DNA of 64,000 nt from contig OZ243974.1 of assembly GCA_965214775.1 (NCBI GenBank), positions 512,001 to 576,000 of the forward strand, written 5' to 3'. The number at the start of each line of letters is the position of its first letter. Position 1 is the stretch's first letter. The translations under genes and the position numbers were made by a program. The notes below the pieces were generated by a model, which worked only from the letters and a program-made list of their open reading frames with translations, made no database searches and was not told the DNA's origin. Origin of the DNA: Nitrosopumilus sp. GTDB lineage: Archaea > Thermoproteota > Nitrososphaeria > Nitrososphaerales > Nitrosopumilaceae. Positions 1 through 64,000 of the stretch are shown one piece after another.

Positions 1-2
1 CC

Positions 3-80
3 GTCCTGCGCTCAAAGCTGGACGGAACCATTACAGTCGAGCTGTTCGCTCGCGTGTTGTGCTACAACCTTACGGTATAA
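3..80 (+). mobile_element. C-terminal end of a probable DDE transposase (IS4/IS5-like), truncated by the window edge
   Basis: Frame 3 reads VLRSKLDGTITVELFARVLCYNLTV*, resembling the typical ..R.K....EL...L.YNL transposase C-terminus. Confidence 0.5.
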
Positions 81-313
81 TTTTTATCATAATTCCGTAC
101 TGTTGTTGGACTGCAGCAGCACTACCGTAAGGTATGGCCCGCATGGATATTTACGTTGCCTTTTGCGCATGTCCGGCCGAAAATGTCCCGTTCTGCATCT
201 GAATTCACATACATACGGGGGCAGACTGGCAGATTATGGCAGCCTCTTGGAAATTTTTTGGACAACCCCCCCTACTGCGACATGTTCATAAACACAAATG
301 ACCGATAGATGCC

Positions 314-3300
314 ATGCCGTTACCTTTTGAAGTAAAACAAGAACATCTACAAAATCTAGGACCGGAAAGATCGGTCGATCTAATCAGATATATGGTGTGG
401 TCAGATGCAACTGCGTCCGGAATTGGGAAAAATCTGATCAACATTCCCACTGCAATCACAGTAAAGGACGGGGGGATAGATGGGGAGGTAAACGGAGCAG
501 ATAAGGACGGAAAATACGGCATAATAAAAAAAGGAATCACAAGGTATCAAATAAAATCTGGAAAGTTCAGCTGTAAAGAGTCTGACATAAAATCAATTCT
601 ATGCAAAAAAGGAACAAATGAGCTAAACAATAGGATGAAATCCTGCTTGGACAAAGACGGAACCCTTGTGATAGTCTTCACGGGTTGGGACGATTCAGAT
701 GTCACCGATGACTATGTTTTAAACAAATTCAGAGAAATACTGCAGTCAATTTCGGACAAATACAAAACCTCCAAAATCGAGATCTGGCGTCAGAACACCA
801 TCATTGGGTTTTTGGAAAACTTTCCTTCACTGAGACTTTATGTTCTAGGTATAAGAGATCGCTCATTTTGCTTGCATGAGGAATGGGCAAACTTTTCAGA
901 TATGAAACCTACCCTGCATCTGGGAGAGCCCCAAGAAAGGTTCATCCGGGATTTCAGAGAAGACCTGCGTGCAGACAACAGACCAACCCACATACGAACA
1001 CTCGGAGAACCCGGAATTGGAAAAACAAAGCTTGTCCTAGAGGCCACAAACACAGATGATCTAAAACCAATCACAATTTACCTAGAAGATCCTGAAAAGA
1101 TTGATGGAATGGATTTCCTAAATCGTATCTCGGGCATAGATAGTGAGTCAAATATTATTTTGGTTGTAGATGAATGTGATTTTAAATCCCAGGCGAGGAT
1201 TTGGAACCGGTTGGAGCATAAGAGCCCAAAAATCAAACTAGTTACGATTTTCAATGAATTCGATGATTCTTCTGGCACCACCCTCAGGAGAGATGTTCCA
1301 GAATTGGATGATGAAGCGATTGGTGAAATACTCCATTATGAATACAAGGTAGATCGATACGAACTAGAAAAGTGGATCGATATGTGCAAACCGTCCCCAC
1401 GAGCAGCTCATATCATAGGCAGGAATTTGCAAGAAAATCCGGAGGACATTCTAAAGTCACCAGACACGGTTCCGGTATGGGATAGATATGTCGCAGACAG
1501 GTTAACACTTGGCAGTGTAGACTTTGAAGAAAGACGTATTATTTTGTGTTGGATAAGCCTTTTTAAGAAATTTGGATCCGAGTCCCCATTTGAAACTGAA
1601 GCAAAGAAAATCGCATCGCTTGTTGAAAAAAACCACGACATCCCGATTGGGACGTTTATGAAAACAGTACGAAAGCTAAAAGACATGAAGATTCTTCAGG
1701 GCCACTCGACCCTATACATAACACCTAAAATACTACATGTGTATTTTTGGACGCAATGGTGGAAAAATTATGGGCGAAGCATAGCTCCAAGTTTTGATGA
1801 ATTAGTCATCTCAGAGGAAGGTGCACGAGATCCTCTGAGTTTGTTCAAGTGGTATCGCGAGATGTTCAAATATGCAAAACAATCTCCTGAGGCAAGCAAG
1901 GTTGTAACAGAGTTATTGCGTGGAAAATCCTTTGATAACGACGCAGTTTTGAAAGCCCAACCTGTAGCAAGTTTTTTTTTGACCCTTAGCAAAACCGATC
2001 CCTCGTCAGCACTCAGCCATCTAGAACAAATCATGAGGAGCAAATCAAGGGAGGATCTGCTAAATGTTACAACCGGCAGGCGTGAAATTGTCTGGTCTTT
2101 GGAGTACATGTCTATGTTCAAAGGGCATTTTGCTAGGGCGGCAGGCCTCCTACTTTTGCTGGCAGGTGCAGAAAACGAAACATGCTCGAACAATGCAACA
2201 GGTGTTTTTACATCGCTTTTTTCACCTGCACCCGGCAGAGTAGCTGCGACCGAGGTTGCACCTGTAGACAGGATTCCAATACTAAAGTCTGCGATGGATT
2301 CGGATTCCAAATACAGAAGGGTAGTAGGGATAAAAGCTTGTGATGCGGCGCTGCAAACGGGAAATTTTTCACGGTTTGTTTCTAATTATTACGATATCGG
2401 TGAACAACCCAATCTCTGGGAGCCAAAATCAAGATCTGAGACAATAGAGTACTATCAGGAAATACTGCATATGCTAATGGGGCACTTGGAAAAACATGGG
2501 GAGGAAATCAATGAGGTTGTAAAAGTGGTACTGGATCACGTAAGAGGCATGATCCGCATTCCAGAGCTCTCCAGTAGAATGATAAAAATCATTCAAAAAT
2601 TGCACGAGACATCCCATGTGGATGACGAGAAGCTGGTAGACACAATAATCAAAATCATAGACTTTGACAAAGAAAAGCTAGATCCTGCTGTTGTCAAAAA
2701 GCTAGAAAGGTTACAAGATAGCATAACCGGAACCGACTTTCATTCGATGATGCGGCGGTATGTGGGAATGCACGCATCTGTGGACTGGGGATCCAAAAAA
2801 GGCCCGGATGATGTCCGCAAGAAGGAAATTGACGAGCTGACCACCAAGTCACTGGATCCTAAAAACATAGAGCCAGAACTTGAATGGCTGGTGACAGACA
2901 AGGCAAAATACGGTCTTGTGTTTGGCTACGAGCTGGCAAAAAAGGATCACTCATACTCATTACTGGATCTGATACTGGATGCCCTAAGGAATTCCAAAGG
3001 CCGGGGAAGTGGATTTTTTGCAGGAGGATACTTTCGGCATATTTTTGAAAACAATGTCAAAAGATGGGAGGATGAATTGGATGCGATATACGACGACCCT
3101 GTATTGTGTATACTCTTGCCTGAAATCACATGGAGATCGGGATTGACTGACAGATCTGCAAAAAGACTGGCAAACGGCATACGTGAGAAAAGATTTGACC
3201 ATGCCACCCTTGGACGTTTCCGACATTACATTCTAGGCAAACTTTCAGAGGAGCGGCTCACAGAATGGATTGAAATCCTGCTGGGTGAAAAGAAAGCCGT

Positions 3301-4060
3301 CTTTATTGCGATTGAAATTTTCTATCACTACTTTGTTCACAGGACACAGAAGGCACTGCCAAGAGATCTCACACTGAATCTGCTGTTGCATGAGGACATA
3401 ATTCACAATGATCCAAAGACGGCACACAGTATGGTGGATGAATACTACTGGAAAGAGACAGGTATGGCGTTTGTAAAACAGTATCCGGAGGACGGCATCA
3501 AAATAGTCGAAAAGATCATCGAGGGTTTTGGAGCCGATAATTTCTTTGGACGACACGGCTCTGAAATGAGCGAGGTTCTTAGTGAAGTTGCCAGAATCAT
3601 GCCCAAGGAAGTTTGGAAGACAGTTTCGCAGTATCTGGGGCCACCGATAGACTCAAGAGCGTTTAGCATACAGCAGTGGGTGCGCGGGAACTGGTTTGAT
3701 TCCAAGCGCGGAATGCTAGATGCAATCCCAATGTCCGAAATTTATAGGTGGATAGACGAGGACAAAAAAACAAGGGCCAGTCACATCGCTGGTTTTTTGC
3801 CGCCATCATTTGAGAAAGTCAGGGATTTTTTGGCAAGGTATGGTGATCAGGAGGAGGTGCGAAGACACATGGTCATAAACTTTGGCAACGAGGTATGGAT
3901 GGGTTCTGCAGTAGCACACTATGAAAAAAAGAAAAAACAGATTGAAAAGCTGGTAGAAAAGGAAACAGATATGAACGTGCTATTATGGTTGAAGGATTAC
4001 ATTGAATCGCTGGATTCCGCCATTCAGCGATCCAAAGAGCATGAGGAAAGAGATTTCTAA
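314..4060 (+). CDS. Large P-loop NTPase (STAND-like) with N-terminal restriction-endonuclease-like domain; putative defence protein
   Basis: 1248 aa; N-terminal DGGIDG...YQIK (PD-(D/E)xK-like); Walker A GEPGIGKT; Walker B ILVVDE; long helical C-terminus. Confidence 0.7.
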   Translation: MPLPFEVKQEHLQNLGPERSVDLIRYMVWSDATASGIGKNLINIPTAITVKDGGIDGEVNGADKDGKYGIIKKGITRYQIKSGKFSCKESDIKSILCKKGTNELNNRMKSCLDKDGTLVIVFTGWDDSDVTDDYVLNKFREILQSISDKYKTSKIEIWRQNTIIGFLENFPSLRLYVLGIRDRSFCLHEEWANFSDMKPTLHLGEPQERFIRDFREDLRADNRPTHIRTLGEPGIGKTKLVLEATNTDDLKPITIYLEDPEKIDGMDFLNRISGIDSESNIILVVDECDFKSQARIWNRLEHKSPKIKLVTIFNEFDDSSGTTLRRDVPELDDEAIGEILHYEYKVDRYELEKWIDMCKPSPRAAHIIGRNLQENPEDILKSPDTVPVWDRYVADRLTLGSVDFEERRIILCWISLFKKFGSESPFETEAKKIASLVEKNHDIPIGTFMKTVRKLKDMKILQGHSTLYITPKILHVYFWTQWWKNYGRSIAPSFDELVISEEGARDPLSLFKWYREMFKYAKQSPEASKVVTELLRGKSFDNDAVLKAQPVASFFLTLSKTDPSSALSHLEQIMRSKSREDLLNVTTGRREIVWSLEYMSMFKGHFARAAGLLLLLAGAENETCSNNATGVFTSLFSPAPGRVAATEVAPVDRIPILKSAMDSDSKYRRVVGIKACDAALQTGNFSRFVSNYYDIGEQPNLWEPKSRSETIEYYQEILHMLMGHLEKHGEEINEVVKVVLDHVRGMIRIPELSSRMIKIIQKLHETSHVDDEKLVDTIIKIIDFDKEKLDPAVVKKLERLQDSITGTDFHSMMRRYVGMHASVDWGSKKGPDDVRKKEIDELTTKSLDPKNIEPELEWLVTDKAKYGLVFGYELAKKDHSYSLLDLILDALRNSKGRGSGFFAGGYFRHIFENNVKRWEDELDAIYDDPVLCILLPEITWRSGLTDRSAKRLANGIREKRFDHATLGRFRHYILGKLSEERLTEWIEILLGEKKAVFIAIEIFYHYFVHRTQKALPRDLTLNLLLHEDIIHNDPKTAHSMVDEYYWKETGMAFVKQYPEDGIKIVEKIIEGFGADNFFGRHGSEMSEVLSEVARIMPKEVWKTVSQYLGPPIDSRAFSIQQWVRGNWFDSKRGMLDAIPMSEIYRWIDEDKKTRASHIAGFLPPSFEKVRDFLARYGDQEEVRRHMVINFGNEVWMGSAVAHYEKKKKQIEKLVEKETDMNVLLWLKDYIESLDSAIQRSKEHEERDF

Positions 4061-4181
4061 TCCTTGTTTATAGCATGTAATGAGAATCTACAAGGTGATC
4101 TGGAAAAATTTCGTTATTTACTAAATGTTTTACATCATAGCAAACCTAAGAAATAGACCATAAAGGAATTAAACGTTCGTT

Positions 4182-5156
4182 TTAAACCGGTCTTCCCAAA
4201 CGTATCCGACCCATGATGGTGCAGACGGCTACACGCGGATTTGCAGGCAGCTTGGCTTGAGCTGCTTCGAATGCGGAACCGTCTTGTGGGGAACTGAAAA
4301 GACTGCAATCCAAAACAATTTTAAGCCGACGCATCCGATGATACACTGAACATCTTGATGAGACCCGAATTTGGCGGGGTTTCGTCGTTTGAGAGCCGTG
4401 GAACCTCTCCAGCTTGCCGTTGGTCTGCGGGTGATATGGCCTGGTGTTTATCAGGATGATGTCCCGTGTAAGCAGCTCCTCCTCAAAGAGCGTGGGCTGC
4501 CACGTCCCCATGCCGGTGCCGCCTTTGGAGGCCGCCTTTTTTCTGCCGTTCTGTCCTACAAAGCACGAGCCATTGTCAGACAGTATGGATGCAGGCGTGC
4601 CAAACCTCTCGATCGCCAGCCTGAGTGTCATTACGGCGTTCTCAGAGGTGGCATGCTCAAATAGTGCGGCCCCCGTAATGCACCTTGAGGCATCGTCAAG
4701 ATACGTGACTAGGTTGAGTCCCTTTAGGCGCGGATCCTTCATTTCATGCCAGTCCACATGCCACATCGCGTTGGAGTATTTGCGCTCAAAGCGGACGTAT
4801 CCCCTCTTTTTTGATTTTGCCGCAGACGGAATCACCAGGCCGTTCTTCTTCATTATGCGGTATACTGCACGGTAGCTTATATTGTGATTGTGCCTCAGCC
4901 TGCCTGCGGTGCGCAGTACGCCTGTCGGTTCGCCCTCGTGCGTCCCGGTCACCAGACGTATCTGGGCGGCTGTGACCGGGACATGCGGCCTGCCCATTTT
5001 CACGCGCGTCGTACCTGTTGCCTGGAACCGGGCCCACAGCCTCCTTACGTGCCTTGCCGTGATGTTCAGATCCTTTGCTATCTTGGAGGACGCGACGCCT
5101 TTCTTGCACTGTCTTACTAGGTACTGCCGTGACTCTTCTGTCAGTATTTTTTTCAT
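4182..5156 (-). pseudogene. IS481-family transposase, 3'-truncated (tail runs into non-IS repeat DNA)
   Basis: N-terminal HTH; WHVDWH, LDDASR, ILSDNG and PYHPQTNGKLERFHG motifs; similarity ends abruptly near 4395. Confidence 0.8.
4190..4303 (+). repeat. MITE family E copy (degenerate)
   Basis: Aligns with 11216-11334 and with the reverse complement of 18471-18589 (GTCTTCCCAAA...GCGGAT.TGCAGGCAGCTTG...). Confidence 0.65.
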
Positions 5157-5289
5157 GGTTTTTCGTGATCGGTACAGCCTAAAATAGTCCGCTATTGTCC
5201 TCCTGATCCTAGGCGGACCGACTTTTCGTACAATAGATTACGCATGAGACTAGCAATACTCTTAATACTGTTTGCAGCGGTGTTAAATC

Positions 5290-5511
5290 ATGAGTTCCAC
5301 AATACAGAAAAGGACCTACACAATCGTCATAACTTCTGATGAAATAGATGGGGGTTTTGTCGGGGTCTGCGATGAGCTGAACGCCTTTTCTCAGGGCGAG
5401 ACGTATGGAGAGGTAATGGAGAACATGAAGGAGGCAGTAGAGCTTGCGGCAGAAGAAAGCGGCAACACTGATGATTTTAACATGCTGATCGTTCAGAAGC
5501 GTAATGACTAG
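5290..5511 (+). CDS. hicB: HicB-family antitoxin
   Basis: 73 aa, YTIVI...DGGFVGVCDELNAFSQGETYGEVMENMKEAVEL, typical HicB N-domain; overlaps hicA. Confidence 0.85.
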   Translation: MSSTIQKRTYTIVITSDEIDGGFVGVCDELNAFSQGETYGEVMENMKEAVELAAEESGNTDDFNMLIVQKRND

Positions 5512-5740
5512 GATTCCGAGAATTTCCGGCAATGCAATGATAAAATACCTGATCAGGAAAGAATTCACAATAACAAGCAGAAAAGGCAGTCACGTTACAT
5601 TAAGACGTGATCATGTCCCGGTAACGGTTCCTGCAGGAAACAACAAGCTAAAGATTGGATTGCTTTTGGGAGTGCTAGACAAGGCGGGAATTGGCAGGGA
5701 GGAGTTTGTAGAGGATCACAGCAGCGGAATTGCCAAATAA
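5504..5740 (+). CDS. hicA: HicA-family mRNA interferase toxin
   Basis: 78 aa, SRKGSHVTL...VTVP...LKIGLLLGVLDKAGI signature. Confidence 0.85.
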   Translation: MTRIPRISGNAMIKYLIRKEFTITSRKGSHVTLRRDHVPVTVPAGNNKLKIGLLLGVLDKAGIGREEFVEDHSSGIAK

Positions 5741-5841
5741 TTGAATGTAAAACTGTCCCAGGCATCACGATCAAAATATAGAGCAAAATAACTATTTTGT
5801 GGAACAGCTGCACAAAAACGCGAATTTGAACATCAAACACA

Positions 5842-6756
5842 ATGCCAAACCAAAGAGGCATGAAGCTGTTTGAGGAGTCAATCAGATCAAAATACACAAA
5901 AAGGAACTATTATTCTCACCTCAACCACTTTATGAAATTTATGAAAGCAGGCTCTGCTGACGATGTGTTGATGCTATCGCCCTCTGAGCTACAACGCGGG
6001 GTAGAGGATTACCTGATGACGTTAAAGTCCACGTCCAATCCAAACTCAGTCCCGTCCATGTTTAGGGGAATAAGGCACTTTTGCATCATGAATGAGATCA
6101 GCCTCAACTGGAACAAAATATACAAGATGTTTCCCCCAAAACAGAAAACCCAGAGCATGAGATCATACACTGCAAGTGAAATCCGCCGGATGCTGTCTGT
6201 TGAAAAAAATGCGAGAAACAAGGCACTGATCCACTTCCTTGCATCAACGGGTGCAAGAACAGGGAGTTTTTGATCATCCCCTGCTGATCAAGCACATGCA
6301 AACGATGCCCTGCCGCTGCAGCGCGGTGCTACTTTATGCCGGGGATGTAGAGGAATACTGGTCATTTCTTACGCCACAGGCAACGAGAACACAAGGGCGT
6401 ACCACGATTACCGCAGGCAAAAAGGCGAGGTCTTCGGTGACGATACACCGGTATTTGGAACTGACAAAGCAGTCCAAGGGCAGCTGGGATGGAGCGGTGC
6501 CAGATCCGTAATCTACAGGGCAATCTCAAAGAGCAGCATATCCAGACTCAAGCAGGGAGGACGTTATGATGTGCAGGCTGATCACGGTTTTAGAAAGCGG
6601 TTCAACACCATACTAAAGCTGGACAATACGATAAACTACAACATTGCAGAAAAACTGATGGGTCACAAAAACGGCCTTGATGGGGTATATTTCACACCTA
6701 CGCTTGGGGAGCTGCTTGCAGAGTTTAGAAAAGTGATGCACAAAATCAGGGTCTAG
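5842..6756 (+). pseudogene. Tyrosine recombinase/integrase, frameshifted into three pieces
   Basis: FLASTGAR in 5842-6273, middle piece in 6239-6511, HGFRKRF...KLMGH...Y in 6571-6756; motifs lie in different frames. Confidence 0.8.
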
Positions 6757-6993
6757 CAGGCCCGTTAACTTGGCAGAAGTTATTGCAAAGGCATCGGCTC
6801 ACGGCAACTTTGACGAACCTATAATCACCGATTTAACAATAAATCGGGCATCATGCAAGGTCGACTTTCTTTCTTGAGCCTTATACCGGCGCTTGACAAA
6901 GAAGGCACTTCTCGGAAACTTTACGCATAATGCATTTTCTGTCCGACATGGCCCTAAGAGAGATAAAACCACAAGTGAGGGCCGGTGGAAGGC

Positions 6994-7099
6994 GCCGGGT
7001 GACGTTTTAAACAAAAAGCCCACGTCCAGACAAAGGCAGCTTGTGAAAAAGCCACGTAGGGCGGAAGGGAGCTCAGGGCAATTCTACCGCCACACAACG
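6994..7099 (+). repeat. About 105-bp direct repeat, copy 1
   Basis: Near-identical to 8765-8872 (TGACGTTTTAAACAAAAA...GCCACGTAGGGCGGAAGGGAGCTCAGGGCAAT). Confidence 0.85.
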
Positions 7100-7207
7100 T
7101 CTAACTACCCTGAAATAACGACGGTTCACTGTTTACGGATCGAAGTAAATTCAACCAAATCATTCCTTTTACTCGATACGCTACATCACATAATTTCTGA
7201 GAATTAG

Positions 7208-7618
7208 TCACAGCGCACCAATATCATTGCAATCCATAAAGTACAATTTTTTGCCATCGCGATAAGGCCTGATTAAAATTTCTATTCTGTTACCCAGCAT
7301 AAACAACATGTAGTTTTTGCTTTTTTCAGCATGGCTGCATGGCACATAATCCTCATGCTTTGATATATCGTCATATGTCACAATTTCCTGTTTGAAATGC
7401 TCTATAAGATTTATTGAAGGCTCAGATACAACTGATTTTTTCATAATACTCAGAGTTAGAGGCGGTCTTACAATTCCAAAAAATATCCATGAAGCAAATA
7501 AAAGAGTATCAAACTAAATATCTATCTCTTTGCCCTGAGTATTATCTCTGAACATTTTGTCAGACTTTTCTGCCATACGATAGTGACGTTCTTCCCATTT
7601 GTACTCTGCTTGGTTCAT
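7208..7618 (-). pseudogene. Hypothetical gene interrupted by one in-frame TAG
   Basis: ATG at 7618 reads MNQAEYKWEERHYRMAEKSDKMFRDNTQGKEIDI*FDTLLF... in frame into ORF 7208-7444. Confidence 0.45.
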
Positions 7619-7867
7619 GTTATACAATACGTTATACAATACTTATAGATGTATCACGCCGGTCTGTGGCATCTCTTATGCCCATATTCCCAAAAATGAT
7701 CTGAAATTCATTTCCAGAATAGGGCTCATTTCATCAAATGACTTTCCAAGGATTTTAGCTGCACAAAAAATAACACTTGAAATAGAGCTGATTTGGCCAG
7801 ATCTCATTTCAAAAAATGATCTGTCCTGCGGCAGAATTACAACTTGCCCATACAAATCAATCCTGTG

Positions 7868-8620
7868 TCAAAATTTTTGTGATGCGCACCGCGCATGAAC
7901 CCAGCTGCCGTAATTGTTCTGCCTCACCTTGTCCTTTCCAGCAGTTATCTTTCTGCCACATACTCTGCAGGTGCTGCCGAACTTGGCCGTTATTCCACCG
8001 CGCTGTGGACTGTGACTGCTTCCGTATCCTCCGCTGTAGCCAATGCGGCCAGTATTGCGTCTTGCGTCACTGCGATGATCGTCATCTTGGAAACGGTGCG
8101 GATCATGCTCGTCCTTGCCACCATCCCCCAACATGCGCGCAAACTTCTTTCCTGGCATGATGTTCCAATCCATGTCTATATGCTGCGGCTTGGCCATGAT
8201 GTCCTCTATTTGGAAGACGGCAATTGGCAGACGTATCTCCGACAGCATGTTGCATTGATTGTCCGAGAAAATACCCAAGCCGGTCTTTACCTCCGCCCAG
8301 CAAAAATCGTCTTTTGCAGGATGCAATGTACGGCGAGTATCTGCGTATTCCGCCTTGCATGCAAGGTAATCAAATACAAAGCTCGGGTTCTGAGCATCGT
8401 GATTGGATGGTTTTGATGTACGGATGACTTCCGGCCTGATGGATCCCGGAATACTTACACGTATCCTGTCAAACCCCATCTTGAATACGACGTTATCCAG
8501 ATTCTTGCAGCTGTGTATAGTTTCAAGCGAGCAGTATGCCCACCCCTTCTGCGAACACAGTTCCTTGTAGTATGTCTCGCCAAGTGCCCCTTTCAGCGTC
8601 TTGGTAATTTTCGGACGCAT
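7868..8620 (-). CDS. PD-(D/E)xK nuclease-like protein with C-terminal Zn ribbon
   Basis: Likely start MRPKITKTLKGALGE; FDYLAC...WAEVKTG motif; C-terminal CRVCG...WVHARC. Confidence 0.6.
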   Translation of the reverse strand: MRPKITKTLKGALGETYYKELCSQKGWAYCSLETIHSCKNLDNVVFKMGFDRIRVSIPGSIRPEVIRTSKPSNHDAQNPSFVFDYLACKAEYADTRRTLHPAKDDFCWAEVKTGLGIFSDNQCNMLSEIRLPIAVFQIEDIMAKPQHIDMDWNIMPGKKFARMLGDGGKDEHDPHRFQDDDHRSDARRNTGRIGYSGGYGSSHSPQRGGITAKFGSTCRVCGRKITAGKDKVRQNNYGSWVHARCASQKF

Positions 8621-8764
8621 TATTGTGCAATGAACATCAGGACTAAAAACTGTTCTTGATCCAGCATTACATTCTGGAGTCAAGATGCTGCTTGGTACTG
8701 AAAGTATGGTGCAACCGTCTAGCGCAAAGTTTTCGCGGTACAGCGGCAGCACGATATTGTGGAT

Positions 8765-8872
8765 GCCGGCTGACGTTTTAAACAAAAATCCGACGTCCAG
8801 ACAAAAGGCAGCTTGTGAAAAAAGCCACGTAGGGCGGAAGGGAGCTCAGGGCAATCCGGCCGCCACGCAACG
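8765..8872 (+). repeat. About 105-bp direct repeat, copy 2
   Basis: Near-identical to 6994-7099. Confidence 0.85.
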
Positions 8873-9383
8873 GATAGCTGCCCGCCTCTTCGATTAACTT
8901 TCAGAAGGACGTATACACGCTCAGATGCTGGAAAGGATCAGTCTTGATCCAAGATGCTTCAGATGCCGCAAGCAGCTGTATGCGGATTGCCTGAAAAAAG
9001 AGGTGCTTGATGACACCAAGCCACGGAAATTGGCCAAACCCGGATTTTCGCATACGAGAAAAAGGGGGTGATCGGCCACGCTACGATTGCAATGACGGAC
9101 CTGAACAGAACCGGGCATTGCAAGATGGGATCCTCTCCTCGTTCCAGCGTGCCAGGATTGCTGTCGACAGGGCAGATTGCAACGCAAAAGATTTCAAGGG
9201 TTTGGGTGCTGGAAAAACAGTGATCGGCCGGGCCATTGCAGAAGCAAAAAACCATCAGAACGACGAAGGCTGCAGAGTCATCGTTCTTGGTCCAGACAAG
9301 GGCGTGGTTGGCCGGCGTAGGAAAGTCGGACTTGCACGCGTACGGCGCAAAAGAACGCAAGGCGTGATGCTTGTCGACTCGGA

Positions 9384-9899
9384 TTGGGCTTGAAAATGAG
9401 AGTCAGGTTTTTGACAATAATCGCACTCTGTATTTTTTTATCTTTGGCTGCCTTTGCTATTTTCATACATTCAACAAACTTGGAGCCGGAATCACATGCA
9501 GACATGGGTGGGGATGCAGTCGATCCTGATCCGGATCCGTCTCCCGGTTACGGCGCTGATTTTGCAGGAAGTTTGCTCAGTTTTAACTCAATATTTGTTG
9601 CTGGCCCAATCTTTTTGGGAATCGTTTCTCTGGTTTTTATCGTGTCAAACATAATTTTACAGATAAAAAAGATCCCAACTAGAAAATACATGCTCGTCAT
9701 AGCTGCGGGAGTTTTGATATTTTTAGGCGGCCCTTGGATGCTAAGCGGGATTGAATCCCTATTGGTTATCGAGCAGCTTGAGCATGAAAATTACCGGATA
9801 TTGCTGGTTGGCGCCTTGGTACAATTTGGCATAGGAGCAGTATTTATAACTCCAGGAGTCGTTGCGTTAAAAAAAGCAAGACTGGGAATCAGAAGATGA
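9384..9899 (+). CDS. Hypothetical membrane protein (about 4 TM)
   Basis: Four hydrophobic segments; overlaps next ORF (ATGA). Confidence 0.6.
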   Translation: MGLKMRVRFLTIIALCIFLSLAAFAIFIHSTNLEPESHADMGGDAVDPDPDPSPGYGADFAGSLLSFNSIFVAGPIFLGIVSLVFIVSNIILQIKKIPTRKYMLVIAAGVLIFLGGPWMLSGIESLLVIEQLEHENYRILLVGALVQFGIGAVFITPGVVALKKARLGIRR

Positions 9900-10240
9900 A
9901 GACTCGATACAAAATCACAGTAATCGCATTTTCTATCCTGCTGGGAATATTGTTTGTTCCGGTGGTTGCAAGCAACCTGTACTGCGACTATCTTGCAGAA
10001 CACTGCACCTCTAGAATCACGGGGGTTGGCCCCGGCGGTCTTTATCTCCCCGCCGAATGGGGAACCAGGGACGATTGTCACTTTACCAATGAAAATGGCG
10101 TAACAGAACCGTGCCGCATTGACATTGCCCAGATTAATTGGCCATTTCCGCCACGCATCATGCATGGGCAAGAACACGAATGCGTCGAACTGTGTCCCGA
10201 CGATGATCCCCCACCAAAGCCGTCAAGGCAAAATCCGTGA
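9896..10240 (+). CDS. Small Cys-containing membrane-anchored or secreted protein
   Basis: MKTRYKITVIAFSILLG signal/TM followed by six Cys. Confidence 0.55.
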   Translation: MKTRYKITVIAFSILLGILFVPVVASNLYCDYLAEHCTSRITGVGPGGLYLPAEWGTRDDCHFTNENGVTEPCRIDIAQINWPFPPRIMHGQEHECVELCPDDDPPPKPSRQNP

Positions 10241-10450
10241 AACAGGCATTCCAACCTTCTTTGAGATTCAACTAATGGCATTAGGCCTTATGAGTAATCT
10301 GTACAGATCAAAAAATCAGGCAGTTTTTACGTCATTTTTGGCAAACACGCACAAGCTCTAGAGGGGTGATCCAAAACTAGAAATCGTGCGAGTTTTTCGA
10401 GTAATTTCACAGATAACTTGTATTTTGTTGGTGTACTGAGATGTTTTATG

Positions 10451-10532
10451 GTACAACTTCAGGTCCTATTTATACTGGCAAGCAAATACTTCCTAGATTC
10501 CTAGGCGGTTTAAATAGGACCTGAAGTTGTAC
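10451..10532. mobile_element. MITE family A (82 bp, 22-bp perfect TIRs, 8-bp TSD)
   Basis: GTACAACTTCAGGTCCTATTTA...TAAATAGGACCTGAAGTTGTAC flanked by GTTTTATG on both sides. Confidence 0.85.
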
Positions 10533-10671
10533 GTTTTATGCAGATTCCTTCACAAATAATCGGAATCTGCTAGTTTTGAATCAACTCTCAGCATCATACC
10601 TGTTATTTGGCGGATGTCGTGCCACGGCTAGGAAGTTAAAAGAAAAAATACGGCAGGAAATATCGTTCATA

Positions 10672-10745
10672 AGGGATGTAGGTTAGCTTGGTATACTGCC
10701 AGCTTCGGGTGCTGGAGTTCGTGGGTTCAAGTCCCATCATCCCTA
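10672..10745 (+). tRNA. tRNA-Pro (CGG)
   Basis: Acceptor AGGGATG/CATCCCT; anticodon arm CCAGC-TTCGGGT-GCTGG; T-arm GTGGG-TTCAAGT-CCCAT. Confidence 0.85.
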
Positions 10746-10814
10746 TAACACAATAATTGAAACAGAAGTTTTGTAGGAAATCCACATGATGACTGCGCCA
10801 CATCCTGTTGTCCA

Positions 10815-10890
10815 TAGTGCGTGCAGTTGAAAATGGAATATTTTTTTGGTGAAATAGACACGATGTGTCGAAATCATGATCCATTTTTTT
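10815..10890 (+). mobile_element. MITE family B copy (3'-degenerate)
   Basis: TAGTGCGTGCAGTTGAAAATGGAATATTTTTT...; matches 33247-33334 and 61366-61453. Confidence 0.75.
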
Positions 10891-11215
10891 ATGTGTGCGC
10901 TATGTATCCGGGGAACCGCGGCCTCCTGCGGGAGCCGTGCAGCCTGATCTCCCGTATCATCTCGATTGCAAGATCCTGCAGCAGTCCCCTTGCATCGGAC
11001 ATGACGTAAAAAAACCGCGCTGCTCAAGCCTGAAAAAATCGGGCGGAGGGCAGGGCCAGCACAAGAGATCTGGCTTGCTGTCGACTGCAAGGAATCCCCG
11101 TGCGAGTGAGGGGGACTTGCTGTCAGCTGCTGCCCTCCCTTGGCAGTGCCTAGGAGATGATCCAAGGCCAGAACCCATGCATGTGTCTGGACTCTTGCAG
11201 ATTCATCAGCTGTCT

Positions 11216-11334
11216 GTCTTCCCAAAGGTACCCGACTCGTGGAGGTAGAGACGGCGACATGCGGATCTGCAGGCAGCTTGAGCTGCTTCAAGATTGGAGC
11301 CGCTTTTTGGGTTGCTTTTGGGAATGCTGAAGAC
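11216..11334 (+). repeat. MITE family E copy
   Basis: Similar to 4190-4303 and to the reverse complement of 18471-18589. Confidence 0.65.
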
Positions 11335-11370
11335 AACAAGTTATTTATGGCACACACGCATAAACACACC

Positions 11371-11604
11371 ATGATGTCCGTCCAGAACAAGGAAATCAAG
11401 GCAGTTCACATTGCAGACTTGGACAGCCTGTTAAAAAAATACGATCAGTTGCAGGATTTCCATAACGGCGAGATAAGGTGCCAGATATGTTCCAATGAGG
11501 TAACACCAAAAAACGTAGGAAGCATGAAACTAACCAACGGCAAGTTCCTGTTTTTCTGCAGCAATGCATCATGCTGTGATCAGATAGTTAAAAATAGCAG
11601 ATAG
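11371..11604 (+). CDS. Small Zn-finger-like protein
   Basis: MMSVQNKEIKAVH...CQIC...FFCSNASC; the upstream part of the tracked ORF is repeat-derived. Confidence 0.55.
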   Translation: MMSVQNKEIKAVHIADLDSLLKKYDQLQDFHNGEIRCQICSNEVTPKNVGSMKLTNGKFLFFCSNASCCDQIVKNSR

Positions 11605-11791
11605 CAGCATGTCAGCGTAACTACATGGAAGGCATTGTGCTAGAGGGTATGTTTGGATACTTGGTTCAAAGTTTTGAGGATTTCTGGTGGTCGCTTCCAA
11701 TGGCCTTCCTGCTGTATCTGTTGGCAGAATCTGTCTGCAACTGTCACAGCCACTCAAGTCCGTCAGATATGCCCGCAAATTCTTTTTCTTC

Positions 11792-13252
11792 CTAGATCAA
11801 TTCCTGGATCTGTCTTGTCAGGCTTTCGATTGAGGAACTGATTTTATTTTCCTGTCGGGTTACCTTTGTCCTGAGACTGTTGATTTTGGCGGTTCTTTCT
11901 GAAATCATTCGCTTTTGCTCGTCATAGCCTGCAGATCCGGTGGATCTTCTTTCCTTTAGGGAAGACACTACCGTTGTAGAGGAGATAACAGATTCCACAA
12001 GTTTTGGATCTACCTTTGTCGATTCTACAGATTTTTTGATGTCAGACGGAGTCAGTTTTGATATTGGTCTTTTAGATTCATGTGCCAGCTGAGTCAGGAC
12101 CCCTGCAATCTTGTGGGTTATCCTAAACGGGATTCCTTCTTGAACCAGTTTTTCTGCAATATCAAGGGCGACAAGATTGCTTGACTCGGCGGTTTTCCTC
12201 ATCTGTTTTTCATTTACTTTTAATGTCAGAAGCATTGATTTGAAAATCAACAAGGCACTTGTAGAAATTTTTGAGGTAGACCATATTGAAGGCTTTATTT
12301 GCTGTAGATCACGGCCGTAACCGGTTGCAAGGCCTTTTACGGTTGCAAGAATCCAAGTCAAGTTTCCAATAATCTCAGCGGTTTTTCCTCTTGTCAGTTC
12401 CAAAATATCGGGGTTTTTCTTTTGTGGCATCACGCTAGAAGGCGATGTAAACTCATCAGAGAGTTCAAGAAACGAAAATTCGGACGTAGACCAGATAATG
12501 AAATCCTCAGAAAGCTTGCTAAGATTAGTCATCAAAATGGAAATCATTGCAACGTATTCGGCAACAAAATCACGCGTACTTGTCGCATCAATCGAGTTTT
12601 CAACAATTCCATCAAAGCCAAGCATTTCAGCCGTGCTTTGCCTGTCAATAGGAATGCTAGTTCCCCCAACCGGGCCGGCACCAAGCGGACTTTGGTTAAT
12701 CCTTGAAAACATTCCAAAGATTCTTTCAAAATCACGAAACAATACGTCTGCATGTGCCAACAGATAATGGGAAAACAAGCCAGATTGCGCTTGCTGGAGA
12801 TGGGTGTACAACGGCATGATTGTTTTTTGGTGGTTTTTGGCCACGGAGATCAGGGACTCGATGGCATCCAGAAGACAGTTGCAGACCAGAAGAATGTCAT
12901 CTCGAATCTTCATTCTGATATCCAAAGCAACCTGATCATTTCTTGATCTGGCCGTATGCATCTTGCCGCCGCTGGCCATTCCAGCCTTTTTGATTACGAG
13001 TGACTCAATTAGCTCATGAATGTCTTCGGCACCAGACAAGGAACCAGATTTTTTTTCTTTTTTCAAGGATTCCAGGGCAGCCAGTATCTTTTTTGCATCG
13101 TTTTTTGAAATGATTTTTTGCCGGTACAGCATCAGTACATGTGCCTGGCTTCCCACGATGTCATAGGCTGCAATCTGTGAGTCGTCGTTTACAGATGAGA
13201 CATAATCCAAAGTAACATCACTCAAATCGTTGCCAAGGCGAGAACGATACAT
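11792..13252 (-). CDS. argH: Argininosuccinate lyase
   Basis: HTARSRNDQ, MPLYTHLQ and SSVMPQKKNPD signature motifs. Confidence 0.96.
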   Translation of the reverse strand: MYRSRLGNDLSDVTLDYVSSVNDDSQIAAYDIVGSQAHVLMLYRQKIISKNDAKKILAALESLKKEKKSGSLSGAEDIHELIESLVIKKAGMASGGKMHTARSRNDQVALDIRMKIRDDILLVCNCLLDAIESLISVAKNHQKTIMPLYTHLQQAQSGLFSHYLLAHADVLFRDFERIFGMFSRINQSPLGAGPVGGTSIPIDRQSTAEMLGFDGIVENSIDATSTRDFVAEYVAMISILMTNLSKLSEDFIIWSTSEFSFLELSDEFTSPSSVMPQKKNPDILELTRGKTAEIIGNLTWILATVKGLATGYGRDLQQIKPSIWSTSKISTSALLIFKSMLLTLKVNEKQMRKTAESSNLVALDIAEKLVQEGIPFRITHKIAGVLTQLAHESKRPISKLTPSDIKKSVESTKVDPKLVESVISSTTVVSSLKERRSTGSAGYDEQKRMISERTAKINSLRTKVTRQENKISSSIESLTRQIQELI

Positions 13253-13301
13253 TACCTAAGGTTCTAGAATGGTTATATATAGCATCGACGCTTTTGCCCA
13301 C

Positions 13302-13625
13302 ATGAGCCAGGATATCAAACAGCTCCGTGTAAAACTTTTTGACGAGTTATCAAAGATTGTCGATCCCGAAATCAACACATCAATTGTAGAACTAGAACTG
13401 ATTGACGAAGTCGACATCAATGACAGCAATGTCAAAGTTGATCTGCACCTTACAAGCCCTTTCTGTCCGGCGGTATTTGGCTTTAAGATATGCCAAGACA
13501 TTCACGACAACCTGCTGCAAGTCGACGGGGTCAAAGACGTCAAGGTTAACGTGTCAAACCACTTTATGGCAGAACAGATCAACAACCAGGTCAACAACAG
13601 CCCAAATCCAAAAAAATCAGGCTAG
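13302..13625 (+). CDS. DUF59/SufT-like metal-sulfur cluster assembly factor
   Basis: IVDPEINTSIVELELI...LTSPFCP motif. Confidence 0.85.
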   Translation: MSQDIKQLRVKLFDELSKIVDPEINTSIVELELIDEVDINDSNVKVDLHLTSPFCPAVFGFKICQDIHDNLLQVDGVKDVKVNVSNHFMAEQINNQVNNSPNPKKSG

Positions 13626-14389
13626 CTTTTAAAACCCAGCATGTGTCCTCTAAGCAGCTGGATTCCCATTGCAGGATCAACCCCCTTGGGACAGACTTGG
13701 CTGCAAGAGCCGGCAAAATGGCATCTCCAGATTCCGTGAGAATCATCAATGATCTTTAGCCTGGAATCCTTTCCCTTGTCTCTGCTATCGGCAACATAGC
13801 GGTATGCCTGGGCAAGTGCCTGAGGGCCGACAAAAGAAGAGTCAGTTGCCATGGTAGGACATGCCGAATTACACAGTCCGCATTTGATGCAGTTTGCAAA
13901 CTGGATGTATCGTTCCAACTCCTCGGGGGACTGTGGAAACTCCTTTTCGTCAGACTCAAGCTCGGTATCGTCTCTCACAAGATATGGCTTGATTTTGTGA
14001 TGGGTGTCAAACAGTCTTTCAAACTTTACTGCCAGGTCACGGATAATTGGGAAATTATTCATTGGCGCAACTGTTATGACATTGGAATTCAGTTCGCTGA
14101 TTTTTGTAAAGCATGCAAGTCTGGGCTTGCCATTAATCATCATTCCGCAGGAGCCGCACGTTGCTTGCCTGCATGAATATCTAACGGCAACGGAATGATC
14201 AAAATGCTTTTTGACCTCGAGGATTGCCTCCAAGACGGTAGTCCATTTTTCACAGGGTACTGTGAACTCCATGAATTTTGAGGCATCATCCTGTTGAGGG
14301 TTGTATCGTGCAATTCTCAGAGTAATCGAGTTTGCAGAGGATATCGGCGACGATGCTTGTTCGTTTGCAATGGCTGTTTTCAGGGTCAT
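13622..14389 (-). CDS. sdhB: Succinate dehydrogenase iron-sulfur subunit
   Basis: SCRQATCGSCGM, CIKCGLCNSACP and CHFAGSCSQVCP clusters. Confidence 0.95.
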   Translation of the reverse strand: MTLKTAIANEQASSPISSANSITLRIARYNPQQDDASKFMEFTVPCEKWTTVLEAILEVKKHFDHSVAVRYSCRQATCGSCGMMINGKPRLACFTKISELNSNVITVAPMNNFPIIRDLAVKFERLFDTHHKIKPYLVRDDTELESDEKEFPQSPEELERYIQFANCIKCGLCNSACPTMATDSSFVGPQALAQAYRYVADSRDKGKDSRLKIIDDSHGIWRCHFAGSCSQVCPKGVDPAMGIQLLRGHMLGFKS

Positions 14390-14396
14390 CTCCTCT

Positions 14397-14756
14397 CTAT
14401 ACCATCCCCATGTTAGTCATAATAATTGTTCGCGATCCATATGCTATCAAGCCAAGCATTGCTGCAAGGCACCCGTAAGAGACGGCCTTTTCGTATGTCT
14501 TTCCCTGCTTTAGTTCCAGCAGAATCACTCTTAATCCATTGAATCCGTGAACAGAAAGCAAGATCAGGATCAATTCCAACATTATTGCATACGGAACGAA
14601 CCTGTAATTAGCTAAAACTGTCTCATATTCCAAGGATGCTGCAAATCCTCCGGAGGTCAGGCGCATCAGGACGTGAACGGCAACCAGTGCAACTGCTGCA
14701 AGAGCAGTACCGTAGTGGATTTTCATTATGGTGCTTTCTCTCATCTTGCCACTCAC
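14397..14756 (-). CDS. sdhD: Succinate dehydrogenase membrane anchor subunit
   Basis: 3 TM, HGFNGLRVIL motif, operon position. Confidence 0.85.
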   Translation of the reverse strand: MSGKMRESTIMKIHYGTALAAVALVAVHVLMRLTSGGFAASLEYETVLANYRFVPYAIMLELILILLSVHGFNGLRVILLELKQGKTYEKAVSYGCLAAMLGLIAYGSRTIIMTNMGMV

Positions 14757-15187
14757 TCACCAAACATTACGGCCAATCCGTACATCATTGCAACGGCAGC
14801 CAAGACTATGGCAGAATAGATGCCAATCTTGTGCCTGTAATTCTGTGAAGCGGGATCGTATGGATAGTCAGGTCTTGCTGGTTTTCCAACACCCACACCG
14901 CCATGGCCCAGCATGACCCTGATTCCGTTTACAGTATGAAAAACACACATTCCGATTACGGCTGCCAGCAAGATGTGTCCCTCAGTTGTCTGTGTCAGTT
15001 CAAGGAACTCGTCCCATCCAGCCCGTCCTCGCAGAATGTTGCTTGTTTCATAAATGTGGCCAATGAAATATGCCAGCAAGCCAAGTCCGCTCAGACGCAT
15101 CATCCAATAGGCCACACGCTCGATTCCATAACGCGTAGGATTGATCATTCCGCCGATGCCTTCCTTGTGTTCGTCGTCGGCAGTCAT
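14753..15187 (-). CDS. sdhC: Succinate dehydrogenase cytochrome b subunit
   Basis: RLSGLGL and FHTVNGIRV motifs, operon position. Confidence 0.85.
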   Translation of the reverse strand: MTADDEHKEGIGGMINPTRYGIERVAYWMMRLSGLGLLAYFIGHIYETSNILRGRAGWDEFLELTQTTEGHILLAAVIGMCVFHTVNGIRVMLGHGGVGVGKPARPDYPYDPASQNYRHKIGIYSAIVLAAVAMMYGLAVMFGE

Positions 15188-16899
15188 TAGTATTTCCTCT
15201 CCACTGGCTGATACTTTGTAATCGTAACGGGGAATGTCTTCATGATTGGTTCGTCAGGATCATAGTATGCAAGCGTGTGGTGTAAGAAGTTTGCGTCATC
15301 CCGCTTGGCATAATCGGTTCTGGCGTGTGCGCCGCGCGACTCCTTTCTGTTAATTGCACCCAAAAGAATGATTTCTGCGACCCTGAACATCGAGTCTAGC
15401 TCCATTACGTTTGAAAAGTTTGTGTTGTACTCTTTGGCTTTGTCATCAACGTGTCTCCAGGTTTGGGCTTTCAATTCACGAATCTTCCTCAGACCTTCGA
15501 CAAGGTCTCTTTCGTTCCTATAGACGTATGCCTTTTCGTTCATGGTATCTGTCAATGCCTGCCTGATTTCATACGGATTGGCATGGCCATTTCCACGAAA
15601 GATTCCATCATAGATTCTCTTTTCTTCGGCCATTACAAGATGGTGTGGCCATTGGGCAGACGGGATTCCTTTTTGAATGTACTCTACTGCCAGCTCCCCG
15701 GTAATCTTTCCCCATACAATGCACTCGGAGGTCGAATTTGCACCCAGGCGATTTGAGCCATGGACGCTGTTACATGCAGCCTCACCGGCAGCCCAGACCC
15801 CTTGAATTTCAGTGGCACCATCAATGTCAGTGTGCAATCCGCCCATCATATAGTGGCAGACAGGCCTAATGTCAAGCAATTCCTGTGCAGGATCAATTCC
15901 GGAAAATTTGATAGAGATTTCCCTAATGCCGCCGAGCTTTTCTTTGATTTTTTCATCTCCGACGTGGCGCAAGTCTAACTTCATGCAGTCAACCCCGGTT
16001 TCGTGTCTGAAACCCCTGCCTTCCTGAATTTCTGTCATAATTGATCTTGAAACAATGTCACGTGGTGCAAGCTCCATTTTTCCTGCCGCATAGTTTTTCA
16101 TGAATCGTTCTCCCTTGTTGTTTAGCAGATAGCCGCCTTCACCCCTGGCACCTTCCGTAATCAGAATTCCAGATGGCAGGATTCCAGTTGGATGAAACTG
16201 GACAAACTCCATATCCTTGAGGGCCATTCCAGCTCTTAATCCCATATCCAGTCCGTCAGGAGTTGAAGACAGCGCATATGTTGAAAAACTATACAGTCTT
16301 CCTGCACCGCCTGTTGCAATGATCAGTGCCCTTCCTTTGATGATGTAAAATGTGCCAGAGCCCAGCTCGATTGCAGTAAGTCCCATGAACCTTTTTCCAT
16401 CATGAACGATGGATGTTGCAAACCATTCGTTGAGGTACTCGATGTTTTCAAACTTTTGACAGGTGTCATACAATGTCTGCATTTCAAAGAATCCGACCTT
16501 GTCTGATGCATAGGTTGCCCTTGGGAAACTATAACCGCCAAAGTTTCTTTGATCAATCCTCCCGTCATCTCTTCTGGACCAGGGCATTCCCCAATGCTCT
16601 AGCTGATGAACCTCCTTTGGCATTTCGACACAGAGTCTTTTGGCTACGTCCTGGTCTGCAAGGAAATCACTGCCTTTTACAGTGTCATAGACATGGGATT
16701 CTATTGTGTCGCCCTCATCTTCAAAAAGAACAGCAGCTGTGCCGCCCTCTGCTGAGACCGAATGGGAACGCATAACCTGTAATTTTGAGACGATTCCAAT
16801 TTTGAGATTCGGCCCTTTCTTTGCTGCAGCAATTGCTGCACGAAGTCCAGCCAAGCCAGAGCCACAGATAATCAGATCAAAATCCAGCGAATCTACCAT
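15187..16899 (-). CDS. sdhA: Succinate dehydrogenase flavoprotein subunit
   Basis: GSGLAGL, RSHSVSAEGG, QFHPT, HGSNRLGANS and ESRGAHAR motifs. Confidence 0.97.
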   Translation of the reverse strand: MVDSLDFDLIICGSGLAGLRAAIAAAKKGPNLKIGIVSKLQVMRSHSVSAEGGTAAVLFEDEGDTIESHVYDTVKGSDFLADQDVAKRLCVEMPKEVHQLEHWGMPWSRRDDGRIDQRNFGGYSFPRATYASDKVGFFEMQTLYDTCQKFENIEYLNEWFATSIVHDGKRFMGLTAIELGSGTFYIIKGRALIIATGGAGRLYSFSTYALSSTPDGLDMGLRAGMALKDMEFVQFHPTGILPSGILITEGARGEGGYLLNNKGERFMKNYAAGKMELAPRDIVSRSIMTEIQEGRGFRHETGVDCMKLDLRHVGDEKIKEKLGGIREISIKFSGIDPAQELLDIRPVCHYMMGGLHTDIDGATEIQGVWAAGEAACNSVHGSNRLGANSTSECIVWGKITGELAVEYIQKGIPSAQWPHHLVMAEEKRIYDGIFRGNGHANPYEIRQALTDTMNEKAYVYRNERDLVEGLRKIRELKAQTWRHVDDKAKEYNTNFSNVMELDSMFRVAEIILLGAINRKESRGAHARTDYAKRDDANFLHHTLAYYDPDEPIMKTFPVTITKYQPVERKY

Positions 16900-16926
16900 T
16901 TTTCAGACAGACTTGCTTGGAGCGGG

Positions 16927-18211
16927 TTAAATATGTAGTAATAGCCAGGCATGATCCAAGATATGGCCCAAGTTCTGCCACTTATTCGGGTGATCCTGGG
17001 CGGTGCTACGGATCGGGTGGCCGCGTGATGGTTTGGATGCCATCTTCATCAGGCCCTCGATCCTGCTGATGACCGGCTCCATCCTTATGCCTGCCTGCTC
17101 GGCCGGGGTTCTCTCAGGAGACGAGTGCACCCTTACAAAGTCATGGTGGACCCTCATGGCATCTATGATCTTCTGTGATGACACGGGTATTCATCCCGCG
17201 CATCACCTTCACCCTGTCCCTCATGGTTCCATTGAGGCGCTCCACGCGAGAGTTCAGTCCCTCATGCCTTACGGAAACACTTCGGATGTTTTTTACTCGC
17301 GGGTTTCTTCTTGTAAAGTATTCCTTTTGAAACGCCTCATCATATGACGCCAGGCCATCATGTATTACCGCATGTGTCACTTTTGTTTTTGATTTTGCGT
17401 CTGCAAACACGGCTCTTGCATCTCTTATTTCCCTCCTTTGACTCACCACGCCACTTATCCAGAACCTCGTAGAATCATCCATAAAGTTCCACAACCACTG
17501 GTAATGCCCCTTGTCCATTGACTCGCGCCTTACGTGGACCACCATTTCGTCTACCTGGTACACTCCTCCTAAATTCGGAAGGGTCAGTGAGTCAACGAAC
17601 GGAGCTACGACTTCTGCAAACCTCTGGACCCACCTCAGCACGGAAACGTCTGATATTTTTATGCAGTAAAACTGCTTCACATGATCAGCTATCTTGCGTA
17701 ATGAGACCCCTTTGAAGTACAAGTCGATCGAGGCACAGATAATCTTTGAGTCCTTCTTAGAATTTACAAACCCAGCATTCACCACAAATCGGTAACCGCA
17801 GTTTTTACACAGGTATCTCTGGATCGTACCTTTTTTTGCGTGACGCTTGCCATTCTTAATTATGTCTCCCTGTTTGCAGTTCTCGCACTCTATCCTTTCT
17901 TCGGGAATTGCCAACACAACATCGTCTTGTTCAGCTACCTTTTTTCCAAGCTTTTTTGAGAACAGCACTGCACAGATGTGCTTGCACTGGATCTGCCGAC
18001 TCTTAAAGTCTGGGCAGCTGCAGGCCCATCTGCCATCCTTCCGCCCACCTAGGTTTCGTCCATACTCCTTTCTTACGTCGTACCACATATCGCTGCTAGA
18101 TTGTGACTTGACTGCATAACGCAGCTTGTTGATTTTCCTTATTGGATGATCTGCCGACGCAATCTCCATTCCGCGTACTTGTCTTTGCAACTCCTGTTTT
18201 GTTTGGTACAT
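16927..18211 (-). pseudogene. IS6-like DDE transposase with SWIM and Zn-ribbon domains, frameshifted near 17183
   Basis: SWIM CSCPDF...CKH; CENC...YLCKNC; YQVDE, IHDGL, NSRVERLNG; C-terminus (HHDFVRVHS...TPAEQAGI) continues in the 16927-17184 frame. Confidence 0.8.
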
Positions 18212-18271
18212 ACTATTGTATATACTTCAGTGTATATAAATTTTAATATACCTTGGTGTATACCAATGTGT

Positions 18272-18433
18272 ATGGTAAGCGAGTCTAACGTAAAAATCTA
18301 CAAGGTTGGATCTAGGCACAGCATCAACCTGCCCAGCGCGCTAGTTACGGACAGCTTGTTCCCGTTTGAGCCAAACGAGAATCTGATAATCAGGATAAAG
18401 GGCAAACAGCTGATCATCATGCGCTCAGAATAG
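18272..18433 (+). CDS. AbrB/MazE-like small DNA-binding protein, divergent from the transposase
   Basis: KIYKVGSRHSINLPSALV...FEPNENLIIRIKGKQLII pattern. Confidence 0.55.
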   Translation: MVSESNVKIYKVGSRHSINLPSALVTDSLFPFEPNENLIIRIKGKQLIIMRSE

Positions 18434-18470
18434 TGACCTGCAAGTCATAGTTTTATGAAATTATTGTACA

Positions 18471-18589
18471 AGTCTTCCCAAAAGTACCCCAAATGGTGGC
18501 TCCAAACTCGAAGCAATCCAAATCATCCCTGCATGCAGATCCGCATATAGCTGTTTGCATCACCCCTAGTCTAGTACATCTGGGAAGAC
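18471..18589. mobile_element. MITE family E, best-preserved copy with TIRs
   Basis: AGTCTTCCCAAAAGTAC...GTACATCTGGGAAGACT terminal inverted repeats. Confidence 0.7.
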
Positions 18590-18769
18590 TGTGTATGCTG
18601 ACAATCATAAATTCTTGAATGCCATCTACTGCCTGTAGGAATGTTTGATCATGAAATACTTCAAGAACTTTTGCTCGCCAGTATACGAGGTCACCTCTCC
18701 CTAATAATTAGGCGCGAATTGCATACCGTTGTGATTTTCATGCCAGTCAGTAAAGAACGCGACCGCGTA

Positions 18770-20338
18770 CTATGGTTTAACAAAATTCGCCGTATCATTT
18801 TCAATGGTTTTTATTTCATTATTGTTTTTAATTTTTTTAATTTCACCATAAATGTCAATGTCGTCTTTAATTTTTTTGCAAATTTCTTTACATTTTGTCA
18901 ACTCTGGTGTTTTTGTTCTAGTAATGCTAAAGTCTTTCACATATGGTTTTATCTTTTTAAATAAATCCGTATTTAAAAATTCCATCAAATATATCTCATA
19001 AATTAGAGCATCCAATACTTGATAGTCCAAATATGTTTTTTCTTGATCATTAGAGTATAATGTTTGTATTATGACAGTAATTTTTCCAACTATCTCTTGA
19101 TTCTCTTTTGCAGTTTCTTTTATTTTACATTTTGCTAATACTCCAATTGATTTAGTATGAAATTTTTTTTCATAATAGAATGTCATTAATCGTGAATTGA
19201 TTATTGCTAAAAGATATTCATACTCAAATTTGCTAGACGTAACGCATAATTGTTGAAATGTATTTGATAGTCTTGTTTCTGCTTTAGTAATCTGTATTCC
19301 ATACTTGTGTCTTATTTTTTGTAGATCTTTCCATTTGGTACCTGTAAACAGTGTGTTATCTGTAAAAAAATACCCATAATCTATTAAACCTACTAATGAC
19401 TTATTTGTAATTCTCCTAACTAATAGCTTGGTATGTTCAAAAACTTCTTTTATTCTTGGACGATGGTGTTCTTTTGGTTGATAATCTAACCATCTATGTT
19501 TTGAGGGTAAAAAGTATCTATCAATGTCTTTTCCTTCAATATATGGCAAAAAATTTTGTTTTTTATTATTAAACACATAATCTTCTTTTTTCTTTTTAAC
19601 ATTTTTTCCTGAGCCATGTTGCAGAATCATTCCTTGTTGACAATAAATTATGCTTTCTAGATCAACAGATTTTTTTTCAATCATATTAATGATCTTGTCA
19701 CTTTCTAAAGATCTTTTATCATTATATGTTAGATTAAGGTTTACTATGTGATTATGCTGTTTTAGAATAAATTGCTTATTTACTGTGATTTTTTTACTAG
19801 TGTCCCAATTCTCAAAAATGAATTCATAATCAGATGGATTATTCATAAGAAGAGTGATCACGGTATGTACACCAGCATTAGGGAATTTTCCCGTGTATGC
19901 TATACCCAAAATTGTAGTTTCATTAAATAAAAATTCTCTTAATGTGCTTGCAGATGCTGAATCTAGAATGCTATCTTCTGTTAGAAATCCAAAAAAACCC
20001 TTCTTTGCAAGCAATGATATTCCACGTTTCATAAATGCCCAGAACAGATCAAACCTTCCTTTCATGATGCTTTTATTTTTGTATGAGAATTGTTCTTTTA
20101 AGAGAGGTTTCAAACATGCGTCAATTTTCTTCACTTCTATGTAAGGAGGATTCCCAACAACAGCATCAAAACCTGGATTCTTTTTCCTTTTCCCATCATC
20201 ATTATGGAATATGTCCGGAAACTCCAGATCCCAGTGGAAGAACGAGTGCTTCTCTGCCACACGCTTGACCTCGGGCCACGTGCTGCCCTCGGCAAAAAAG
20301 TCAAGGCTGTTCTCGCCGATTTTTGCGACATAATCGCC
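18770..20338 (-). other. Silent alternative 3' half of the DNA methyltransferase (NPPY motif plus target-recognition region)
   Basis: Open frame with no motif I and no ATG start before NPPY; first 194 bp identical to 28636-28829 in the same reading frame, then a divergent AT-rich TRD-like region. Confidence 0.85.
20145..20338 (-). repeat. 194-bp inverted repeat, left copy
   Basis: Exact reverse complement of 28636-28829 by visual comparison. Confidence 0.95.
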
Positions 20339-20343
20339 AGAAT

Positions 20344-20982
20344 CTAGGAAAAGTATTGCGACAGATCCGACTGTCTTGCTTTACTCTTGCCCGTTTTTTT
20401 CGAATCCGATGTTGCATCATGAATTATTTCGACCAAACGTTTCTTGTACTGTTCTCTGCCTGGAAGCGAGTTTGTTCTTCCTAGTTTGTTAAGATATTTT
20501 TTTTCCTTCTCAAAGAGATCTAACTTCTTGAGCATCTTGTGCTTTCTTTTTAGTGCTCTGTAGTATGAAAAGTACACAGAATCAATAATCTCGCTTTTCT
20601 TGAAAATCTTGACCACGGCCATTAGATCGTGAATGTAGTCCTTGCTTAATCCAAAATCCCTGGACATAGCCTCATTGTAGTTTATAATTTCAAACTCGTC
20701 TTCTACCGATTCATTGAACGCATTAATCAGATTTCCCAGCTCCCAGTACAGGGAGCTTGGCAGATCCTGATATTTTTCCTCTTTTAGCGATGGTCCGTAG
20801 AATAACTTTTTTGCAGACTGCACCGTATAAAGATATAGTTTTTTGAACTTTTCGATCTTTTTCTCCAGTGTGTTGCTGCTGCCTACGTAATATGTAAAGT
20901 CAACCAGAACGCTTGTCTTCTTGGTGTTGTGCATGTCCTGTGTTTGTACTATGCGGATGGGTATTCTATCTGTCAAATCCAC
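20344..20982 (-). CDS. Hypothetical protein with DUF1016/YhcG N-terminal-like region
   Basis: SLYWELGNLI...MSRDFGLS...L...VKIF...YFSYYRAL resembles DUF1016_N; overlaps the ATPase gene. Confidence 0.5.
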   Translation of the reverse strand: MDLTDRIPIRIVQTQDMHNTKKTSVLVDFTYYVGSSNTLEKKIEKFKKLYLYTVQSAKKLFYGPSLKEEKYQDLPSSLYWELGNLINAFNESVEDEFEIINYNEAMSRDFGLSKDYIHDLMAVVKIFKKSEIIDSVYFSYYRALKRKHKMLKKLDLFEKEKKYLNKLGRTNSLPGREQYKKRLVEIIHDATSDSKKTGKSKARQSDLSQYFS

Positions 20983-22499
20983 ACCGCATGCAGTATTTTT
21001 TCAAACTTTTCGAGGGTCTCTATGGCATCCATTTCTATCTGATCATTTTTTGCTTTGATCAGGGATGAGATGACCACCCTAGTCAGATTATAGTCACGTA
21101 GTGAGGGGTTTTTGGATACGGATTGTGAGAATGGATGTCCTATGTTGTACACTACCGCCCTGTTTTGGACATCAACCCACCCCTCACGTGGATCATCTGG
21201 GAAGTCCTCCGGGATTATGTAGATTCCTCTTGTTTTTCTGGTTTTATTTACTCCCTTTTTGTCGGCTTTGTCGTCTTGGTATGTTCCCGTTCCATGATCA
21301 TCGCCGCTAGGAGATTTTGTAGACTGGGAGTCGTTATCTGTCCTTTCACCCTCAGTCTCGCCTGTCTTGGGAGCTTGTTTCCCCGGGCCCTCGTTGATGG
21401 TAATATCCCCCTCTTCTCTTGCAACAGATATGTCATGCTCGCGCGGATTTGAAAATGGGTTTAGGAACTTTAGCTCCGGATTCTGTAGTATCTTGTCTAG
21501 TCTTTTGGTAAGCTCGTTTACAACTATGTTTGTTTTCGAGGTGATGTCTTCATGTTTGAAGATCAGTTTTCTTTTTTCTAATTCACTATACAATCTTTTA
21601 CTTACTTGGCCTCTGATTTTGTTGGTTTGAAAATTCTTCTTAAAGTTCTCCTTGTTGGCAACCAGATGTGCGGCAAGAATCGATACGTCTGCCATGCAAA
21701 GAATTTTTTTACTGTTGTCCTCTTTTATCAGATTAGCCCATTCTACCAGTTCATTTTTTATTCTTTTTCCAAATACTGAGTATACGATATGGCGCCGGTC
21801 TTCGGGAATTTCGTCTTTACATATCCATATGTGGCATGGTATGTAGCTGTTTGCAACCTTTATTTTTACGTGTATACTTTCCCCTGAAGGTTGCCAAGGC
21901 ATGATAGGTCTGTCATCTACGGATAACTCTAATTTCTTTGAAAGCAATGCGTCATTGAACCAGAATCGCAACTTTTCAGATATGTTCTCCTGCAGCCAGA
22001 TGTATCCCTCTGGGCTTACTTTGACCCTGTACGATGTTCCGTATTTGTGATCTAGCTTTCTATTTCCGGTTATCTGAGTGATTGAGCCACCATTCAAGCT
22101 GGAATCATATTGGACATCATCCCCTGCTCTGAACATTCTAGAAGCTAAAATGTCGCTGTTTTTGCCAGTAATTGTAATAATTTCTGCCTGATCCCATGCG
22201 GCTAGAAATATTTTTGCGCCAACGCCTGCAAATCCAATGCCCTCGCCTTTTGTTTTTGTAGATGATGAGATTGTGTGATATCTCTCAAAGTCAACTGGCT
22301 TCATGGGTGGCCCATCGTTTAGAAATACGATGTAACAGTTGGAGTCATTACGGACAAGATTGATTTTGATTTTTTTTGCCTTGGCATCAATGCCATTTGC
22401 GATGGCTTCTAAAACAAGAACTTCCTCTTTTGGGTATTCATACATGTCAAGCAAGTTGTTTAACGTTTCAAGTATTTTGATCTTAAGCTGTTCAGTCAA
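20973..22499 (-). CDS. GHKL (MORC/Hsp90-like) ATPase
   Basis: EAIANGIDA, NDGPPM and STK...IGFAGVGAK Bergerat-fold motifs. Confidence 0.8.
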   Translation of the reverse strand: MTEQLKIKILETLNNLLDMYEYPKEEVLVLEAIANGIDAKAKKIKINLVRNDSNCYIVFLNDGPPMKPVDFERYHTISSSTKTKGEGIGFAGVGAKIFLAAWDQAEIITITGKNSDILASRMFRAGDDVQYDSSLNGGSITQITGNRKLDHKYGTSYRVKVSPEGYIWLQENISEKLRFWFNDALLSKKLELSVDDRPIMPWQPSGESIHVKIKVANSYIPCHIWICKDEIPEDRRHIVYSVFGKRIKNELVEWANLIKEDNSKKILCMADVSILAAHLVANKENFKKNFQTNKIRGQVSKRLYSELEKRKLIFKHEDITSKTNIVVNELTKRLDKILQNPELKFLNPFSNPREHDISVAREEGDITINEGPGKQAPKTGETEGERTDNDSQSTKSPSGDDHGTGTYQDDKADKKGVNKTRKTRGIYIIPEDFPDDPREGWVDVQNRAVVYNIGHPFSQSVSKNPSLRDYNLTRVVISSLIKAKNDQIEMDAIETLEKFEKILHAVWI

Positions 22500-22504
22500 C
22501 TGTG

Positions 22505-23446
22505 TTAGCTGTCCGGTTTGGAATAATATGTTTTATGAAATGTTACACTGGCATCAAGATGCCGGTACATGTCAAGCAGCTCTTCCACGGTGTATCTGTT
22601 GTACTGCCCCATGTAAAACTCATGCCCTGCAAGGATATGCCCTAATCCGAACTGTATTCGGTTGGCCTTTGTTATGAAATATGCACGCAGGCTGTGCACG
22701 TGTATCGTGTACCTATTCTGCTTGCAATGATCATATTTTTTCAGCATGCCGGTTTTTTTCCTTGCAGCCGCAAAACGCTTGGTCACAAGGTTACTGAACT
22801 GATCTGATCTTCTACGTCCTGCAAAGACATAATCCGATGCTTTTCCTATGTCTATCCTGTACCGGATCATACTCGATACTTGTTTTGAGAAGAATGTGAC
22901 ACGTGATCTTCCGGTCTTTGTTATGGATGCAGGTATTCTTACCGCTATGTTTTCATGTGCAAGATCAAGATTGGAAATCCTTATTTGTCCAAGCTCCCCC
23001 ACTCGCATTCCGCTAGATACAAGCGCCAGAAGATGAAATCTGAGCTCCGGTCGGGATGCTTCAAGAATGTTTTCCATGATCTCAGGCGTGATGGGCAGCT
23101 GGCTCTCACGTAGCAGTTTTGGAAACTTCAAATTTTGTTTTATGCCTACTGGATCAAGCTTTATCCCGTTGTACCACAAATATGATCTTAATGAGTTAAA
23201 GTAACACCTTATGCTTGAGGAAGCAATCCCACGTCCCACATTCCATTCTATCCACTCCTGAAGAAATGGGTAGATATCCTCTTCATTGTAGTGAGACAGA
23301 TCCTGGGCGTCTATCCCGAATGCGCGAACGTTGTTCACTGTACATTGAAATAGTTTCTGTGTTTGTTCTGATCTCATTTTCAATGTAGACATATAACTTG
23401 ACAGTGTCTTGTGTTTGGTACCACGCGGCGTATACAAAACCATCAT
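22505..23446 (-). CDS. Tyrosine recombinase (intact)
   Basis: SSGMRVGEL, TKTGRSR, HSLR and LAGH...QY give the full R-K-H-R-H-Y catalytic set. Confidence 0.88.
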   Translation of the reverse strand: MMVLYTPRGTKHKTLSSYMSTLKMRSEQTQKLFQCTVNNVRAFGIDAQDLSHYNEEDIYPFLQEWIEWNVGRGIASSSIRCYFNSLRSYLWYNGIKLDPVGIKQNLKFPKLLRESQLPITPEIMENILEASRPELRFHLLALVSSGMRVGELGQIRISNLDLAHENIAVRIPASITKTGRSRVTFFSKQVSSMIRYRIDIGKASDYVFAGRRRSDQFSNLVTKRFAAARKKTGMLKKYDHCKQNRYTIHVHSLRAYFITKANRIQFGLGHILAGHEFYMGQYNRYTVEELLDMYRHLDASVTFHKTYYSKPDS

Positions 23447-23606
23447 GTAAGATTTTTAAAACTGCTATATTACAGAAGATGTGAACAAAACGCAATTCAT
23501 GCATTTCAAACCATAGTCATGTTGTATTTTATCTTGATCGTGGAAAATTAAACACAGTCCAATCGTCACCTTTATCTTGAGGCCTTGATCATCACCACAC
23601 AACAGG

Positions 23607-26600
23607 ATGCTACGAGAAGACAACGTGATTGACAACAAAAACGTAGTTCTAAAAGAAGAACTGTTAAAGATCTTGCCAAAGACCAAAAATGCAAGCATTG
23701 CTGTAGGGTATTTTTTTATATCTGGACTATCAGCTGTGGTGGAGTCATTACAGGGTGTTGACAAAGTTCGCCTGCTCATATCAAACACCACAGATAAGGC
23801 GACTGCAGAATCACTCATTGAGGGATTTCACAGTATTAACCAGGTAAACAGGGAGCTCGGAAGGCAAAGTCACGTGAACGACGACAGAAGGGACAGAATT
23901 CGGGACGATTCAAAAAACAACATCAAAAAATCACTGGAATACATGAGTCAGACAAGCGGCGACAAAAAGACAGTCATGCTTCTCATAGAGATGATGAAGA
24001 CAAGCCAGATGGAGGTGCGTGTCTATCCAAAAGAAAAGCTGCACGCAAAGGCCTACATATTTCAGCCAAGAGACACCGACTTTGCACAAGGGCTAGGTAT
24101 AGTGGGATCCAGCAACCTGTCCCTTGCGGGAATATCCCATAACAGCGAGCTGAACCTCAAGACATTCAATGCTCCAGATGTCAACCAACTTTTGAGTTGG
24201 TTTGATGAGTTATGGGAAGAGGGATTGGATTTTACTGAAGACTTTAACATACTGTTGTCAGAATCGTGGGCAGGAACAACATATTCTCCTCGGGATGTGT
24301 TTCTCAAGGCCGCATACTTGGAGTACAAGGACAGATTGGAAGACCAGCATGAGATCGATCCGATCTGGGGTACAACGTTTCCGCAACTATTCCCGTTCCA
24401 GAGAAACGCCGTGGATCAGTGTCTTACGATGATCGAGTCCTATGGAGGGGTGATAATCGGAGATGTGGTGGGCCTAGGAAAGACATATGTTGGAACCGCA
24501 CTGCTAAAATACCTGCAGCTGCAAGATTACCGCCCGCTGATAATCTGCCCACCGCCACTTGAGCCAATGTGGGAAAAGTTCTGCGTAGATTATGAGGTTG
24601 ATGCAAAGATACTCTCACGAGGAAAACTGTCCCAGGACAGCTTTGAACTATATCAGGACTACAGATACAAAGATCGTGACTTGGTACTACTAGATGAAAG
24701 CCACCATTTTCGAAACAACGACTCACGACAATATGAGAATCTACAGCAATTCACACAGGCCCGCGATGCCAAAGTCATACTACTTACTGCAACGCCGTTT
24801 TCCAACGAAGCCAAGGACATCAAGAATCAGATAATGCTGTTCCACCAGTCCGAAAAGACACAGATACCGCCTGCGAACGAAACTGATCTCAACAGATATT
24901 TCGTCACGGTAAAAAAGGGAGAGGCCGATCTGGTGGATCTGCTTCGACACATCATGATCAGGCGAACACGGCGATATGTACTCAAACAATGGGGAGACAC
25001 GGATGAAAACGGGAGGGATTTCCTAAAAGTCGGAGATCAGGACAAGTATTTTCCCAGCCGTAAGATGAAAACACAAAGATACGACATAAACAAAGTTTAC
25101 CAGAACAAGTATGAAACAATCCTAGAATGTCTTCAGCGAGGCGAGCTTACATTTGCCAGATACAGCATTGGACTGTACGTAAAAGACGAATACACGGACG
25201 TTGAGTTGTACAAGGAGCTTGGAGCAGCTGGAACAAAACTCATAGGACTGATCAGGACGATTCTGCTGAAAAGAATGGAAAGCAGTCTTGAGGCGTTTCA
25301 GGAAAGCATTGCCCACTATATAAAAACCCACGAGATCTTTCTTAAACTGCTAGAGGAAAAAATCATCCCCATAGGTGATGTCTCCTACAAATCAATACAC
25401 GATCTCATAGAATCAGACTCAGATTACAGTACCATATATGATCCTGAGACAATAGATGAGTTTCGCAAAAAGATCGAAAAGGCTGGAGAAACAAAATACA
25501 AGTTTGAAGCATTCAAAATAGAGGAACTGACTCGGGACATCGAAAACGACATCAAGATCTTTAACACGATTGATGGCCTGATTCACAGGCTGTCATACAA
25601 GACGGATGACAAACTAAAGAAATTACAGGAATTGCTGGATAAAGAATATGTCGGTAAGAAGGTTCTGATTTTTTCCGAGTTTACAACCACGGCACGATAT
25701 CTGGACAAGCACCTGAAATGGAAAGGCCACAAGGAACAGGTTGATTCTACCACAGGCAACATGATTCAATGTGCAAGAAGGTTCGACCCCGACAACAACC
25801 CAAGCAGTGAAAAAAGGCCCGACAAGTCAGAGGAGATCTCACTGCTTATATCAACAGATGTCCTGTCAGAGGGGGTAAACCTCCAGGCAGGACAGGTAAT
25901 CATCAACTATGACTTTCACTGGAACCCTACCAGACTCATTCAAAGGGCAGGACGAGTGGACAGAATAGGAAGCAAGAACGAATTTGTCACTGTACACAAC
26001 TTTCTTTTGGATCCAGATATGGAGAAGGACTTTAGGTTGGAAGAGCATGTAGACCGGAAAATAGACAGCATACAGCAAAAAATCGGCGAGGACTATCCAA
26101 TATTAAAGCCGGGTGAACCGGTAAACACAAAAGACACTTACGCAATCTACAAAGGCGATGTGTCCATTCTTGATCACGAAGAGGAAAATCCACTAGAGCC
26201 CTCAAGGTTTGAAAAAATGTTAACGGATGTACAAATGAACAGCCCGCAGTTATGGGAAGATTTCACATCGATTCCAGACGGAATCAGAGGTTCTGACGGG
26301 ACAGAAACTGGAGGTGTGCTGCTCTTGGCATGTGAGAGCGGGACAGAAAGAAGCGGCAAGGTGAGAAAATACTATCTTGTCACACCAAACGAAAAAGTAA
26401 ACGAGATATCCTCACAGAAAGCACTGGAAATTCTAGAATCGGAGGACAAATCAACACATGCCACCCCTTCAAGTCACGACAGCCTGGTCGCTGCAGGATG
26501 GCGCCAATTCGTGGAGGAATCAGAGCAGATCAGGGCAAGAGCCTCAAGCACAAAACTAACCAGGCCACAAAAATGGATACGTGAAAAACTAATGAAGATG

Positions 26601-26858
26601 GACAAAAACGATACGTTTACGGATAAAAGGCAAGAGATTGAAACTCTGCTAAAGGCATACTCTATCCCAATCCTCAAGGGAAAACTAAACAGAGAATTGA
26701 CAAAGATTACAAAAGCAGGCATGGAAGACATGGAGATATTGGGCAGCCTTAGTCAGCTGTACCTGCATTACAACCTGCAAAACCAGGTAAGACAGGATGA
26801 GGAGGAGGCAACATCCCCCAGAATCCTATACAGCATGTACGTTGGGAAACATGACTGA
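23607..26858 (+). CDS. PLD-nuclease / SNF2-type helicase fusion (putative restriction subunit)
   Basis: LHAKAY...GSSNLS (PLD); DVVGLGKT, DESH, LTATP, SEGVNLQ and QRAGRVDRIG helicase motifs; overlaps MTase start. Confidence 0.88.
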   Translation: MLREDNVIDNKNVVLKEELLKILPKTKNASIAVGYFFISGLSAVVESLQGVDKVRLLISNTTDKATAESLIEGFHSINQVNRELGRQSHVNDDRRDRIRDDSKNNIKKSLEYMSQTSGDKKTVMLLIEMMKTSQMEVRVYPKEKLHAKAYIFQPRDTDFAQGLGIVGSSNLSLAGISHNSELNLKTFNAPDVNQLLSWFDELWEEGLDFTEDFNILLSESWAGTTYSPRDVFLKAAYLEYKDRLEDQHEIDPIWGTTFPQLFPFQRNAVDQCLTMIESYGGVIIGDVVGLGKTYVGTALLKYLQLQDYRPLIICPPPLEPMWEKFCVDYEVDAKILSRGKLSQDSFELYQDYRYKDRDLVLLDESHHFRNNDSRQYENLQQFTQARDAKVILLTATPFSNEAKDIKNQIMLFHQSEKTQIPPANETDLNRYFVTVKKGEADLVDLLRHIMIRRTRRYVLKQWGDTDENGRDFLKVGDQDKYFPSRKMKTQRYDINKVYQNKYETILECLQRGELTFARYSIGLYVKDEYTDVELYKELGAAGTKLIGLIRTILLKRMESSLEAFQESIAHYIKTHEIFLKLLEEKIIPIGDVSYKSIHDLIESDSDYSTIYDPETIDEFRKKIEKAGETKYKFEAFKIEELTRDIENDIKIFNTIDGLIHRLSYKTDDKLKKLQELLDKEYVGKKVLIFSEFTTTARYLDKHLKWKGHKEQVDSTTGNMIQCARRFDPDNNPSSEKRPDKSEEISLLISTDVLSEGVNLQAGQVIINYDFHWNPTRLIQRAGRVDRIGSKNEFVTVHNFLLDPDMEKDFRLEEHVDRKIDSIQQKIGEDYPILKPGEPVNTKDTYAIYKGDVSILDHEEENPLEPSRFEKMLTDVQMNSPQLWEDFTSIPDGIRGSDGTETGGVLLLACESGTERSGKVRKYYLVTPNEKVNEISSQKALEILESEDKSTHATPSSHDSLVAAGWRQFVEESEQIRARASSTKLTRPQKWIREKLMKMDKNDTFTDKRQEIETLLKAYSIPILKGKLNRELTKITKAGMEDMEILGSLSQLYLHYNLQNQVRQDEEEATSPRILYSMYVGKHD

Positions 26859-29800
26859 CAAAAAACTAGAAAGTTTGGCATATCGACTCAGGGATCTGAC
26901 CTCGTTAAGAGATCTTTTTTCAGAACTGAACTTTGATTTTGAGGACAAGCCAGTGAATAAAGACAGCTGGAAGCAAGATCAGAAAGATAAGGTCACAGAA
27001 GCCAGGGTCATAGCGAGCAAAAACAACTATCAGATATGCTATATCAGAACAAACACAAACTCATTAAAGGATTGGAAGGGCATATCATCCCGAATAATCA
27101 AGGACAATTCTGGACTATGTATGGTGTGCTCGCACAATCCTGACGGGTTTAAGTGGGTCTTTTCAAGCCTGTCAAAAAACTTTTCACAGTCCTTTTCAGA
27201 GACCAGACACGTTCCAATAGACATCACCGGGGATTCCGGTGTGCCCAAAACCTTCATCGATTTTTTGGAGGCGCTAAAAATCAAGGGAAAGTCCACCACC
27301 ACATCCATCACCACCCAGATATCCAACGCATTTGACTCGTTCGCAGTACAGATTCACGACGAGCTTACCGTAAACGTGTTCGAGGCGTTGAAGATCCTCT
27401 CTGAAGGGATAATTCTGGACGAGTCCAACGAAATGCAGTTGGATGAACAGCTACTCGAGGAAATCCGAGAACCGGTATTCATTTTGTTATACAGGATCAT
27501 CTTCGTATTGTACGCAGATGACAGGGGAATTTTTCCAATCGACAACAGCACCTATCATGACGAGTTTAGCCTGAAATGGATCAAGCACGAGTGGTTGCTA
27601 AAGGGGCAGGATCCAAAAAAGATAGACGAATACGGTGTCCAGGAACGCTTGTGGCGACTGTTCAGACTGATCGAGTACGGCAGTGAGGATCTAGGATACA
27701 ACCCCGACAAGCTTTTCATGAAGCCCTACTATGGAAGGCTGTTTGACAGGCAGATCCATTCAAGACTGGAAAAATACAAAATAAAAAACCAGTATTTGCT
27801 GGAAGCCATCGGCCTGCTTACGCGCACACGTGACAAAAAGGGGAACTATTTTTTCCTCGATTATTCGGCACTGGAAACAAGACACCTTGGTTCCATATAT
27901 GAGCGCCTTCTGGAATACCATCTTACGGTCAAAGACAAAAAGATCGCGGAGCTTCCAAATCCAAAAGACCGGAAGGCATCAGGCAGTTACTATACCCCCC
28001 AGTACATCGTGGATTACATCGTGGAAAACACAGTAGGTCCGCTAATAGACCACATCATAAAGACGACCGCCGAACCTGACGAGCAGGTTGAAAAGATATT
28101 GGACTTGAATGTTTTGGATCCTGCAATGGGTTCTGGCCATTTCCTGGTGGGAGTTACAGACTACATTGCACGGAGGATATGTGAAATAGAGTTTACTGGG
28201 GAGATACCCGAGCAGGTGTTTGTGGAGCGCAAAAGAGACGTGGCCAGGCGGTGTATCTATGGCGTAGATCTAAACCCATTAGCGGTGGATCTGGCCCATG
28301 TTTCCCTGTGGCTTGAGACGCTTTCATCTGAAAAGCCACTATCTTTTCTGAGTGCACACCTAAAAACAGGTAATTCGTTAGTTGGTGCCAACATAGACGA
28401 CATATTTGCAAAACAGACAACACTGATGGAGTCGGCAAAGGGCAGAACGCAGTTCAAGAAAACTGTCAGGGACTTTATCATGCTTGAACAGCTTGAGGAC
28501 GATACTGCAGCTGCAGTAAAGACAAAGATGGCAAAGTACAAAAAAATTCAATCAAAGGGAACCATATACTATCAGCTGAAATTTTTACTGGATGCCAAGG
28601 TGGCAAAAAACTTCGGCGTGGAAGTTCCACCGTTAGGCGATTATGTCGCAAAAATCGGCGAGAACAGCCTTGACTTTTTTGCCGAGGGCAGCACGTGGCC
28701 CGAGGTCAAGCGTGTGGCAGAGAAGCACTCGTTCTTCCACTGGGATCTGGAGTTTCCGGACATATTCCATAATGATGATGGGAAAAGGAAAAAGAATCCA
28801 GGTTTTGATGCTGTTGTTGGGAATCCTCCATATGGAGCGAAGATATCAAAACATGAACAGAAATACTATAAAGAGAGATTCTCAAAGGTAGGAAGTACTG
28901 ACACGGCACAATTAATGATGCGTGCATCCTTTGACCTGCTATCCAAATTTGGAATCAATGGATTTATCGTTCCCAAGGCACTTACATTTGCATCAAATTG
29001 GAAAAAAATTAGAATGCATCTGATGACAAATTTATCAACACTGATAGATTGTAAAAAAGTGTGGAAGGACGTAAAACTTGAGCAGGTTATTTACATATAT
29101 CAAAACAGTCATACAAGAGAATCCTATCTTACTGGATCACGAATAAAGCATGATCTTATTGCAATCACAAAAATCGACAAGAACGAATGTACGATGTTTG
29201 AATTTTTGATTAGTGGGCTTGAACGAAACGAGATCACAGTGGGACAGAAAATACATGCAAAATCTGAGAAATTAGGAAAATATATTACCAACAATAGAGG
29301 ATGTATGCTACAAAATAAGATCAGAGAAAACGGCGAAGTGAAAGTAATTGGCGGTGCACAGATCCAACGATATTACATCACAAAGGAATTGAAAGGATAT
29401 CTAAATGCCAGAGACATTAACGATAACAAAGCATATATCCAAAAAAACTCGATTCTCGCACAAAATATTGTTGCACATGTTGAAAATCCAGTAGATCATC
29501 TAAAGATTACTGCAACAATACCACACAATGCCAGATTTATTGTATTAGACACAATAAACCAAATCACGGTAAACATGATCGACCCATATTATATCTTGGG
29601 GTTTTTAAATTCAAAAATATTAAACTGGTATGTATACAGATTTATCTTTGCCAAGGCAATTAGAACCATGCACTTTGATAGTACAGTAACAGATAGAATT
29701 CCAATTATTATAGACAAGAAAGAACAGGTAATTAAAAGGGTAAAAAATCTAATTCGGCTACATACAAAGCCTTCAACACTTCAAAGAGACAAAGACATAT

Positions 29801-29895
29801 TGACCGAAGAAGATGAACTAAACCGTTTGTTTTATCACATATTTGGCTTGACAGATGATGAAATCAGAATGATAGAGAGTTCAACTCCGTCTTAA
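26851..29895 (+). CDS. Eco57I/type IIG-like N6-adenine DNA methyltransferase with C-terminal TRD
   Basis: GSYYTP, LDPAMGSGHFL (motif I), YGVDLN and GNPPY (motif IV); AT-rich 3' third. Confidence 0.92.
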   Translation: MTDKKLESLAYRLRDLTSLRDLFSELNFDFEDKPVNKDSWKQDQKDKVTEARVIASKNNYQICYIRTNTNSLKDWKGISSRIIKDNSGLCMVCSHNPDGFKWVFSSLSKNFSQSFSETRHVPIDITGDSGVPKTFIDFLEALKIKGKSTTTSITTQISNAFDSFAVQIHDELTVNVFEALKILSEGIILDESNEMQLDEQLLEEIREPVFILLYRIIFVLYADDRGIFPIDNSTYHDEFSLKWIKHEWLLKGQDPKKIDEYGVQERLWRLFRLIEYGSEDLGYNPDKLFMKPYYGRLFDRQIHSRLEKYKIKNQYLLEAIGLLTRTRDKKGNYFFLDYSALETRHLGSIYERLLEYHLTVKDKKIAELPNPKDRKASGSYYTPQYIVDYIVENTVGPLIDHIIKTTAEPDEQVEKILDLNVLDPAMGSGHFLVGVTDYIARRICEIEFTGEIPEQVFVERKRDVARRCIYGVDLNPLAVDLAHVSLWLETLSSEKPLSFLSAHLKTGNSLVGANIDDIFAKQTTLMESAKGRTQFKKTVRDFIMLEQLEDDTAAAVKTKMAKYKKIQSKGTIYYQLKFLLDAKVAKNFGVEVPPLGDYVAKIGENSLDFFAEGSTWPEVKRVAEKHSFFHWDLEFPDIFHNDDGKRKKNPGFDAVVGNPPYGAKISKHEQKYYKERFSKVGSTDTAQLMMRASFDLLSKFGINGFIVPKALTFASNWKKIRMHLMTNLSTLIDCKKVWKDVKLEQVIYIYQNSHTRESYLTGSRIKHDLIAITKIDKNECTMFEFLISGLERNEITVGQKIHAKSEKLGKYITNNRGCMLQNKIRENGEVKVIGGAQIQRYYITKELKGYLNARDINDNKAYIQKNSILAQNIVAHVENPVDHLKITATIPHNARFIVLDTINQITVNMIDPYYILGFLNSKILNWYVYRFIFAKAIRTMHFDSTVTDRIPIIIDKKEQVIKRVKNLIRLHTKPSTLQRDKDILTEEDELNRLFYHIFGLTDDEIRMIESSTPS
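28636..28829 (+). repeat. 194-bp inverted repeat, right copy (inside the MTase gene, ending at NPP)
   Basis: Exact reverse complement of 20145-20338. Confidence 0.95.
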
Positions 29896-30327
29896 TTGAC
29901 ATGGTTAATACTCAGATGTCACACCACACAGCTTTGGCCAGCAATATGCATCGACATCCCGGATAATTGAACTGCAAAAGTTAGCACTTCAAGATCTTGG
30001 TGAAAATGTCCATCCAATAGGCCCAGTAATCTTGACAGATCATGCAGATCTGAAAGTATGAAGTCACGTCACTTACTGGCTAGACATCTAGTTAAAACAT
30101 CCGTCCACAACACGGTGATGATCCTTGCTTCTAATCCGTGCCGAATCAGACTGACCGTACTTTATAACTAACGTTGGCAATCAAGCAAATTCATGCCTAG
30201 TTGGTAAGGGGAAGCGATCACATATGCCTACGACCACCCGATCCGTAGCACCGCCTACGACCACCCGAATAAGTAGCAGAGCTTTGATCCATAATCTTAA
30301 AATATGTCACTAGTGATATCGCTAGTG

Positions 30328-30837
30328 ATGATTTCTGAATGGTTCCAAAGAGTCGGAAGTTCAGTTCCAAGAGGATTTTCCAGATATTTCATTTTGGAAC
30401 TATTGAAAAAGAAATCACATTCAGGAAAAGAGATCATAGACTATGCCGCAGAACAAAGTAACGGAATCTGGAAGCCGTCACCGGGATTGATCTATCCGCT
30501 ATTGGGAAGGCTGCTTGATGAAGGATTGATTGAGGAGGACTCGGACAGAAAATATCAACTAACCAAGAAAGGAAGGAAGACTGCAGAAGATGTCGGCAAA
30601 GTAAATGATATTGTAAAAAATCAACTAGATGTTCTCTTCAGACTAGGCAATGTGGGAAGGTTTGTCGCAATGGATCTAATTGAAAAGATCTCCTCGATGG
30701 GTGCAATCCTAAGTTCAAACATAAGCAACATGACTGGACATGAGACAAAAAAATACAAAGACTTCCTAGAGTCCGAATTAAAGAAGATTCAGGGAAAGAA
30801 AGTCAAAGCAAAAGGCAGGCAAATAAAGATCGACTAA
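30328..30837 (+). CDS. PadR-family transcriptional regulator
   Basis: FILELL...HSGKEI...WKPSPGLIYPLLGRLLDEGLI...YQLTKKG. Confidence 0.88.
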   Translation: MISEWFQRVGSSVPRGFSRYFILELLKKKSHSGKEIIDYAAEQSNGIWKPSPGLIYPLLGRLLDEGLIEEDSDRKYQLTKKGRKTAEDVGKVNDIVKNQLDVLFRLGNVGRFVAMDLIEKISSMGAILSSNISNMTGHETKKYKDFLESELKKIQGKKVKAKGRQIKID

Positions 30838-30865
30838 CAGCAGTTTGGAAAAAACAACACATATC

Positions 30866-30976
30866 GTAACAGGTCGGGCTCTGAAAGCTGTTCCTGATTT
30901 TAGGCACGAATCTACACGGGAGACCTCCCCGAGATAACAAAACTCGCACTTGAACTTCCAGAGCCCGACCTGTTAC
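30866..30976. other. Intergenic element closed by an 18-bp perfect stem (candidate structured RNA)
   Basis: GTAACAGGTCGGGCTCTG (30866-30883) pairs with CAGAGCCCGACCTGTTAC (30959-30976). Confidence 0.5.
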
Positions 30977-31048
30977 CACATATCTCTCCCTCTCTCCCCC
31001 CCCAAGTCTTAAAATCATAAATAACTAATCCAGTCATGGAAAAGCAGA

Positions 31049-31912
31049 ATGAGAAATTTAAAAAAAATGCTGAGAACAGGAAAGCCCCTAGTCATACCCG
31101 GAGTCTATGATGCCTTGGGGGCAAAAATTGCTCAAAAAGTAGGCTTTGAGGCAATGTTTCAGACAGGATACGGGACTTCGGCTGCATTATTTGGAATGCC
31201 AGACTATGGGTTTGTCGGGGCAGCAGAAACTGTGGATAATGCAAGACGAATTTGCAGGGCAGTCTCAGTTCCAGTAATTGTAGATTCAGATACAGGATAC
31301 GGAAATGCCCTTGGTGTTTGGAAGCTAGTCAAGGAATTGGAGTCTGCAGGCGCATCAGGAATGTTTTTAGAAGATCAAAGGTGGCCAAAAAGATGCGGAC
31401 ACATGCAAGGAAAAGAGGTAGTATCTCAAGAAGAATATACGGAAAAATTATCCGCCGCAATTGATGCGCGAGAAAGCAAGGACTTCATTGTTGTTGCAAG
31501 AACCGATGCAAGAGCTACTGAGGGATTGGATGCAGCAATTGAAAGGGGAAGGCAAAATAAAAAGACAGGTGCAGATGCAGTCTTTGTCGAAGCGCCAAGG
31601 TCAATCGAGGAGATGAAAAAAATCGGAAGGGAGATCAACGCGCCGCTTGTTGCAAACATGATCGAGGGAGGGGCAACACCGTTGAGTTCCGCAGAAACTC
31701 TAAACAAGATGGGTTTCAAGATAATTCTCTATCCGTTGTCAGTGCTATATGCAAATACATTTGCAACAATGAGCATACTTGCAGAGTTAAAAAAATCCGG
31801 AACGACAACGAAATCCAGGCAAAAGGTTGTAAATTTTGATCAGTTCAATGATCTTGTAGAGTTGCCAAGGTTTAGAAAAATGGAAGAAAAGTACGGATCC
31901 TCGAAAATATAG
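31049..31912 (+). CDS. Isocitrate lyase/PEP mutase family enzyme (2-methylisocitrate lyase-like)
   Basis: VDSDTGYG, EDQ..PKRCGH, VARTDA and FVEAP motifs. Confidence 0.9.
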   Translation: MRNLKKMLRTGKPLVIPGVYDALGAKIAQKVGFEAMFQTGYGTSAALFGMPDYGFVGAAETVDNARRICRAVSVPVIVDSDTGYGNALGVWKLVKELESAGASGMFLEDQRWPKRCGHMQGKEVVSQEEYTEKLSAAIDARESKDFIVVARTDARATEGLDAAIERGRQNKKTGADAVFVEAPRSIEEMKKIGREINAPLVANMIEGGATPLSSAETLNKMGFKIILYPLSVLYANTFATMSILAELKKSGTTTKSRQKVVNFDQFNDLVELPRFRKMEEKYGSSKI

Positions 31913-31948
31913 TGAATGAGTAAATAAAAAATTTCAAGTAAAGTGCAG

Positions 31949-32236
31949 TTATGCTGCGTTTCTCTTTACTTCAATTTCTATTGTTGAAACATTTCTGGTT
32001 CTGCCGTCTTGTGACTCTAAAGATTCTGAGCCAATGCTAATACTTCCGATAGAGTAACCGGCATTTTCTGTTTTGCGTGCAATGATTTGAGCTACGTCTA
32101 CAGCACGTCCAATGCTGAGTCCTCTAGCTTTGATGTTGACGGCAGGCAAGTTTGCCAATTGAATCAATGTTGATGTAACATATGCCATCAATGGCTTCTT
32201 ACCGATGAATATGGTGTCTCTTGCTTCGGTTGACAT
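31949..32236 (-). CDS. albA: Archaeal chromatin protein Alba
   Basis: IFIGKKPLMAYV...IKARG.SIGRAVDVA...VSTIEI. Confidence 0.93.
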   Translation of the reverse strand: MSTEARDTIFIGKKPLMAYVTSTLIQLANLPAVNIKARGLSIGRAVDVAQIIARKTENAGYSIGSISIGSESLESQDGRTRNVSTIEIEVKRNAA

Positions 32237-32349
32237 GTAAGACTTGGTATTTAAGGATAATTTAAAGCTAAAAAAGGATGTCTGTGAGTCAGTTAAAAAA
32301 ATGGAAAATTCGAACCGATATTAACTAGAAGATATGATTTTATTCATAA

Positions 32350-32886
32350 TTGGAAAAGATCGCCAAGATATTGGAAAATGGAAGCAGTGAAGAAAAAATC
32401 CAGGTCTTGGAAAAATTGGAATCGGCAAGCGAGCCAGAAATTCTAGAGAAAATTATTTCAAAATTGGATGATGATGACATCAAAGTCAGGGGCCAGGCGT
32501 TTAGTTCACTTTTGCTAAATAAGAATAAAATTTCAGACTTTTTGATAAGCAATTTAAAGTCTGCAAGCAAGAACATCCGGGGTTTTTCCTTGCTTGTTTT
32601 GGCAAACAGGAATGAGACAGATGCGATTCCAGAGATCATCAAGATGGTTGGAGATGAGCGCTCAATGGTCAGAACGTGCGCGATAGGGGCGTTAAATTTT
32701 CTAAAGGCAAAAGATGCAAGAGAAATATTTTTGAAATCAATCAAGGACAAAAACCTAGAAGTCAGAAAAAGCGCGGTTCAAGCAATCATAGATCTCAGAA
32801 TTCCGATAAGAGAAGATCAAATCAGTGAAATTGTCACAGAAAATGACAAAGAGATTGAAAAGTTAATTTTGCGATTAAAAAGTTAG
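32350..32886 (+). CDS. HEAT-repeat protein
   Basis: Repeated LDDDDIKVR, VGDERSMVR and IKDKNLEVR units. Confidence 0.8.
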   Translation: MEKIAKILENGSSEEKIQVLEKLESASEPEILEKIISKLDDDDIKVRGQAFSSLLLNKNKISDFLISNLKSASKNIRGFSLLVLANRNETDAIPEIIKMVGDERSMVRTCAIGALNFLKAKDAREIFLKSIKDKNLEVRKSAVQAIIDLRIPIREDQISEIVTENDKEIEKLILRLKS

Positions 32887-33051
32887 TGGATCAAAAGAGG
32901 GTGGAATCCACACGGATTCAGACCCCCGATCACGCAAAAGATATAGCAACGAGCAGAAGTTTTTGAGTCAAAACATGGTCAGATTGCCCGTGAAAGACCT
33001 CAATTATTTATGAGCGTTGCTATAGAAGGTGATTGGAACGCTTACAATGTT
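32887..33051 (+). repeat. About 85-bp direct repeat copy 1, interrupted by MITE D
   Basis: After removing the MITE at 32942-33024 it aligns with 43378-43462 (TTCAGACCCCCGATCACGCAAA...GATTGGAACGCTTACA). Confidence 0.75.
32942..33024. mobile_element. MITE family D, internal-deletion derivative of the IS630 type at 40952-42061
   Basis: TATAGCAACGAGCA.AAGT.TTTGAG.CAAAACA left end and CCTCAATTA...TATGA.CGTTGCTATA right end match that IS. Confidence 0.85.
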
Positions 33052-33121
33052 CGTGCACTATTTTTTGTTTTTAAAAATCACAGAAGATAAAAATAAACTG
33101 TTTTTTAACTGGTTGGTTTAA

Positions 33122-33203
33122 TAGACTTTATGCGTAATCGGTTCAGATCCAGGATTGTTACGAACAAATTCGCCTCATCCAGGTCGATTACGCATAAAGT
33201 CTA
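33122..33203. mobile_element. MITE family C (82 bp, 19-bp TIRs)
   Basis: TAGACTTTATGCGTAATCG...CGATTACGCATAAAGTCTA; further copies at 56685 and 58365. Confidence 0.85.
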
Positions 33204-33246
33204 ATACAGTTTCAATCGGCAGTTACTCAACTTGGGCATTTATGCA

Positions 33247-33334
33247 TAGTGCGTGCAGTTGAAAATCGAATATTTTTTTGGCGAAATAGGCACGACGTGT
33301 CAAAATTATATTCCGTTTTTTGATGTTGGTACTA
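33247..33334 (+). mobile_element. MITE family B (88 bp)
   Basis: TAGTGCGTGCAG...TTGGTACTA with imperfect TIRs; near-identical to 61366-61453. Confidence 0.8.
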
Positions 33335-33367
33335 CGCTCTGATTTCCACCCGTCGTGCAGGAGCCAT

Positions 33368-33430
33368 AATGATGATGATGATGATGATGATGCTCATTAC
33401 CATCAGGATGATGATGATGATGATGCTCAT
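33368..33430. repeat. (GAT)7 and (GAT)6 trinucleotide tracts
   Basis: Seen directly; each tract is followed by GCTCAT. Confidence 0.9.
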
Positions 33431-33605
33431 CCCCGACGCGTGGTGATGGTGTGCACGCGCTCTGGCCGACCCATATGGCATCTCTGATTTTTTCGGAGTT
33501 ATTCTGTAGAAATGAGCGACTAGAAAGGTTTGATGTTGTTATTGTATGAATTTGCTGACGAATTCTACGACAATGTTATTGCTGACAGGCTCGTGATAAC
33601 ATGTA

Positions 33606-36600
33606 TTGGCTGCTTTACTGTATCATTTCACCCTCCTGCTTGGCGTGATGGCGTTGCTTCTTTGCGCAGCAGAAGGGACTGCCACCGCGTATGCCGACTC
33701 TGCCCTCTTTGTCTCAGCAGAAAACCCCCGCTTTGAAAATCACTTTGCCGGCTCCATGGTAGTCGAGGTTGCAGTGTTTGATGACTCGATCAATGAGGTT
33801 GGAGAGGACAGGGGGGAGCCTGATGTCACGGTTAACGGGGATGCACTCAGGATGGTCCAGGCCACTGACGGAAACTGGTACGCCTATTTTGCAAGTACAG
33901 ACTCTGCAAAGGCCGCCGATCAGACGTCCCTTGATGGTGGCGTTGCAGGCAGGGGACTGGACTTTGGTGCGTTCTGCGGGGAGGATACCGGCGCGTATGT
34001 TTTTGGCGTCAGCTTTTCTGAGACCGATGGGATATCTGTCCCAAGCAGTACCGGACTGGCCGGATTTACAAACGGTAAAGCAGGTCTTTCTTCCTGTACC
34101 GGCAGTCTGACTGCAGCAGGAGATAACCTTAACAACGTCGTCCGAAAGGCAAAGCCGGTCAATACAAACCCTGCAGTTGCTCCTGGCCAGATAGGCCTAG
34201 ATCCCAGCGCCTGGCCGGTCATCCAGCTTTATTCGTTTGGTGACAAAGATGACGTTGCAGTCCGGTACGACTTTGGCGGCGGATCAAAGACGGTGGATCT
34301 CCACTATGACGAGATTCCAAACGTCTCCCTTGACATGGACAGGGACGTCTATCCTCCAAGCTCCGAGGTCTTTGTTACCATATCTGACGTGCAGCTGAAC
34401 CAGGATCCTACCGATGAGGATTCCTGGACGTTTGCAGTAGGCGACACTTCTGCTGTGTTCTACAGCGCGTTTGCCGGCACCGGTTCTATGTCAGGTAGTG
34501 GCGGTGGTGGTGGCGGCGGTAGCGATCCCAGACTGGTGAATCTCCTGCCATATCTGGACGGCCTGGGATTCCATGACAACGGGCTGTTTTCAATGTCTGC
34601 AAGCTCCATTGTATCGCTGGGGACAAATCACAACCAGCCGTCAACCTTTGTCTCTGACGGCATTACAACCTATTCTGAAATCGTCACCTTTGCCGAGACA
34701 CGACCCAACACGGGAATTTTTGATACCTCTGACAGTGGCAATGACTCTGTAGTTGAGATCATCCCTGATGCCCCTAGGGGCAGGGCCGACTACATACAGT
34801 ACAACGGCCGGTCGCTCCCGGTCTTGTCCGGCTATTCGACTGCATCTGTGGCAACCGGCCCTGATGGCGGTGATGCTGCTACTGGTGCGGACGCATCCAT
34901 CTCTGTTCCCGAATCCTGGGCCCCGGGAACGGAGATTCCGATAACCGTATTTGATGATGATCAGAACGTAAACTCCGGACTTCGTGACAGCCTTGATCTG
35001 TTCAGCAGCACCTCGATTATCCCGACAATTGTTATTGGGAGTCCTGCCACCCTGGAGTCTGCCTCTGATGTGAGGATTTACGAGTCCTCCACTGACACGC
35101 TGTCTGCAGGAACAGGCATCCCATCATCAACCCCAGATGACGGCTCTGCACGGATGTTTTTGGACACAAGAAGGGCCGCCGTGCTGACCACCTTTGAAAA
35201 GCTGTCGATAAGCCTGGGAATGACTGCCTCCTCGCTCGGGGATATCTTGATTGACGGTACCGGGGAGATGGGCACAAACTGGTTCAACTATGATCTTCGC
35301 TCGCTTAACCGAGATCTGGATCTGGACGACATATCTGATGCCAGCATCTCGCTTTATTTCGGAGGGCTCTCTGACGACACCTCCCGCGTAGTGATTGCCG
35401 ATTCCGGGGATCTGAGTCAGTTTCAGGGACTTGTCCAAATAAAGGACGCCGACGTGGACTCGATTCTGGCCCAGTCAGGAGCAGCATATCTGGTCATAAA
35501 CTTTGATGACTCAAACGACAGTGTGTCTGTGGCCTCGATTTCAGCAGGCAAAGGCGACGTCCAGCCCATCGTCTTTGACATCTTTTCATTTGGCCTGCCA
35601 AGGGAGGGAAATCAGGACATCAACAACTCCATCTACAGATTTGAGCTAAGGGAGACTGCAAGAGACTCCGGGGCATTTGCAGGAACCGTGGAATATGCGG
35701 TATCAAACCAGCTGAACATCATCACACCTGACCTGGTCAATACACTGCGCCCGATAGGCGATGACGTAAAGTTTGTTGTAACAGGCAGGATGTCAGACGA
35801 GGACGGAATAACAATTTCATACTCTGACATATCTGGCGTGGGAATCCTCACACCTGCTGCGGTAAAATCGTCGATATCCACCCACTCTGGCACGGTATCT
35901 GTTGACAAGCAGTCATATGGATTTGGGAGACCTGTCACGATAACCCTCACTGATCCTGATCTTAACCTGAGACACGATCGGATTGACATCTACTCTGTAA
36001 TTAATAGTCCTGACTCGGAGAACGTCGATGCCGTCGGCGGTTCGGGCGACGAGCTGCTGCTGGAGGTAAGAATCAAGGGAATAAAGTACGGACGGTGCAC
36101 CATTGATGGTGTCGAGCATGGAGGACTGGCATCCTCCGGCTTTTCTCTGGCGGAGACAGGTGCCGACTCTGGCGTCTTTAAGGGCGTCTTTAAGATGCCA
36201 TCGCAAATATGTAACGAGGGCGGCACAGGACTGGTCTACACCTCCGGCGGCACCATCGATGTGAGGTACTTTGACTTTAGGGACTCGTCAGGCAAGCCGG
36301 ACATTGTCTCTTTGTCCAGACAGCCTGCAATGTCTGATGATGAGCGCCATTACCACCGGCAGTTGCCCATGCTCAACTCTCACACATTTGACCTGCCGGT
36401 ATTTCCGGACTCTACTGATGTCGTCTTGAGTGGAAGCATCGCCGGACACAAGCGCGGTGTCCCCGTGGAGGTAGTACTGACACTGCCAAACGGGCAGCAG
36501 CAGGGCTTTGCCATGCTTCCCTCCGGCACCGGCAGCTATCGCGGGCTTTTTACGCTTGACTCGAATTCCCTTCCCGGCGACTATACCGTCGATGTCTACT

Positions 36601-36929
36601 ATCAGGATGTAAAGATTGGCGAGAACCGCTTTTCTCTGAGCGCCAAGATTGTCACGGAATCATCAGCGTCAGCATCAGCGTCTTCCAAGGAGGCAGGCGC
36701 CCTACTTGGATGGCTGGATGGCGGCAGTCCGGATCAGGCATATCGTGACGTGGTCAGATCTTTGTTAGATTCCAAATATCACCGACACGAAAATGCCGCA
36801 AATGACGACGGGCCAATTCCCGCATGGCTAAAAAACCATGCCAGGTACTGGATCGACGGCCTGGTATCTGATAAAGAGTATCTGGACGGGCTTGAATTTC
36901 TAGTCAAAAATGGCATAATTTCGATATAA
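33606..36929 (+). CDS. Large secreted/cell-surface protein, S-layer-like, with thaumarchaeal C-terminal domain
   Basis: Signal peptide; D/S/G-rich; repeated ET..D.G.F and D.D.N motifs; C-terminal IPAWLKNHARYWIDG..SDKEYLDGLEFLVKNGII. Confidence 0.8.
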   Translation: MAALLYHFTLLLGVMALLLCAAEGTATAYADSALFVSAENPRFENHFAGSMVVEVAVFDDSINEVGEDRGEPDVTVNGDALRMVQATDGNWYAYFASTDSAKAADQTSLDGGVAGRGLDFGAFCGEDTGAYVFGVSFSETDGISVPSSTGLAGFTNGKAGLSSCTGSLTAAGDNLNNVVRKAKPVNTNPAVAPGQIGLDPSAWPVIQLYSFGDKDDVAVRYDFGGGSKTVDLHYDEIPNVSLDMDRDVYPPSSEVFVTISDVQLNQDPTDEDSWTFAVGDTSAVFYSAFAGTGSMSGSGGGGGGGSDPRLVNLLPYLDGLGFHDNGLFSMSASSIVSLGTNHNQPSTFVSDGITTYSEIVTFAETRPNTGIFDTSDSGNDSVVEIIPDAPRGRADYIQYNGRSLPVLSGYSTASVATGPDGGDAATGADASISVPESWAPGTEIPITVFDDDQNVNSGLRDSLDLFSSTSIIPTIVIGSPATLESASDVRIYESSTDTLSAGTGIPSSTPDDGSARMFLDTRRAAVLTTFEKLSISLGMTASSLGDILIDGTGEMGTNWFNYDLRSLNRDLDLDDISDASISLYFGGLSDDTSRVVIADSGDLSQFQGLVQIKDADVDSILAQSGAAYLVINFDDSNDSVSVASISAGKGDVQPIVFDIFSFGLPREGNQDINNSIYRFELRETARDSGAFAGTVEYAVSNQLNIITPDLVNTLRPIGDDVKFVVTGRMSDEDGITISYSDISGVGILTPAAVKSSISTHSGTVSVDKQSYGFGRPVTITLTDPDLNLRHDRIDIYSVINSPDSENVDAVGGSGDELLLEVRIKGIKYGRCTIDGVEHGGLASSGFSLAETGADSGVFKGVFKMPSQICNEGGTGLVYTSGGTIDVRYFDFRDSSGKPDIVSLSRQPAMSDDERHYHRQLPMLNSHTFDLPVFPDSTDVVLSGSIAGHKRGVPVEVVLTLPNGQQQGFAMLPSGTGSYRGLFTLDSNSLPGDYTVDVYYQDVKIGENRFSLSAKIVTESSASASASSKEAGALLGWLDGGSPDQAYRDVVRSLLDSKYHRHENAANDDGPIPAWLKNHARYWIDGLVSDKEYLDGLEFLVKNGIISI

Positions 36930-37246
36930 TCAAGTTGATCTTTGTTTCATTTAGTAAACTCGTAAAAAAAGGAACCGTTTTGACGTAACCATATGTGTCT
37001 CAAAAACAAAATTCAGATGGTACCAAGATAAATTGCAATGCAAACAAACAGACGCTATATGAAATCTTATCTGTATCCTGTGATCTAACATTACTGTTGG
37101 GCCTGAGTCGATATGAGCTTACCATGCACAAAGGTGTCAAACAGACTGACTTGCAACAACAGCAGGCGGAAAGCAATATATCGCGCAGACGGTGAATGGG
37201 AGATTCCGCCCGGATCAGGCATTTTGATCAAAAAGGAGGTGATAAC

Positions 37247-37783
37247 ATGATCAACGTAGGAATAGACGTACACAAAAAGAGATGCGTTGCAGCAGTAAAG
37301 GACGACTCGGGCAAGCTGCTTGAGCAGTCCACGTTTGAGAACAGCGTTTTGGCAACAACGAATTTTGCAACATATCTCAAGGAACAATACCGCGGACAGC
37401 TGCCAATAAAGGCAGTATGCGAGTCCACTGCCAACTATTGGATTATCGTACATGACACGCTTGAGGACTGCGGGATAGACACCGTGCTGGTACATCCGGC
37501 AAAGGTCAAGGTGATAGCGCACGCCAAGATAAAGGACGACCGCGTGGATGCAAATATACTTGCCGACCTGCTCAGAGCAGACATGCTGCCAGAGTCGTTT
37601 GTGCCTGACAAGCACTACAGGGATCTCAGAATGCTGGGCAGGACCAGAACCGGCAAGACGTCAGAGGCCACTAGGTGCAAGAACAAGATACGCGCCATAC
37701 TTGCAAAGCATGACTATGATCTCGGAGTGGATCCCTGTAAGTGGGAACGATTTTGGCAGTGTTTTATGGGGGTTGTTTCCTAA
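37247..37783 (+). pseudogene. IS110-family transposase, N-terminal RuvC-like domain only
   Basis: GIDVHK, CESTANYW and KDDRVDA motifs; stops before the C-terminal domain; AGGAGGTG RBS upstream. Confidence 0.85.
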
Positions 37784-37900
37784 TTCCACCTGCCTGACTC
37801 CATCCGCATGTTTTTCTGAATTTTCGCCCTCTTGCATGACTGATCCACGTGGCATTTCAACGGTTTTCAGGAGTTCTGGCGAATTAGGTGGCAATCCCGG

Positions 37901-38143
37901 TCAGCTGCCAAAATGCTCCCATGGCTTTCTTTCTGGATGGAGATAGCACTGGAGGCGCTCACTCCATTCCAGCGTAGACAGATCAATGCCCCCAAAGGTC
38001 ACCGCATCAGACGGCCATATGCACGGCCCTCCAAGATGCCCGTATACCAAAAAGGCAAGCATCATCCTGCCGTATGTCAGCCCCATGAAAAAACCCAGTA
38101 CGGTTCCTAAAACTAACAAAAAATAGGGTCTAGTAGTACTCAT
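37901..38143 (-). CDS. Small membrane protein
   Basis: MSTTRPYFLLVLGTVLGFFMGL... hydrophobic; overlaps the upstream gene end. Confidence 0.45.
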   Translation of the reverse strand: MSTTRPYFLLVLGTVLGFFMGLTYGRMMLAFLVYGHLGGPCIWPSDAVTFGGIDLSTLEWSERLQCYLHPERKPWEHFGS

Positions 38144-38999
38144 GCCACCACGGAACATACAATCCCCAATAAGGAGATGGCCATACATATGACAGTAATT
38201 CTGGATTCGGTTCTTCATCTTGGACGGTGTATGAAAAATCGCTGTTAATTCCGGCATGATCGCGAAACGCGCCCGTATCACAAAGTCCGCCATAATTGCT
38301 GCTTGCTACAACTTTGGTGAACTCGTACGGTTGTGATGCAGCACCGTTCCAAGCTGCATATTCGGGCACCATGTGAAATCCCTGATCTTCTAGAATTTGC
38401 TGTGTGCTGCTTAGAGAGTCTCCACCGTAGTGAGTGGACGGATTCGGATCCGATAGGTGTGGATCCAGAAAGTTGCCTCCACACCAAGTAGGCCATGCCC
38501 CATGATGCATAGGCACTATTTTGTCATTCAATATGTTGGGCGTTACGCTCAGCGTAGTGCCAACAGAACCGCCATTACCATCAGCAAACAGTTTTCTGAA
38601 CTCGCCTGATTCAAAGTCTGATATGATATCATGAATTCTTTGATCGGTACCGGTTTGTGACTCGTTTACCTGTCCTGTGGGCCCCACCACATCCATAACC
38701 CTGTCATTATACGATGCGTATCTTTGTGCTATCTGGATGTCCAACTCGCCAACATAGGGATCGTTTTGAGAGGATGCCATGTCAATGTCAAAATGATAAT
38801 CTGAATCTATCAAGATGTGCCTTTCCATTACGTTAAACATCCGAAGAATATCAGATTTTTCATACACGGTAGAATCATGACCATCATCAATGCCACCAGG
38901 TGCTTGTTGTGCAAATGCGTTTGCCATTCCTACGGGGGTCAACAAAACCACCGCAACGGCCAGCATAGTAGGCAATACTGTCTTTGTTTTGTAATTCAT
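38130..38999 (-). CDS. Secreted hypothetical protein
   Basis: Start MNYKTKTVLPTMLAVAVVLL...ANAFAQ signal peptide. Confidence 0.65.
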   Translation of the reverse strand: MNYKTKTVLPTMLAVAVVLLTPVGMANAFAQQAPGGIDDGHDSTVYEKSDILRMFNVMERHILIDSDYHFDIDMASSQNDPYVGELDIQIAQRYASYNDRVMDVVGPTGQVNESQTGTDQRIHDIISDFESGEFRKLFADGNGGSVGTTLSVTPNILNDKIVPMHHGAWPTWCGGNFLDPHLSDPNPSTHYGGDSLSSTQQILEDQGFHMVPEYAAWNGAASQPYEFTKVVASSNYGGLCDTGAFRDHAGINSDFSYTVQDEEPNPELLSYVWPSPYWGLYVPWWHEYY

Positions 39000-39048
39000 G
39001 TCGCCACCTGTATCACGACCACTTGTTATATAACAACTGCTAGCCGTC

Positions 39049-39075
39049 TGCGGTATGCCTTTTGCGCACGAAACG
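39049..39075. repeat. 27-bp inverted repeat, left of the two-component system
   Basis: TGCGGTATGCCTTTTGCGCACGAAACG is the reverse complement of 40909-40935. Confidence 0.85.
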
Positions 39076-39162
39076 AGCAGGAACCGGATCCCGTACTCGT
39101 CAAATGGGTGCAGGAAGGATCGCCCCTGAAACGGCTGTCCCTGCCGGCGGATCTGTTTTGCG

Positions 39163-39540
39163 CTATTTTGCATGTTTTCTGATCATCTTCCACATGGTGT
39201 CTGGCTCGATGGGCTTGTTTATCATGCCCCTGAGGGAGGCTGCCTTTGCCCCTCCGTATTTTGCGTCGTCCACCATGTATCTTGAGGTAAAGACTATCCG
39301 GGCATCCTGATCGTGCTTTCTCAGCAGCAGAAAGGTCTCGTATCCGTCAATACCGGGCATCTTCACGTCCAGAAAGACGATGTCCGGGCCGAACTCGCGG
39401 TACCGCGACAGGGCATCATGGCCGTTCGTGGCCGGAAGCACGTTATGGCCTCCGCGTATCAGGATCAGCTGCAAGGACTCCAGAAAGTCAGTGTCGTCAT
39501 CTACGACCAGTATCCGCTTCCTGTTCACCGTGCCTGCCAT
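39163..39540 (-). CDS. CheY-like single-domain response regulator
   Basis: ILVVDDD, FLDVKMPGIDG and NKP motifs. Confidence 0.9.
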   Translation of the reverse strand: MAGTVNRKRILVVDDDTDFLESLQLILIRGGHNVLPATNGHDALSRYREFGPDIVFLDVKMPGIDGYETFLLLRKHDQDARIVFTSRYMVDDAKYGGAKAASLRGMINKPIEPDTMWKMIRKHAK

Positions 39541-40849
39541 CGTCAGCACCCCTATCTTTTGGAAGGCGTATTGTAAACGTTACCCGGTCATTGTCGCTGC
39601 TTGCTGTGATGGAGCCGTTGTGCCGCTCTATGATGTTCCTGCAGCTGGTGAGTCCGAGTCCTGTTCCCTGCATCTTTGTGGTAAACAGTGGATCAAACAC
39701 GCGGGCCATGTCGTCCTGTGTGATGCGGGATCCGGAGTTCTCAAACTCCAGTGTTACGGCGCCCTCTTTGCCAGGGCCGGCGTCATGCAGCCTGATCTCT
39801 ATGTGTCCCGGACTGTCGCCGATGGCCTGTACCGCGTTTAGCAGCAGGTTGACAAAGACAAACTCTAGCTTCTCGGCATCACACATCACCACCGTCATGC
39901 CGCCGCCGTGACCGTCACGGCCTTCAGGCAATCTCAGTTCGATGTTTGGCGGCACCGTTACAGCATCAAGGGATCTGTCCAAGACATCCAATACCGGCAC
40001 CGGCTCCAGAACCAGCGGGACGGCGCGCACGTAGTTCAGGACGCCCTCTATCTGGTGCGACATGCGCCGTATGGATCGGTTTATCCTGTGCATCTCCGCG
40101 TCCACCGAATTCTGCGGCATGTCTCCTTTCTGAATCATTCCCAGGGAGTTGCGTATGGTGCCAAGCGGGTTTCTCATGTCGTGGGCCATCATGGCCGCAA
40201 ACTCGCCTATGGTCGAGAACTTTTCCATCCTCACCCTTTCCTCCATGTGCATCCTAAACGTAGTCCAGATGAACACCACCAAAAGCACGTGTATTGCCAC
40301 GTTGACTGCCCCCAGAATCGCCTGCAGAGCCATCAGCTGTGCGGAGAGATCCTCTACGTCGTGGCCCAGCCTTTCGGTGAGTATGTCAGAGAGGGCAATC
40401 AGCCGGGCACCTGTCTGCTCAAAGTGCCCCACGTCTGCAGCCGATACGTTCTCCCCGGATGCCAGCAGTGCCGATGCGGTGTCCCTGTACTGTTCAAACA
40501 TGCCTGCCACGTCCCCCCAGCTGTCATCGAACCTGGGCGACAGCGGCGATATCTCGATGTCTGACATGCTTCCCCCACGCTTTAAGAAGTGGATGTTTTC
40601 CTCAAGATGACTGAGGACCTCGAATACTGCCGCATCCTCTGCCGTGCCGTGAAACAGCACGTGGTTCAGCTTGTTTTGCACCTCGCTTGTAAGAAGCCTG
40701 TTTTTTCCCGCAACGTTTACGGTGTTTCCGGTCAGAACCGTCTGCGACTCAAAGTACATTATTACCAGGAAGCTCGCTATGATCAGGGTGACCTGGAGAA
40801 AGACCACGGCTGCAATCTTGCGTACCAGCTCCATCCCGTTTCGTAACAT
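39497..40849 (-). CDS. Membrane sensor histidine kinase with NarX/PilJ-like sensor
   Basis: 2 TM; NVAGKNRLL P-box-like; AHDMRNPL H-box; NLLLNAVQA N-box; LFTTK..GTGLGL. Confidence 0.9.
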   Translation of the reverse strand: MLRNGMELVRKIAAVVFLQVTLIIASFLVIMYFESQTVLTGNTVNVAGKNRLLTSEVQNKLNHVLFHGTAEDAAVFEVLSHLEENIHFLKRGGSMSDIEISPLSPRFDDSWGDVAGMFEQYRDTASALLASGENVSAADVGHFEQTGARLIALSDILTERLGHDVEDLSAQLMALQAILGAVNVAIHVLLVVFIWTTFRMHMEERVRMEKFSTIGEFAAMMAHDMRNPLGTIRNSLGMIQKGDMPQNSVDAEMHRINRSIRRMSHQIEGVLNYVRAVPLVLEPVPVLDVLDRSLDAVTVPPNIELRLPEGRDGHGGGMTVVMCDAEKLEFVFVNLLLNAVQAIGDSPGHIEIRLHDAGPGKEGAVTLEFENSGSRITQDDMARVFDPLFTTKMQGTGLGLTSCRNIIERHNGSITASSDNDRVTFTIRLPKDRGADDGRHGEQEADTGRR

Positions 40850-40908
40850 GTTCTGGGAAATAAGGCTTCTTTGCTTTGTCCTGCGTGGGTAGATCCCGGA
40901 TCCTTGCG

Positions 40909-40935
40909 CGTTTCGTGCGCAAAAGGCATACCGCA
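40909..40935. repeat. 27-bp inverted repeat, right of the two-component system
   Basis: Reverse complement of 39049-39075. Confidence 0.85.
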
Positions 40936-40951
40936 AGCCGATATCAATTGC

Positions 40952-42061
40952 TATAGCAACGAGCATAAGTCTTTGAGCCAAAACAAGGTCATTCGAAAAG
41001 TATAATGATCACGTAACTGGCGCAGTATGTATGGCAAAAGAAACAGACATCCTGTCAGAGGCCATGCGCAAAGAAAAGGATGCCAAAGTCTACAAGAAGA
41101 TCATGGCGCTGATGTTTGTGCTAGAAGACGACATGGGCGTACCCGAGACTGCAAGAAAGATCCGGTGCAGTGAGAATTCCGTGCGTAACTGGCTGGCGAG
41201 GTTTTCGGAGGGCGGCATAGACGGTCTCCGGGATCTTCCCCGTTCCGGATGCAGGCCAAAGGTGGACAGGAAAAGTATTGCAGCCATAATGGATCTGTCT
41301 ACTGCATGCAAAAGTACCGATGTCATGACGGTACGCGATGACATAAGGGATGCCACCGGGACAGAATACAGCATAGAACATGTCCGGAGAATGATGCGCC
41401 AGCATGGCCTGTCGCGCCGCAAGGTGCAAAACATACATGTCAACCATGCCACCCCAAGCTCGGTATACTCGTGGCAGTGGTATCTTGAAAACGTGCGTAT
41501 TCCGTGCCTGAAAAACGACGGTTTTACGCTGGTGTCATCTGATGAGGCGTTCTTCGTGCAGGGCGCATATGACAGATACGTGTGGGGTCCGGTCGGCACC
41601 AGAAGCGTGGCATCGTACTCTGGAGACCACACAAAGGTGGCCGTGTTTGGAAGCATCGCAGAAGACGGCAGAAGGCTGTTCAGGACGTTTACGGGATCCT
41701 TTACGTCGGTGCAGTTCATAGAATGTCTGGAGGCGCTGCGCGCCAAGTTTGGTAAGGTTGCCGTCTTTTGCGACAGGTGGAGTGTGCACAGATCTACTGA
41801 TGTCGCAGAATATCTGGTCGACCATCCCTATGTCAAACTGATAATGATCCCGAAAGGATCGCCGTACCTCAATATCGTGGAAGAATGCTGGAACTTGGGC
41901 AAGCATTTTGTTTTCAGGGGGATAGTGTACAGGAAAATCAGCGAGCTACGGCATGCCATATCCGAGTACTACAGGACGGTGTCGTTTGCCCACCTTAGCA
42001 TGTACAAGTACATTTACAGATCGCCGGTCAAAGCCCTCAATTACTTATGACCGTTGCTATA
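40952..42061 (+). mobile_element. IS630-family insertion sequence (transposase 41031-42050)
   Basis: LRDLPRSGCRP, SSDEA, FCD..SVH and SPYLNIVE motifs; TIRs TATAGCAACG..CATAAGT; TA ends. Confidence 0.92.
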
Positions 42062-42093
42062 TATAACAAAGGCGTATAGTGACTGGTGAGAGC

Positions 42094-42870
42094 ATGAACA
42101 GCAAGACAAAATACACAATATCTCTCTTGGCACTAACCTTGTTGGCTTCTGTGGGGATGAATAGCGCATTCGCACAGGCACCAGGACAAGACGATCCCGT
42201 TCATGAACCAAGTCAAACAGAACCCATCTATGATCCAGTCATGATTCAATACATGAAGGAGCTAACCGCTGATCCGGGAAAAACGGTAGCCGAACGTCCT
42301 ATTACAAACCAAACATATTCTGTCACAACAATAGTGCGTGAAATCACCGATGATAAATATGCAGTAAAGTCCACAACCCGGATTGACGGTGAAAAAATAT
42401 CATCTGAGAAATTCAGGATAACGGCAATTGATAACTCAACCTACAAACTGGTAAACAACAGTCTTGGCATACGCCAGGTTTTCACCGACATTCCCAGTGA
42501 AGCGGCAGGTGCAGGTTCTGGATCCTCAACACCTAATAATGCAAGAATTGTTCTGTATGATAGAGAGCACGGCACACCACACACTTTGATACTATATGAC
42601 AGCTATTCTGGATGTGCGACGCTTAACCAAGCTGTATTTCAGGCGCCTGTCAGACCAGACACCGTTGATGTTACATGGGAAGCAAGCCCGTTTTACATGC
42701 ATTGGTGCTTTATCCCTCATGAGTTCCAACAGGGCGAAGTTAGACACATGACCGAAACCGTGTTTTTGAATGGCCATGGAGACAGAAGAGGCAGTCATAC
42801 GTTTGACAATCCTCACGGGGGCACAATCTGGTATAGTGTCAAGGTGGATTTCGAGTACGGTGTGTGGTAA
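42094..42870 (+). CDS. Secreted hypothetical protein
   Basis: MNSKTKYTISLLALTLLASVGMNSAFAQ signal peptide. Confidence 0.7.
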   Translation: MNSKTKYTISLLALTLLASVGMNSAFAQAPGQDDPVHEPSQTEPIYDPVMIQYMKELTADPGKTVAERPITNQTYSVTTIVREITDDKYAVKSTTRIDGEKISSEKFRITAIDNSTYKLVNNSLGIRQVFTDIPSEAAGAGSGSSTPNNARIVLYDREHGTPHTLILYDSYSGCATLNQAVFQAPVRPDTVDVTWEASPFYMHWCFIPHEFQQGEVRHMTETVFLNGHGDRRGSHTFDNPHGGTIWYSVKVDFEYGVW

Positions 42871-42873
42871 CAC

Positions 42874-43101
42874 ATGCTGGCACATTCTTTTTTTTATCCC
42901 CGGCTGATACTTGGTTTTTGCGGGCTGGTGTTGGCCGGAGCAGGCTTGCTGTCTCTGGCGCATCAAATCCATCTAGACTCCTTGTCCTTTGGCCCGTCAT
43001 ACGTTTTACAGAATCCAGCCGCGCTGGCTCTGCTTGTAGTCAGCATGGCATTACTGACAGTTTTGATTTACAAAATCTGCTCCAAGAGGTTGTTCCTTTA
43101 A
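42874..43101 (+). CDS. Small 2-TM membrane protein
   Basis: Two hydrophobic helices; 3 bp downstream of the secreted protein gene. Confidence 0.5.
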   Translation: MLAHSFFYPRLILGFCGLVLAGAGLLSLAHQIHLDSLSFGPSYVLQNPAALALLVVSMALLTVLIYKICSKRLFL

Positions 43102-43377
43102 CCACGGCAAGCTGCGCAAGGTGCCCCCATCAGATCATCTCTGGCGTATTGCCGGCCACGCATCATTGCTCCAGCAGATCCTCCTCCCACTTTATGCATC
43201 CTGAGTCTGTCGAGCTTTTTGCACTTTTTGTACAGCTCGGAAAGGCACCGGCATGCAGAAAAAATAGGTACGTGGTCACCTACCCCCACCAATCAGGCAC
43301 GAATTGGCATGTACAATTATGATTTCCATGCCTAGCCAGCAAGGGGCGTGACCTCATACAAAGGTACAATATTGTAA

Positions 43378-43462
43378 TGGACCGGAAGGGAGCGGAGCCC
43401 GCAGTGGGTTCAGACCCCCGATCACGCAAACGGTAGAAAGCGATTGGAACGCTTACAGTATT
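43378..43462 (+). repeat. About 85-bp direct repeat copy 2, beginning with a tRNA-Ala 3'-end-like sequence on the minus strand
   Basis: Matches 32887-33051; TGGACCGGAAGGGA is the reverse complement of TCCCTTCCGGTCCA. Confidence 0.7.
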
Positions 43463-43677
43463 CTTACTTTTTTCTTTTTTAATACGAACAAATTGATGTG
43501 CAAATAGCGTATTGTTTTGATATTGGTTGGGATTACAGAATAGAGATATTGTGAAATCAGGATTGCTGATGTTTCATGGGAATGATGGCCGCTTACATGC
43601 TGTTCAAAGTAACAGGCTCTTTTGAGAGGGAATCCGTAAATTTTTGTGTTCTGAATGATGCTATAAACTCCAACGAA

Positions 43678-44169
43678 TCAATCATCTGCAAGATAACGTT
43701 TCTCAAGATTTCGCAAGCCCACAGCAAAATACGCCACAGCTGGTAGTCCGGCCCATACAAAATTCAACCAAAATCCGTCTTGTAATGAAAATTCCAGATT
43801 ATCCTCAGTTTGAACCAAGGCTGCAGCCTGTGATTGTAATGCTCCAACAGTGCCAAGATATATTGCAAGAACCTCGAGGATTCGTCGCTTAGCATAGCGT
43901 CGTAGCTTGGATCTAAATCTCAGGGTTTTTTTGTGCACACGTTCGATTTCTTTTGGTGAAAAAAAAGACATCAGTTCATAAGCAGTGTTCTTATGTTCGT
44001 CATCCTCAAATTCGATATTAAACTCTACAGAATTAATTTTTCTAAGATCCTCTTCTATGTCGCGATAACGTACTTTTTCAATTATGTATTTGCTGTCTTT
44101 TAGATTATCAATTATTATTTCATTGTCTTTTTTCTCGTAATTTTTAATTCTGTACAACCACCTTTCCAA
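43678..44169 (-). CDS. Hypothetical protein with two C-terminal hydrophobic segments
   Basis: 163-aa ORF. Confidence 0.55.
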   Translation of the reverse strand: MERWLYRIKNYEKKDNEIIIDNLKDSKYIIEKVRYRDIEEDLRKINSVEFNIEFEDDEHKNTAYELMSFFSPKEIERVHKKTLRFRSKLRRYAKRRILEVLAIYLGTVGALQSQAAALVQTEDNLEFSLQDGFWLNFVWAGLPAVAYFAVGLRNLEKRYLADD

Positions 44170-44205
44170 TCTGATTCCCCAGTTAGCATTAATTAGAAGA
44201 GGGGT

Positions 44206-44490
44206 TCAGGATGCAATCTCAATTGTCTTTGCGCCAACCTTCTTTTTTACCAGTTCTTTGGTTGCCTGATGCAGGGCATCCAAACTTTCTTGATCTTTGG
44301 AAGAAAAACTAATTACAAGATCAGCAATGTTGTCTTCTGGCTTGGATATTTTTTCCAAAGCAATGTTGTTTTTTATCATGATTAATTTAATCAGGTGGTT
44401 CAAAGCTGCACAATTGTCTTTGTCATAATCATGCATTGACTGCTTTCTGGTATCTGAATATGTGATTAGTAATTGACCCGGATTGCTCAT
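44206..44490 (-). CDS. Hypothetical protein
   Basis: 94-aa ORF co-oriented with the downstream gene. Confidence 0.5.
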   Translation of the reverse strand: MSNPGQLLITYSDTRKQSMHDYDKDNCAALNHLIKLIMIKNNIALEKISKPEDNIADLVISFSSKDQESLDALHQATKELVKKKVGAKTIEIAS

Positions 44491-44628
44491 GTCACATCAT
44501 AGCCTCTCTAGTAAAAAAGAGGTTTCCGAATCACATATAAATTAAAGTGGCCGGGCAGTCTTCCCATCTACGCAGAATATCTTACAGGACTCAAAAATTT
44601 TGAGGAGGTTACCGAGGAACGAAAGAAG

Positions 44629-45714
44629 ATGCTCTCGAAGATCTCCAAGATCAGGGGCGGCAGGGACGTCTTGGTGTTCGCCTCGGACCTTTCCAAAGGC
44701 AGGGCGCCGATAGGAATCGAGTACACGGATCTCCTTGCAGTTCAGGACCAACTGGAGAACCTGTCAGGGCAGGCAATCGACATAGTGCTAGAGACTCCGG
44801 GCGGCCTAGGCGAAGTGGTGGAGGACATTGTAAGTCTGGTTCGCGGAAAGTACGAAAAAGTCGGAATGATAGTTCCGGGATACGCAAAGAGTGCGGGAAC
44901 GATCTTTGCGATGGCAGGAGACGAGATTCTAATGGGCAAGGGATCTGCACTTGGCCCGATAGACGGACAGCTGCAGCTGGCAGACGGCAGGCGCTTCTCT
45001 GCTGACGCGTTCCTGGAGGGACTCGAGAAAATAAAAGGAGAGGTGGAGGAGACAAAGAAGCTAAACCCCGCATACATCCCGATTCTGCAAAACATATCGC
45101 CGGGAGAGATTCAAAACTGCGAGAACATTCAGGGTTTTTCCAAGCACTTGGTTACGGAGTGGCTTGCCAAGTACAAGTTCAAGTACTGGGACAGACACTC
45201 TGACGGGCGCGGCGTTACAGAAGAAGAGAGATGCAGCAGAGCCAACGAAATTGCGAAGGATCTTTGCTCGCAGTCAAGGTGGCTCACACACGGACGCTCT
45301 ATCAAGATAGACGACCTAGAAAAGCTCAAGGTAAAAATCACAGATTACAGCAAGAACGCAGAGCTGAACGAGGCCATAACTCGCTACTACATCCTGCTGA
45401 GAATGAGCTTTGAGAGCTCTGTGATATACAAGATCTTCGAGACTGCGGACTCGCAGATCTACCGCTCTGTGGCTCCTGTGCGGCCTGCCCCGCAAAACCA
45501 AAAGAGCCTCACCATAGACGGTTCGTGCACAAAGTGCAAGCACAAGCTTAAAGTTCAGGTCAACCTAGAAAAGAATATGCCATTGGAAGAAGGTGCAACA
45601 GCATATCCGGTCTCGACGGATTCCATTGACTGTCCCGAATGCGGCGAAAAAATAAACCTGTTGCCGTTCAGGCAACAGATCGAATCGCAGACTGGAAAAA
45701 AGGTGGTCGAATAA
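44629..45714 (+). CDS. ClpP/SppA-class serine protease (SDH_sah-like) with C-terminal Zn ribbon
   Basis: LETPGG, AKSAGT, LGPIDGQ and THG motifs; CTKC...CPEC. Confidence 0.8.
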   Translation: MLSKISKIRGGRDVLVFASDLSKGRAPIGIEYTDLLAVQDQLENLSGQAIDIVLETPGGLGEVVEDIVSLVRGKYEKVGMIVPGYAKSAGTIFAMAGDEILMGKGSALGPIDGQLQLADGRRFSADAFLEGLEKIKGEVEETKKLNPAYIPILQNISPGEIQNCENIQGFSKHLVTEWLAKYKFKYWDRHSDGRGVTEEERCSRANEIAKDLCSQSRWLTHGRSIKIDDLEKLKVKITDYSKNAELNEAITRYYILLRMSFESSVIYKIFETADSQIYRSVAPVRPAPQNQKSLTIDGSCTKCKHKLKVQVNLEKNMPLEEGATAYPVSTDSIDCPECGEKINLLPFRQQIESQTGKKVVE

Positions 45715-45715
45715 A

Positions 45716-45898
45716 ATGGCCAGAAACGGATTCAAGATAATCTTTGAGCACATGGACAGAGAAATGAAAGGACAGGCGGAGCTGCAGGCAGATGCGATCA
45801 GATGCACGCTAGAGCAAAACGACGAGATAAAAAAATTAATCGAGATTATTAACGAGGCGATCCCGGCTGACGAACCTCTTCTCTATTCCAGATCCTAG
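45716..45898 (+). CDS. Small hypothetical protein
   Basis: 60-aa ORF starting 1 bp after the protease stop. Confidence 0.5.
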   Translation: MARNGFKIIFEHMDREMKGQAELQADAIRCTLEQNDEIKKLIEIINEAIPADEPLLYSRS

Positions 45899-46452
45899 AT
45901 TTCAATTCTTGGTTTGAGGTCTTGTCGGACCTGACTTTGTGCCCATCTCCGATGCTATCTTCATCTGGAACGTGTTTGCAAGCTGTATCCATGATACATG
46001 CAACGCATCTCCTCTTTCCAATGTACATGCATATGCTTTCCAATCCTTTCATCACCTCCTTGTGGACTGCTGTTTGATGGACAAAAAGCTGCAGTCATCC
46101 ATCAGTGCGCTAAACACAGGAACACACAGCTCGTATTGCCTCCAGTAGATAGTGTGCAAAGCACATGTCATGTAAGGGGTTGATTCGTCACCCTGACTAC
46201 GGCGGGGGTGTTTTTATCATGTGTTCAGCTGTGGTTTTTACATCTGGCCAGCAAGGGGACGCTACCTCACACTATCTAAGATAGACACTACGATCCAGTA
46301 GTTGAAAATGTACACTTTGTGTGCCGCCTGTGTGGTGGACTCCCATCCATCCATGGCTCTGCACGCATGGAATTCTGCATGCCACAGCTCCATAAAACGG
46401 CGGCCACAAGAAACAGCAGTACATTTTCAACTACTGCGATCCTGTGATCATG

Positions 46453-47958
46453 TCACATGCAAGGCTTGCCGTTATGCTGACCATGGTGGTTTTTTCGCAT
46501 GAAAAACTTGATCAGAGACTGAATTGTTTGGCGCAACGGACTGTTTCTCTTGCCTGCCTCTCTACTTTTGGATTTATCTATTCCCAGAACCGGTTTTTCA
46601 GTGTCTCCTTTGGCAACTAGTTGCTGATACATGCAATTTTCCCTACATGTACCAAGCTTGGGTAGAATCTCACCAGTACGATAATCATATGCCTGCTGTC
46701 CAAGATTCCCTGTATTTGCCAGATTGGTTATAAGCTCTACAAACTGAATTGATTCAAGGCCTGCAAGGCCAAAAGAAAACGGCATGATATTCTGCCGTGT
46801 ATTTTTCCCAGTTTCCTGTTCGTGTTTTTCGATGTATGCTGGATCGTCAAACATGCCATCACGATCCATCTGCACCTCGCCGATATTCAGAGCGCCCAAG
46901 CAATCCAGGCAGGCGCGTTCAGGGCCTATGGTTTGTGCACGATACATGCCATGTACTAGTTTTCCTTTTCGGACATCAAAGCCAACTCCCCCATCAATCA
47001 CGGGAATCAGGTTGGAATACGCAATATGGTTTAGGACTTGCCTCGGCCAAGGCCTGTCAACACAGCAAAAGATCACATCGCAGTCCAATGCCTCTTCATA
47101 TCCGGCCTCTTCCACTATGGAGTTGTCAGAAGTAGTACAGTCGAATCCCTCTGATGTGGCGGATCTGCACAGATTTTTTTGCACGACATCTTTTTTGAAT
47201 TTCCCGATGTGATTTTCGTCGATTCCAACCATTCTGTCCAAATTGTGGATTTTTATTCTGTCGTAATCCATGAGGAGTATTTTTTTAGAGCCCATTCTAG
47301 CTAAGATCTCCCCCACGGCAGATCCTATGCTTCCAACCCCGATTATACCAACTCTCAAGCGCATGATGTCGTTCTGTTTACTATCGCCCCACACGCTAGT
47401 TGTCCTGATCTGCTTTTTAGTTGGTGCACAGCGTGGATAAAATTCGGGATGGAAATTGATTTTAAGATTCTTGCCTACAACTCTTATTTCTGAGCACCAT
47501 CTTATTTTGAATGGTTTAGGATATGTCCTGCCGCTCCATGTTCCGTCTCCGGCCAGAGTGATCCCTACAAAAGGTAGTCCTGTAATCCCAAAAACTTCCC
47601 GTGCAAGAACATCCTGTTCATAGTACTGGTCATCATGTGATACGTCCTGATGACTCAAGCCAGACGGGTGTGTGTGAATCATGGCAAGGCCAGAGTCATT
47701 CTCTCTTGCAAGTTCCTTGCATCTGTCCACATATGATGGAAAGGCTGACACGGTACCGTGACTTTCTCTATCATCTTCCTTGGGATACATTGCACCATGT
47801 AGCAGAATGCTATATCGCGAAGCGCCTACAGAGGGTTTCCAAGAAGCAAAACATATCTCCTCTTCAGTTTTATCATTTAATAAAAAATTCTGCAAATCAT
47901 TGTCAAGTGATTCAGTCATGGCAATGCTATAGTCCAAACCTATGTCACCTCCAGCCAT
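46453..47958 (-). CDS. JAB/JAMM peptidase - ThiF/E1 fusion
   Basis: N-terminal EE...IHTHP...S..D JAMM motif; GVGSIGS, DYD...HNLDR, CCVD, IDGG and CLDC E1 motifs. Confidence 0.85.
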   Translation of the reverse strand: MAGGDIGLDYSIAMTESLDNDLQNFLLNDKTEEEICFASWKPSVGASRYSILLHGAMYPKEDDRESHGTVSAFPSYVDRCKELARENDSGLAMIHTHPSGLSHQDVSHDDQYYEQDVLAREVFGITGLPFVGITLAGDGTWSGRTYPKPFKIRWCSEIRVVGKNLKINFHPEFYPRCAPTKKQIRTTSVWGDSKQNDIMRLRVGIIGVGSIGSAVGEILARMGSKKILLMDYDRIKIHNLDRMVGIDENHIGKFKKDVVQKNLCRSATSEGFDCTTSDNSIVEEAGYEEALDCDVIFCCVDRPWPRQVLNHIAYSNLIPVIDGGVGFDVRKGKLVHGMYRAQTIGPERACLDCLGALNIGEVQMDRDGMFDDPAYIEKHEQETGKNTRQNIMPFSFGLAGLESIQFVELITNLANTGNLGQQAYDYRTGEILPKLGTCRENCMYQQLVAKGDTEKPVLGIDKSKSREAGKRNSPLRQTIQSLIKFFMRKNHHGQHNGKPCM

Positions 47959-48296
47959 CTGTTTACTTGATCAAAATAATACCTGGGTGTTCTGTATGAT
48001 GGGTCATCCCAACCTAGCTTTCTGCTCCAAAACTCCCAATCATCACCTAGTGGGCTTGATTTAGCCGCAGAAGTGTTTCTCTGAAACCCATGGCTCTTCC
48101 TGATATGCAATCCATACGGTGCAGTATTGGGAAAATCTTTGGGAATTGGCAAGCCGATTTGAACTGTTTTGCCAGAATGCCTGCCATGTGGGATCTTATA
48201 GTGCTCTATCACAAAAATTATTTTATTATCGACTTCTATCTGCTCAAAAGGCAGTCCCATTTTTGCCAAAAAATCAGAAAATATGTTTGCGGCCAT
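47940..48296 (-). CDS. Prokaryotic E2-like protein (family E), no cysteine
   Basis: YKIPHG...IPKDFPNTAP...WEFWSR pattern. Confidence 0.7.
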   Translation of the reverse strand: MAANIFSDFLAKMGLPFEQIEVDNKIIFVIEHYKIPHGRHSGKTVQIGLPIPKDFPNTAPYGLHIRKSHGFQRNTSAAKSSPLGDDWEFWSRKLGWDDPSYRTPRYYFDQVNRWLEVT

Positions 48297-48297
48297 A

Positions 48298-48537
48298 TCA
48301 TGCGACGTTTATAGAACCAGTATACCTTGTCGTAAAATAATCATCATCTTTTACCACTATGGATTCTTTTGGATTGTCATATGTTGCAACTACTGCTCCT
48401 TTTTCTCCATCTCTTTTCTGTAGTTCGTATTCCCCTGGCTTGCCCTCACCTAGTTTGATAAGATCGCCTACCGTGATCTTGTCAGATTGAAGCTCAAAGG
48501 ACTCCCCATTGACATGTATTTTGATTTCCTTATCCAT
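48298..48537 (-). CDS. Ubiquitin-like (multi-ubiquitin type) protein
   Basis: IKIHVNGE...ITVGDLIKL...YEL...IVVKDDDYFTT beta-grasp pattern; first gene of the E2/E1 operon. Confidence 0.7.
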   Translation of the reverse strand: MDKEIKIHVNGESFELQSDKITVGDLIKLGEGKPGEYELQKRDGEKGAVVATYDNPKESIVVKDDDYFTTRYTGSINVA

Positions 48538-48575
48538 GATCCTTTTCCCCTTCTTGTATTAAAAAAGGAATTTAG

Positions 48576-48641
48576 CCTCCAATGGAGGAATATAATTTCT
48601 AGTTAGACACAAATACGAGTATTTTTCCTCCATTGGAAGAA
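48576..48641. promoter_or_regulatory. Two palindromic operator-like sites between the Ubl operon and the divergent regulator
   Basis: CCTCCA-A-TGGAGG (48576-48588) and TTCCTCCA-T-TGGAAGAA (48625-48641). Confidence 0.55.
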
Positions 48642-48769
48642 AACTTTGTTAAAATGCAAACGCATGTATTAATATTTATGGTGCTTTTTTGTTATTGTTG
48701 GAAACACAGCCTACTTGGGTTAAAACCTATTTACAGATCTACTCTAAATACGGTGGCAGCTTGTCTCTT

Positions 48770-49174
48770 ATGGGACTAAACAATAAAGACATCAGCGTAT
48801 ACATATTCCTGTTTGTTAAAAAATGGATTGAGAAGCAAGCGCCTCTTTCGTCCTCTAAAATTTACAAAGATCTTGTTTCAATAACAAATTTTTTTCCACC
48901 TAAACTTGGAATAACATATTCTGAGAAATCTGTATCCGTATCTCTTAAGAAGCTTGTCACGATGGGTTTTGTATCTCGCTGTATAAATGATCAAAAAATT
49001 AAATCAGAGGGCCGACCCGCAACAGCATTGTATGAATCAGATACTATTGCAACGGTAAAGAAAAATATTGATAACATATTAGATGAATACAGGAAAAATA
49101 TTTTACACATTATGTCTCCTTTAGAAGCTATTGAAGAGACAATCACATTACGAGACAGCGGGGAAGAAAAATAA
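48770..49174 (+). CDS. Winged-helix transcriptional regulator
   Basis: MGLNNKDISVY...VSVSLKKLVTMGFV...GRPATALY. Confidence 0.7.
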   Translation: MGLNNKDISVYIFLFVKKWIEKQAPLSSSKIYKDLVSITNFFPPKLGITYSEKSVSVSLKKLVTMGFVSRCINDQKIKSEGRPATALYESDTIATVKKNIDNILDEYRKNILHIMSPLEAIEETITLRDSGEEK

Positions 49175-49614
49175 TGGCGCCAGTTCCAAGTAAAGTGCTA
49201 GTCATTCTTGAGATCATATCTCATTCTGATAATCATCTCAGAGGCAAGACGCGCTTGCAAAAATTAGTTTTTTTGACACAGGAAGATAATGGCGCAGCGA
49301 TTAACTATGATTTTGAGCCTGCTCCGCTAGGACCTCTCTCTGAGGATGTTAACTATCAGATCATGAAGCTCAAAGAACTTGATTTGGTTGAAGAAACGGT
49401 AGAGAGTACAGAATCTGGAAACAGCGTGTTTTGTTACCGCTTGACTGGCACTGGCAGAGAAGTTTTGCATAATGGAAAAAAACAAGCAGATTTCAAAACA
49501 ATGGAAAAAATCATCAAACGTGTTTATGACAAATACGGAACTATGCCATACATCAAACTGTTGGACTTTGTCCATAAAACGTATCCAAACTATCACCTAA
49601 AAGGCATAATGTAG
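49174..49614 (+). CDS. SocA/Panacea-like (DUF4065/YwgA-like) winged-helix protein
   Basis: GKTRLQKLVFL...YDFEPAPLGPLSEDV...YRLT..G. Confidence 0.65.
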   Translation: MAPVPSKVLVILEIISHSDNHLRGKTRLQKLVFLTQEDNGAAINYDFEPAPLGPLSEDVNYQIMKLKELDLVEETVESTESGNSVFCYRLTGTGREVLHNGKKQADFKTMEKIIKRVYDKYGTMPYIKLLDFVHKTYPNYHLKGIM

Positions 49615-49968
49615 ATCAGGCATGACAGGAATAGACAGGCTTGCAGCGCTGGAGCACAGTAACAGACCTTGTGCGTAATCTGTGCAGATCAAAAAAAAGC
49701 AGGCAGCTTTCACGTCGTTTTTGGCAAATACGCACAAGGCCCAAATTACGTGCAGTTGTGGTTTTCATGCCTGGCCGGCAAGGGGACGCGGCCTCGCACG
49801 ATTTAGCTGTAAACTGTGCCCATCAACCGATCAGAGCGGGGCTGTCGCCTAATTCCGCCTGCCTGATACAATCCGAACGTTTTTCTGAACTCCTGACGCT
49901 TTTTGCATGCGCCTCGTCAGGATAGCATTGCATGGCTTTCTGCGATTCTGAATCAGGCCCGGCACCGA

Positions 49969-51309
49969 TCAGGTCTGTGGGTTGGGATCCGTGACTCTTC
50001 CCATGAACAGGATGGCGCCGCTCTCATCGTCCTGTATTATGAATACAAACGGATGGTGTGCTAGGAATTGTGGCGGTCCCGAGCCACTCTCGGCGAACAA
50101 CTCTATGGTAGTCACGGCGGCAGCCTCTGTCCCCTCCTCGTTTACACTGACGTACGCGTCATGAAGTGCCTTGTGCACATACAGGTTTGCGCCAGGATGC
50201 AAACCGCCCGGCGGCACCCCCAGGATTCCCAGCAGATCTGCTGCTTTTTCATGAAAAGCATCAATCATGCCAAGGTCGATCAGATAAGGATTTAGTTCAT
50301 ACTTGGTTTTCACCTCAAACTTTGGCATCGACACGATCACATCCGTCTCTGCCATGGCCTGCTGCCATTCCTGTATCAGCTCTACCGAAAGCGTCTTCTG
50401 CAGTTGATCTATGCCGTCCCTCTCGTAGGGCAGTATGATCATCATCGAGAGCCGGTCTCCCTTGTAGGGCATCCTCAGCACCTGCGCCCCGCCGGTGCCG
50501 TCGTCGTCGGGGACGGCGTGATAGCCGAACATGCCCGTAACGCCCATAAAGTCGGCATCGACGCTACCTGTGCCGTCCTTCCAGAACTTGCCCTGCATCG
50601 TATTCTCCACGGGAAACTGCGTGACCCACGCGCCCTTGAAGTATATCGCGTTGTTGATCACCATGGCCGTGGCTGCATTGACATCTTTCTTTGTTATCAC
50701 CTCGTCGATCTTGCCGTTGGTGTTATCGGAGGCCCATTCGTTTATCCTGTCTACGGCGTCCTCGGCGTCCCCTCTAAAGTCGACGACCTCGGCCCCTGCA
50801 AGATAGATGCCGCGCGCTATGCCCAGGTAGGACTCGTGCGGCTTGAACCAGTCCGCTATCCACAGCGCGTTTGCCGTGACAAGCGTGGCATGCGGGTCGT
50901 CGCGGTTGAGCGATGCAATAGCGTGCGCCGTGGCGTTGTGGCGCGCCGCCGCATCCGGCTCAAAGCCAAAGACGTCCTGCATCTGCGCCGCGGTGTCCCC
51001 CCTTGCCCCCTCGTACAGGATGGAAAAGGCCACGTACATGCTGGCAGGCGAGAAGAAGATGTTCTCGTCACCGTCTGATGATATCTGCTTGTAAAAGTCT
51101 ACGGCAAAGGCGTTGTTTGATGCGGCCATGTCCTCCTGGATTATCGGCAACCCGACTGTCGGTACGGCTACTGCGGCACCGCCGTCCTGCAAGGGCGCAT
51201 GCACCTTCGTGCCGTCGTTCGTGTCCAGGCCGTACAGAGCCATGCCAGCTATTGCGGCGGCTACCACGACAGATGCCGCCGCGACTGCGGCAATCAGCGC
51301 CGTTTTCAC
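49969..51309 (-). CDS. Serpin (serine protease inhibitor) with N-terminal signal/anchor
   Basis: NIFFSP, NAIYFKGAW, MPKF, hinge VNEEGTEAAA and HPFVFII...ILFMGRVTDP. Confidence 0.95.
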   Translation of the reverse strand: MKTALIAAVAAASVVVAAAIAGMALYGLDTNDGTKVHAPLQDGGAAVAVPTVGLPIIQEDMAASNNAFAVDFYKQISSDGDENIFFSPASMYVAFSILYEGARGDTAAQMQDVFGFEPDAAARHNATAHAIASLNRDDPHATLVTANALWIADWFKPHESYLGIARGIYLAGAEVVDFRGDAEDAVDRINEWASDNTNGKIDEVITKKDVNAATAMVINNAIYFKGAWVTQFPVENTMQGKFWKDGTGSVDADFMGVTGMFGYHAVPDDDGTGGAQVLRMPYKGDRLSMMIILPYERDGIDQLQKTLSVELIQEWQQAMAETDVIVSMPKFEVKTKYELNPYLIDLGMIDAFHEKAADLLGILGVPPGGLHPGANLYVHKALHDAYVSVNEEGTEAAAVTTIELFAESGSGPPQFLAHHPFVFIIQDDESGAILFMGRVTDPNPQT

Positions 51310-54300
51310 GGCACGATCACCGCGTACGGCTCCCTGCCATAGTTGCCATGTACATCGGAGACCTCGACCCAGACGGCGTACGTTCCGGCCGTGACGCCGG
51401 CCGTGTTGACGGTCATGGTGGCCGTGCCATTGAGGCGATCCGTTATAGATACGGCGCCTTGCGGCAGCAGGGTGTCCGGAATGGCTCTGATCGTGATGGT
51501 GTCGCCCTCCGGATCGGTGGCGCTGATACCCAGTGAGATCTGCTGTTGTGCAAGACGTATCGGCCCGCCCGTGACCGTGCCGTTGTATGTCAGGACGAAT
51601 TCCGGCTCGTCGTTGTCTTGCGCCCCTGCGTCTTCTGGCTGATCCCGGCCGGATGTCCCATCCTCATCCCCAGAGGCTGCTGCAGAGTAGACCGGGCCCA
51701 CGGTAACTCCTCGAGGGTCGTCCATGCGGTTGCCGGATACAAAGACCGAGGCGGTGCCGGAGGATATGCTTATGACGTTGTCGTCGTCCTTGTTTGCCAC
51801 GTACAGCACGCCGGCATCGTCCATGTCCATGCCGTACGGCTCGTCTATCAGCGATGTGATGGTGGCGAGTGATGATCCGTCTGTCGGGTTGATCTCGTTT
51901 ACGCGCCCGGCGTCATCGCCGCCCTGGTACAGGCTGGATCCGTTGCCGCTCATGGCGCCGCCGCACTCCAGTCCTGCGGCCCTGTACGTGTTGGGCGGGG
52001 ACGAGGAGGTGCCGGATATCGCGCCCTGGTACGTGCCGTCAGAGGCCCTGTAGTAGAGTATCTTGCCAAGCGACCTGTCTGCTGCATACATCCGGCCGTC
52101 TGCGCAAAAGACTATATCGTACGGGGACAGCAGCGCAGTGGCGCCCGAGCTTGCCGGATTGCGCGACGCGTCGCCAAAGTAGCCCAGCGACGAACCGGAC
52201 GACGAGAACCTCTCCACTCCCATGCTCGTGGCCACGTACAGCGTGTTGCCGTTCCACGTGAGGCCGTACGGGTATCCGGTAGTGGATGCCCATCCCGCGC
52301 TTGATCCGCTGATCGGGGCGCCCGTGGCGCCATTGTACTTGCGTATCTTGCTGTAGGTGTTGTCCGATATATACAGGTGGCCGTCCGGGCCAAAGGCCAC
52401 GTCCCACGCCTTGCCCAGGCCCCCAGCCCTGTCCTCCACAAAGTCGCCGAGATACGTCCCGCTCTCCGAGAAGACCAGGACCTCGCGGTCGTCCGTGTCT
52501 GCGACGTATATTGAATGGCCCGATGTGGGGGGGGACGACGAGCCCGAGTCGCTTATGGATATGTTGTCTATCATTGCTATCTCAGAGGAGCTGGAGCTGC
52601 GCGCAGTTATGCGCACCTGCATCTCGGAGACCAGATGTCCGGAGGACAGATCATAGGATTCGGTGTGCCACGTGCTGTCATCATCCCCGGAGGATGCCTG
52701 CCAGTCAAACGCGGTGGTCCATGCGGAGCCGTCGTGCAGCTCCACCCGGAGGTATTCGCCGCCGTCAAGCGCCGAGGATACGAACCTGTCAAGCGTCAGG
52801 TGTCCTGTTTGCCGCGACGACAGGTCTGCCGGAGATAGCGTGATGGTGCAGAGCGTGTCGCAGTTGCTGGAATATGCCACGGTGTTGCCCGTCTGGCTGC
52901 CGGGCAGCGGGGTGGTCGGCGAGCGTGTGATCCAGTCCGAGTCGCCACCCTGGGTCCAGCCGTCCAGTCCTGACTCAAAGTCCTCTGATATCGTGACGGG
53001 GCGCGGCGGGGGCTGGACCGTCGAGCCGCCCGATGATGCGCTTATGGCTATGTCGTCAAGCTGCACGTCCTCGCTTGAGGAGCTCTGCTGCGTGACCAGC
53101 CTGATCTTAAAGTCGTCTGCATCAAGGTATGACGCAAGGTCGTATGATTCCTGGTGCCACGTGCTGTCGTCGCCCCCGAGGTTGTGCGACCAGTGGTATA
53201 TGGTGTTCCACGCCGAGCCGTCGTATGCCTCCACCTTGAGGTACTCGTCACGGTCAAGCCCGCTGTCTACGAACCGCCAGAACGAGAGCGTCGCAGAGGA
53301 GTATCCCGTGAGGTCTATCGAGTCCCTGAGGGTGAGCGTGCACATGATGTCGCAGTTATCGGAATGGAGGACGAGGTTGGATGCGGACTGTCCGGGGCGT
53401 GTCGGAACCGACTGCGACTGGGATGTCGACGTCCTCCAGTCGCCATCGCCGGTCTCGATCCAGTTGGCTGTAAGCGAGGATGACTCGAAGCTGTCCGAAA
53501 ACACGATGACGGGCGTCTGCGTCGTGGGCGGCGGTTGGGGGGTAGTCGTGCTGTCGGGACGGTATGTCATGCTGAGCGTCCACTCGTTGAGGGTTCCCAC
53601 GTCGGCCCCGCTATAGTCGCCCACAGACAGGGTCCACCTGCCTGTGATCTGAGATCCTGCCAGTCCGCCCAGATCGGTGTTTGATGCTGACGTATATGTC
53701 TCGGCCAGGTCGTGCGTGCTGCCCCCGCTGCGGTCGTGAAGCGTGATTGCGGTACCTCCAGGAGGCGTGAGGACGACCTTCAGGTCGCCTATGTAGGTGT
53801 GCTCTATGTCTACATATACGGACAGGGACGACAGTGTTCCGCTTGCAGAAACGGTGTGGGTGCTAGACGTGTCCTGGCTGTCCGTATCATCAGGTATTGC
53901 GGCACCTGACAGTATGGTGACATCTGATGTCAGCTGTGCCGGACATGTACCTGACGAGGCGCCTTGGGCGCCGGATGCGGAGCAGGAGTTTGGAACGTAT
54001 CCGACGAACATGCGGACATCTTCAATGACAGGGGATGCGCTGGTTGCCTGGTGTACCACCGCCTCGTCTATGCCGTCGGCAGACAGCGTGGCCGATCGAA
54101 TCGTGATCGGCGAGGACAGTTCCATCATTCTAGTGCCGCTTGCAGGTACTGCTACGGTGTATGTGCCTCCATCCGAGGCAGTGATCGTCAGATCCGCCCC
54201 CTCCATGTTCACGGATCCCACGTGCAGTGCAGATACCGAATAGCTCGGGCCGGGAAACGCCTTGGAATGGCCGGTATGGGCAAAGCCAGAGTCTACAAGC

Positions 54301-56624
54301 AGGGTGTCCCAGTCCCGTATGTCAGACGAACTGGGTGAGACGTCAGTAGAGCCCGGCGGGGGCGACTCGGCGTTAATCGTTATGGTCGCAGGAGTGCCAG
54401 TCGCAAGACCGTCCTGAGGCGTCACGGCAAACGTGTCTGTCGTACGGAACGTGGAATCGGGCGTATAAAGCATCCGCGATATCGTGTTTGTGATAAACTC
54501 ATCAGTAGTAACGGTACCGTGATCCGGATCATCAGAGACGCTAAACGACAGGGGGTCGCCGTCCCGATCCGCCCCGTGCAGGCGTATTATTGCAGGATCC
54601 GTCATGTCCGGGTCTATTATGACCGTTCTGGGCTGGGCCGTCGGGGCCGCATTCGTAAACGGCGCAGGCAGCGGAGAGAGTGAATGGGTGCTTGCAATGG
54701 CATAGTTTTGAACAGGCTTGTTTATGGAGTCAAGGCCGGAGCCTGTGACCGTTATCGTGTAGTTGCCCACGGAGGTGGAAAACACCGCAAACTCGTTTGT
54801 CTGGTGTGCGGATTCTGCCCGTATCGTGCTTTCGTCAGGGGCAGTCACCACAAAGTCCAGATTCGCCGCGCCGACTGCCTGGCTGCGGCTTGCCTGGTCG
54901 GTTATGGAGCCGTGCGGGTGTGCCATCCACGTAAGTATGACCTTGGCCGGGTCTGAGGCGTCGGTGACCTCAAAGGAGTACTGCCTGCTGGTCGTCTGCC
55001 CGTCAAGATGGCCGCCCATCACGTGGTTGTGGGAGGGGGTTCTCTGTGAAACATACTTCAACGACTGGCTTGTGTCCAGTATGCCAAAACCCACGTTGTT
55101 TAAGAGTGCGACCGATGCGGCTTCGGTGGCCTCATCGGTACCGGTTGGCTGCCTTGCGTGGGAACAGTTGTCAGATGGGCTGCTCCGCTCGTACTGGGAC
55201 GAGGTGCATGGAACGGGCCCCTGCCAGTCCGCCCCCAGAAGAAGGGCCGCCTTTATCTCCACTGGAGTGAGGTCTGGCTTTAGCTGCAGCATCATGGCGG
55301 CCGTGGCGCTTACCTGCGGGGCGGCATAGCTTGTACCGTTATCATGATAATAAGTGGAATTGGATATGAAGCTAAGCAAATTTATATTTGTTGCCGGTGC
55401 CGCTATCTCCGGCTTTAGGATGACGGTTCCGCCCGCAGGCCCGCGACTTGAATCTCTGTACATTGTGGTTGTGTTGGGATCACGATCATCTATGCCGCCT
55501 ACTGTAATTATGTTGCTTCCGCAGCCGGGGTTGGTTATTGATTCATAGGCAGTACGGTTCGATGATGATCCTTCATTTCCTGCCGACTTTACTGCAACCA
55601 TTCCCTTGTCTACTGCCTCGTCTGTTATTAGATCGTATGTCGTACGATTGTCAAGTACATCACAAACAGCATTATGATTTGAAGACGGAAGTCCACCACT
55701 TATGTTTATTACATCCGCGCCGTTTCGGAGGGCATGATCCAATCCATGAGCCAAACCTGCCGCACTTCTTCCAATTTTAATGTCCAAAAGTTCCACGCCG
55801 GGGGCGATTCCGTTGTGCTCTGGCAGTCCGGACGCGGCAAGAACCTGCGCCACTCGTGTTCCGTGGGACGTAGTGCTGTGATATGGCGATTCAGTGCCAA
55901 CCGCATGTCCAGCAGTACTCTGACGGCATCCCGTATTGTCACACGCAGCATGCTCAAGTATTCTTTCGCCAAAAGCGGTACCGTGATTGATGCCGGTATC
56001 GAGTACCCCCACCACTATGCCAGAGCCGTTGATACTCCTCCCAACGGCGGTGCGCACGTCGTCGGGAGTCGCCCGTATGGTCTGACGCGCAGTATCCACC
56101 TCCGAAACCACCGGAAGCTCCCCGTCTCCGAGTCGGTACGCCTCGTCATGTAGCGAGAATCCAGGAATGTCCGCTACAGGAATAGACGCGGTTACAAAGG
56201 AGAGCGAACCGGCAGGCGTGATGTCGCGCGCGCCTGCAGTCGTGAGCCTCTTTACAATCGCGTCCTTGTTCTCCTTTGCAGTCTCGTCTGGATCCCTTGC
56301 ATCCCCGTCATCCCTGCTGACTACGATTATCACGTTGTAGTATCTCGTGCCGTCGTATACGCCGGGATCGCCGGGCTGCGGTTCCTCCGTTATTAGGTTC
56401 CGGATCTTGTCATAAAAGCCGTCATCGAACTTGTGTTGGTGGACATCGACGTTTGCAACCGGCCCAGGCGCCGCGGCATTTCCGGGCAGGATGTCGCCGG
56501 GTATGCTGCCGGAATGCTCCGAGCCCGCATTGTCTTGCGCGGTCTGCGACATGGAGACTGCCGGAGGAACAAGGAGAGCCGCCGAGAATAATGCCAAGAG
56601 AAGAATCGCCGTTCTAATAATCAC
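51306..56624 (-). CDS. Multidomain secreted S8 subtilase (P-domain, duplicated beta-sandwich domains, NHL-like propeller, cadherin-like domains)
   Basis: Triad VLDTGI / HGTRVA / GTSYAAP; HTYIGDL...G.W.L.V.D P-domain; twice EYL.VE..DGSAW...DDSTWH.ESYDL. Confidence 0.92.
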   Translation of the reverse strand: MIIRTAILLLALFSAALLVPPAVSMSQTAQDNAGSEHSGSIPGDILPGNAAAPGPVANVDVHQHKFDDGFYDKIRNLITEEPQPGDPGVYDGTRYYNVIIVVSRDDGDARDPDETAKENKDAIVKRLTTAGARDITPAGSLSFVTASIPVADIPGFSLHDEAYRLGDGELPVVSEVDTARQTIRATPDDVRTAVGRSINGSGIVVGVLDTGINHGTAFGERILEHAACDNTGCRQSTAGHAVGTESPYHSTTSHGTRVAQVLAASGLPEHNGIAPGVELLDIKIGRSAAGLAHGLDHALRNGADVINISGGLPSSNHNAVCDVLDNRTTYDLITDEAVDKGMVAVKSAGNEGSSSNRTAYESITNPGCGSNIITVGGIDDRDPNTTTMYRDSSRGPAGGTVILKPEIAAPATNINLLSFISNSTYYHDNGTSYAAPQVSATAAMMLQLKPDLTPVEIKAALLLGADWQGPVPCTSSQYERSSPSDNCSHARQPTGTDEATEAASVALLNNVGFGILDTSQSLKYVSQRTPSHNHVMGGHLDGQTTSRQYSFEVTDASDPAKVILTWMAHPHGSITDQASRSQAVGAANLDFVVTAPDESTIRAESAHQTNEFAVFSTSVGNYTITVTGSGLDSINKPVQNYAIASTHSLSPLPAPFTNAAPTAQPRTVIIDPDMTDPAIIRLHGADRDGDPLSFSVSDDPDHGTVTTDEFITNTISRMLYTPDSTFRTTDTFAVTPQDGLATGTPATITINAESPPPGSTDVSPSSSDIRDWDTLLVDSGFAHTGHSKAFPGPSYSVSALHVGSVNMEGADLTITASDGGTYTVAVPASGTRMMELSSPITIRSATLSADGIDEAVVHQATSASPVIEDVRMFVGYVPNSCSASGAQGASSGTCPAQLTSDVTILSGAAIPDDTDSQDTSSTHTVSASGTLSSLSVYVDIEHTYIGDLKVVLTPPGGTAITLHDRSGGSTHDLAETYTSASNTDLGGLAGSQITGRWTLSVGDYSGADVGTLNEWTLSMTYRPDSTTTPQPPPTTQTPVIVFSDSFESSSLTANWIETGDGDWRTSTSQSQSVPTRPGQSASNLVLHSDNCDIMCTLTLRDSIDLTGYSSATLSFWRFVDSGLDRDEYLKVEAYDGSAWNTIYHWSHNLGGDDSTWHQESYDLASYLDADDFKIRLVTQQSSSSEDVQLDDIAISASSGGSTVQPPPRPVTISEDFESGLDGWTQGGDSDWITRSPTTPLPGSQTGNTVAYSSNCDTLCTITLSPADLSSRQTGHLTLDRFVSSALDGGEYLRVELHDGSAWTTAFDWQASSGDDDSTWHTESYDLSSGHLVSEMQVRITARSSSSSEIAMIDNISISDSGSSSPPTSGHSIYVADTDDREVLVFSESGTYLGDFVEDRAGGLGKAWDVAFGPDGHLYISDNTYSKIRKYNGATGAPISGSSAGWASTTGYPYGLTWNGNTLYVATSMGVERFSSSGSSLGYFGDASRNPASSGATALLSPYDIVFCADGRMYAADRSLGKILYYRASDGTYQGAISGTSSSPPNTYRAAGLECGGAMSGNGSSLYQGGDDAGRVNEINPTDGSSLATITSLIDEPYGMDMDDAGVLYVANKDDDNVISISSGTASVFVSGNRMDDPRGVTVGPVYSAAASGDEDGTSGRDQPEDAGAQDNDEPEFVLTYNGTVTGGPIRLAQQQISLGISATDPEGDTITIRAIPDTLLPQGAVSITDRLNGTATMTVNTAGVTAGTYAVWVEVSDVHGNYGREPYAVIVP

Positions 56625-56684
56625 AATATCCTAGTGGGAACTTTAATTCATTTAATACTTACGATCCGGGTTGGCGATTTGTAT

Positions 56685-56812
56685 TAGACTTTATGCGTAA
56701 TCGGTTCAGATCCAGGATTATTACGAACAAATTCATCTCATTCAGGCCAATTACACATAAAGTCTATTACAAACAAATTCATCTCATTCAGGCCAATTAC
56801 ACATAAAGTCTA
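56685..56812. mobile_element. MITE family C with a tandem duplication of its 3' 46 bp
   Basis: Full copy 56685-56766 followed by a repeat of its right part to 56812. Confidence 0.8.
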
Positions 56813-57177
56813 ATCTTAGAAAGCGAATTGAAATGGTCACGATTGAAAATGAGGGTGATTCCATCAAGGTGACTCACACTAGGTGGATTCAAAAACACAC
56901 ATGTAGAGAGATTAATGATCTTCTAAGGCTTCATGAGTTAGCTGATTGCCCAACGAAAAGGTTAGTTGTTGGATGAAATTACTTTCATGAAAATACTAAA
57001 TATTTTTATTAAATTTTATTTTGAATTAATTCATGAATGATCCTCATCATTGTAGATGTTTCTTCATTACAGAAATTGATGACTTTAAAGATATTCTTTT
57101 AGATTTTAATTTTAAAGATGAATTTCAGGAAAATCATGGTCAGCTATATGGTTACGTGTTACGAGTAAGTGACAAAC

Positions 57178-58278
57178 TATAGTGAAGAGCATAAGTCCTT
57201 CAAACCGGGGACTTGGTTCCGAGGTACTCCATGATGTCATGCTTGAAGCTGGCAGTCCTCAGGTATTCAGACAGCGTCTTTCTCATCTCCTCGAATGTCG
57301 CATAGTACTCGGAGACGAGGACGTCCCGCTTTGCCTGGTGCCAGAACTCCTCAATGCCGCTGAGCCTCGGGGTGGCAACCGGCAGATACCTGACCATCAA
57401 GGTGTCTCTGTTGTCTGCCACGAACTTTTTTACATCCCGGGTCTTGTGCGCAGACGCGCCGTCCATTATTACCAGGACCTTTCCAAAGTGACTGCGGAGC
57501 TCCTTGAGATACCTGAGGAATGTCGGGCCGTCAAACTTGTCGTACGTCCGGAAGAAGCGGCGTCCGTCCGTGGCGATTGCGCCGTAGGCCACGGTCCTGC
57601 GGCGGTTCCCCCTGTATGTAACCGTGATCGGCGTTCCTACTGCAGACCAGTACTTGCGCCCGACGATCGGGGCGTCTACGAAGATCGACTCGTCCTGGAT
57701 TACGGTGGTAAAACCCTCCCTTTCCAGGCGTGAAATCTGCCTTTTTGCGTTGCGCTGCCACCTGCGTATGGTCTCCTCGTCTGCCTTGCTCCTGTGCACA
57801 AGCTCCGGCGTCTTGGGCGACATGTCCTGCTCCCTCATCAGCCTCCTAGCAGAGGACGGGTGGTACTGCACGCCGATCCTGTCGCGTATTTCGACGGCCA
57901 GAATCCTGGGTGTGATCACGCCGTCGTGAGCATCACCGATGATCTCGGAGATGAGTTCAGGCTTTACCTTGGGCGGCCTTCCGCTGCGGGAGTGATCCCG
58001 GAGGGCATCAATGCCCACCTCCTCAAAGCGGCTGACCCACTGCCGTATGCAGTTGGGGGTACGCATGAGACGCTTTGCCGTGCTGCTTATGTCCTCGCCA
58101 AGCACGCAGACTGCGTTGACTGCCGCTATCCTGAGTACTGCCTCGGGATCCTTTTCCTTCTTGGATGCCGCTCTGAGATCCTCTGCTAGTGTAGTAGCCA
58201 TGCAATATATGATACATGGCGATCAAAATATGTTGCTGTCGATTTTTTTGACCTCAAAGACTTTTAATCGTCACTATA
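57178..58278 (-). mobile_element. IS630-family insertion sequence (transposase 57200-58201)
   Basis: RSGRPP, QDES, MDGASAH and PRLSGIEEFW motifs; TIRs TATAGTGA.GA..A.AAGTC. Confidence 0.92.
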
Positions 58279-58364
58279 GATCTGGACCGATTACGCATAA
58301 GGTCTTATAGCTAAATGTTTAAAGTTTCTGTTAAAATCGAACCCAAAATTCAAGTGTTAGATAA

Positions 58365-58446
58365 TAGACCTTATGCGTAATCGACCTGAATGAGATGAAC
58401 TTGTTCGTAATAATCCTAGATCTGAACCGATTACGCATAAGGTCTA
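58365..58446. mobile_element. MITE family C, opposite orientation (half copy also at 58277-58307)
   Basis: TAGACCTTATGCGTAATCG...CGATTACGCATAAGGTCTA. Confidence 0.85.
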
Positions 58447-58450
58447 CTGC

Positions 58451-58765
58451 ATGGCACATGCATTTGCAAAGAACAGAGTCCCAGAAAAACCACCACACTC
58501 CGGCAGCGGCTCCATGCCTGCATCTGCATTCAAACGCGACATGAGAGATTTCATGAAGGTGCTGGCTGTAGCGCATGATAATAAATTAGACGTAGTGGCA
58601 GATCCTAAACGCGTAGTAGAGATCGGGGAAGATTATGCGTTTGCAGGTTTTAAGGAGGTGTATGACAGGATAAAAAACAGAAAGAGCGACGTTACACCAG
58701 AGCAGATCCTAGAACAAATGCTCAAAGAGATTGCAGACATGTTCGATGAAACACCTCCAAATTAA
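58451..58765 (+). CDS. Hypothetical protein
   Basis: 104-aa ORF; start uncertain. Confidence 0.45.
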   Translation: MAHAFAKNRVPEKPPHSGSGSMPASAFKRDMRDFMKVLAVAHDNKLDVVADPKRVVEIGEDYAFAGFKEVYDRIKNRKSDVTPEQILEQMLKEIADMFDETPPN

Positions 58766-58914
58766 GACTGTGTGATTCTCGTCGCCGACATGAAGCCTGC
58801 CGCCAGGCTAGGTTTTCGTCTTGTCCCGCGTTTTAAGCGATATATCTTTTCGCGTATTTGCCAAAAAATGACGTAAAAACTGCACTCAGTACCCATAAGA
58901 TAAACAAAGTCTTG

Positions 58915-61146
58915 CTAGGTCATATCTTGTATGTATTCATAGTCTAACTGATCAAAATCTATCTCGAATAACGTTGTAACATCCCTGATTCTATCTATTG
59001 CCTGCTCCTTGTTTTTAGATATCAATGCGAACTCTTTATGCCTGAGAAGCTCCTTTGCAAACAGCTTTCTCTGTGACAAGCTAAATTCTGAATCTGCTCC
59101 GGCGATGGGTGGCGTGACTAGTATATCATAGATGCGCGCGTGTGTTTTTCCCTCCCTCTCATCCTTACGCAACAACCGCCCCCTTCGTTGTATGAATTGT
59201 TTGGGATTGCCGGAGCTTGCCATGAATATGCCTACGGTTGCAGATGGGATATCCACACCCTCGTCTAGACACTTTACAGCGGTGACACAGGCAAAATGGC
59301 CTATGTTCATCAGTTCCAGTATGTGCTTTCTGTCCCTAGTCTTGTCCTCCCAGGTTATAGAATCACTTTCTATGCCTCGCCTAGTCAGGATTTTTTTCAC
59401 CCTCTCAAGCTGTTTTGGGGCATTTTCTGGACTCGCAGTTGACGGATTGTTGGTGCAGTAAACAAGGGTTTTGCTTAGCCTGTTACTTAGCTCGTCGAGA
59501 ATCTCCTCGAATTTTTTATCTTTGTTTTCGGCATTTGCAATCAAGTTTGAGCGTGCAATGTATGGATCAGATTCACCAGGCCTTGGAACATATGTAGCCT
59601 GCTGCTTTCTGCTTTCAATTTGCGCTATTTTGGCACTTAGTCTCCGGTATTCTTCCATTTCGTCCTGGGACAGTTGTACATAATATGGAATGTAGTCATA
59701 TGTTGATAACACCTTCAAAGTGTGGATTGCGTCATTGAGATCTAGCGAGTATACAATTCCATGAAAATAATCATCTAGGATGTTTGTTCCCTCCTCATCC
59801 ATATGTCTGACAGGCGTTGCGCTAAGGCCAAGCCTAAAATCAAACTCCTCTGGCAACATTCTCTCTGAGGATTTTTTGGTAACATTGTGAACCTCGTCTA
59901 TTATCAAAAATTTTTTTACGTCCTTGGCATCAAGAATCATATTCATCAGGGATGGTTTTTGGAGCGTATCATGAGTTGTGAATATGACCACATGATTCGT
60001 TCTGTATTTCTGATGTCCTAGCGGCTTGGTTGTGAGATAATCCATCACTCTGTTGAACTCTGGCTTCCAGGCATAGTCGCTATGACACGTAACCGGGGAT
60101 TTTAGGACTATTCTCTGGGTATCGGACACACCGTCATTCCATTTTTTTACCTCGTCATTCCACTGTTGCACTAGGTGCTTTTGCGGGGCGGCAATTACAG
60201 TTATTGTCCTTTCATGTGTCTTCTGAATTATGTTTACGCATCCAAATGCTGTAAACGTCTTGCCGGTACCGGTGGCCATCTCTAGCAGTCCCCTGTGATT
60301 GTTTTCCACCCATTTTGTAATGGCATCCTCCTGGTGTGCTCGTAACTTGATTGCAGCTTGTGGCTGTATGTCCTGTACCGTGTCCTGCCTTCTCTCTTTG
60401 AGGATCCTCTTCACGCGCTCAACTGTTTCCCTTAGCTCCTGATCGGATTTTGGACGTATCTCAAGCAGGTGCTCTTTTACGGCCTTTGGAAGATCCACTA
60501 TGCATATCCCTTCCTCGTTGTCATTCCACAAGTCATTGAATATTCTCTGATTGTCGATAATTCCCTGCTTGACTGTGTTGTCCCCTCCCCAGCTCTTAAA
60601 GACCGAAAAGCTTTCAATGTTGTTATGCCATCCCATTCCTGTCTCGTTGACGGACCCTACAAACGCTATTCTCTCCTCATCACTGTATCTCATGATGCCG
60701 ATCTTTTGGTGGTATAGCGCACGATGCTGGGTCGGAACTGCGATCTTGATCTCTAGTTGGAGGGCATCGTCAATTTTGTTGGCAAGCATATACGCCATGA
60801 TCTTGTAAAATTCTGCCCTTGTGCAGTCCGGGTCACTTTTGAGATCCTCTAGGAATATGGTGGATAGGATTTTCTCTCGCTCGTTGACACTCTGCTCAAA
60901 TATTTCCTTATCTGTTGCCGAAAGCTCCTTGCTTGTGATTAGCTGTATTTTGCCTCCAGATGATATAAAATCTAAAATTTCTTCAGCGATGTTTGCAAAC
61001 GTGGACGATGAGAAATATCCGGACAATCGCTGGTATAATTTGCAGTCTACAAACGCCGGCTTGTAAAAGTCATTGATCAAATCATCCTTTGTAGAGTTCC
61101 AGGTAAGCTTTGGATCAAACTTTCTCTCCGTAGTCATACCCCTCAT
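58915..61146 (-). CDS. PLD-like domain plus SF2 (ResIII/XPB-like) helicase
   Basis: YHQKIG...FVGSVNET; MATGTGKT, DEVH, LSATP, LDEGVDIP and QRRGR motifs. Confidence 0.85.
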   Translation of the reverse strand: MRGMTTERKFDPKLTWNSTKDDLINDFYKPAFVDCKLYQRLSGYFSSSTFANIAEEILDFISSGGKIQLITSKELSATDKEIFEQSVNEREKILSTIFLEDLKSDPDCTRAEFYKIMAYMLANKIDDALQLEIKIAVPTQHRALYHQKIGIMRYSDEERIAFVGSVNETGMGWHNNIESFSVFKSWGGDNTVKQGIIDNQRIFNDLWNDNEEGICIVDLPKAVKEHLLEIRPKSDQELRETVERVKRILKERRQDTVQDIQPQAAIKLRAHQEDAITKWVENNHRGLLEMATGTGKTFTAFGCVNIIQKTHERTITVIAAPQKHLVQQWNDEVKKWNDGVSDTQRIVLKSPVTCHSDYAWKPEFNRVMDYLTTKPLGHQKYRTNHVVIFTTHDTLQKPSLMNMILDAKDVKKFLIIDEVHNVTKKSSERMLPEEFDFRLGLSATPVRHMDEEGTNILDDYFHGIVYSLDLNDAIHTLKVLSTYDYIPYYVQLSQDEMEEYRRLSAKIAQIESRKQQATYVPRPGESDPYIARSNLIANAENKDKKFEEILDELSNRLSKTLVYCTNNPSTASPENAPKQLERVKKILTRRGIESDSITWEDKTRDRKHILELMNIGHFACVTAVKCLDEGVDIPSATVGIFMASSGNPKQFIQRRGRLLRKDEREGKTHARIYDILVTPPIAGADSEFSLSQRKLFAKELLRHKEFALISKNKEQAIDRIRDVTTLFEIDFDQLDYEYIQDMT

Positions 61147-61365
61147 ATGGCCTAATTAATCACAACTAATAAGGCTAGCAATTGGAAGGTCTTCGGCAAA
61201 GGCGGATCACCTTGTCTCCCACCTCTGCCACCCGGATCATGGTCTCGACAAAGCTTGACGTAAACAGGATACATGTGACGTCGACGGACATGGCCCGGTA
61301 GGCCTCTACGGATTTGTGGTCGACAATTGGGCTCGTAGCCACACGGTATGTGTCCCTTGTTGCCT

Positions 61366-61453
61366 TAGTGCGTGCAGTTGAAAATGGAATATTTTTTTGG
61401 CGAAATAGGCACGATGTGTCAAAATCATATTCCATTTTTTGGTGTTGGTACTA
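61366..61453 (+). mobile_element. MITE family B (88 bp)
   Basis: Near-identical to 33247-33334. Confidence 0.8.
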
Positions 61454-61560
61454 CTTTATACGCGTTATCTGATGCTGTCAGTCCTGCATGCATGGTCGGT
61501 TTTCAAAGATAATACTTCAATCCAGGTTGATTACGCATAGATCTTATTTTTACTAACTCA

Positions 61561-61980
61561 TCATTTTAATAATATTGAATAAACTAAAGATGCTAATCCA
61601 ATCAGAATAGCTGCCACAACACCAATTTTTGTCCATTTTGAACTACTTTCAGCCTGATCAAGTTCACGTTGTTTTAACTTTCTCGCATTTTCTTTTTGTT
61701 TTTCCTGTTCCGTTACCCATTTGGGATTAAAAAGAGTTCGAAGTGCTTTCTTTCCTTTCGAAGTAATTCTGATCCCAACAGCATGTTCTTTATCCCCAAA
61801 ATCTATTTTAATTTTTTCTAGATATTCATCATCGATAAGATATTGCACTTCAGAAGATACTAAAGTTTTATCTAACCCTAATTCCTCAGCAATCACATCT
61901 CCCCAAAGACCAGCTGTAGAAGATGATTCAGTATGTTTCAAATATGCTTCAAGAACAGTTTTCCTTAATTCGTCATTCAT
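61561..61980 (-). CDS. Winged-helix-like protein with C-terminal TM helix
   Basis: IAEELGLD...VQYLIDDEYL...RITSKG; C-terminal IGVVAAILIGLASLVYSILL. Confidence 0.6.
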   Translation of the reverse strand: MNDELRKTVLEAYLKHTESSSTAGLWGDVIAEELGLDKTLVSSEVQYLIDDEYLEKIKIDFGDKEHAVGIRITSKGKKALRTLFNPKWVTEQEKQKENARKLKQRELDQAESSSKWTKIGVVAAILIGLASLVYSILLK

Positions 61981-62124
61981 ATTCTGTTTTTCGATCTGGT
62001 CAATATATGAATCGTGTTAAATGTAGGATGGATTTCCAATTCCTTTGAGAATATCTTTTAATTCAAAGGTTCTTCAGTCCATGAATCCTACCCATGAATC
62101 AAAATTTCCCGTTCATGCCTGATT

Positions 62125-62568
62125 TTACGGAGGATCTGATGTTGGACGTCTAAACCACATCAGAATCCTGTGTATCAGACCTCCCGATTGTTTCACATCC
62201 TTGTCTGTAGTCTTTTGCCTCTGCGATTCCCCATAATACTTGTCTTTCGCCATCCGATCCGCCACACGGCCTCTTTTTATCTCAAGCTCACTCCATTTTT
62301 TGCCCCAAATAATTCTGTTCTTTTTTATAACATAATGTGACTTGCATGGAAGGCTCCAGTTTCCTATTGACGGCTGTATTGTTACTGTGTAGCCGTCCCA
62401 GGTCAAGGTCCAATCAGTCGGTCCGATCGGAGTTACAACGATCTCACGGCATCCGCATGCACACATATGGGTTGCCGTTGCGTATGGAATGGAAATATAC
62501 AGTACGCCCTCTTTTACCTCTTCTGGAACAAAGTCAGTAAACTCGTGCCTGATTTTGTCCAGCTTCAT
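62125..62568 (-). CDS. DUF6527-like protein
   Basis: HMCACGC...VTPI...W...PSIGNWSLPCKSHY motif. Confidence 0.75.
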   Translation of the reverse strand: MKLDKIRHEFTDFVPEEVKEGVLYISIPYATATHMCACGCREIVVTPIGPTDWTLTWDGYTVTIQPSIGNWSLPCKSHYVIKKNRIIWGKKWSELEIKRGRVADRMAKDKYYGESQRQKTTDKDVKQSGGLIHRILMWFRRPTSDPP

Positions 62569-63736
62569 TTACACCCTCATCGTTGGTAATGATGTTTATC
62601 TCTATGCCATAGACAGCATTGTGTTCGCATTCAAAATCATGATAAAACCCTCGTATTTTTTTCCACTTGATGACCGCAAGGGTGGCAGTTAGTGCGTTTA
62701 GATCTGCGATTTGGATATTTGTAGAGTATTCATCGTCTTTCACATCATCAAAAGGAATTCTTTTTACTACATCAACATGAGAGACAGGAATGCACGTAGT
62801 TATCCGGGCTGAACCTATAAGGGATCCACTTTCGCTACAAATACCAATCCCAGTATCAATAAACGGGATCTTGTTCTCTACGAGATGATCCACCATGTCT
62901 TGTCGCGATTTGCCATTGTCGATGCAAATGAATACAAAATCCATGGAATCTAACTCTGACATGTTTGAGTCGTTGACACTATATGGGTGTGGAATTATTT
63001 TTCTTCTCATCCTAGAATAAATTTCTGTAAACCAGTTCACTTTTGCCTGTTTTTTCGACAAATCATTTAATGATGGCGCCCCAGGCGAACGAAATGCGTT
63101 ATGTTGCAGAAACGCATCACCATCAAACAGGTGAATCTCCCTTACGGGGGTCTTGGCAACAAGATCTAGCACATATGCACCGGTTCCTCCTAACCCGACA
63201 ACAGCAATTTTGTCTTTCAGCTTTTCACTGATATGCGATATTTCAGAACGGCTTGATGCCGTATCCAGATAACAGAAAACAGATTCCTCTGTAGTTAAAG
63301 GAATACTGGGAAACGTAGTGGCAGTGACTTCTGGTTTTATGGCCTTAGCTTGGTTTGTCAATATTGCAATATAACTTGCCATCTTTTGATAATAGTCAGC
63401 ATATCCATCCCTTGGTTTTTGAGAAAAAGAGTAATCAGTAACCAGTCCGTTACTAATTGGTTTCTTTTCAGACCCATTGACTAGATCAGTCAACTGAACA
63501 CCATTAGAATCGCACGGGAATTCGCCAACCCAAAGTGCAACATGCGTATCTGGTTTTGCAGTAGAGACCCCCGACAGATTCAGTGTCGAAACGAGTTTTC
63601 CACATGCTACTTGTTTGCTGTCATTTACATATGGAATGTGATGAACTATCAGGTAACCCCCAGATATTTCCACCTCATAGCCTTCATTCCGAAGCCGTTT
63701 TAAATCGGCGCTACGATTTATCAGTTCTTGTGACAC
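62534..63736 (-). CDS. E2-like N-terminal domain - ThiF/E1 fusion
   Basis: N-terminal LKRLRNEGY...IPYV...DTH...GEFPC...FSQKP..GY.DYY.K; VGLGGTG, FDGD...HNAFR, FICID and IDTG. Confidence 0.85.
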   Translation of the reverse strand: MSQELINRSADLKRLRNEGYEVEISGGYLIVHHIPYVNDSKQVACGKLVSTLNLSGVSTAKPDTHVALWVGEFPCDSNGVQLTDLVNGSEKKPISNGLVTDYSFSQKPRDGYADYYQKMASYIAILTNQAKAIKPEVTATTFPSIPLTTEESVFCYLDTASSRSEISHISEKLKDKIAVVGLGGTGAYVLDLVAKTPVREIHLFDGDAFLQHNAFRSPGAPSLNDLSKKQAKVNWFTEIYSRMRRKIIPHPYSVNDSNMSELDSMDFVFICIDNGKSRQDMVDHLVENKIPFIDTGIGICSESGSLIGSARITTCIPVSHVDVVKRIPFDDVKDDEYSTNIQIADLNALTATLAVIKWKKIRGFYHDFECEHNAVYGIEINIITNDEGVNEAGQNQARVY

Positions 63737-63962
63737 TAAAAACCATGCCGTCCTTTACTTCTACTTTTTGTCCGTCAACAAGAGTTCCTTGGGGATTCTC
63801 TTTAGGGCCATGACCGTATTGAACAGTGAATACTTCGGTTTCTTTGTGGGGTGGAGGAAATGCCAGATCAACCACTTGTGAATAGCTGATTATTTCCTCA
63901 TTCCAAGATTTTGGTTTGGCGTTGACGATTATCTTGAATTGTTTGTTATCATGTATTTCCAT
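63711..63962 (-). CDS. Multi-ubiquitin-type ubiquitin-like protein
   Basis: FKIIVNA...ISYSQVVDLAF...TVQY..GP...GTL..G..V.VKDGMVFSVTRTDKS. Confidence 0.8.
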   Translation of the reverse strand: MEIHDNKQFKIIVNAKPKSWNEEIISYSQVVDLAFPPPHKETEVFTVQYGHGPKENPQGTLVDGQKVEVKDGMVFSVTRTDKS

Positions 63963-64000
63963 ACTGTATTATACGGTAATAGTACCTTATAAATGTGAAC

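Follow-up and report, generated by a model that had tools for sequence, protein, structure and literature searches.

A probable inversion-driven specificity switch at a PLD-SNF2/methyltransferase locus of Nitrosopumilus sp.

Described systems with invertible methyltransferase genes

Programmed DNA inversions that alter Type II restriction-modification enzymes homologous to C. jejuni Cj0031 are known from bacteria (Milman et al. 2023, PMC9881135). A gene encoding a PLD plus SNF helicase protein adjoins these Eco57I-type methylases (loci CP083813.1 and CP044495.1 in Table 3 of that work), and coexisting inversion variants were confirmed by long reads; the scan is stated to have covered bacteria alone. 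The same source reports cassette switching of pglX in the BREX type 1 system of Lacticaseibacillus rhamnosus (NC_013198.1), a six-gene BREX in which two inversions exchange a variable region in the middle of PglX and leave its termini constant. A further precedent is SpnIII of S. pneumoniae, a type I hsdS shufflon with the tyrosine invertase PsrA (PMC4948785, PMC7096588).

The window, that is, the whole 64,000-nt stretch of Nitrosopumilus sp. DNA that was analysed, contains a locus that resembles each of these systems in part. It shares with the Cj0031-like loci the pairing of a PLD+SNF2 protein with an Eco57I-type methylase, inverted repeats that lie inside the methylase gene and would alter its coding sequence, and a nearby recombinase gene, a class of gene enriched around the bacterial loci (PMC9881135); unlike them, it is archaeal, and its proteins are only 28-39% identical to those of most of the metagenome relatives fetched (76 of 80 loci). 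Two features of a gene-altering programmed inversion in the sense of Milman et al. 2023 are present, namely repeats overlapping coding sequence and a partner copy of alternative sequence. The L. rhamnosus pglX system is alike in its N6-adenine methylase of the same broad class, repeats within the coding sequence and a recombinase at the locus, and its variants are documented by long reads (PMC9881135), but in the archaeal locus the entire C-terminal part would be exchanged by a single inversion. With the hsdS shufflons (PMC4948785, PMC7096588) it has in common a tyrosine recombinase, repeats inside the specificity-coding sequence and one expressed copy accompanied by silent, start-less sequence, the outcome in the shufflons being changed methylation and restriction specificity. 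There, however, shuffling affects a dedicated S subunit and leaves the catalytic M and R subunits alone, whereas the unit exchanged here includes the catalytic part downstream of motif IV in a methylase that carries its own target-recognition domain (TRD). Membership of BREX type 1 was rejected: the methylase scored 85.3 with BREX_1_MTaseX (NCBIfam) against a cut-off of 500, and neither BrxC nor PglZ was found among the seven island proteins scanned.

Class 1 DISARM comprises DrmA, DrmB (DUF1998), DrmC-PLD, DrmD-SNF2 and DrmMI, with a core of drmA (helicase) and drmB accompanied by drmC. PADLOC matches the methylase best to DrmMI (2e-69) and the helicase to DrmD (3.3e-33), and a PLD domain occurs as well, but PLD and SNF2 are fused in one archaeal protein. 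This assignment was also rejected, as the PADLOC scan of the seven island proteins turned up no gene dedicated to DrmA or DrmB; the helicase matches the DrmA model at 5.6e-17, more weakly than it matches DrmD. Nor does the helicase qualify as DrmD itself (NCBIfam score 125.3, cut-off 610).

The initial annotation knew of no such architecture in Thaumarchaeota, and rated its novelty too highly. New here are the archaeal lineage and details of how the locus is laid out, whereas the principle is known in bacteria (PMC9881135), and an inversion switch is apparently undescribed in this archaeal group. If the broader reading given below is true, then, according to the literature searched, no programmed inversion that alters a gene had previously been characterised in this archaeal phylum, and the system would provide a handle on the virus-host dynamics of a globally abundant nitrifier.

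The inverted repeat and the genes it connects

The N6-adenine methyltransferase gene (26851-29895, plus strand) presently encodes a product of 1014 amino acids, and its true start is placed at 26851 because the family consensus opens with MxDKKLE. The constant N-terminal part (26851-28635, plus) consists of about 390 residues in which no Pfam family was found (residues 1-389), followed by motif I (DPAMGSGHF), and is 67-86% identical to its counterparts in five other genomes. The C-terminal half now expressed (28833-29895, plus) completes motif IV with its final residue and continues through the remainder of the Eco57I-type domain into a TaqI_C domain that scores just under its cut-off (26.4 versus 26.5 bits). 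With both motif I and motif IV (GNPPY) in place and Pfam scores of 85.6 bits for Eco57I (cut-off 25.3) and 55.4 bits for N6_Mtase (cut-off 20.4), the protein is classified from its sequence as a gamma-class N6-adenine methyltransferase (Eco57I / N6_Mtase type) with a TaqI_C specificity domain. A type IIG enzyme would combine endonuclease and methylase in one chain; the PADLOC REase_MTase_IIG matches (best 8.5e-35) span the methylase part (residues 354-789), and the candidate nuclease is a separate protein.

This candidate is a PLD(HKD)-SNF2 nuclease-helicase, the presumed restriction/translocase subunit (23607-26858, plus). It contains PLDc_2 (8.6e-10; 39 bits, cut-off 27), SNF2-rel_dom (3.7e-11; 43.1 bits, cut-off 24.9) and Helicase_C (8.1e-19; 68.3 bits, cut-off 23.5) domains, displays the motifs HAK...GSSN, GLGKT, DESHH and QRAGRVDR, and matches the PADLOC 'HKD+Snf2' model (C3a139) at 4.9e-70 over residues 6-835, which places it in that class; its score with the NCBIfam equivalog 'phospholipD_antiphage' is 151, under the cut-off of 1100. 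Divergent from this gene lies that of a tyrosine recombinase, the candidate invertase (22505-23446, minus; Phage_integrase 1.5e-15). The intergenic region between them (23447-23606) is presumed from its position to hold the promoters of both the recombinase row and the helicase-methylase operon. The recombinase is a single-copy gene in the genome and scores 57.9 bits with PF00589 (cut-off 27.1), as expected of a tyrosine site-specific recombinase. Residues R148, H251, R254, H275 and Y282, which we take to be the catalytic R...HxxR...H...Y residues of these enzymes, are invariant in an alignment of four sequences. The archaeal chromosome dimer resolvase XerA was rejected as an identity for this protein (NF040815 score 70.2, cut-off 220). 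The island also bears marks of mobility, namely a transposase (17141-18211) and a flanking 55-68-nt inverted repeat.

The two arms of the inverted repeat lie at 20142-20338 (distal, minus) and 28636-28832 (proximal, plus), are 197 nt long and 99% complementary, and are separated by 8297 nt that include the recombinase and helicase genes, so that the placement of both inside the segment by the initial annotation is borne out. Alignment recovers the perfect 194-nt core that it had reported (28636-28829 versus 20145-20338), after which the arms differ once, in the third position of the final Pro codon. Both arms encode GDYVAK...GFDAVVGNPP in frame: the proximal arm lies within the methyltransferase gene and ends at motif IV (NPP), and the distal arm reads into the silent cassette. 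Exactly two copies of the repeat occur in the genome (2,833,656 bases in one contig), and a match of such length and identity cannot have arisen by chance. Four public runs, which belong to one study with at most three samples and are stored as k-mer contigs, were also inspected. Three of the four yield the 194-nt repeat as a separate contig whose depth is roughly double that of its flanks (35.3 versus 17; 131 versus 70; 192 versus 90-103), with each of the four flanks found at single depth. Because this doubling recurs in independent runs, the repeat is a true two-copy sequence.

The minus-strand frame at 18770-20338 is open for 522 codons and is start-less, as had been claimed: neither the edge of the repeat nor the sequence before it offers a start codon, a TAA stands 15 codons upstream, and the earliest GTG (20260) already falls within the repeat. 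Its unique part (18770-20141, minus; 456 sense codons and a stop) encodes the rest of an Eco57I-type catalytic domain (5.1e-23) and a TaqI_C domain (3.8e-13; 50.2 bits, cut-off 26.5). Both C-terminal halves are AT-rich as described, with GC fractions of 0.25-0.32 at 18800-20199 and 0.33-0.36 at 28800-29799 against 0.40-0.48 in their surroundings. At the 27.8% GC of the silent half, none of 20000 shuffled sequences was free of stops (mean 42), and its other five frames carry 18-59 stops. By these counts, selection has kept the silent cassette open. The silent half shares 50-52% identity with the C-terminal parts of two full-length family members, P0071 (1116 aa) and P0039 (1127 aa), in which the join to the silent-half-like sequence comes directly after NPPY; by this comparison it qualifies as a usable module.

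Layout and cassette exchange among relatives

Searches of species-representative genomes found methylase-family loci in 6 of 401 genomes of a class draw, Nitrosopumilus sp. included; a family draw of 401 genomes returned the same six loci and one fragment. In four of the six (the present locus and those designated L030, L031 and L040, all three from genomes of this genus), the repeat falls on the same codons, a silent C-terminal half lies inverted, and the recombinase gene sits between this half and the helicase. Neither repeat nor recombinase was found at the L039 and L041 loci. Whole-genome searches (E<=1e-20) located an ortholog of the recombinase in all three other switch-bearing genomes (63% identity in L030, 58% in L031) and in neither of the two repeat-less ones. 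A further locus, G036, is a decayed relic in which a truncated helicase and a frameshifted recombinase are still linked to the repeat.

Arm identity within a genome is about 99-100% in both Nitrosopumilus sp. and L030, 93% in L040 and 82% in L031, and arms of different genomes are only 75-80% identical. The arms thus evolve in concert, with 99-100% identity within two of the three genomes aligned and 75-80% between genomes. The two L031 arms resemble each other no more than they resemble those of other genomes, and for this reason the L031 copy of the switch may be inactive. In all four genomes the repeat identity ends at the same codon.

Comparison of C-terminal parts shows that these cassettes have changed places between genomes. 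The half expressed in Nitrosopumilus sp. shares 64.6% identity with the L031 silent cassette and 85.6% with an orphan cassette, P0147. Altogether 19 orphan proteins match full-length family members (identity of 60% or more across 200 or more residues), and the matches of 18 of them start at residues 586-616, the repeat boundary. Two family members, P0017 and P0020, are 98.9% identical over 659 aa and then continue into unrelated C-parts; three more pairs combine N-parts of 97.5-98.2% identity with unrelated C-parts. In these pairs the break falls exactly at NPP[YW]. P0154, whose contig has the same length as that of P0020 and is thus probably the same one, shares 86.6% identity with the C-part that P0017 expresses. 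Homologous cassettes are accordingly expressed in one genome and silent in another, their positions exchanged across genomes. Cassette matches between genomes range from 60 to 88% identity and none is near 100%, which points to exchange over evolutionary time, not to a flip caught in the act.

Only a single orientation of the Nitrosopumilus sp. locus is on record. The opposite one was not found among related genomes, contigs or the public runs, whose contigs stop at the repeat. A collection of 5.8 billion proteins contained nothing more than 69% identical to the methylase, and no record of the predicted recombined product of this strain. Such a repeat is absent from all 80 metagenome loci fetched; the four that are closer relatives comprise one without the helicase and three with only 216-1084 nt upstream of it.

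The proposed switch and its alternatives

These observations are best accommodated if the locus is a two-state specificity switch operated by inversion, a reading in which we have considerable confidence. The system would be a two-gene, restriction-modification-like defence made up of the PLD-SNF2 nuclease-helicase and a methyltransferase with its own specificity domain. The expressed gene and the spare half, which lacks promoter and start and points away from it, would recombine at their shared 194-197-nt repeat, so that 8.3 kb flip. Along with the helicase gene and the first two thirds (5' part) of the methyltransferase gene, this segment would carry the recombinase row and the divergent promoter region. 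The constant N-terminal part would then be fused in frame to the other half, and the half used before would become the silent copy. The initial annotation had calculated a recombined product of 1117 aa in place of the present 1014 aa, and this arithmetic holds. Since the flip takes the promoter region along, expression of the operon should continue in either orientation. Each half holds a different TaqI_C-type target-recognition domain, and the two states would therefore differ in the DNA motifs that they methylate and that they leave open to restriction by the nuclease-helicase. The earlier description of this exchange as a TRD swap is right as to the C-terminal specificity domain, but Pfam places the rest of the catalytic domain after motif IV in the exchanged part as well. 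Inversion would presumably occur in living cells at a useful rate, with the tyrosine recombinase encoded in the segment as its likely catalyst. All structural elements named in the initial annotation are present and the comparative data agree with its inversion reading, which is supported by the conserved layout, the distribution of the recombinase, the concerted arms, the open silent cassette and the exchange of positions.

Inversion might also be real but brought about by general homologous recombination, the recombinase being a leftover island integrase or having some other role. The near-perfect arms of 190-197 nt are long enough for this, the transposase and flanking repeat described above attest to the mobility of the island, and recombination at pneumococcal spnIII has been reported not to depend on any site-specific recombinase known from that species (PMC6620402). 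Such a division of roles is nevertheless unlikely, as the recombinase (58-63% identity) occupies the same place in all four switch loci, within the segment and pointing away from the helicase, is missing from whole-genome searches of the two repeat-less family members, falls below the chromosomal XerA cut-off (70 versus 220 bits) and keeps its linkage to the helicase fragment and repeat even in the G036 relic. Moreover, L031 has a second recombinase paired with a second inverted cassette, which serves the last 265 aa of the same methylase.

Less probable still is that no programmed switching takes place, the distal fragment being the dead remnant of a duplicated or displaced methylase and the repeat a recent duplication scar. 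The one orientation on record would fit, and decay is known in the family (the 82% arms of L031 and the G036 relic), but 456 AT-rich codons free of stops are unexpected in a remnant. Neither would a scar account for identity that ends at the same codon in four genomes, for arms homogenised within genomes while diverging between them, or for orphan cassettes that share 60-88% identity with the halves which other family members express. Finally, although assembly can produce collapsed or duplicated repeats and the short-read graphs, with contigs ending at the repeat edges, cannot order the four flanks, an artefact can be dismissed almost entirely given the doubled depth of the repeat contig in three of four independent runs, the single depth of all four flanks and the recurrence of the design in three other genomes, of which two are listed as assemblies of a single contig.

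Taking the two-state switch as the preferred reading, we lean slightly towards a broader one, in which a lineage-specific invertase family is dedicated to PLD-SNF2/methylase defence in marine and other ammonia-oxidising archaea of this genus and generates methylome and restriction heterogeneity within clones. The exchange point would be motif IV, with half of the catalytic fold co-varying with the specificity domain, and some genomes, such as L031, would add a second recombinase-driven switch at the TRD tail, giving at least four states.

The minus-strand row contains two further genes. A GHKL-type ATPase (HATPase_c_3; 20973-22499, minus; PF13589 2.7e-10) is an accessory gene conserved in only some of the switch loci: no homolog was detected in L030 or L031, and the L040 homolog (30% identity) sits outside the invertible segment of that locus. 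The last gene of the row (20344-20982, minus) ends 5 nt before the repeat and encodes 212 aa without a match in Pfam, PADLOC or NCBIfam; its homolog in L040 (37% identity) adjoins the GHKL gene there.

Reading frames and gene content of the inverted repeat

The inverted repeat lies where the initial annotation had placed it, with arms at 20142-20338 and 28636-28832 (197 nt, 99% complementary, 8297 nt between them). In the aligned arms 194 bases are identical and identity breaks off sharply at both ends; in the 2,833,656-base genome, assembled as one contig, these two copies are the only ones. The proximal arm is contained in a 1014-aa ORF on the plus strand (26851-29895), whose start at 26851 is backed by a family consensus beginning MxDKKLE, and the distal arm heads an open frame of 522 codons on the minus strand (18770-20338). 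The latter lacks any start codon at the repeat or ahead of it: reading upstream, a TAA comes after 15 codons, and the first GTG lies within the repeat. GDYVAK...GFDAVVGNPP is encoded in frame by each arm; any recombination inside the repeat must therefore yield an in-frame fusion of 1117 aa, as had been proposed. A partial third copy of the start of the repeat, at 29165-29184 (20 nt, 17 of 20 bases), was dropped, being at chance level by our own estimate.

The plus-strand ORF is a gamma-class N6-adenine methyltransferase: it matches Eco57I (5.4e-24), N6_Mtase, MmeI_Mtase and the TaqI_C specificity domain in Pfam, and its motifs I and IV read DPAMGSGHF and NPPY. The silent frame matches the remainder of Eco57I after motif IV (5.1e-23) and carries a TaqI_C domain of its own (3.8e-13); past the repeat, the expressed and silent C-terminal halves are scarcely similar. 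Upstream of the methylase, overlapping its start by 8 nt, is the gene for a 1083-aa protein with PLD, SNF2 and Helicase_C domains (Pfam), whose top PADLOC model is 'HKD+Snf2' (4.9e-70) and in which the motifs HAK...GSSN, GLGKT, DESHH and QRAGRVDR are readable. Divergent from it runs a minus-strand row that begins with a 313-aa tyrosine recombinase (PF00589, 1.5e-15); a GHKL ATPase comes next, and last a 212-aa ORF without a known family, which ends 5 nt before the distal arm. A 117-aa minus-strand ORF at 23465-23818, which overlaps the helicase start and has no family match, is probably not a gene.

PADLOC labels the methylase DrmMI and the helicase DrmD at best; it reports no dedicated DrmA or DrmB gene, the helicase matching the DrmA model more weakly. 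NCBIfam matches to PglX, DrmD, a PLD anti-phage equivalog and XerA all fall far under the curated cut-offs. Sequence searches of solved structures returned weak matches alone for the methylase (BREX PglX/BrxX chains, E 2e-6 to 2e-5, residues 670-747) and generic SNF2 remodellers for the helicase, and Rfam found nothing in 15000-32000 at E<=0.1. The system is built from DISARM- and BREX-like parts but is a member of neither.

Recombination between the arms would invert 20339-28635, a segment that carries the recombinase row, the divergent intergenic stretch 23447-23606, the helicase gene and the first 595 methylase codons. The same N-terminal part would be joined to the other C-terminal half, the half previously in use would turn silent, and expression should continue with the presumed promoters travelling along. 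The initial annotation had described a switch of target-recognition domains (TRDs). The specificity domain would indeed be exchanged, but the unit is larger than a TRD: it comprises everything after motif IV, so the C-terminal catalytic lobe would move together with the specificity domain. Other gamma-class enzymes with a built-in TRD suggest by analogy that each state would recognise a motif of its own, and the PLD-SNF2 protein would act on sites left unmodified by the current methylase. The locus is in all likelihood an inversion switch.

Conservation of the layout and its recombinase

The methylase family was found in 6 of 401 genomes drawn from the class and 7 of 401 drawn from the family, the window's own genome being counted in both; the seventh genome of the family draw holds a 163-residue fragment. 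The family is rare yet recurrent in the lineage. Six full methylase loci were examined, and four of them (the window's and L030, L031 and L040, from other genomes of the genus) share one design: the silent inverted C-terminal half is followed by the recombinase, then by the divergent PLD-SNF2 gene and the methylase, and the inverted repeat, 190-197 nt long, falls at the same codons in each (repeat identity 99% in the window's genome, 100% in L030, 82% in L031 and 93% in L040). The remaining two, L039 (N-terminal part 86% identical) and L041, show no such repeat, silent cassette or recombinase in the DNA fetched.

Whole-genome searches (E<=1e-20) detected the recombinase in all three other switch-bearing genomes and in neither of the two repeat-less ones (each ~96% complete). 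The gene is single-copy in the window's genome; its orthologs are 63% and 58% identical, and R148, H251, R254, H275 and Y282 are invariant in the alignment. Within an inversion switch, this recombinase is clearly the likelier catalyst; inversion of the locus by general homologous recombination between the arms seems improbable. A search of 60 relatives with the whole methylase gave weak matches alone, apart from a 96-aa fragment in one genome (G036) that was shown to be a decayed relic. This relic (L123, G036:C2:1531500-1551000; 6057-9974) has no methylase N-terminal part and still joins the first 409 helicase residues to the repeat peptide and to a recombinase that a frameshift has divided between two reading frames.

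L031 contains a second tyrosine recombinase (13599-14519) directly after the methylase, 25% identical to the first. A second inverted cassette in this locus (within 12585-15603) covers the last 265 methylase residues, with 67% identity overall and the first 78 residues identical; its repeat measures 236 nt at 99%, and four repeat blocks, 99-236 nt long, show 77-99% complementarity. The second recombinase and cassette possibly form a second tier of switching.

The GHKL ATPase and the 212-aa ORF (20344-22499) recur as an adjacent pair in L040 (13104-15315; 30% and 37% identity), there outside the invertible segment, and were not detected in L030 or L031; the pair may be an accessory defence module. 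The 16-kb contig of L039 ends in a perfect 55-nt inverted repeat (1-55 / 16033-16087), possibly an assembly feature.

A metagenome scan, made with generic patterns from a 48-sequence alignment, speaks neither for nor against the switch. Of the 80 loci kept, 76 are distant relatives (28-39% identity); a scripted search of all 80 found no inverted repeat of at least 50 nt that touches the methylase and no recombinase ortholog, the one match being at 29% (L108). The four closer loci (46-59% identity) cannot show a cassette because the helicase is missing from one (L046) and, in the other three, is preceded by no more than 216-1084 nt. L043 carries two same-strand copies of the repeat peptide (5263-5454 and 8668-8859; 58% and 55% identity to the window's), which may represent a paralog, or a second cassette in direct instead of inverted orientation.

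Evolution of the arms and movement of cassettes

Within a genome the arms are 100% identical in the window's case and 99% in L030, compared with 75-80% between genomes, and the repeat boundaries are constant in all, starting at GD(Y/F) and ending at NPP. The arms evolve in concert. L031 is the exception, with arms that are 82% identical and no nearer to each other than to foreign arms.

The unique part of the silent half has 456 sense codons and no stop at 27.8% GC; every one of 20000 shuffles contained stops (42 on average), as do the other five frames (18-59). Because this frame is untranslatable in place yet open, it must be used at times, and the silent copy is under selection. It also resembles a module in use elsewhere, being 50-52% identical to the C-terminal parts of the full-length database proteins P0071 (1116 aa) and P0039 (1127 aa), with the match starting right after NPPY.

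The initial annotation had suggested looking for other TRDs in related genomes; the half expressed in the window is 64.6% identical to the silent cassette of L031. It is also 85.6% identical to P0147, a 418-aa orphan (a C-terminal half alone) whose contig is exactly as long as that of family member P0016. A search with the silent half recovered 19 orphans of at most 600 aa that match full-length members at no less than 60% identity over at least 200 residues, and 18 of the 19 start matching at residues 586-616, the repeat boundary. Cassettes thus change places between genomes.

Among the best 120 database relatives, four pairs have N-terminal parts that are 97.5-98.9% identical and C-terminal parts without detectable similarity. 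In one pair, P0017 and P0020, identity of 98.9% over 659 aa ends exactly at NPP, followed by W in one and Y in the other. P0154, 86.6% identical to the expressed C-terminal part of P0017, probably lies on the P0020 contig, judging from equal contig sizes. By the same reasoning P0160 would be an orphan on the P0017 contig; the reciprocal match is missing, as P0160 matches P0020 over the repeat region only.

Five gene calls of 599-634 aa (P0065, P0068, P0069, P0092 and P0095) correspond to the N-terminal 58-62% of the methylase at 67-74% identity and end near the repeat; the contig of P0092 equals in length that of P0151, a 553-aa C-terminal orphan. These calls could reflect assemblies that broke at the repeat, or genes that are split or interrupted. 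For annotation, 'orphan' C-terminal methylase halves and truncated N-terminal calls in these genomes may belong to one switchable gene.

Sequencing runs, known inversion systems and island flanks

Four public runs contain the stretch, all from one study with at most three samples and kept as Logan k-mer contigs (a fifth run retrieved was unrelated Hi-C data). In three of the four the 194-nt repeat forms a separate contig at ~2x flank depth, which argues against an assembly artefact, named at the outset as a possible refutation. Run contigs aligned to 18000-30500 stop at the repeat edges (20174/20309 and 28665/28800), and none bridges either arm; these breaks are neutral on inversion because the de Bruijn graph of a two-copy inverted repeat is identical for both orientations. 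The repeat is real, and the original switch interpretation is well supported by the conserved layout, recombinase distribution, concerted arms and open silent copy, from which we infer the flip itself. A lone 'opposite strands' joint of 18000 to 30234 was rejected as an inversion, as the left copy of the island-flanking repeat matches the right copy. At 18648-18685 contigs of all four runs branch into several differing loose ends, reflecting either a ~37-nt repeat common to other places or organisms or strain heterogeneity just past the 3' end of the silent cassette.

In bacteria, much population heterogeneity and bet-hedging in phage defence stems from phase-variable restriction-modification. 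Little is known of the viruses and defences of ammonia-oxidising archaea, which are abundant nitrifiers, and chromosomal inversions in archaea have, to our knowledge, hardly been studied. If the switch is true, its conservation with a recombinase of its own would mean that methylomes and restriction barriers may vary from cell to cell in these archaea, and it would offer a compact archaeal pair of recombinase and site that lends itself to testing. What stands out is that the exchange point falls at motif IV and that the operon head lies between the arms, together with the dedicated recombinase clade and the possible second tier in one genome.

According to Milman et al. (PMC9881135), gene-altering programmed inversions in bacteria were confirmed by long reads and eleven target Type II R-M enzymes; the targets include DISARM DrmMI-like genes, BREX PglX and Cj0031 homologs, and the last adjoin a CDS that combines phospholipase D with SNF helicase domains, so that the gene pair is the one seen in the window. 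That scan is described there as bacterial only, with archaea left out. The PhaVa survey (Chanin et al., bioRxiv 10.1101/2023.03.11.532203) could draw on only 42 long-read data sets from archaea, 36 of Euryarchaeota and 6 of Crenarchaeota, and describes chromosomal invertons as 'only minimally investigated in Archaea'. The word 'inversion' is absent from a survey of integrated elements in Thaumarchaeota (PMC6563490), and no invertible methylase from archaea is named in the passages found in a 2026 review on methyltransferases of prokaryotes (PMC13076061). In our literature search no paper linked phase-variable methylases or inversion to Thaumarchaeota, Nitrosopumilus or ammonia-oxidising archaea; the supplements (candidate tables of Milman et al., Data S2 of Chanin et al.) lay outside it and might hold candidates. 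This kind of switch is already proven in bacteria on the same gene pair (PMC9881135), and what is new here is the archaeal, lineage-conserved instance.

The 13.3-kb island holding the locus is bracketed by an inverted repeat of ~55-68 nt (24 nt at 96%, extending at ~88%) at 16958-17023 / 30231-30296 and includes a minus-strand DDE transposase (17141-18211) that is single-copy in the genome. In L039 the helicase-methylase pair also has an inverted repeat on either side (95 nt, 83%; 2491-2585 / 11238-11332), but on comparison this proved unrelated to the island-flanking repeat of the window. A third copy of the flanking repeat, 81% identical, lies elsewhere in the genome (G000:C1:2590329-2590382), and Rfam has no match for it. 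In the window both copies closely precede genes that read outward from the island, an sdhA-like gene and PadR, and the repeat could mark the ends of a cargo-carrying transposon or be a common regulatory element.
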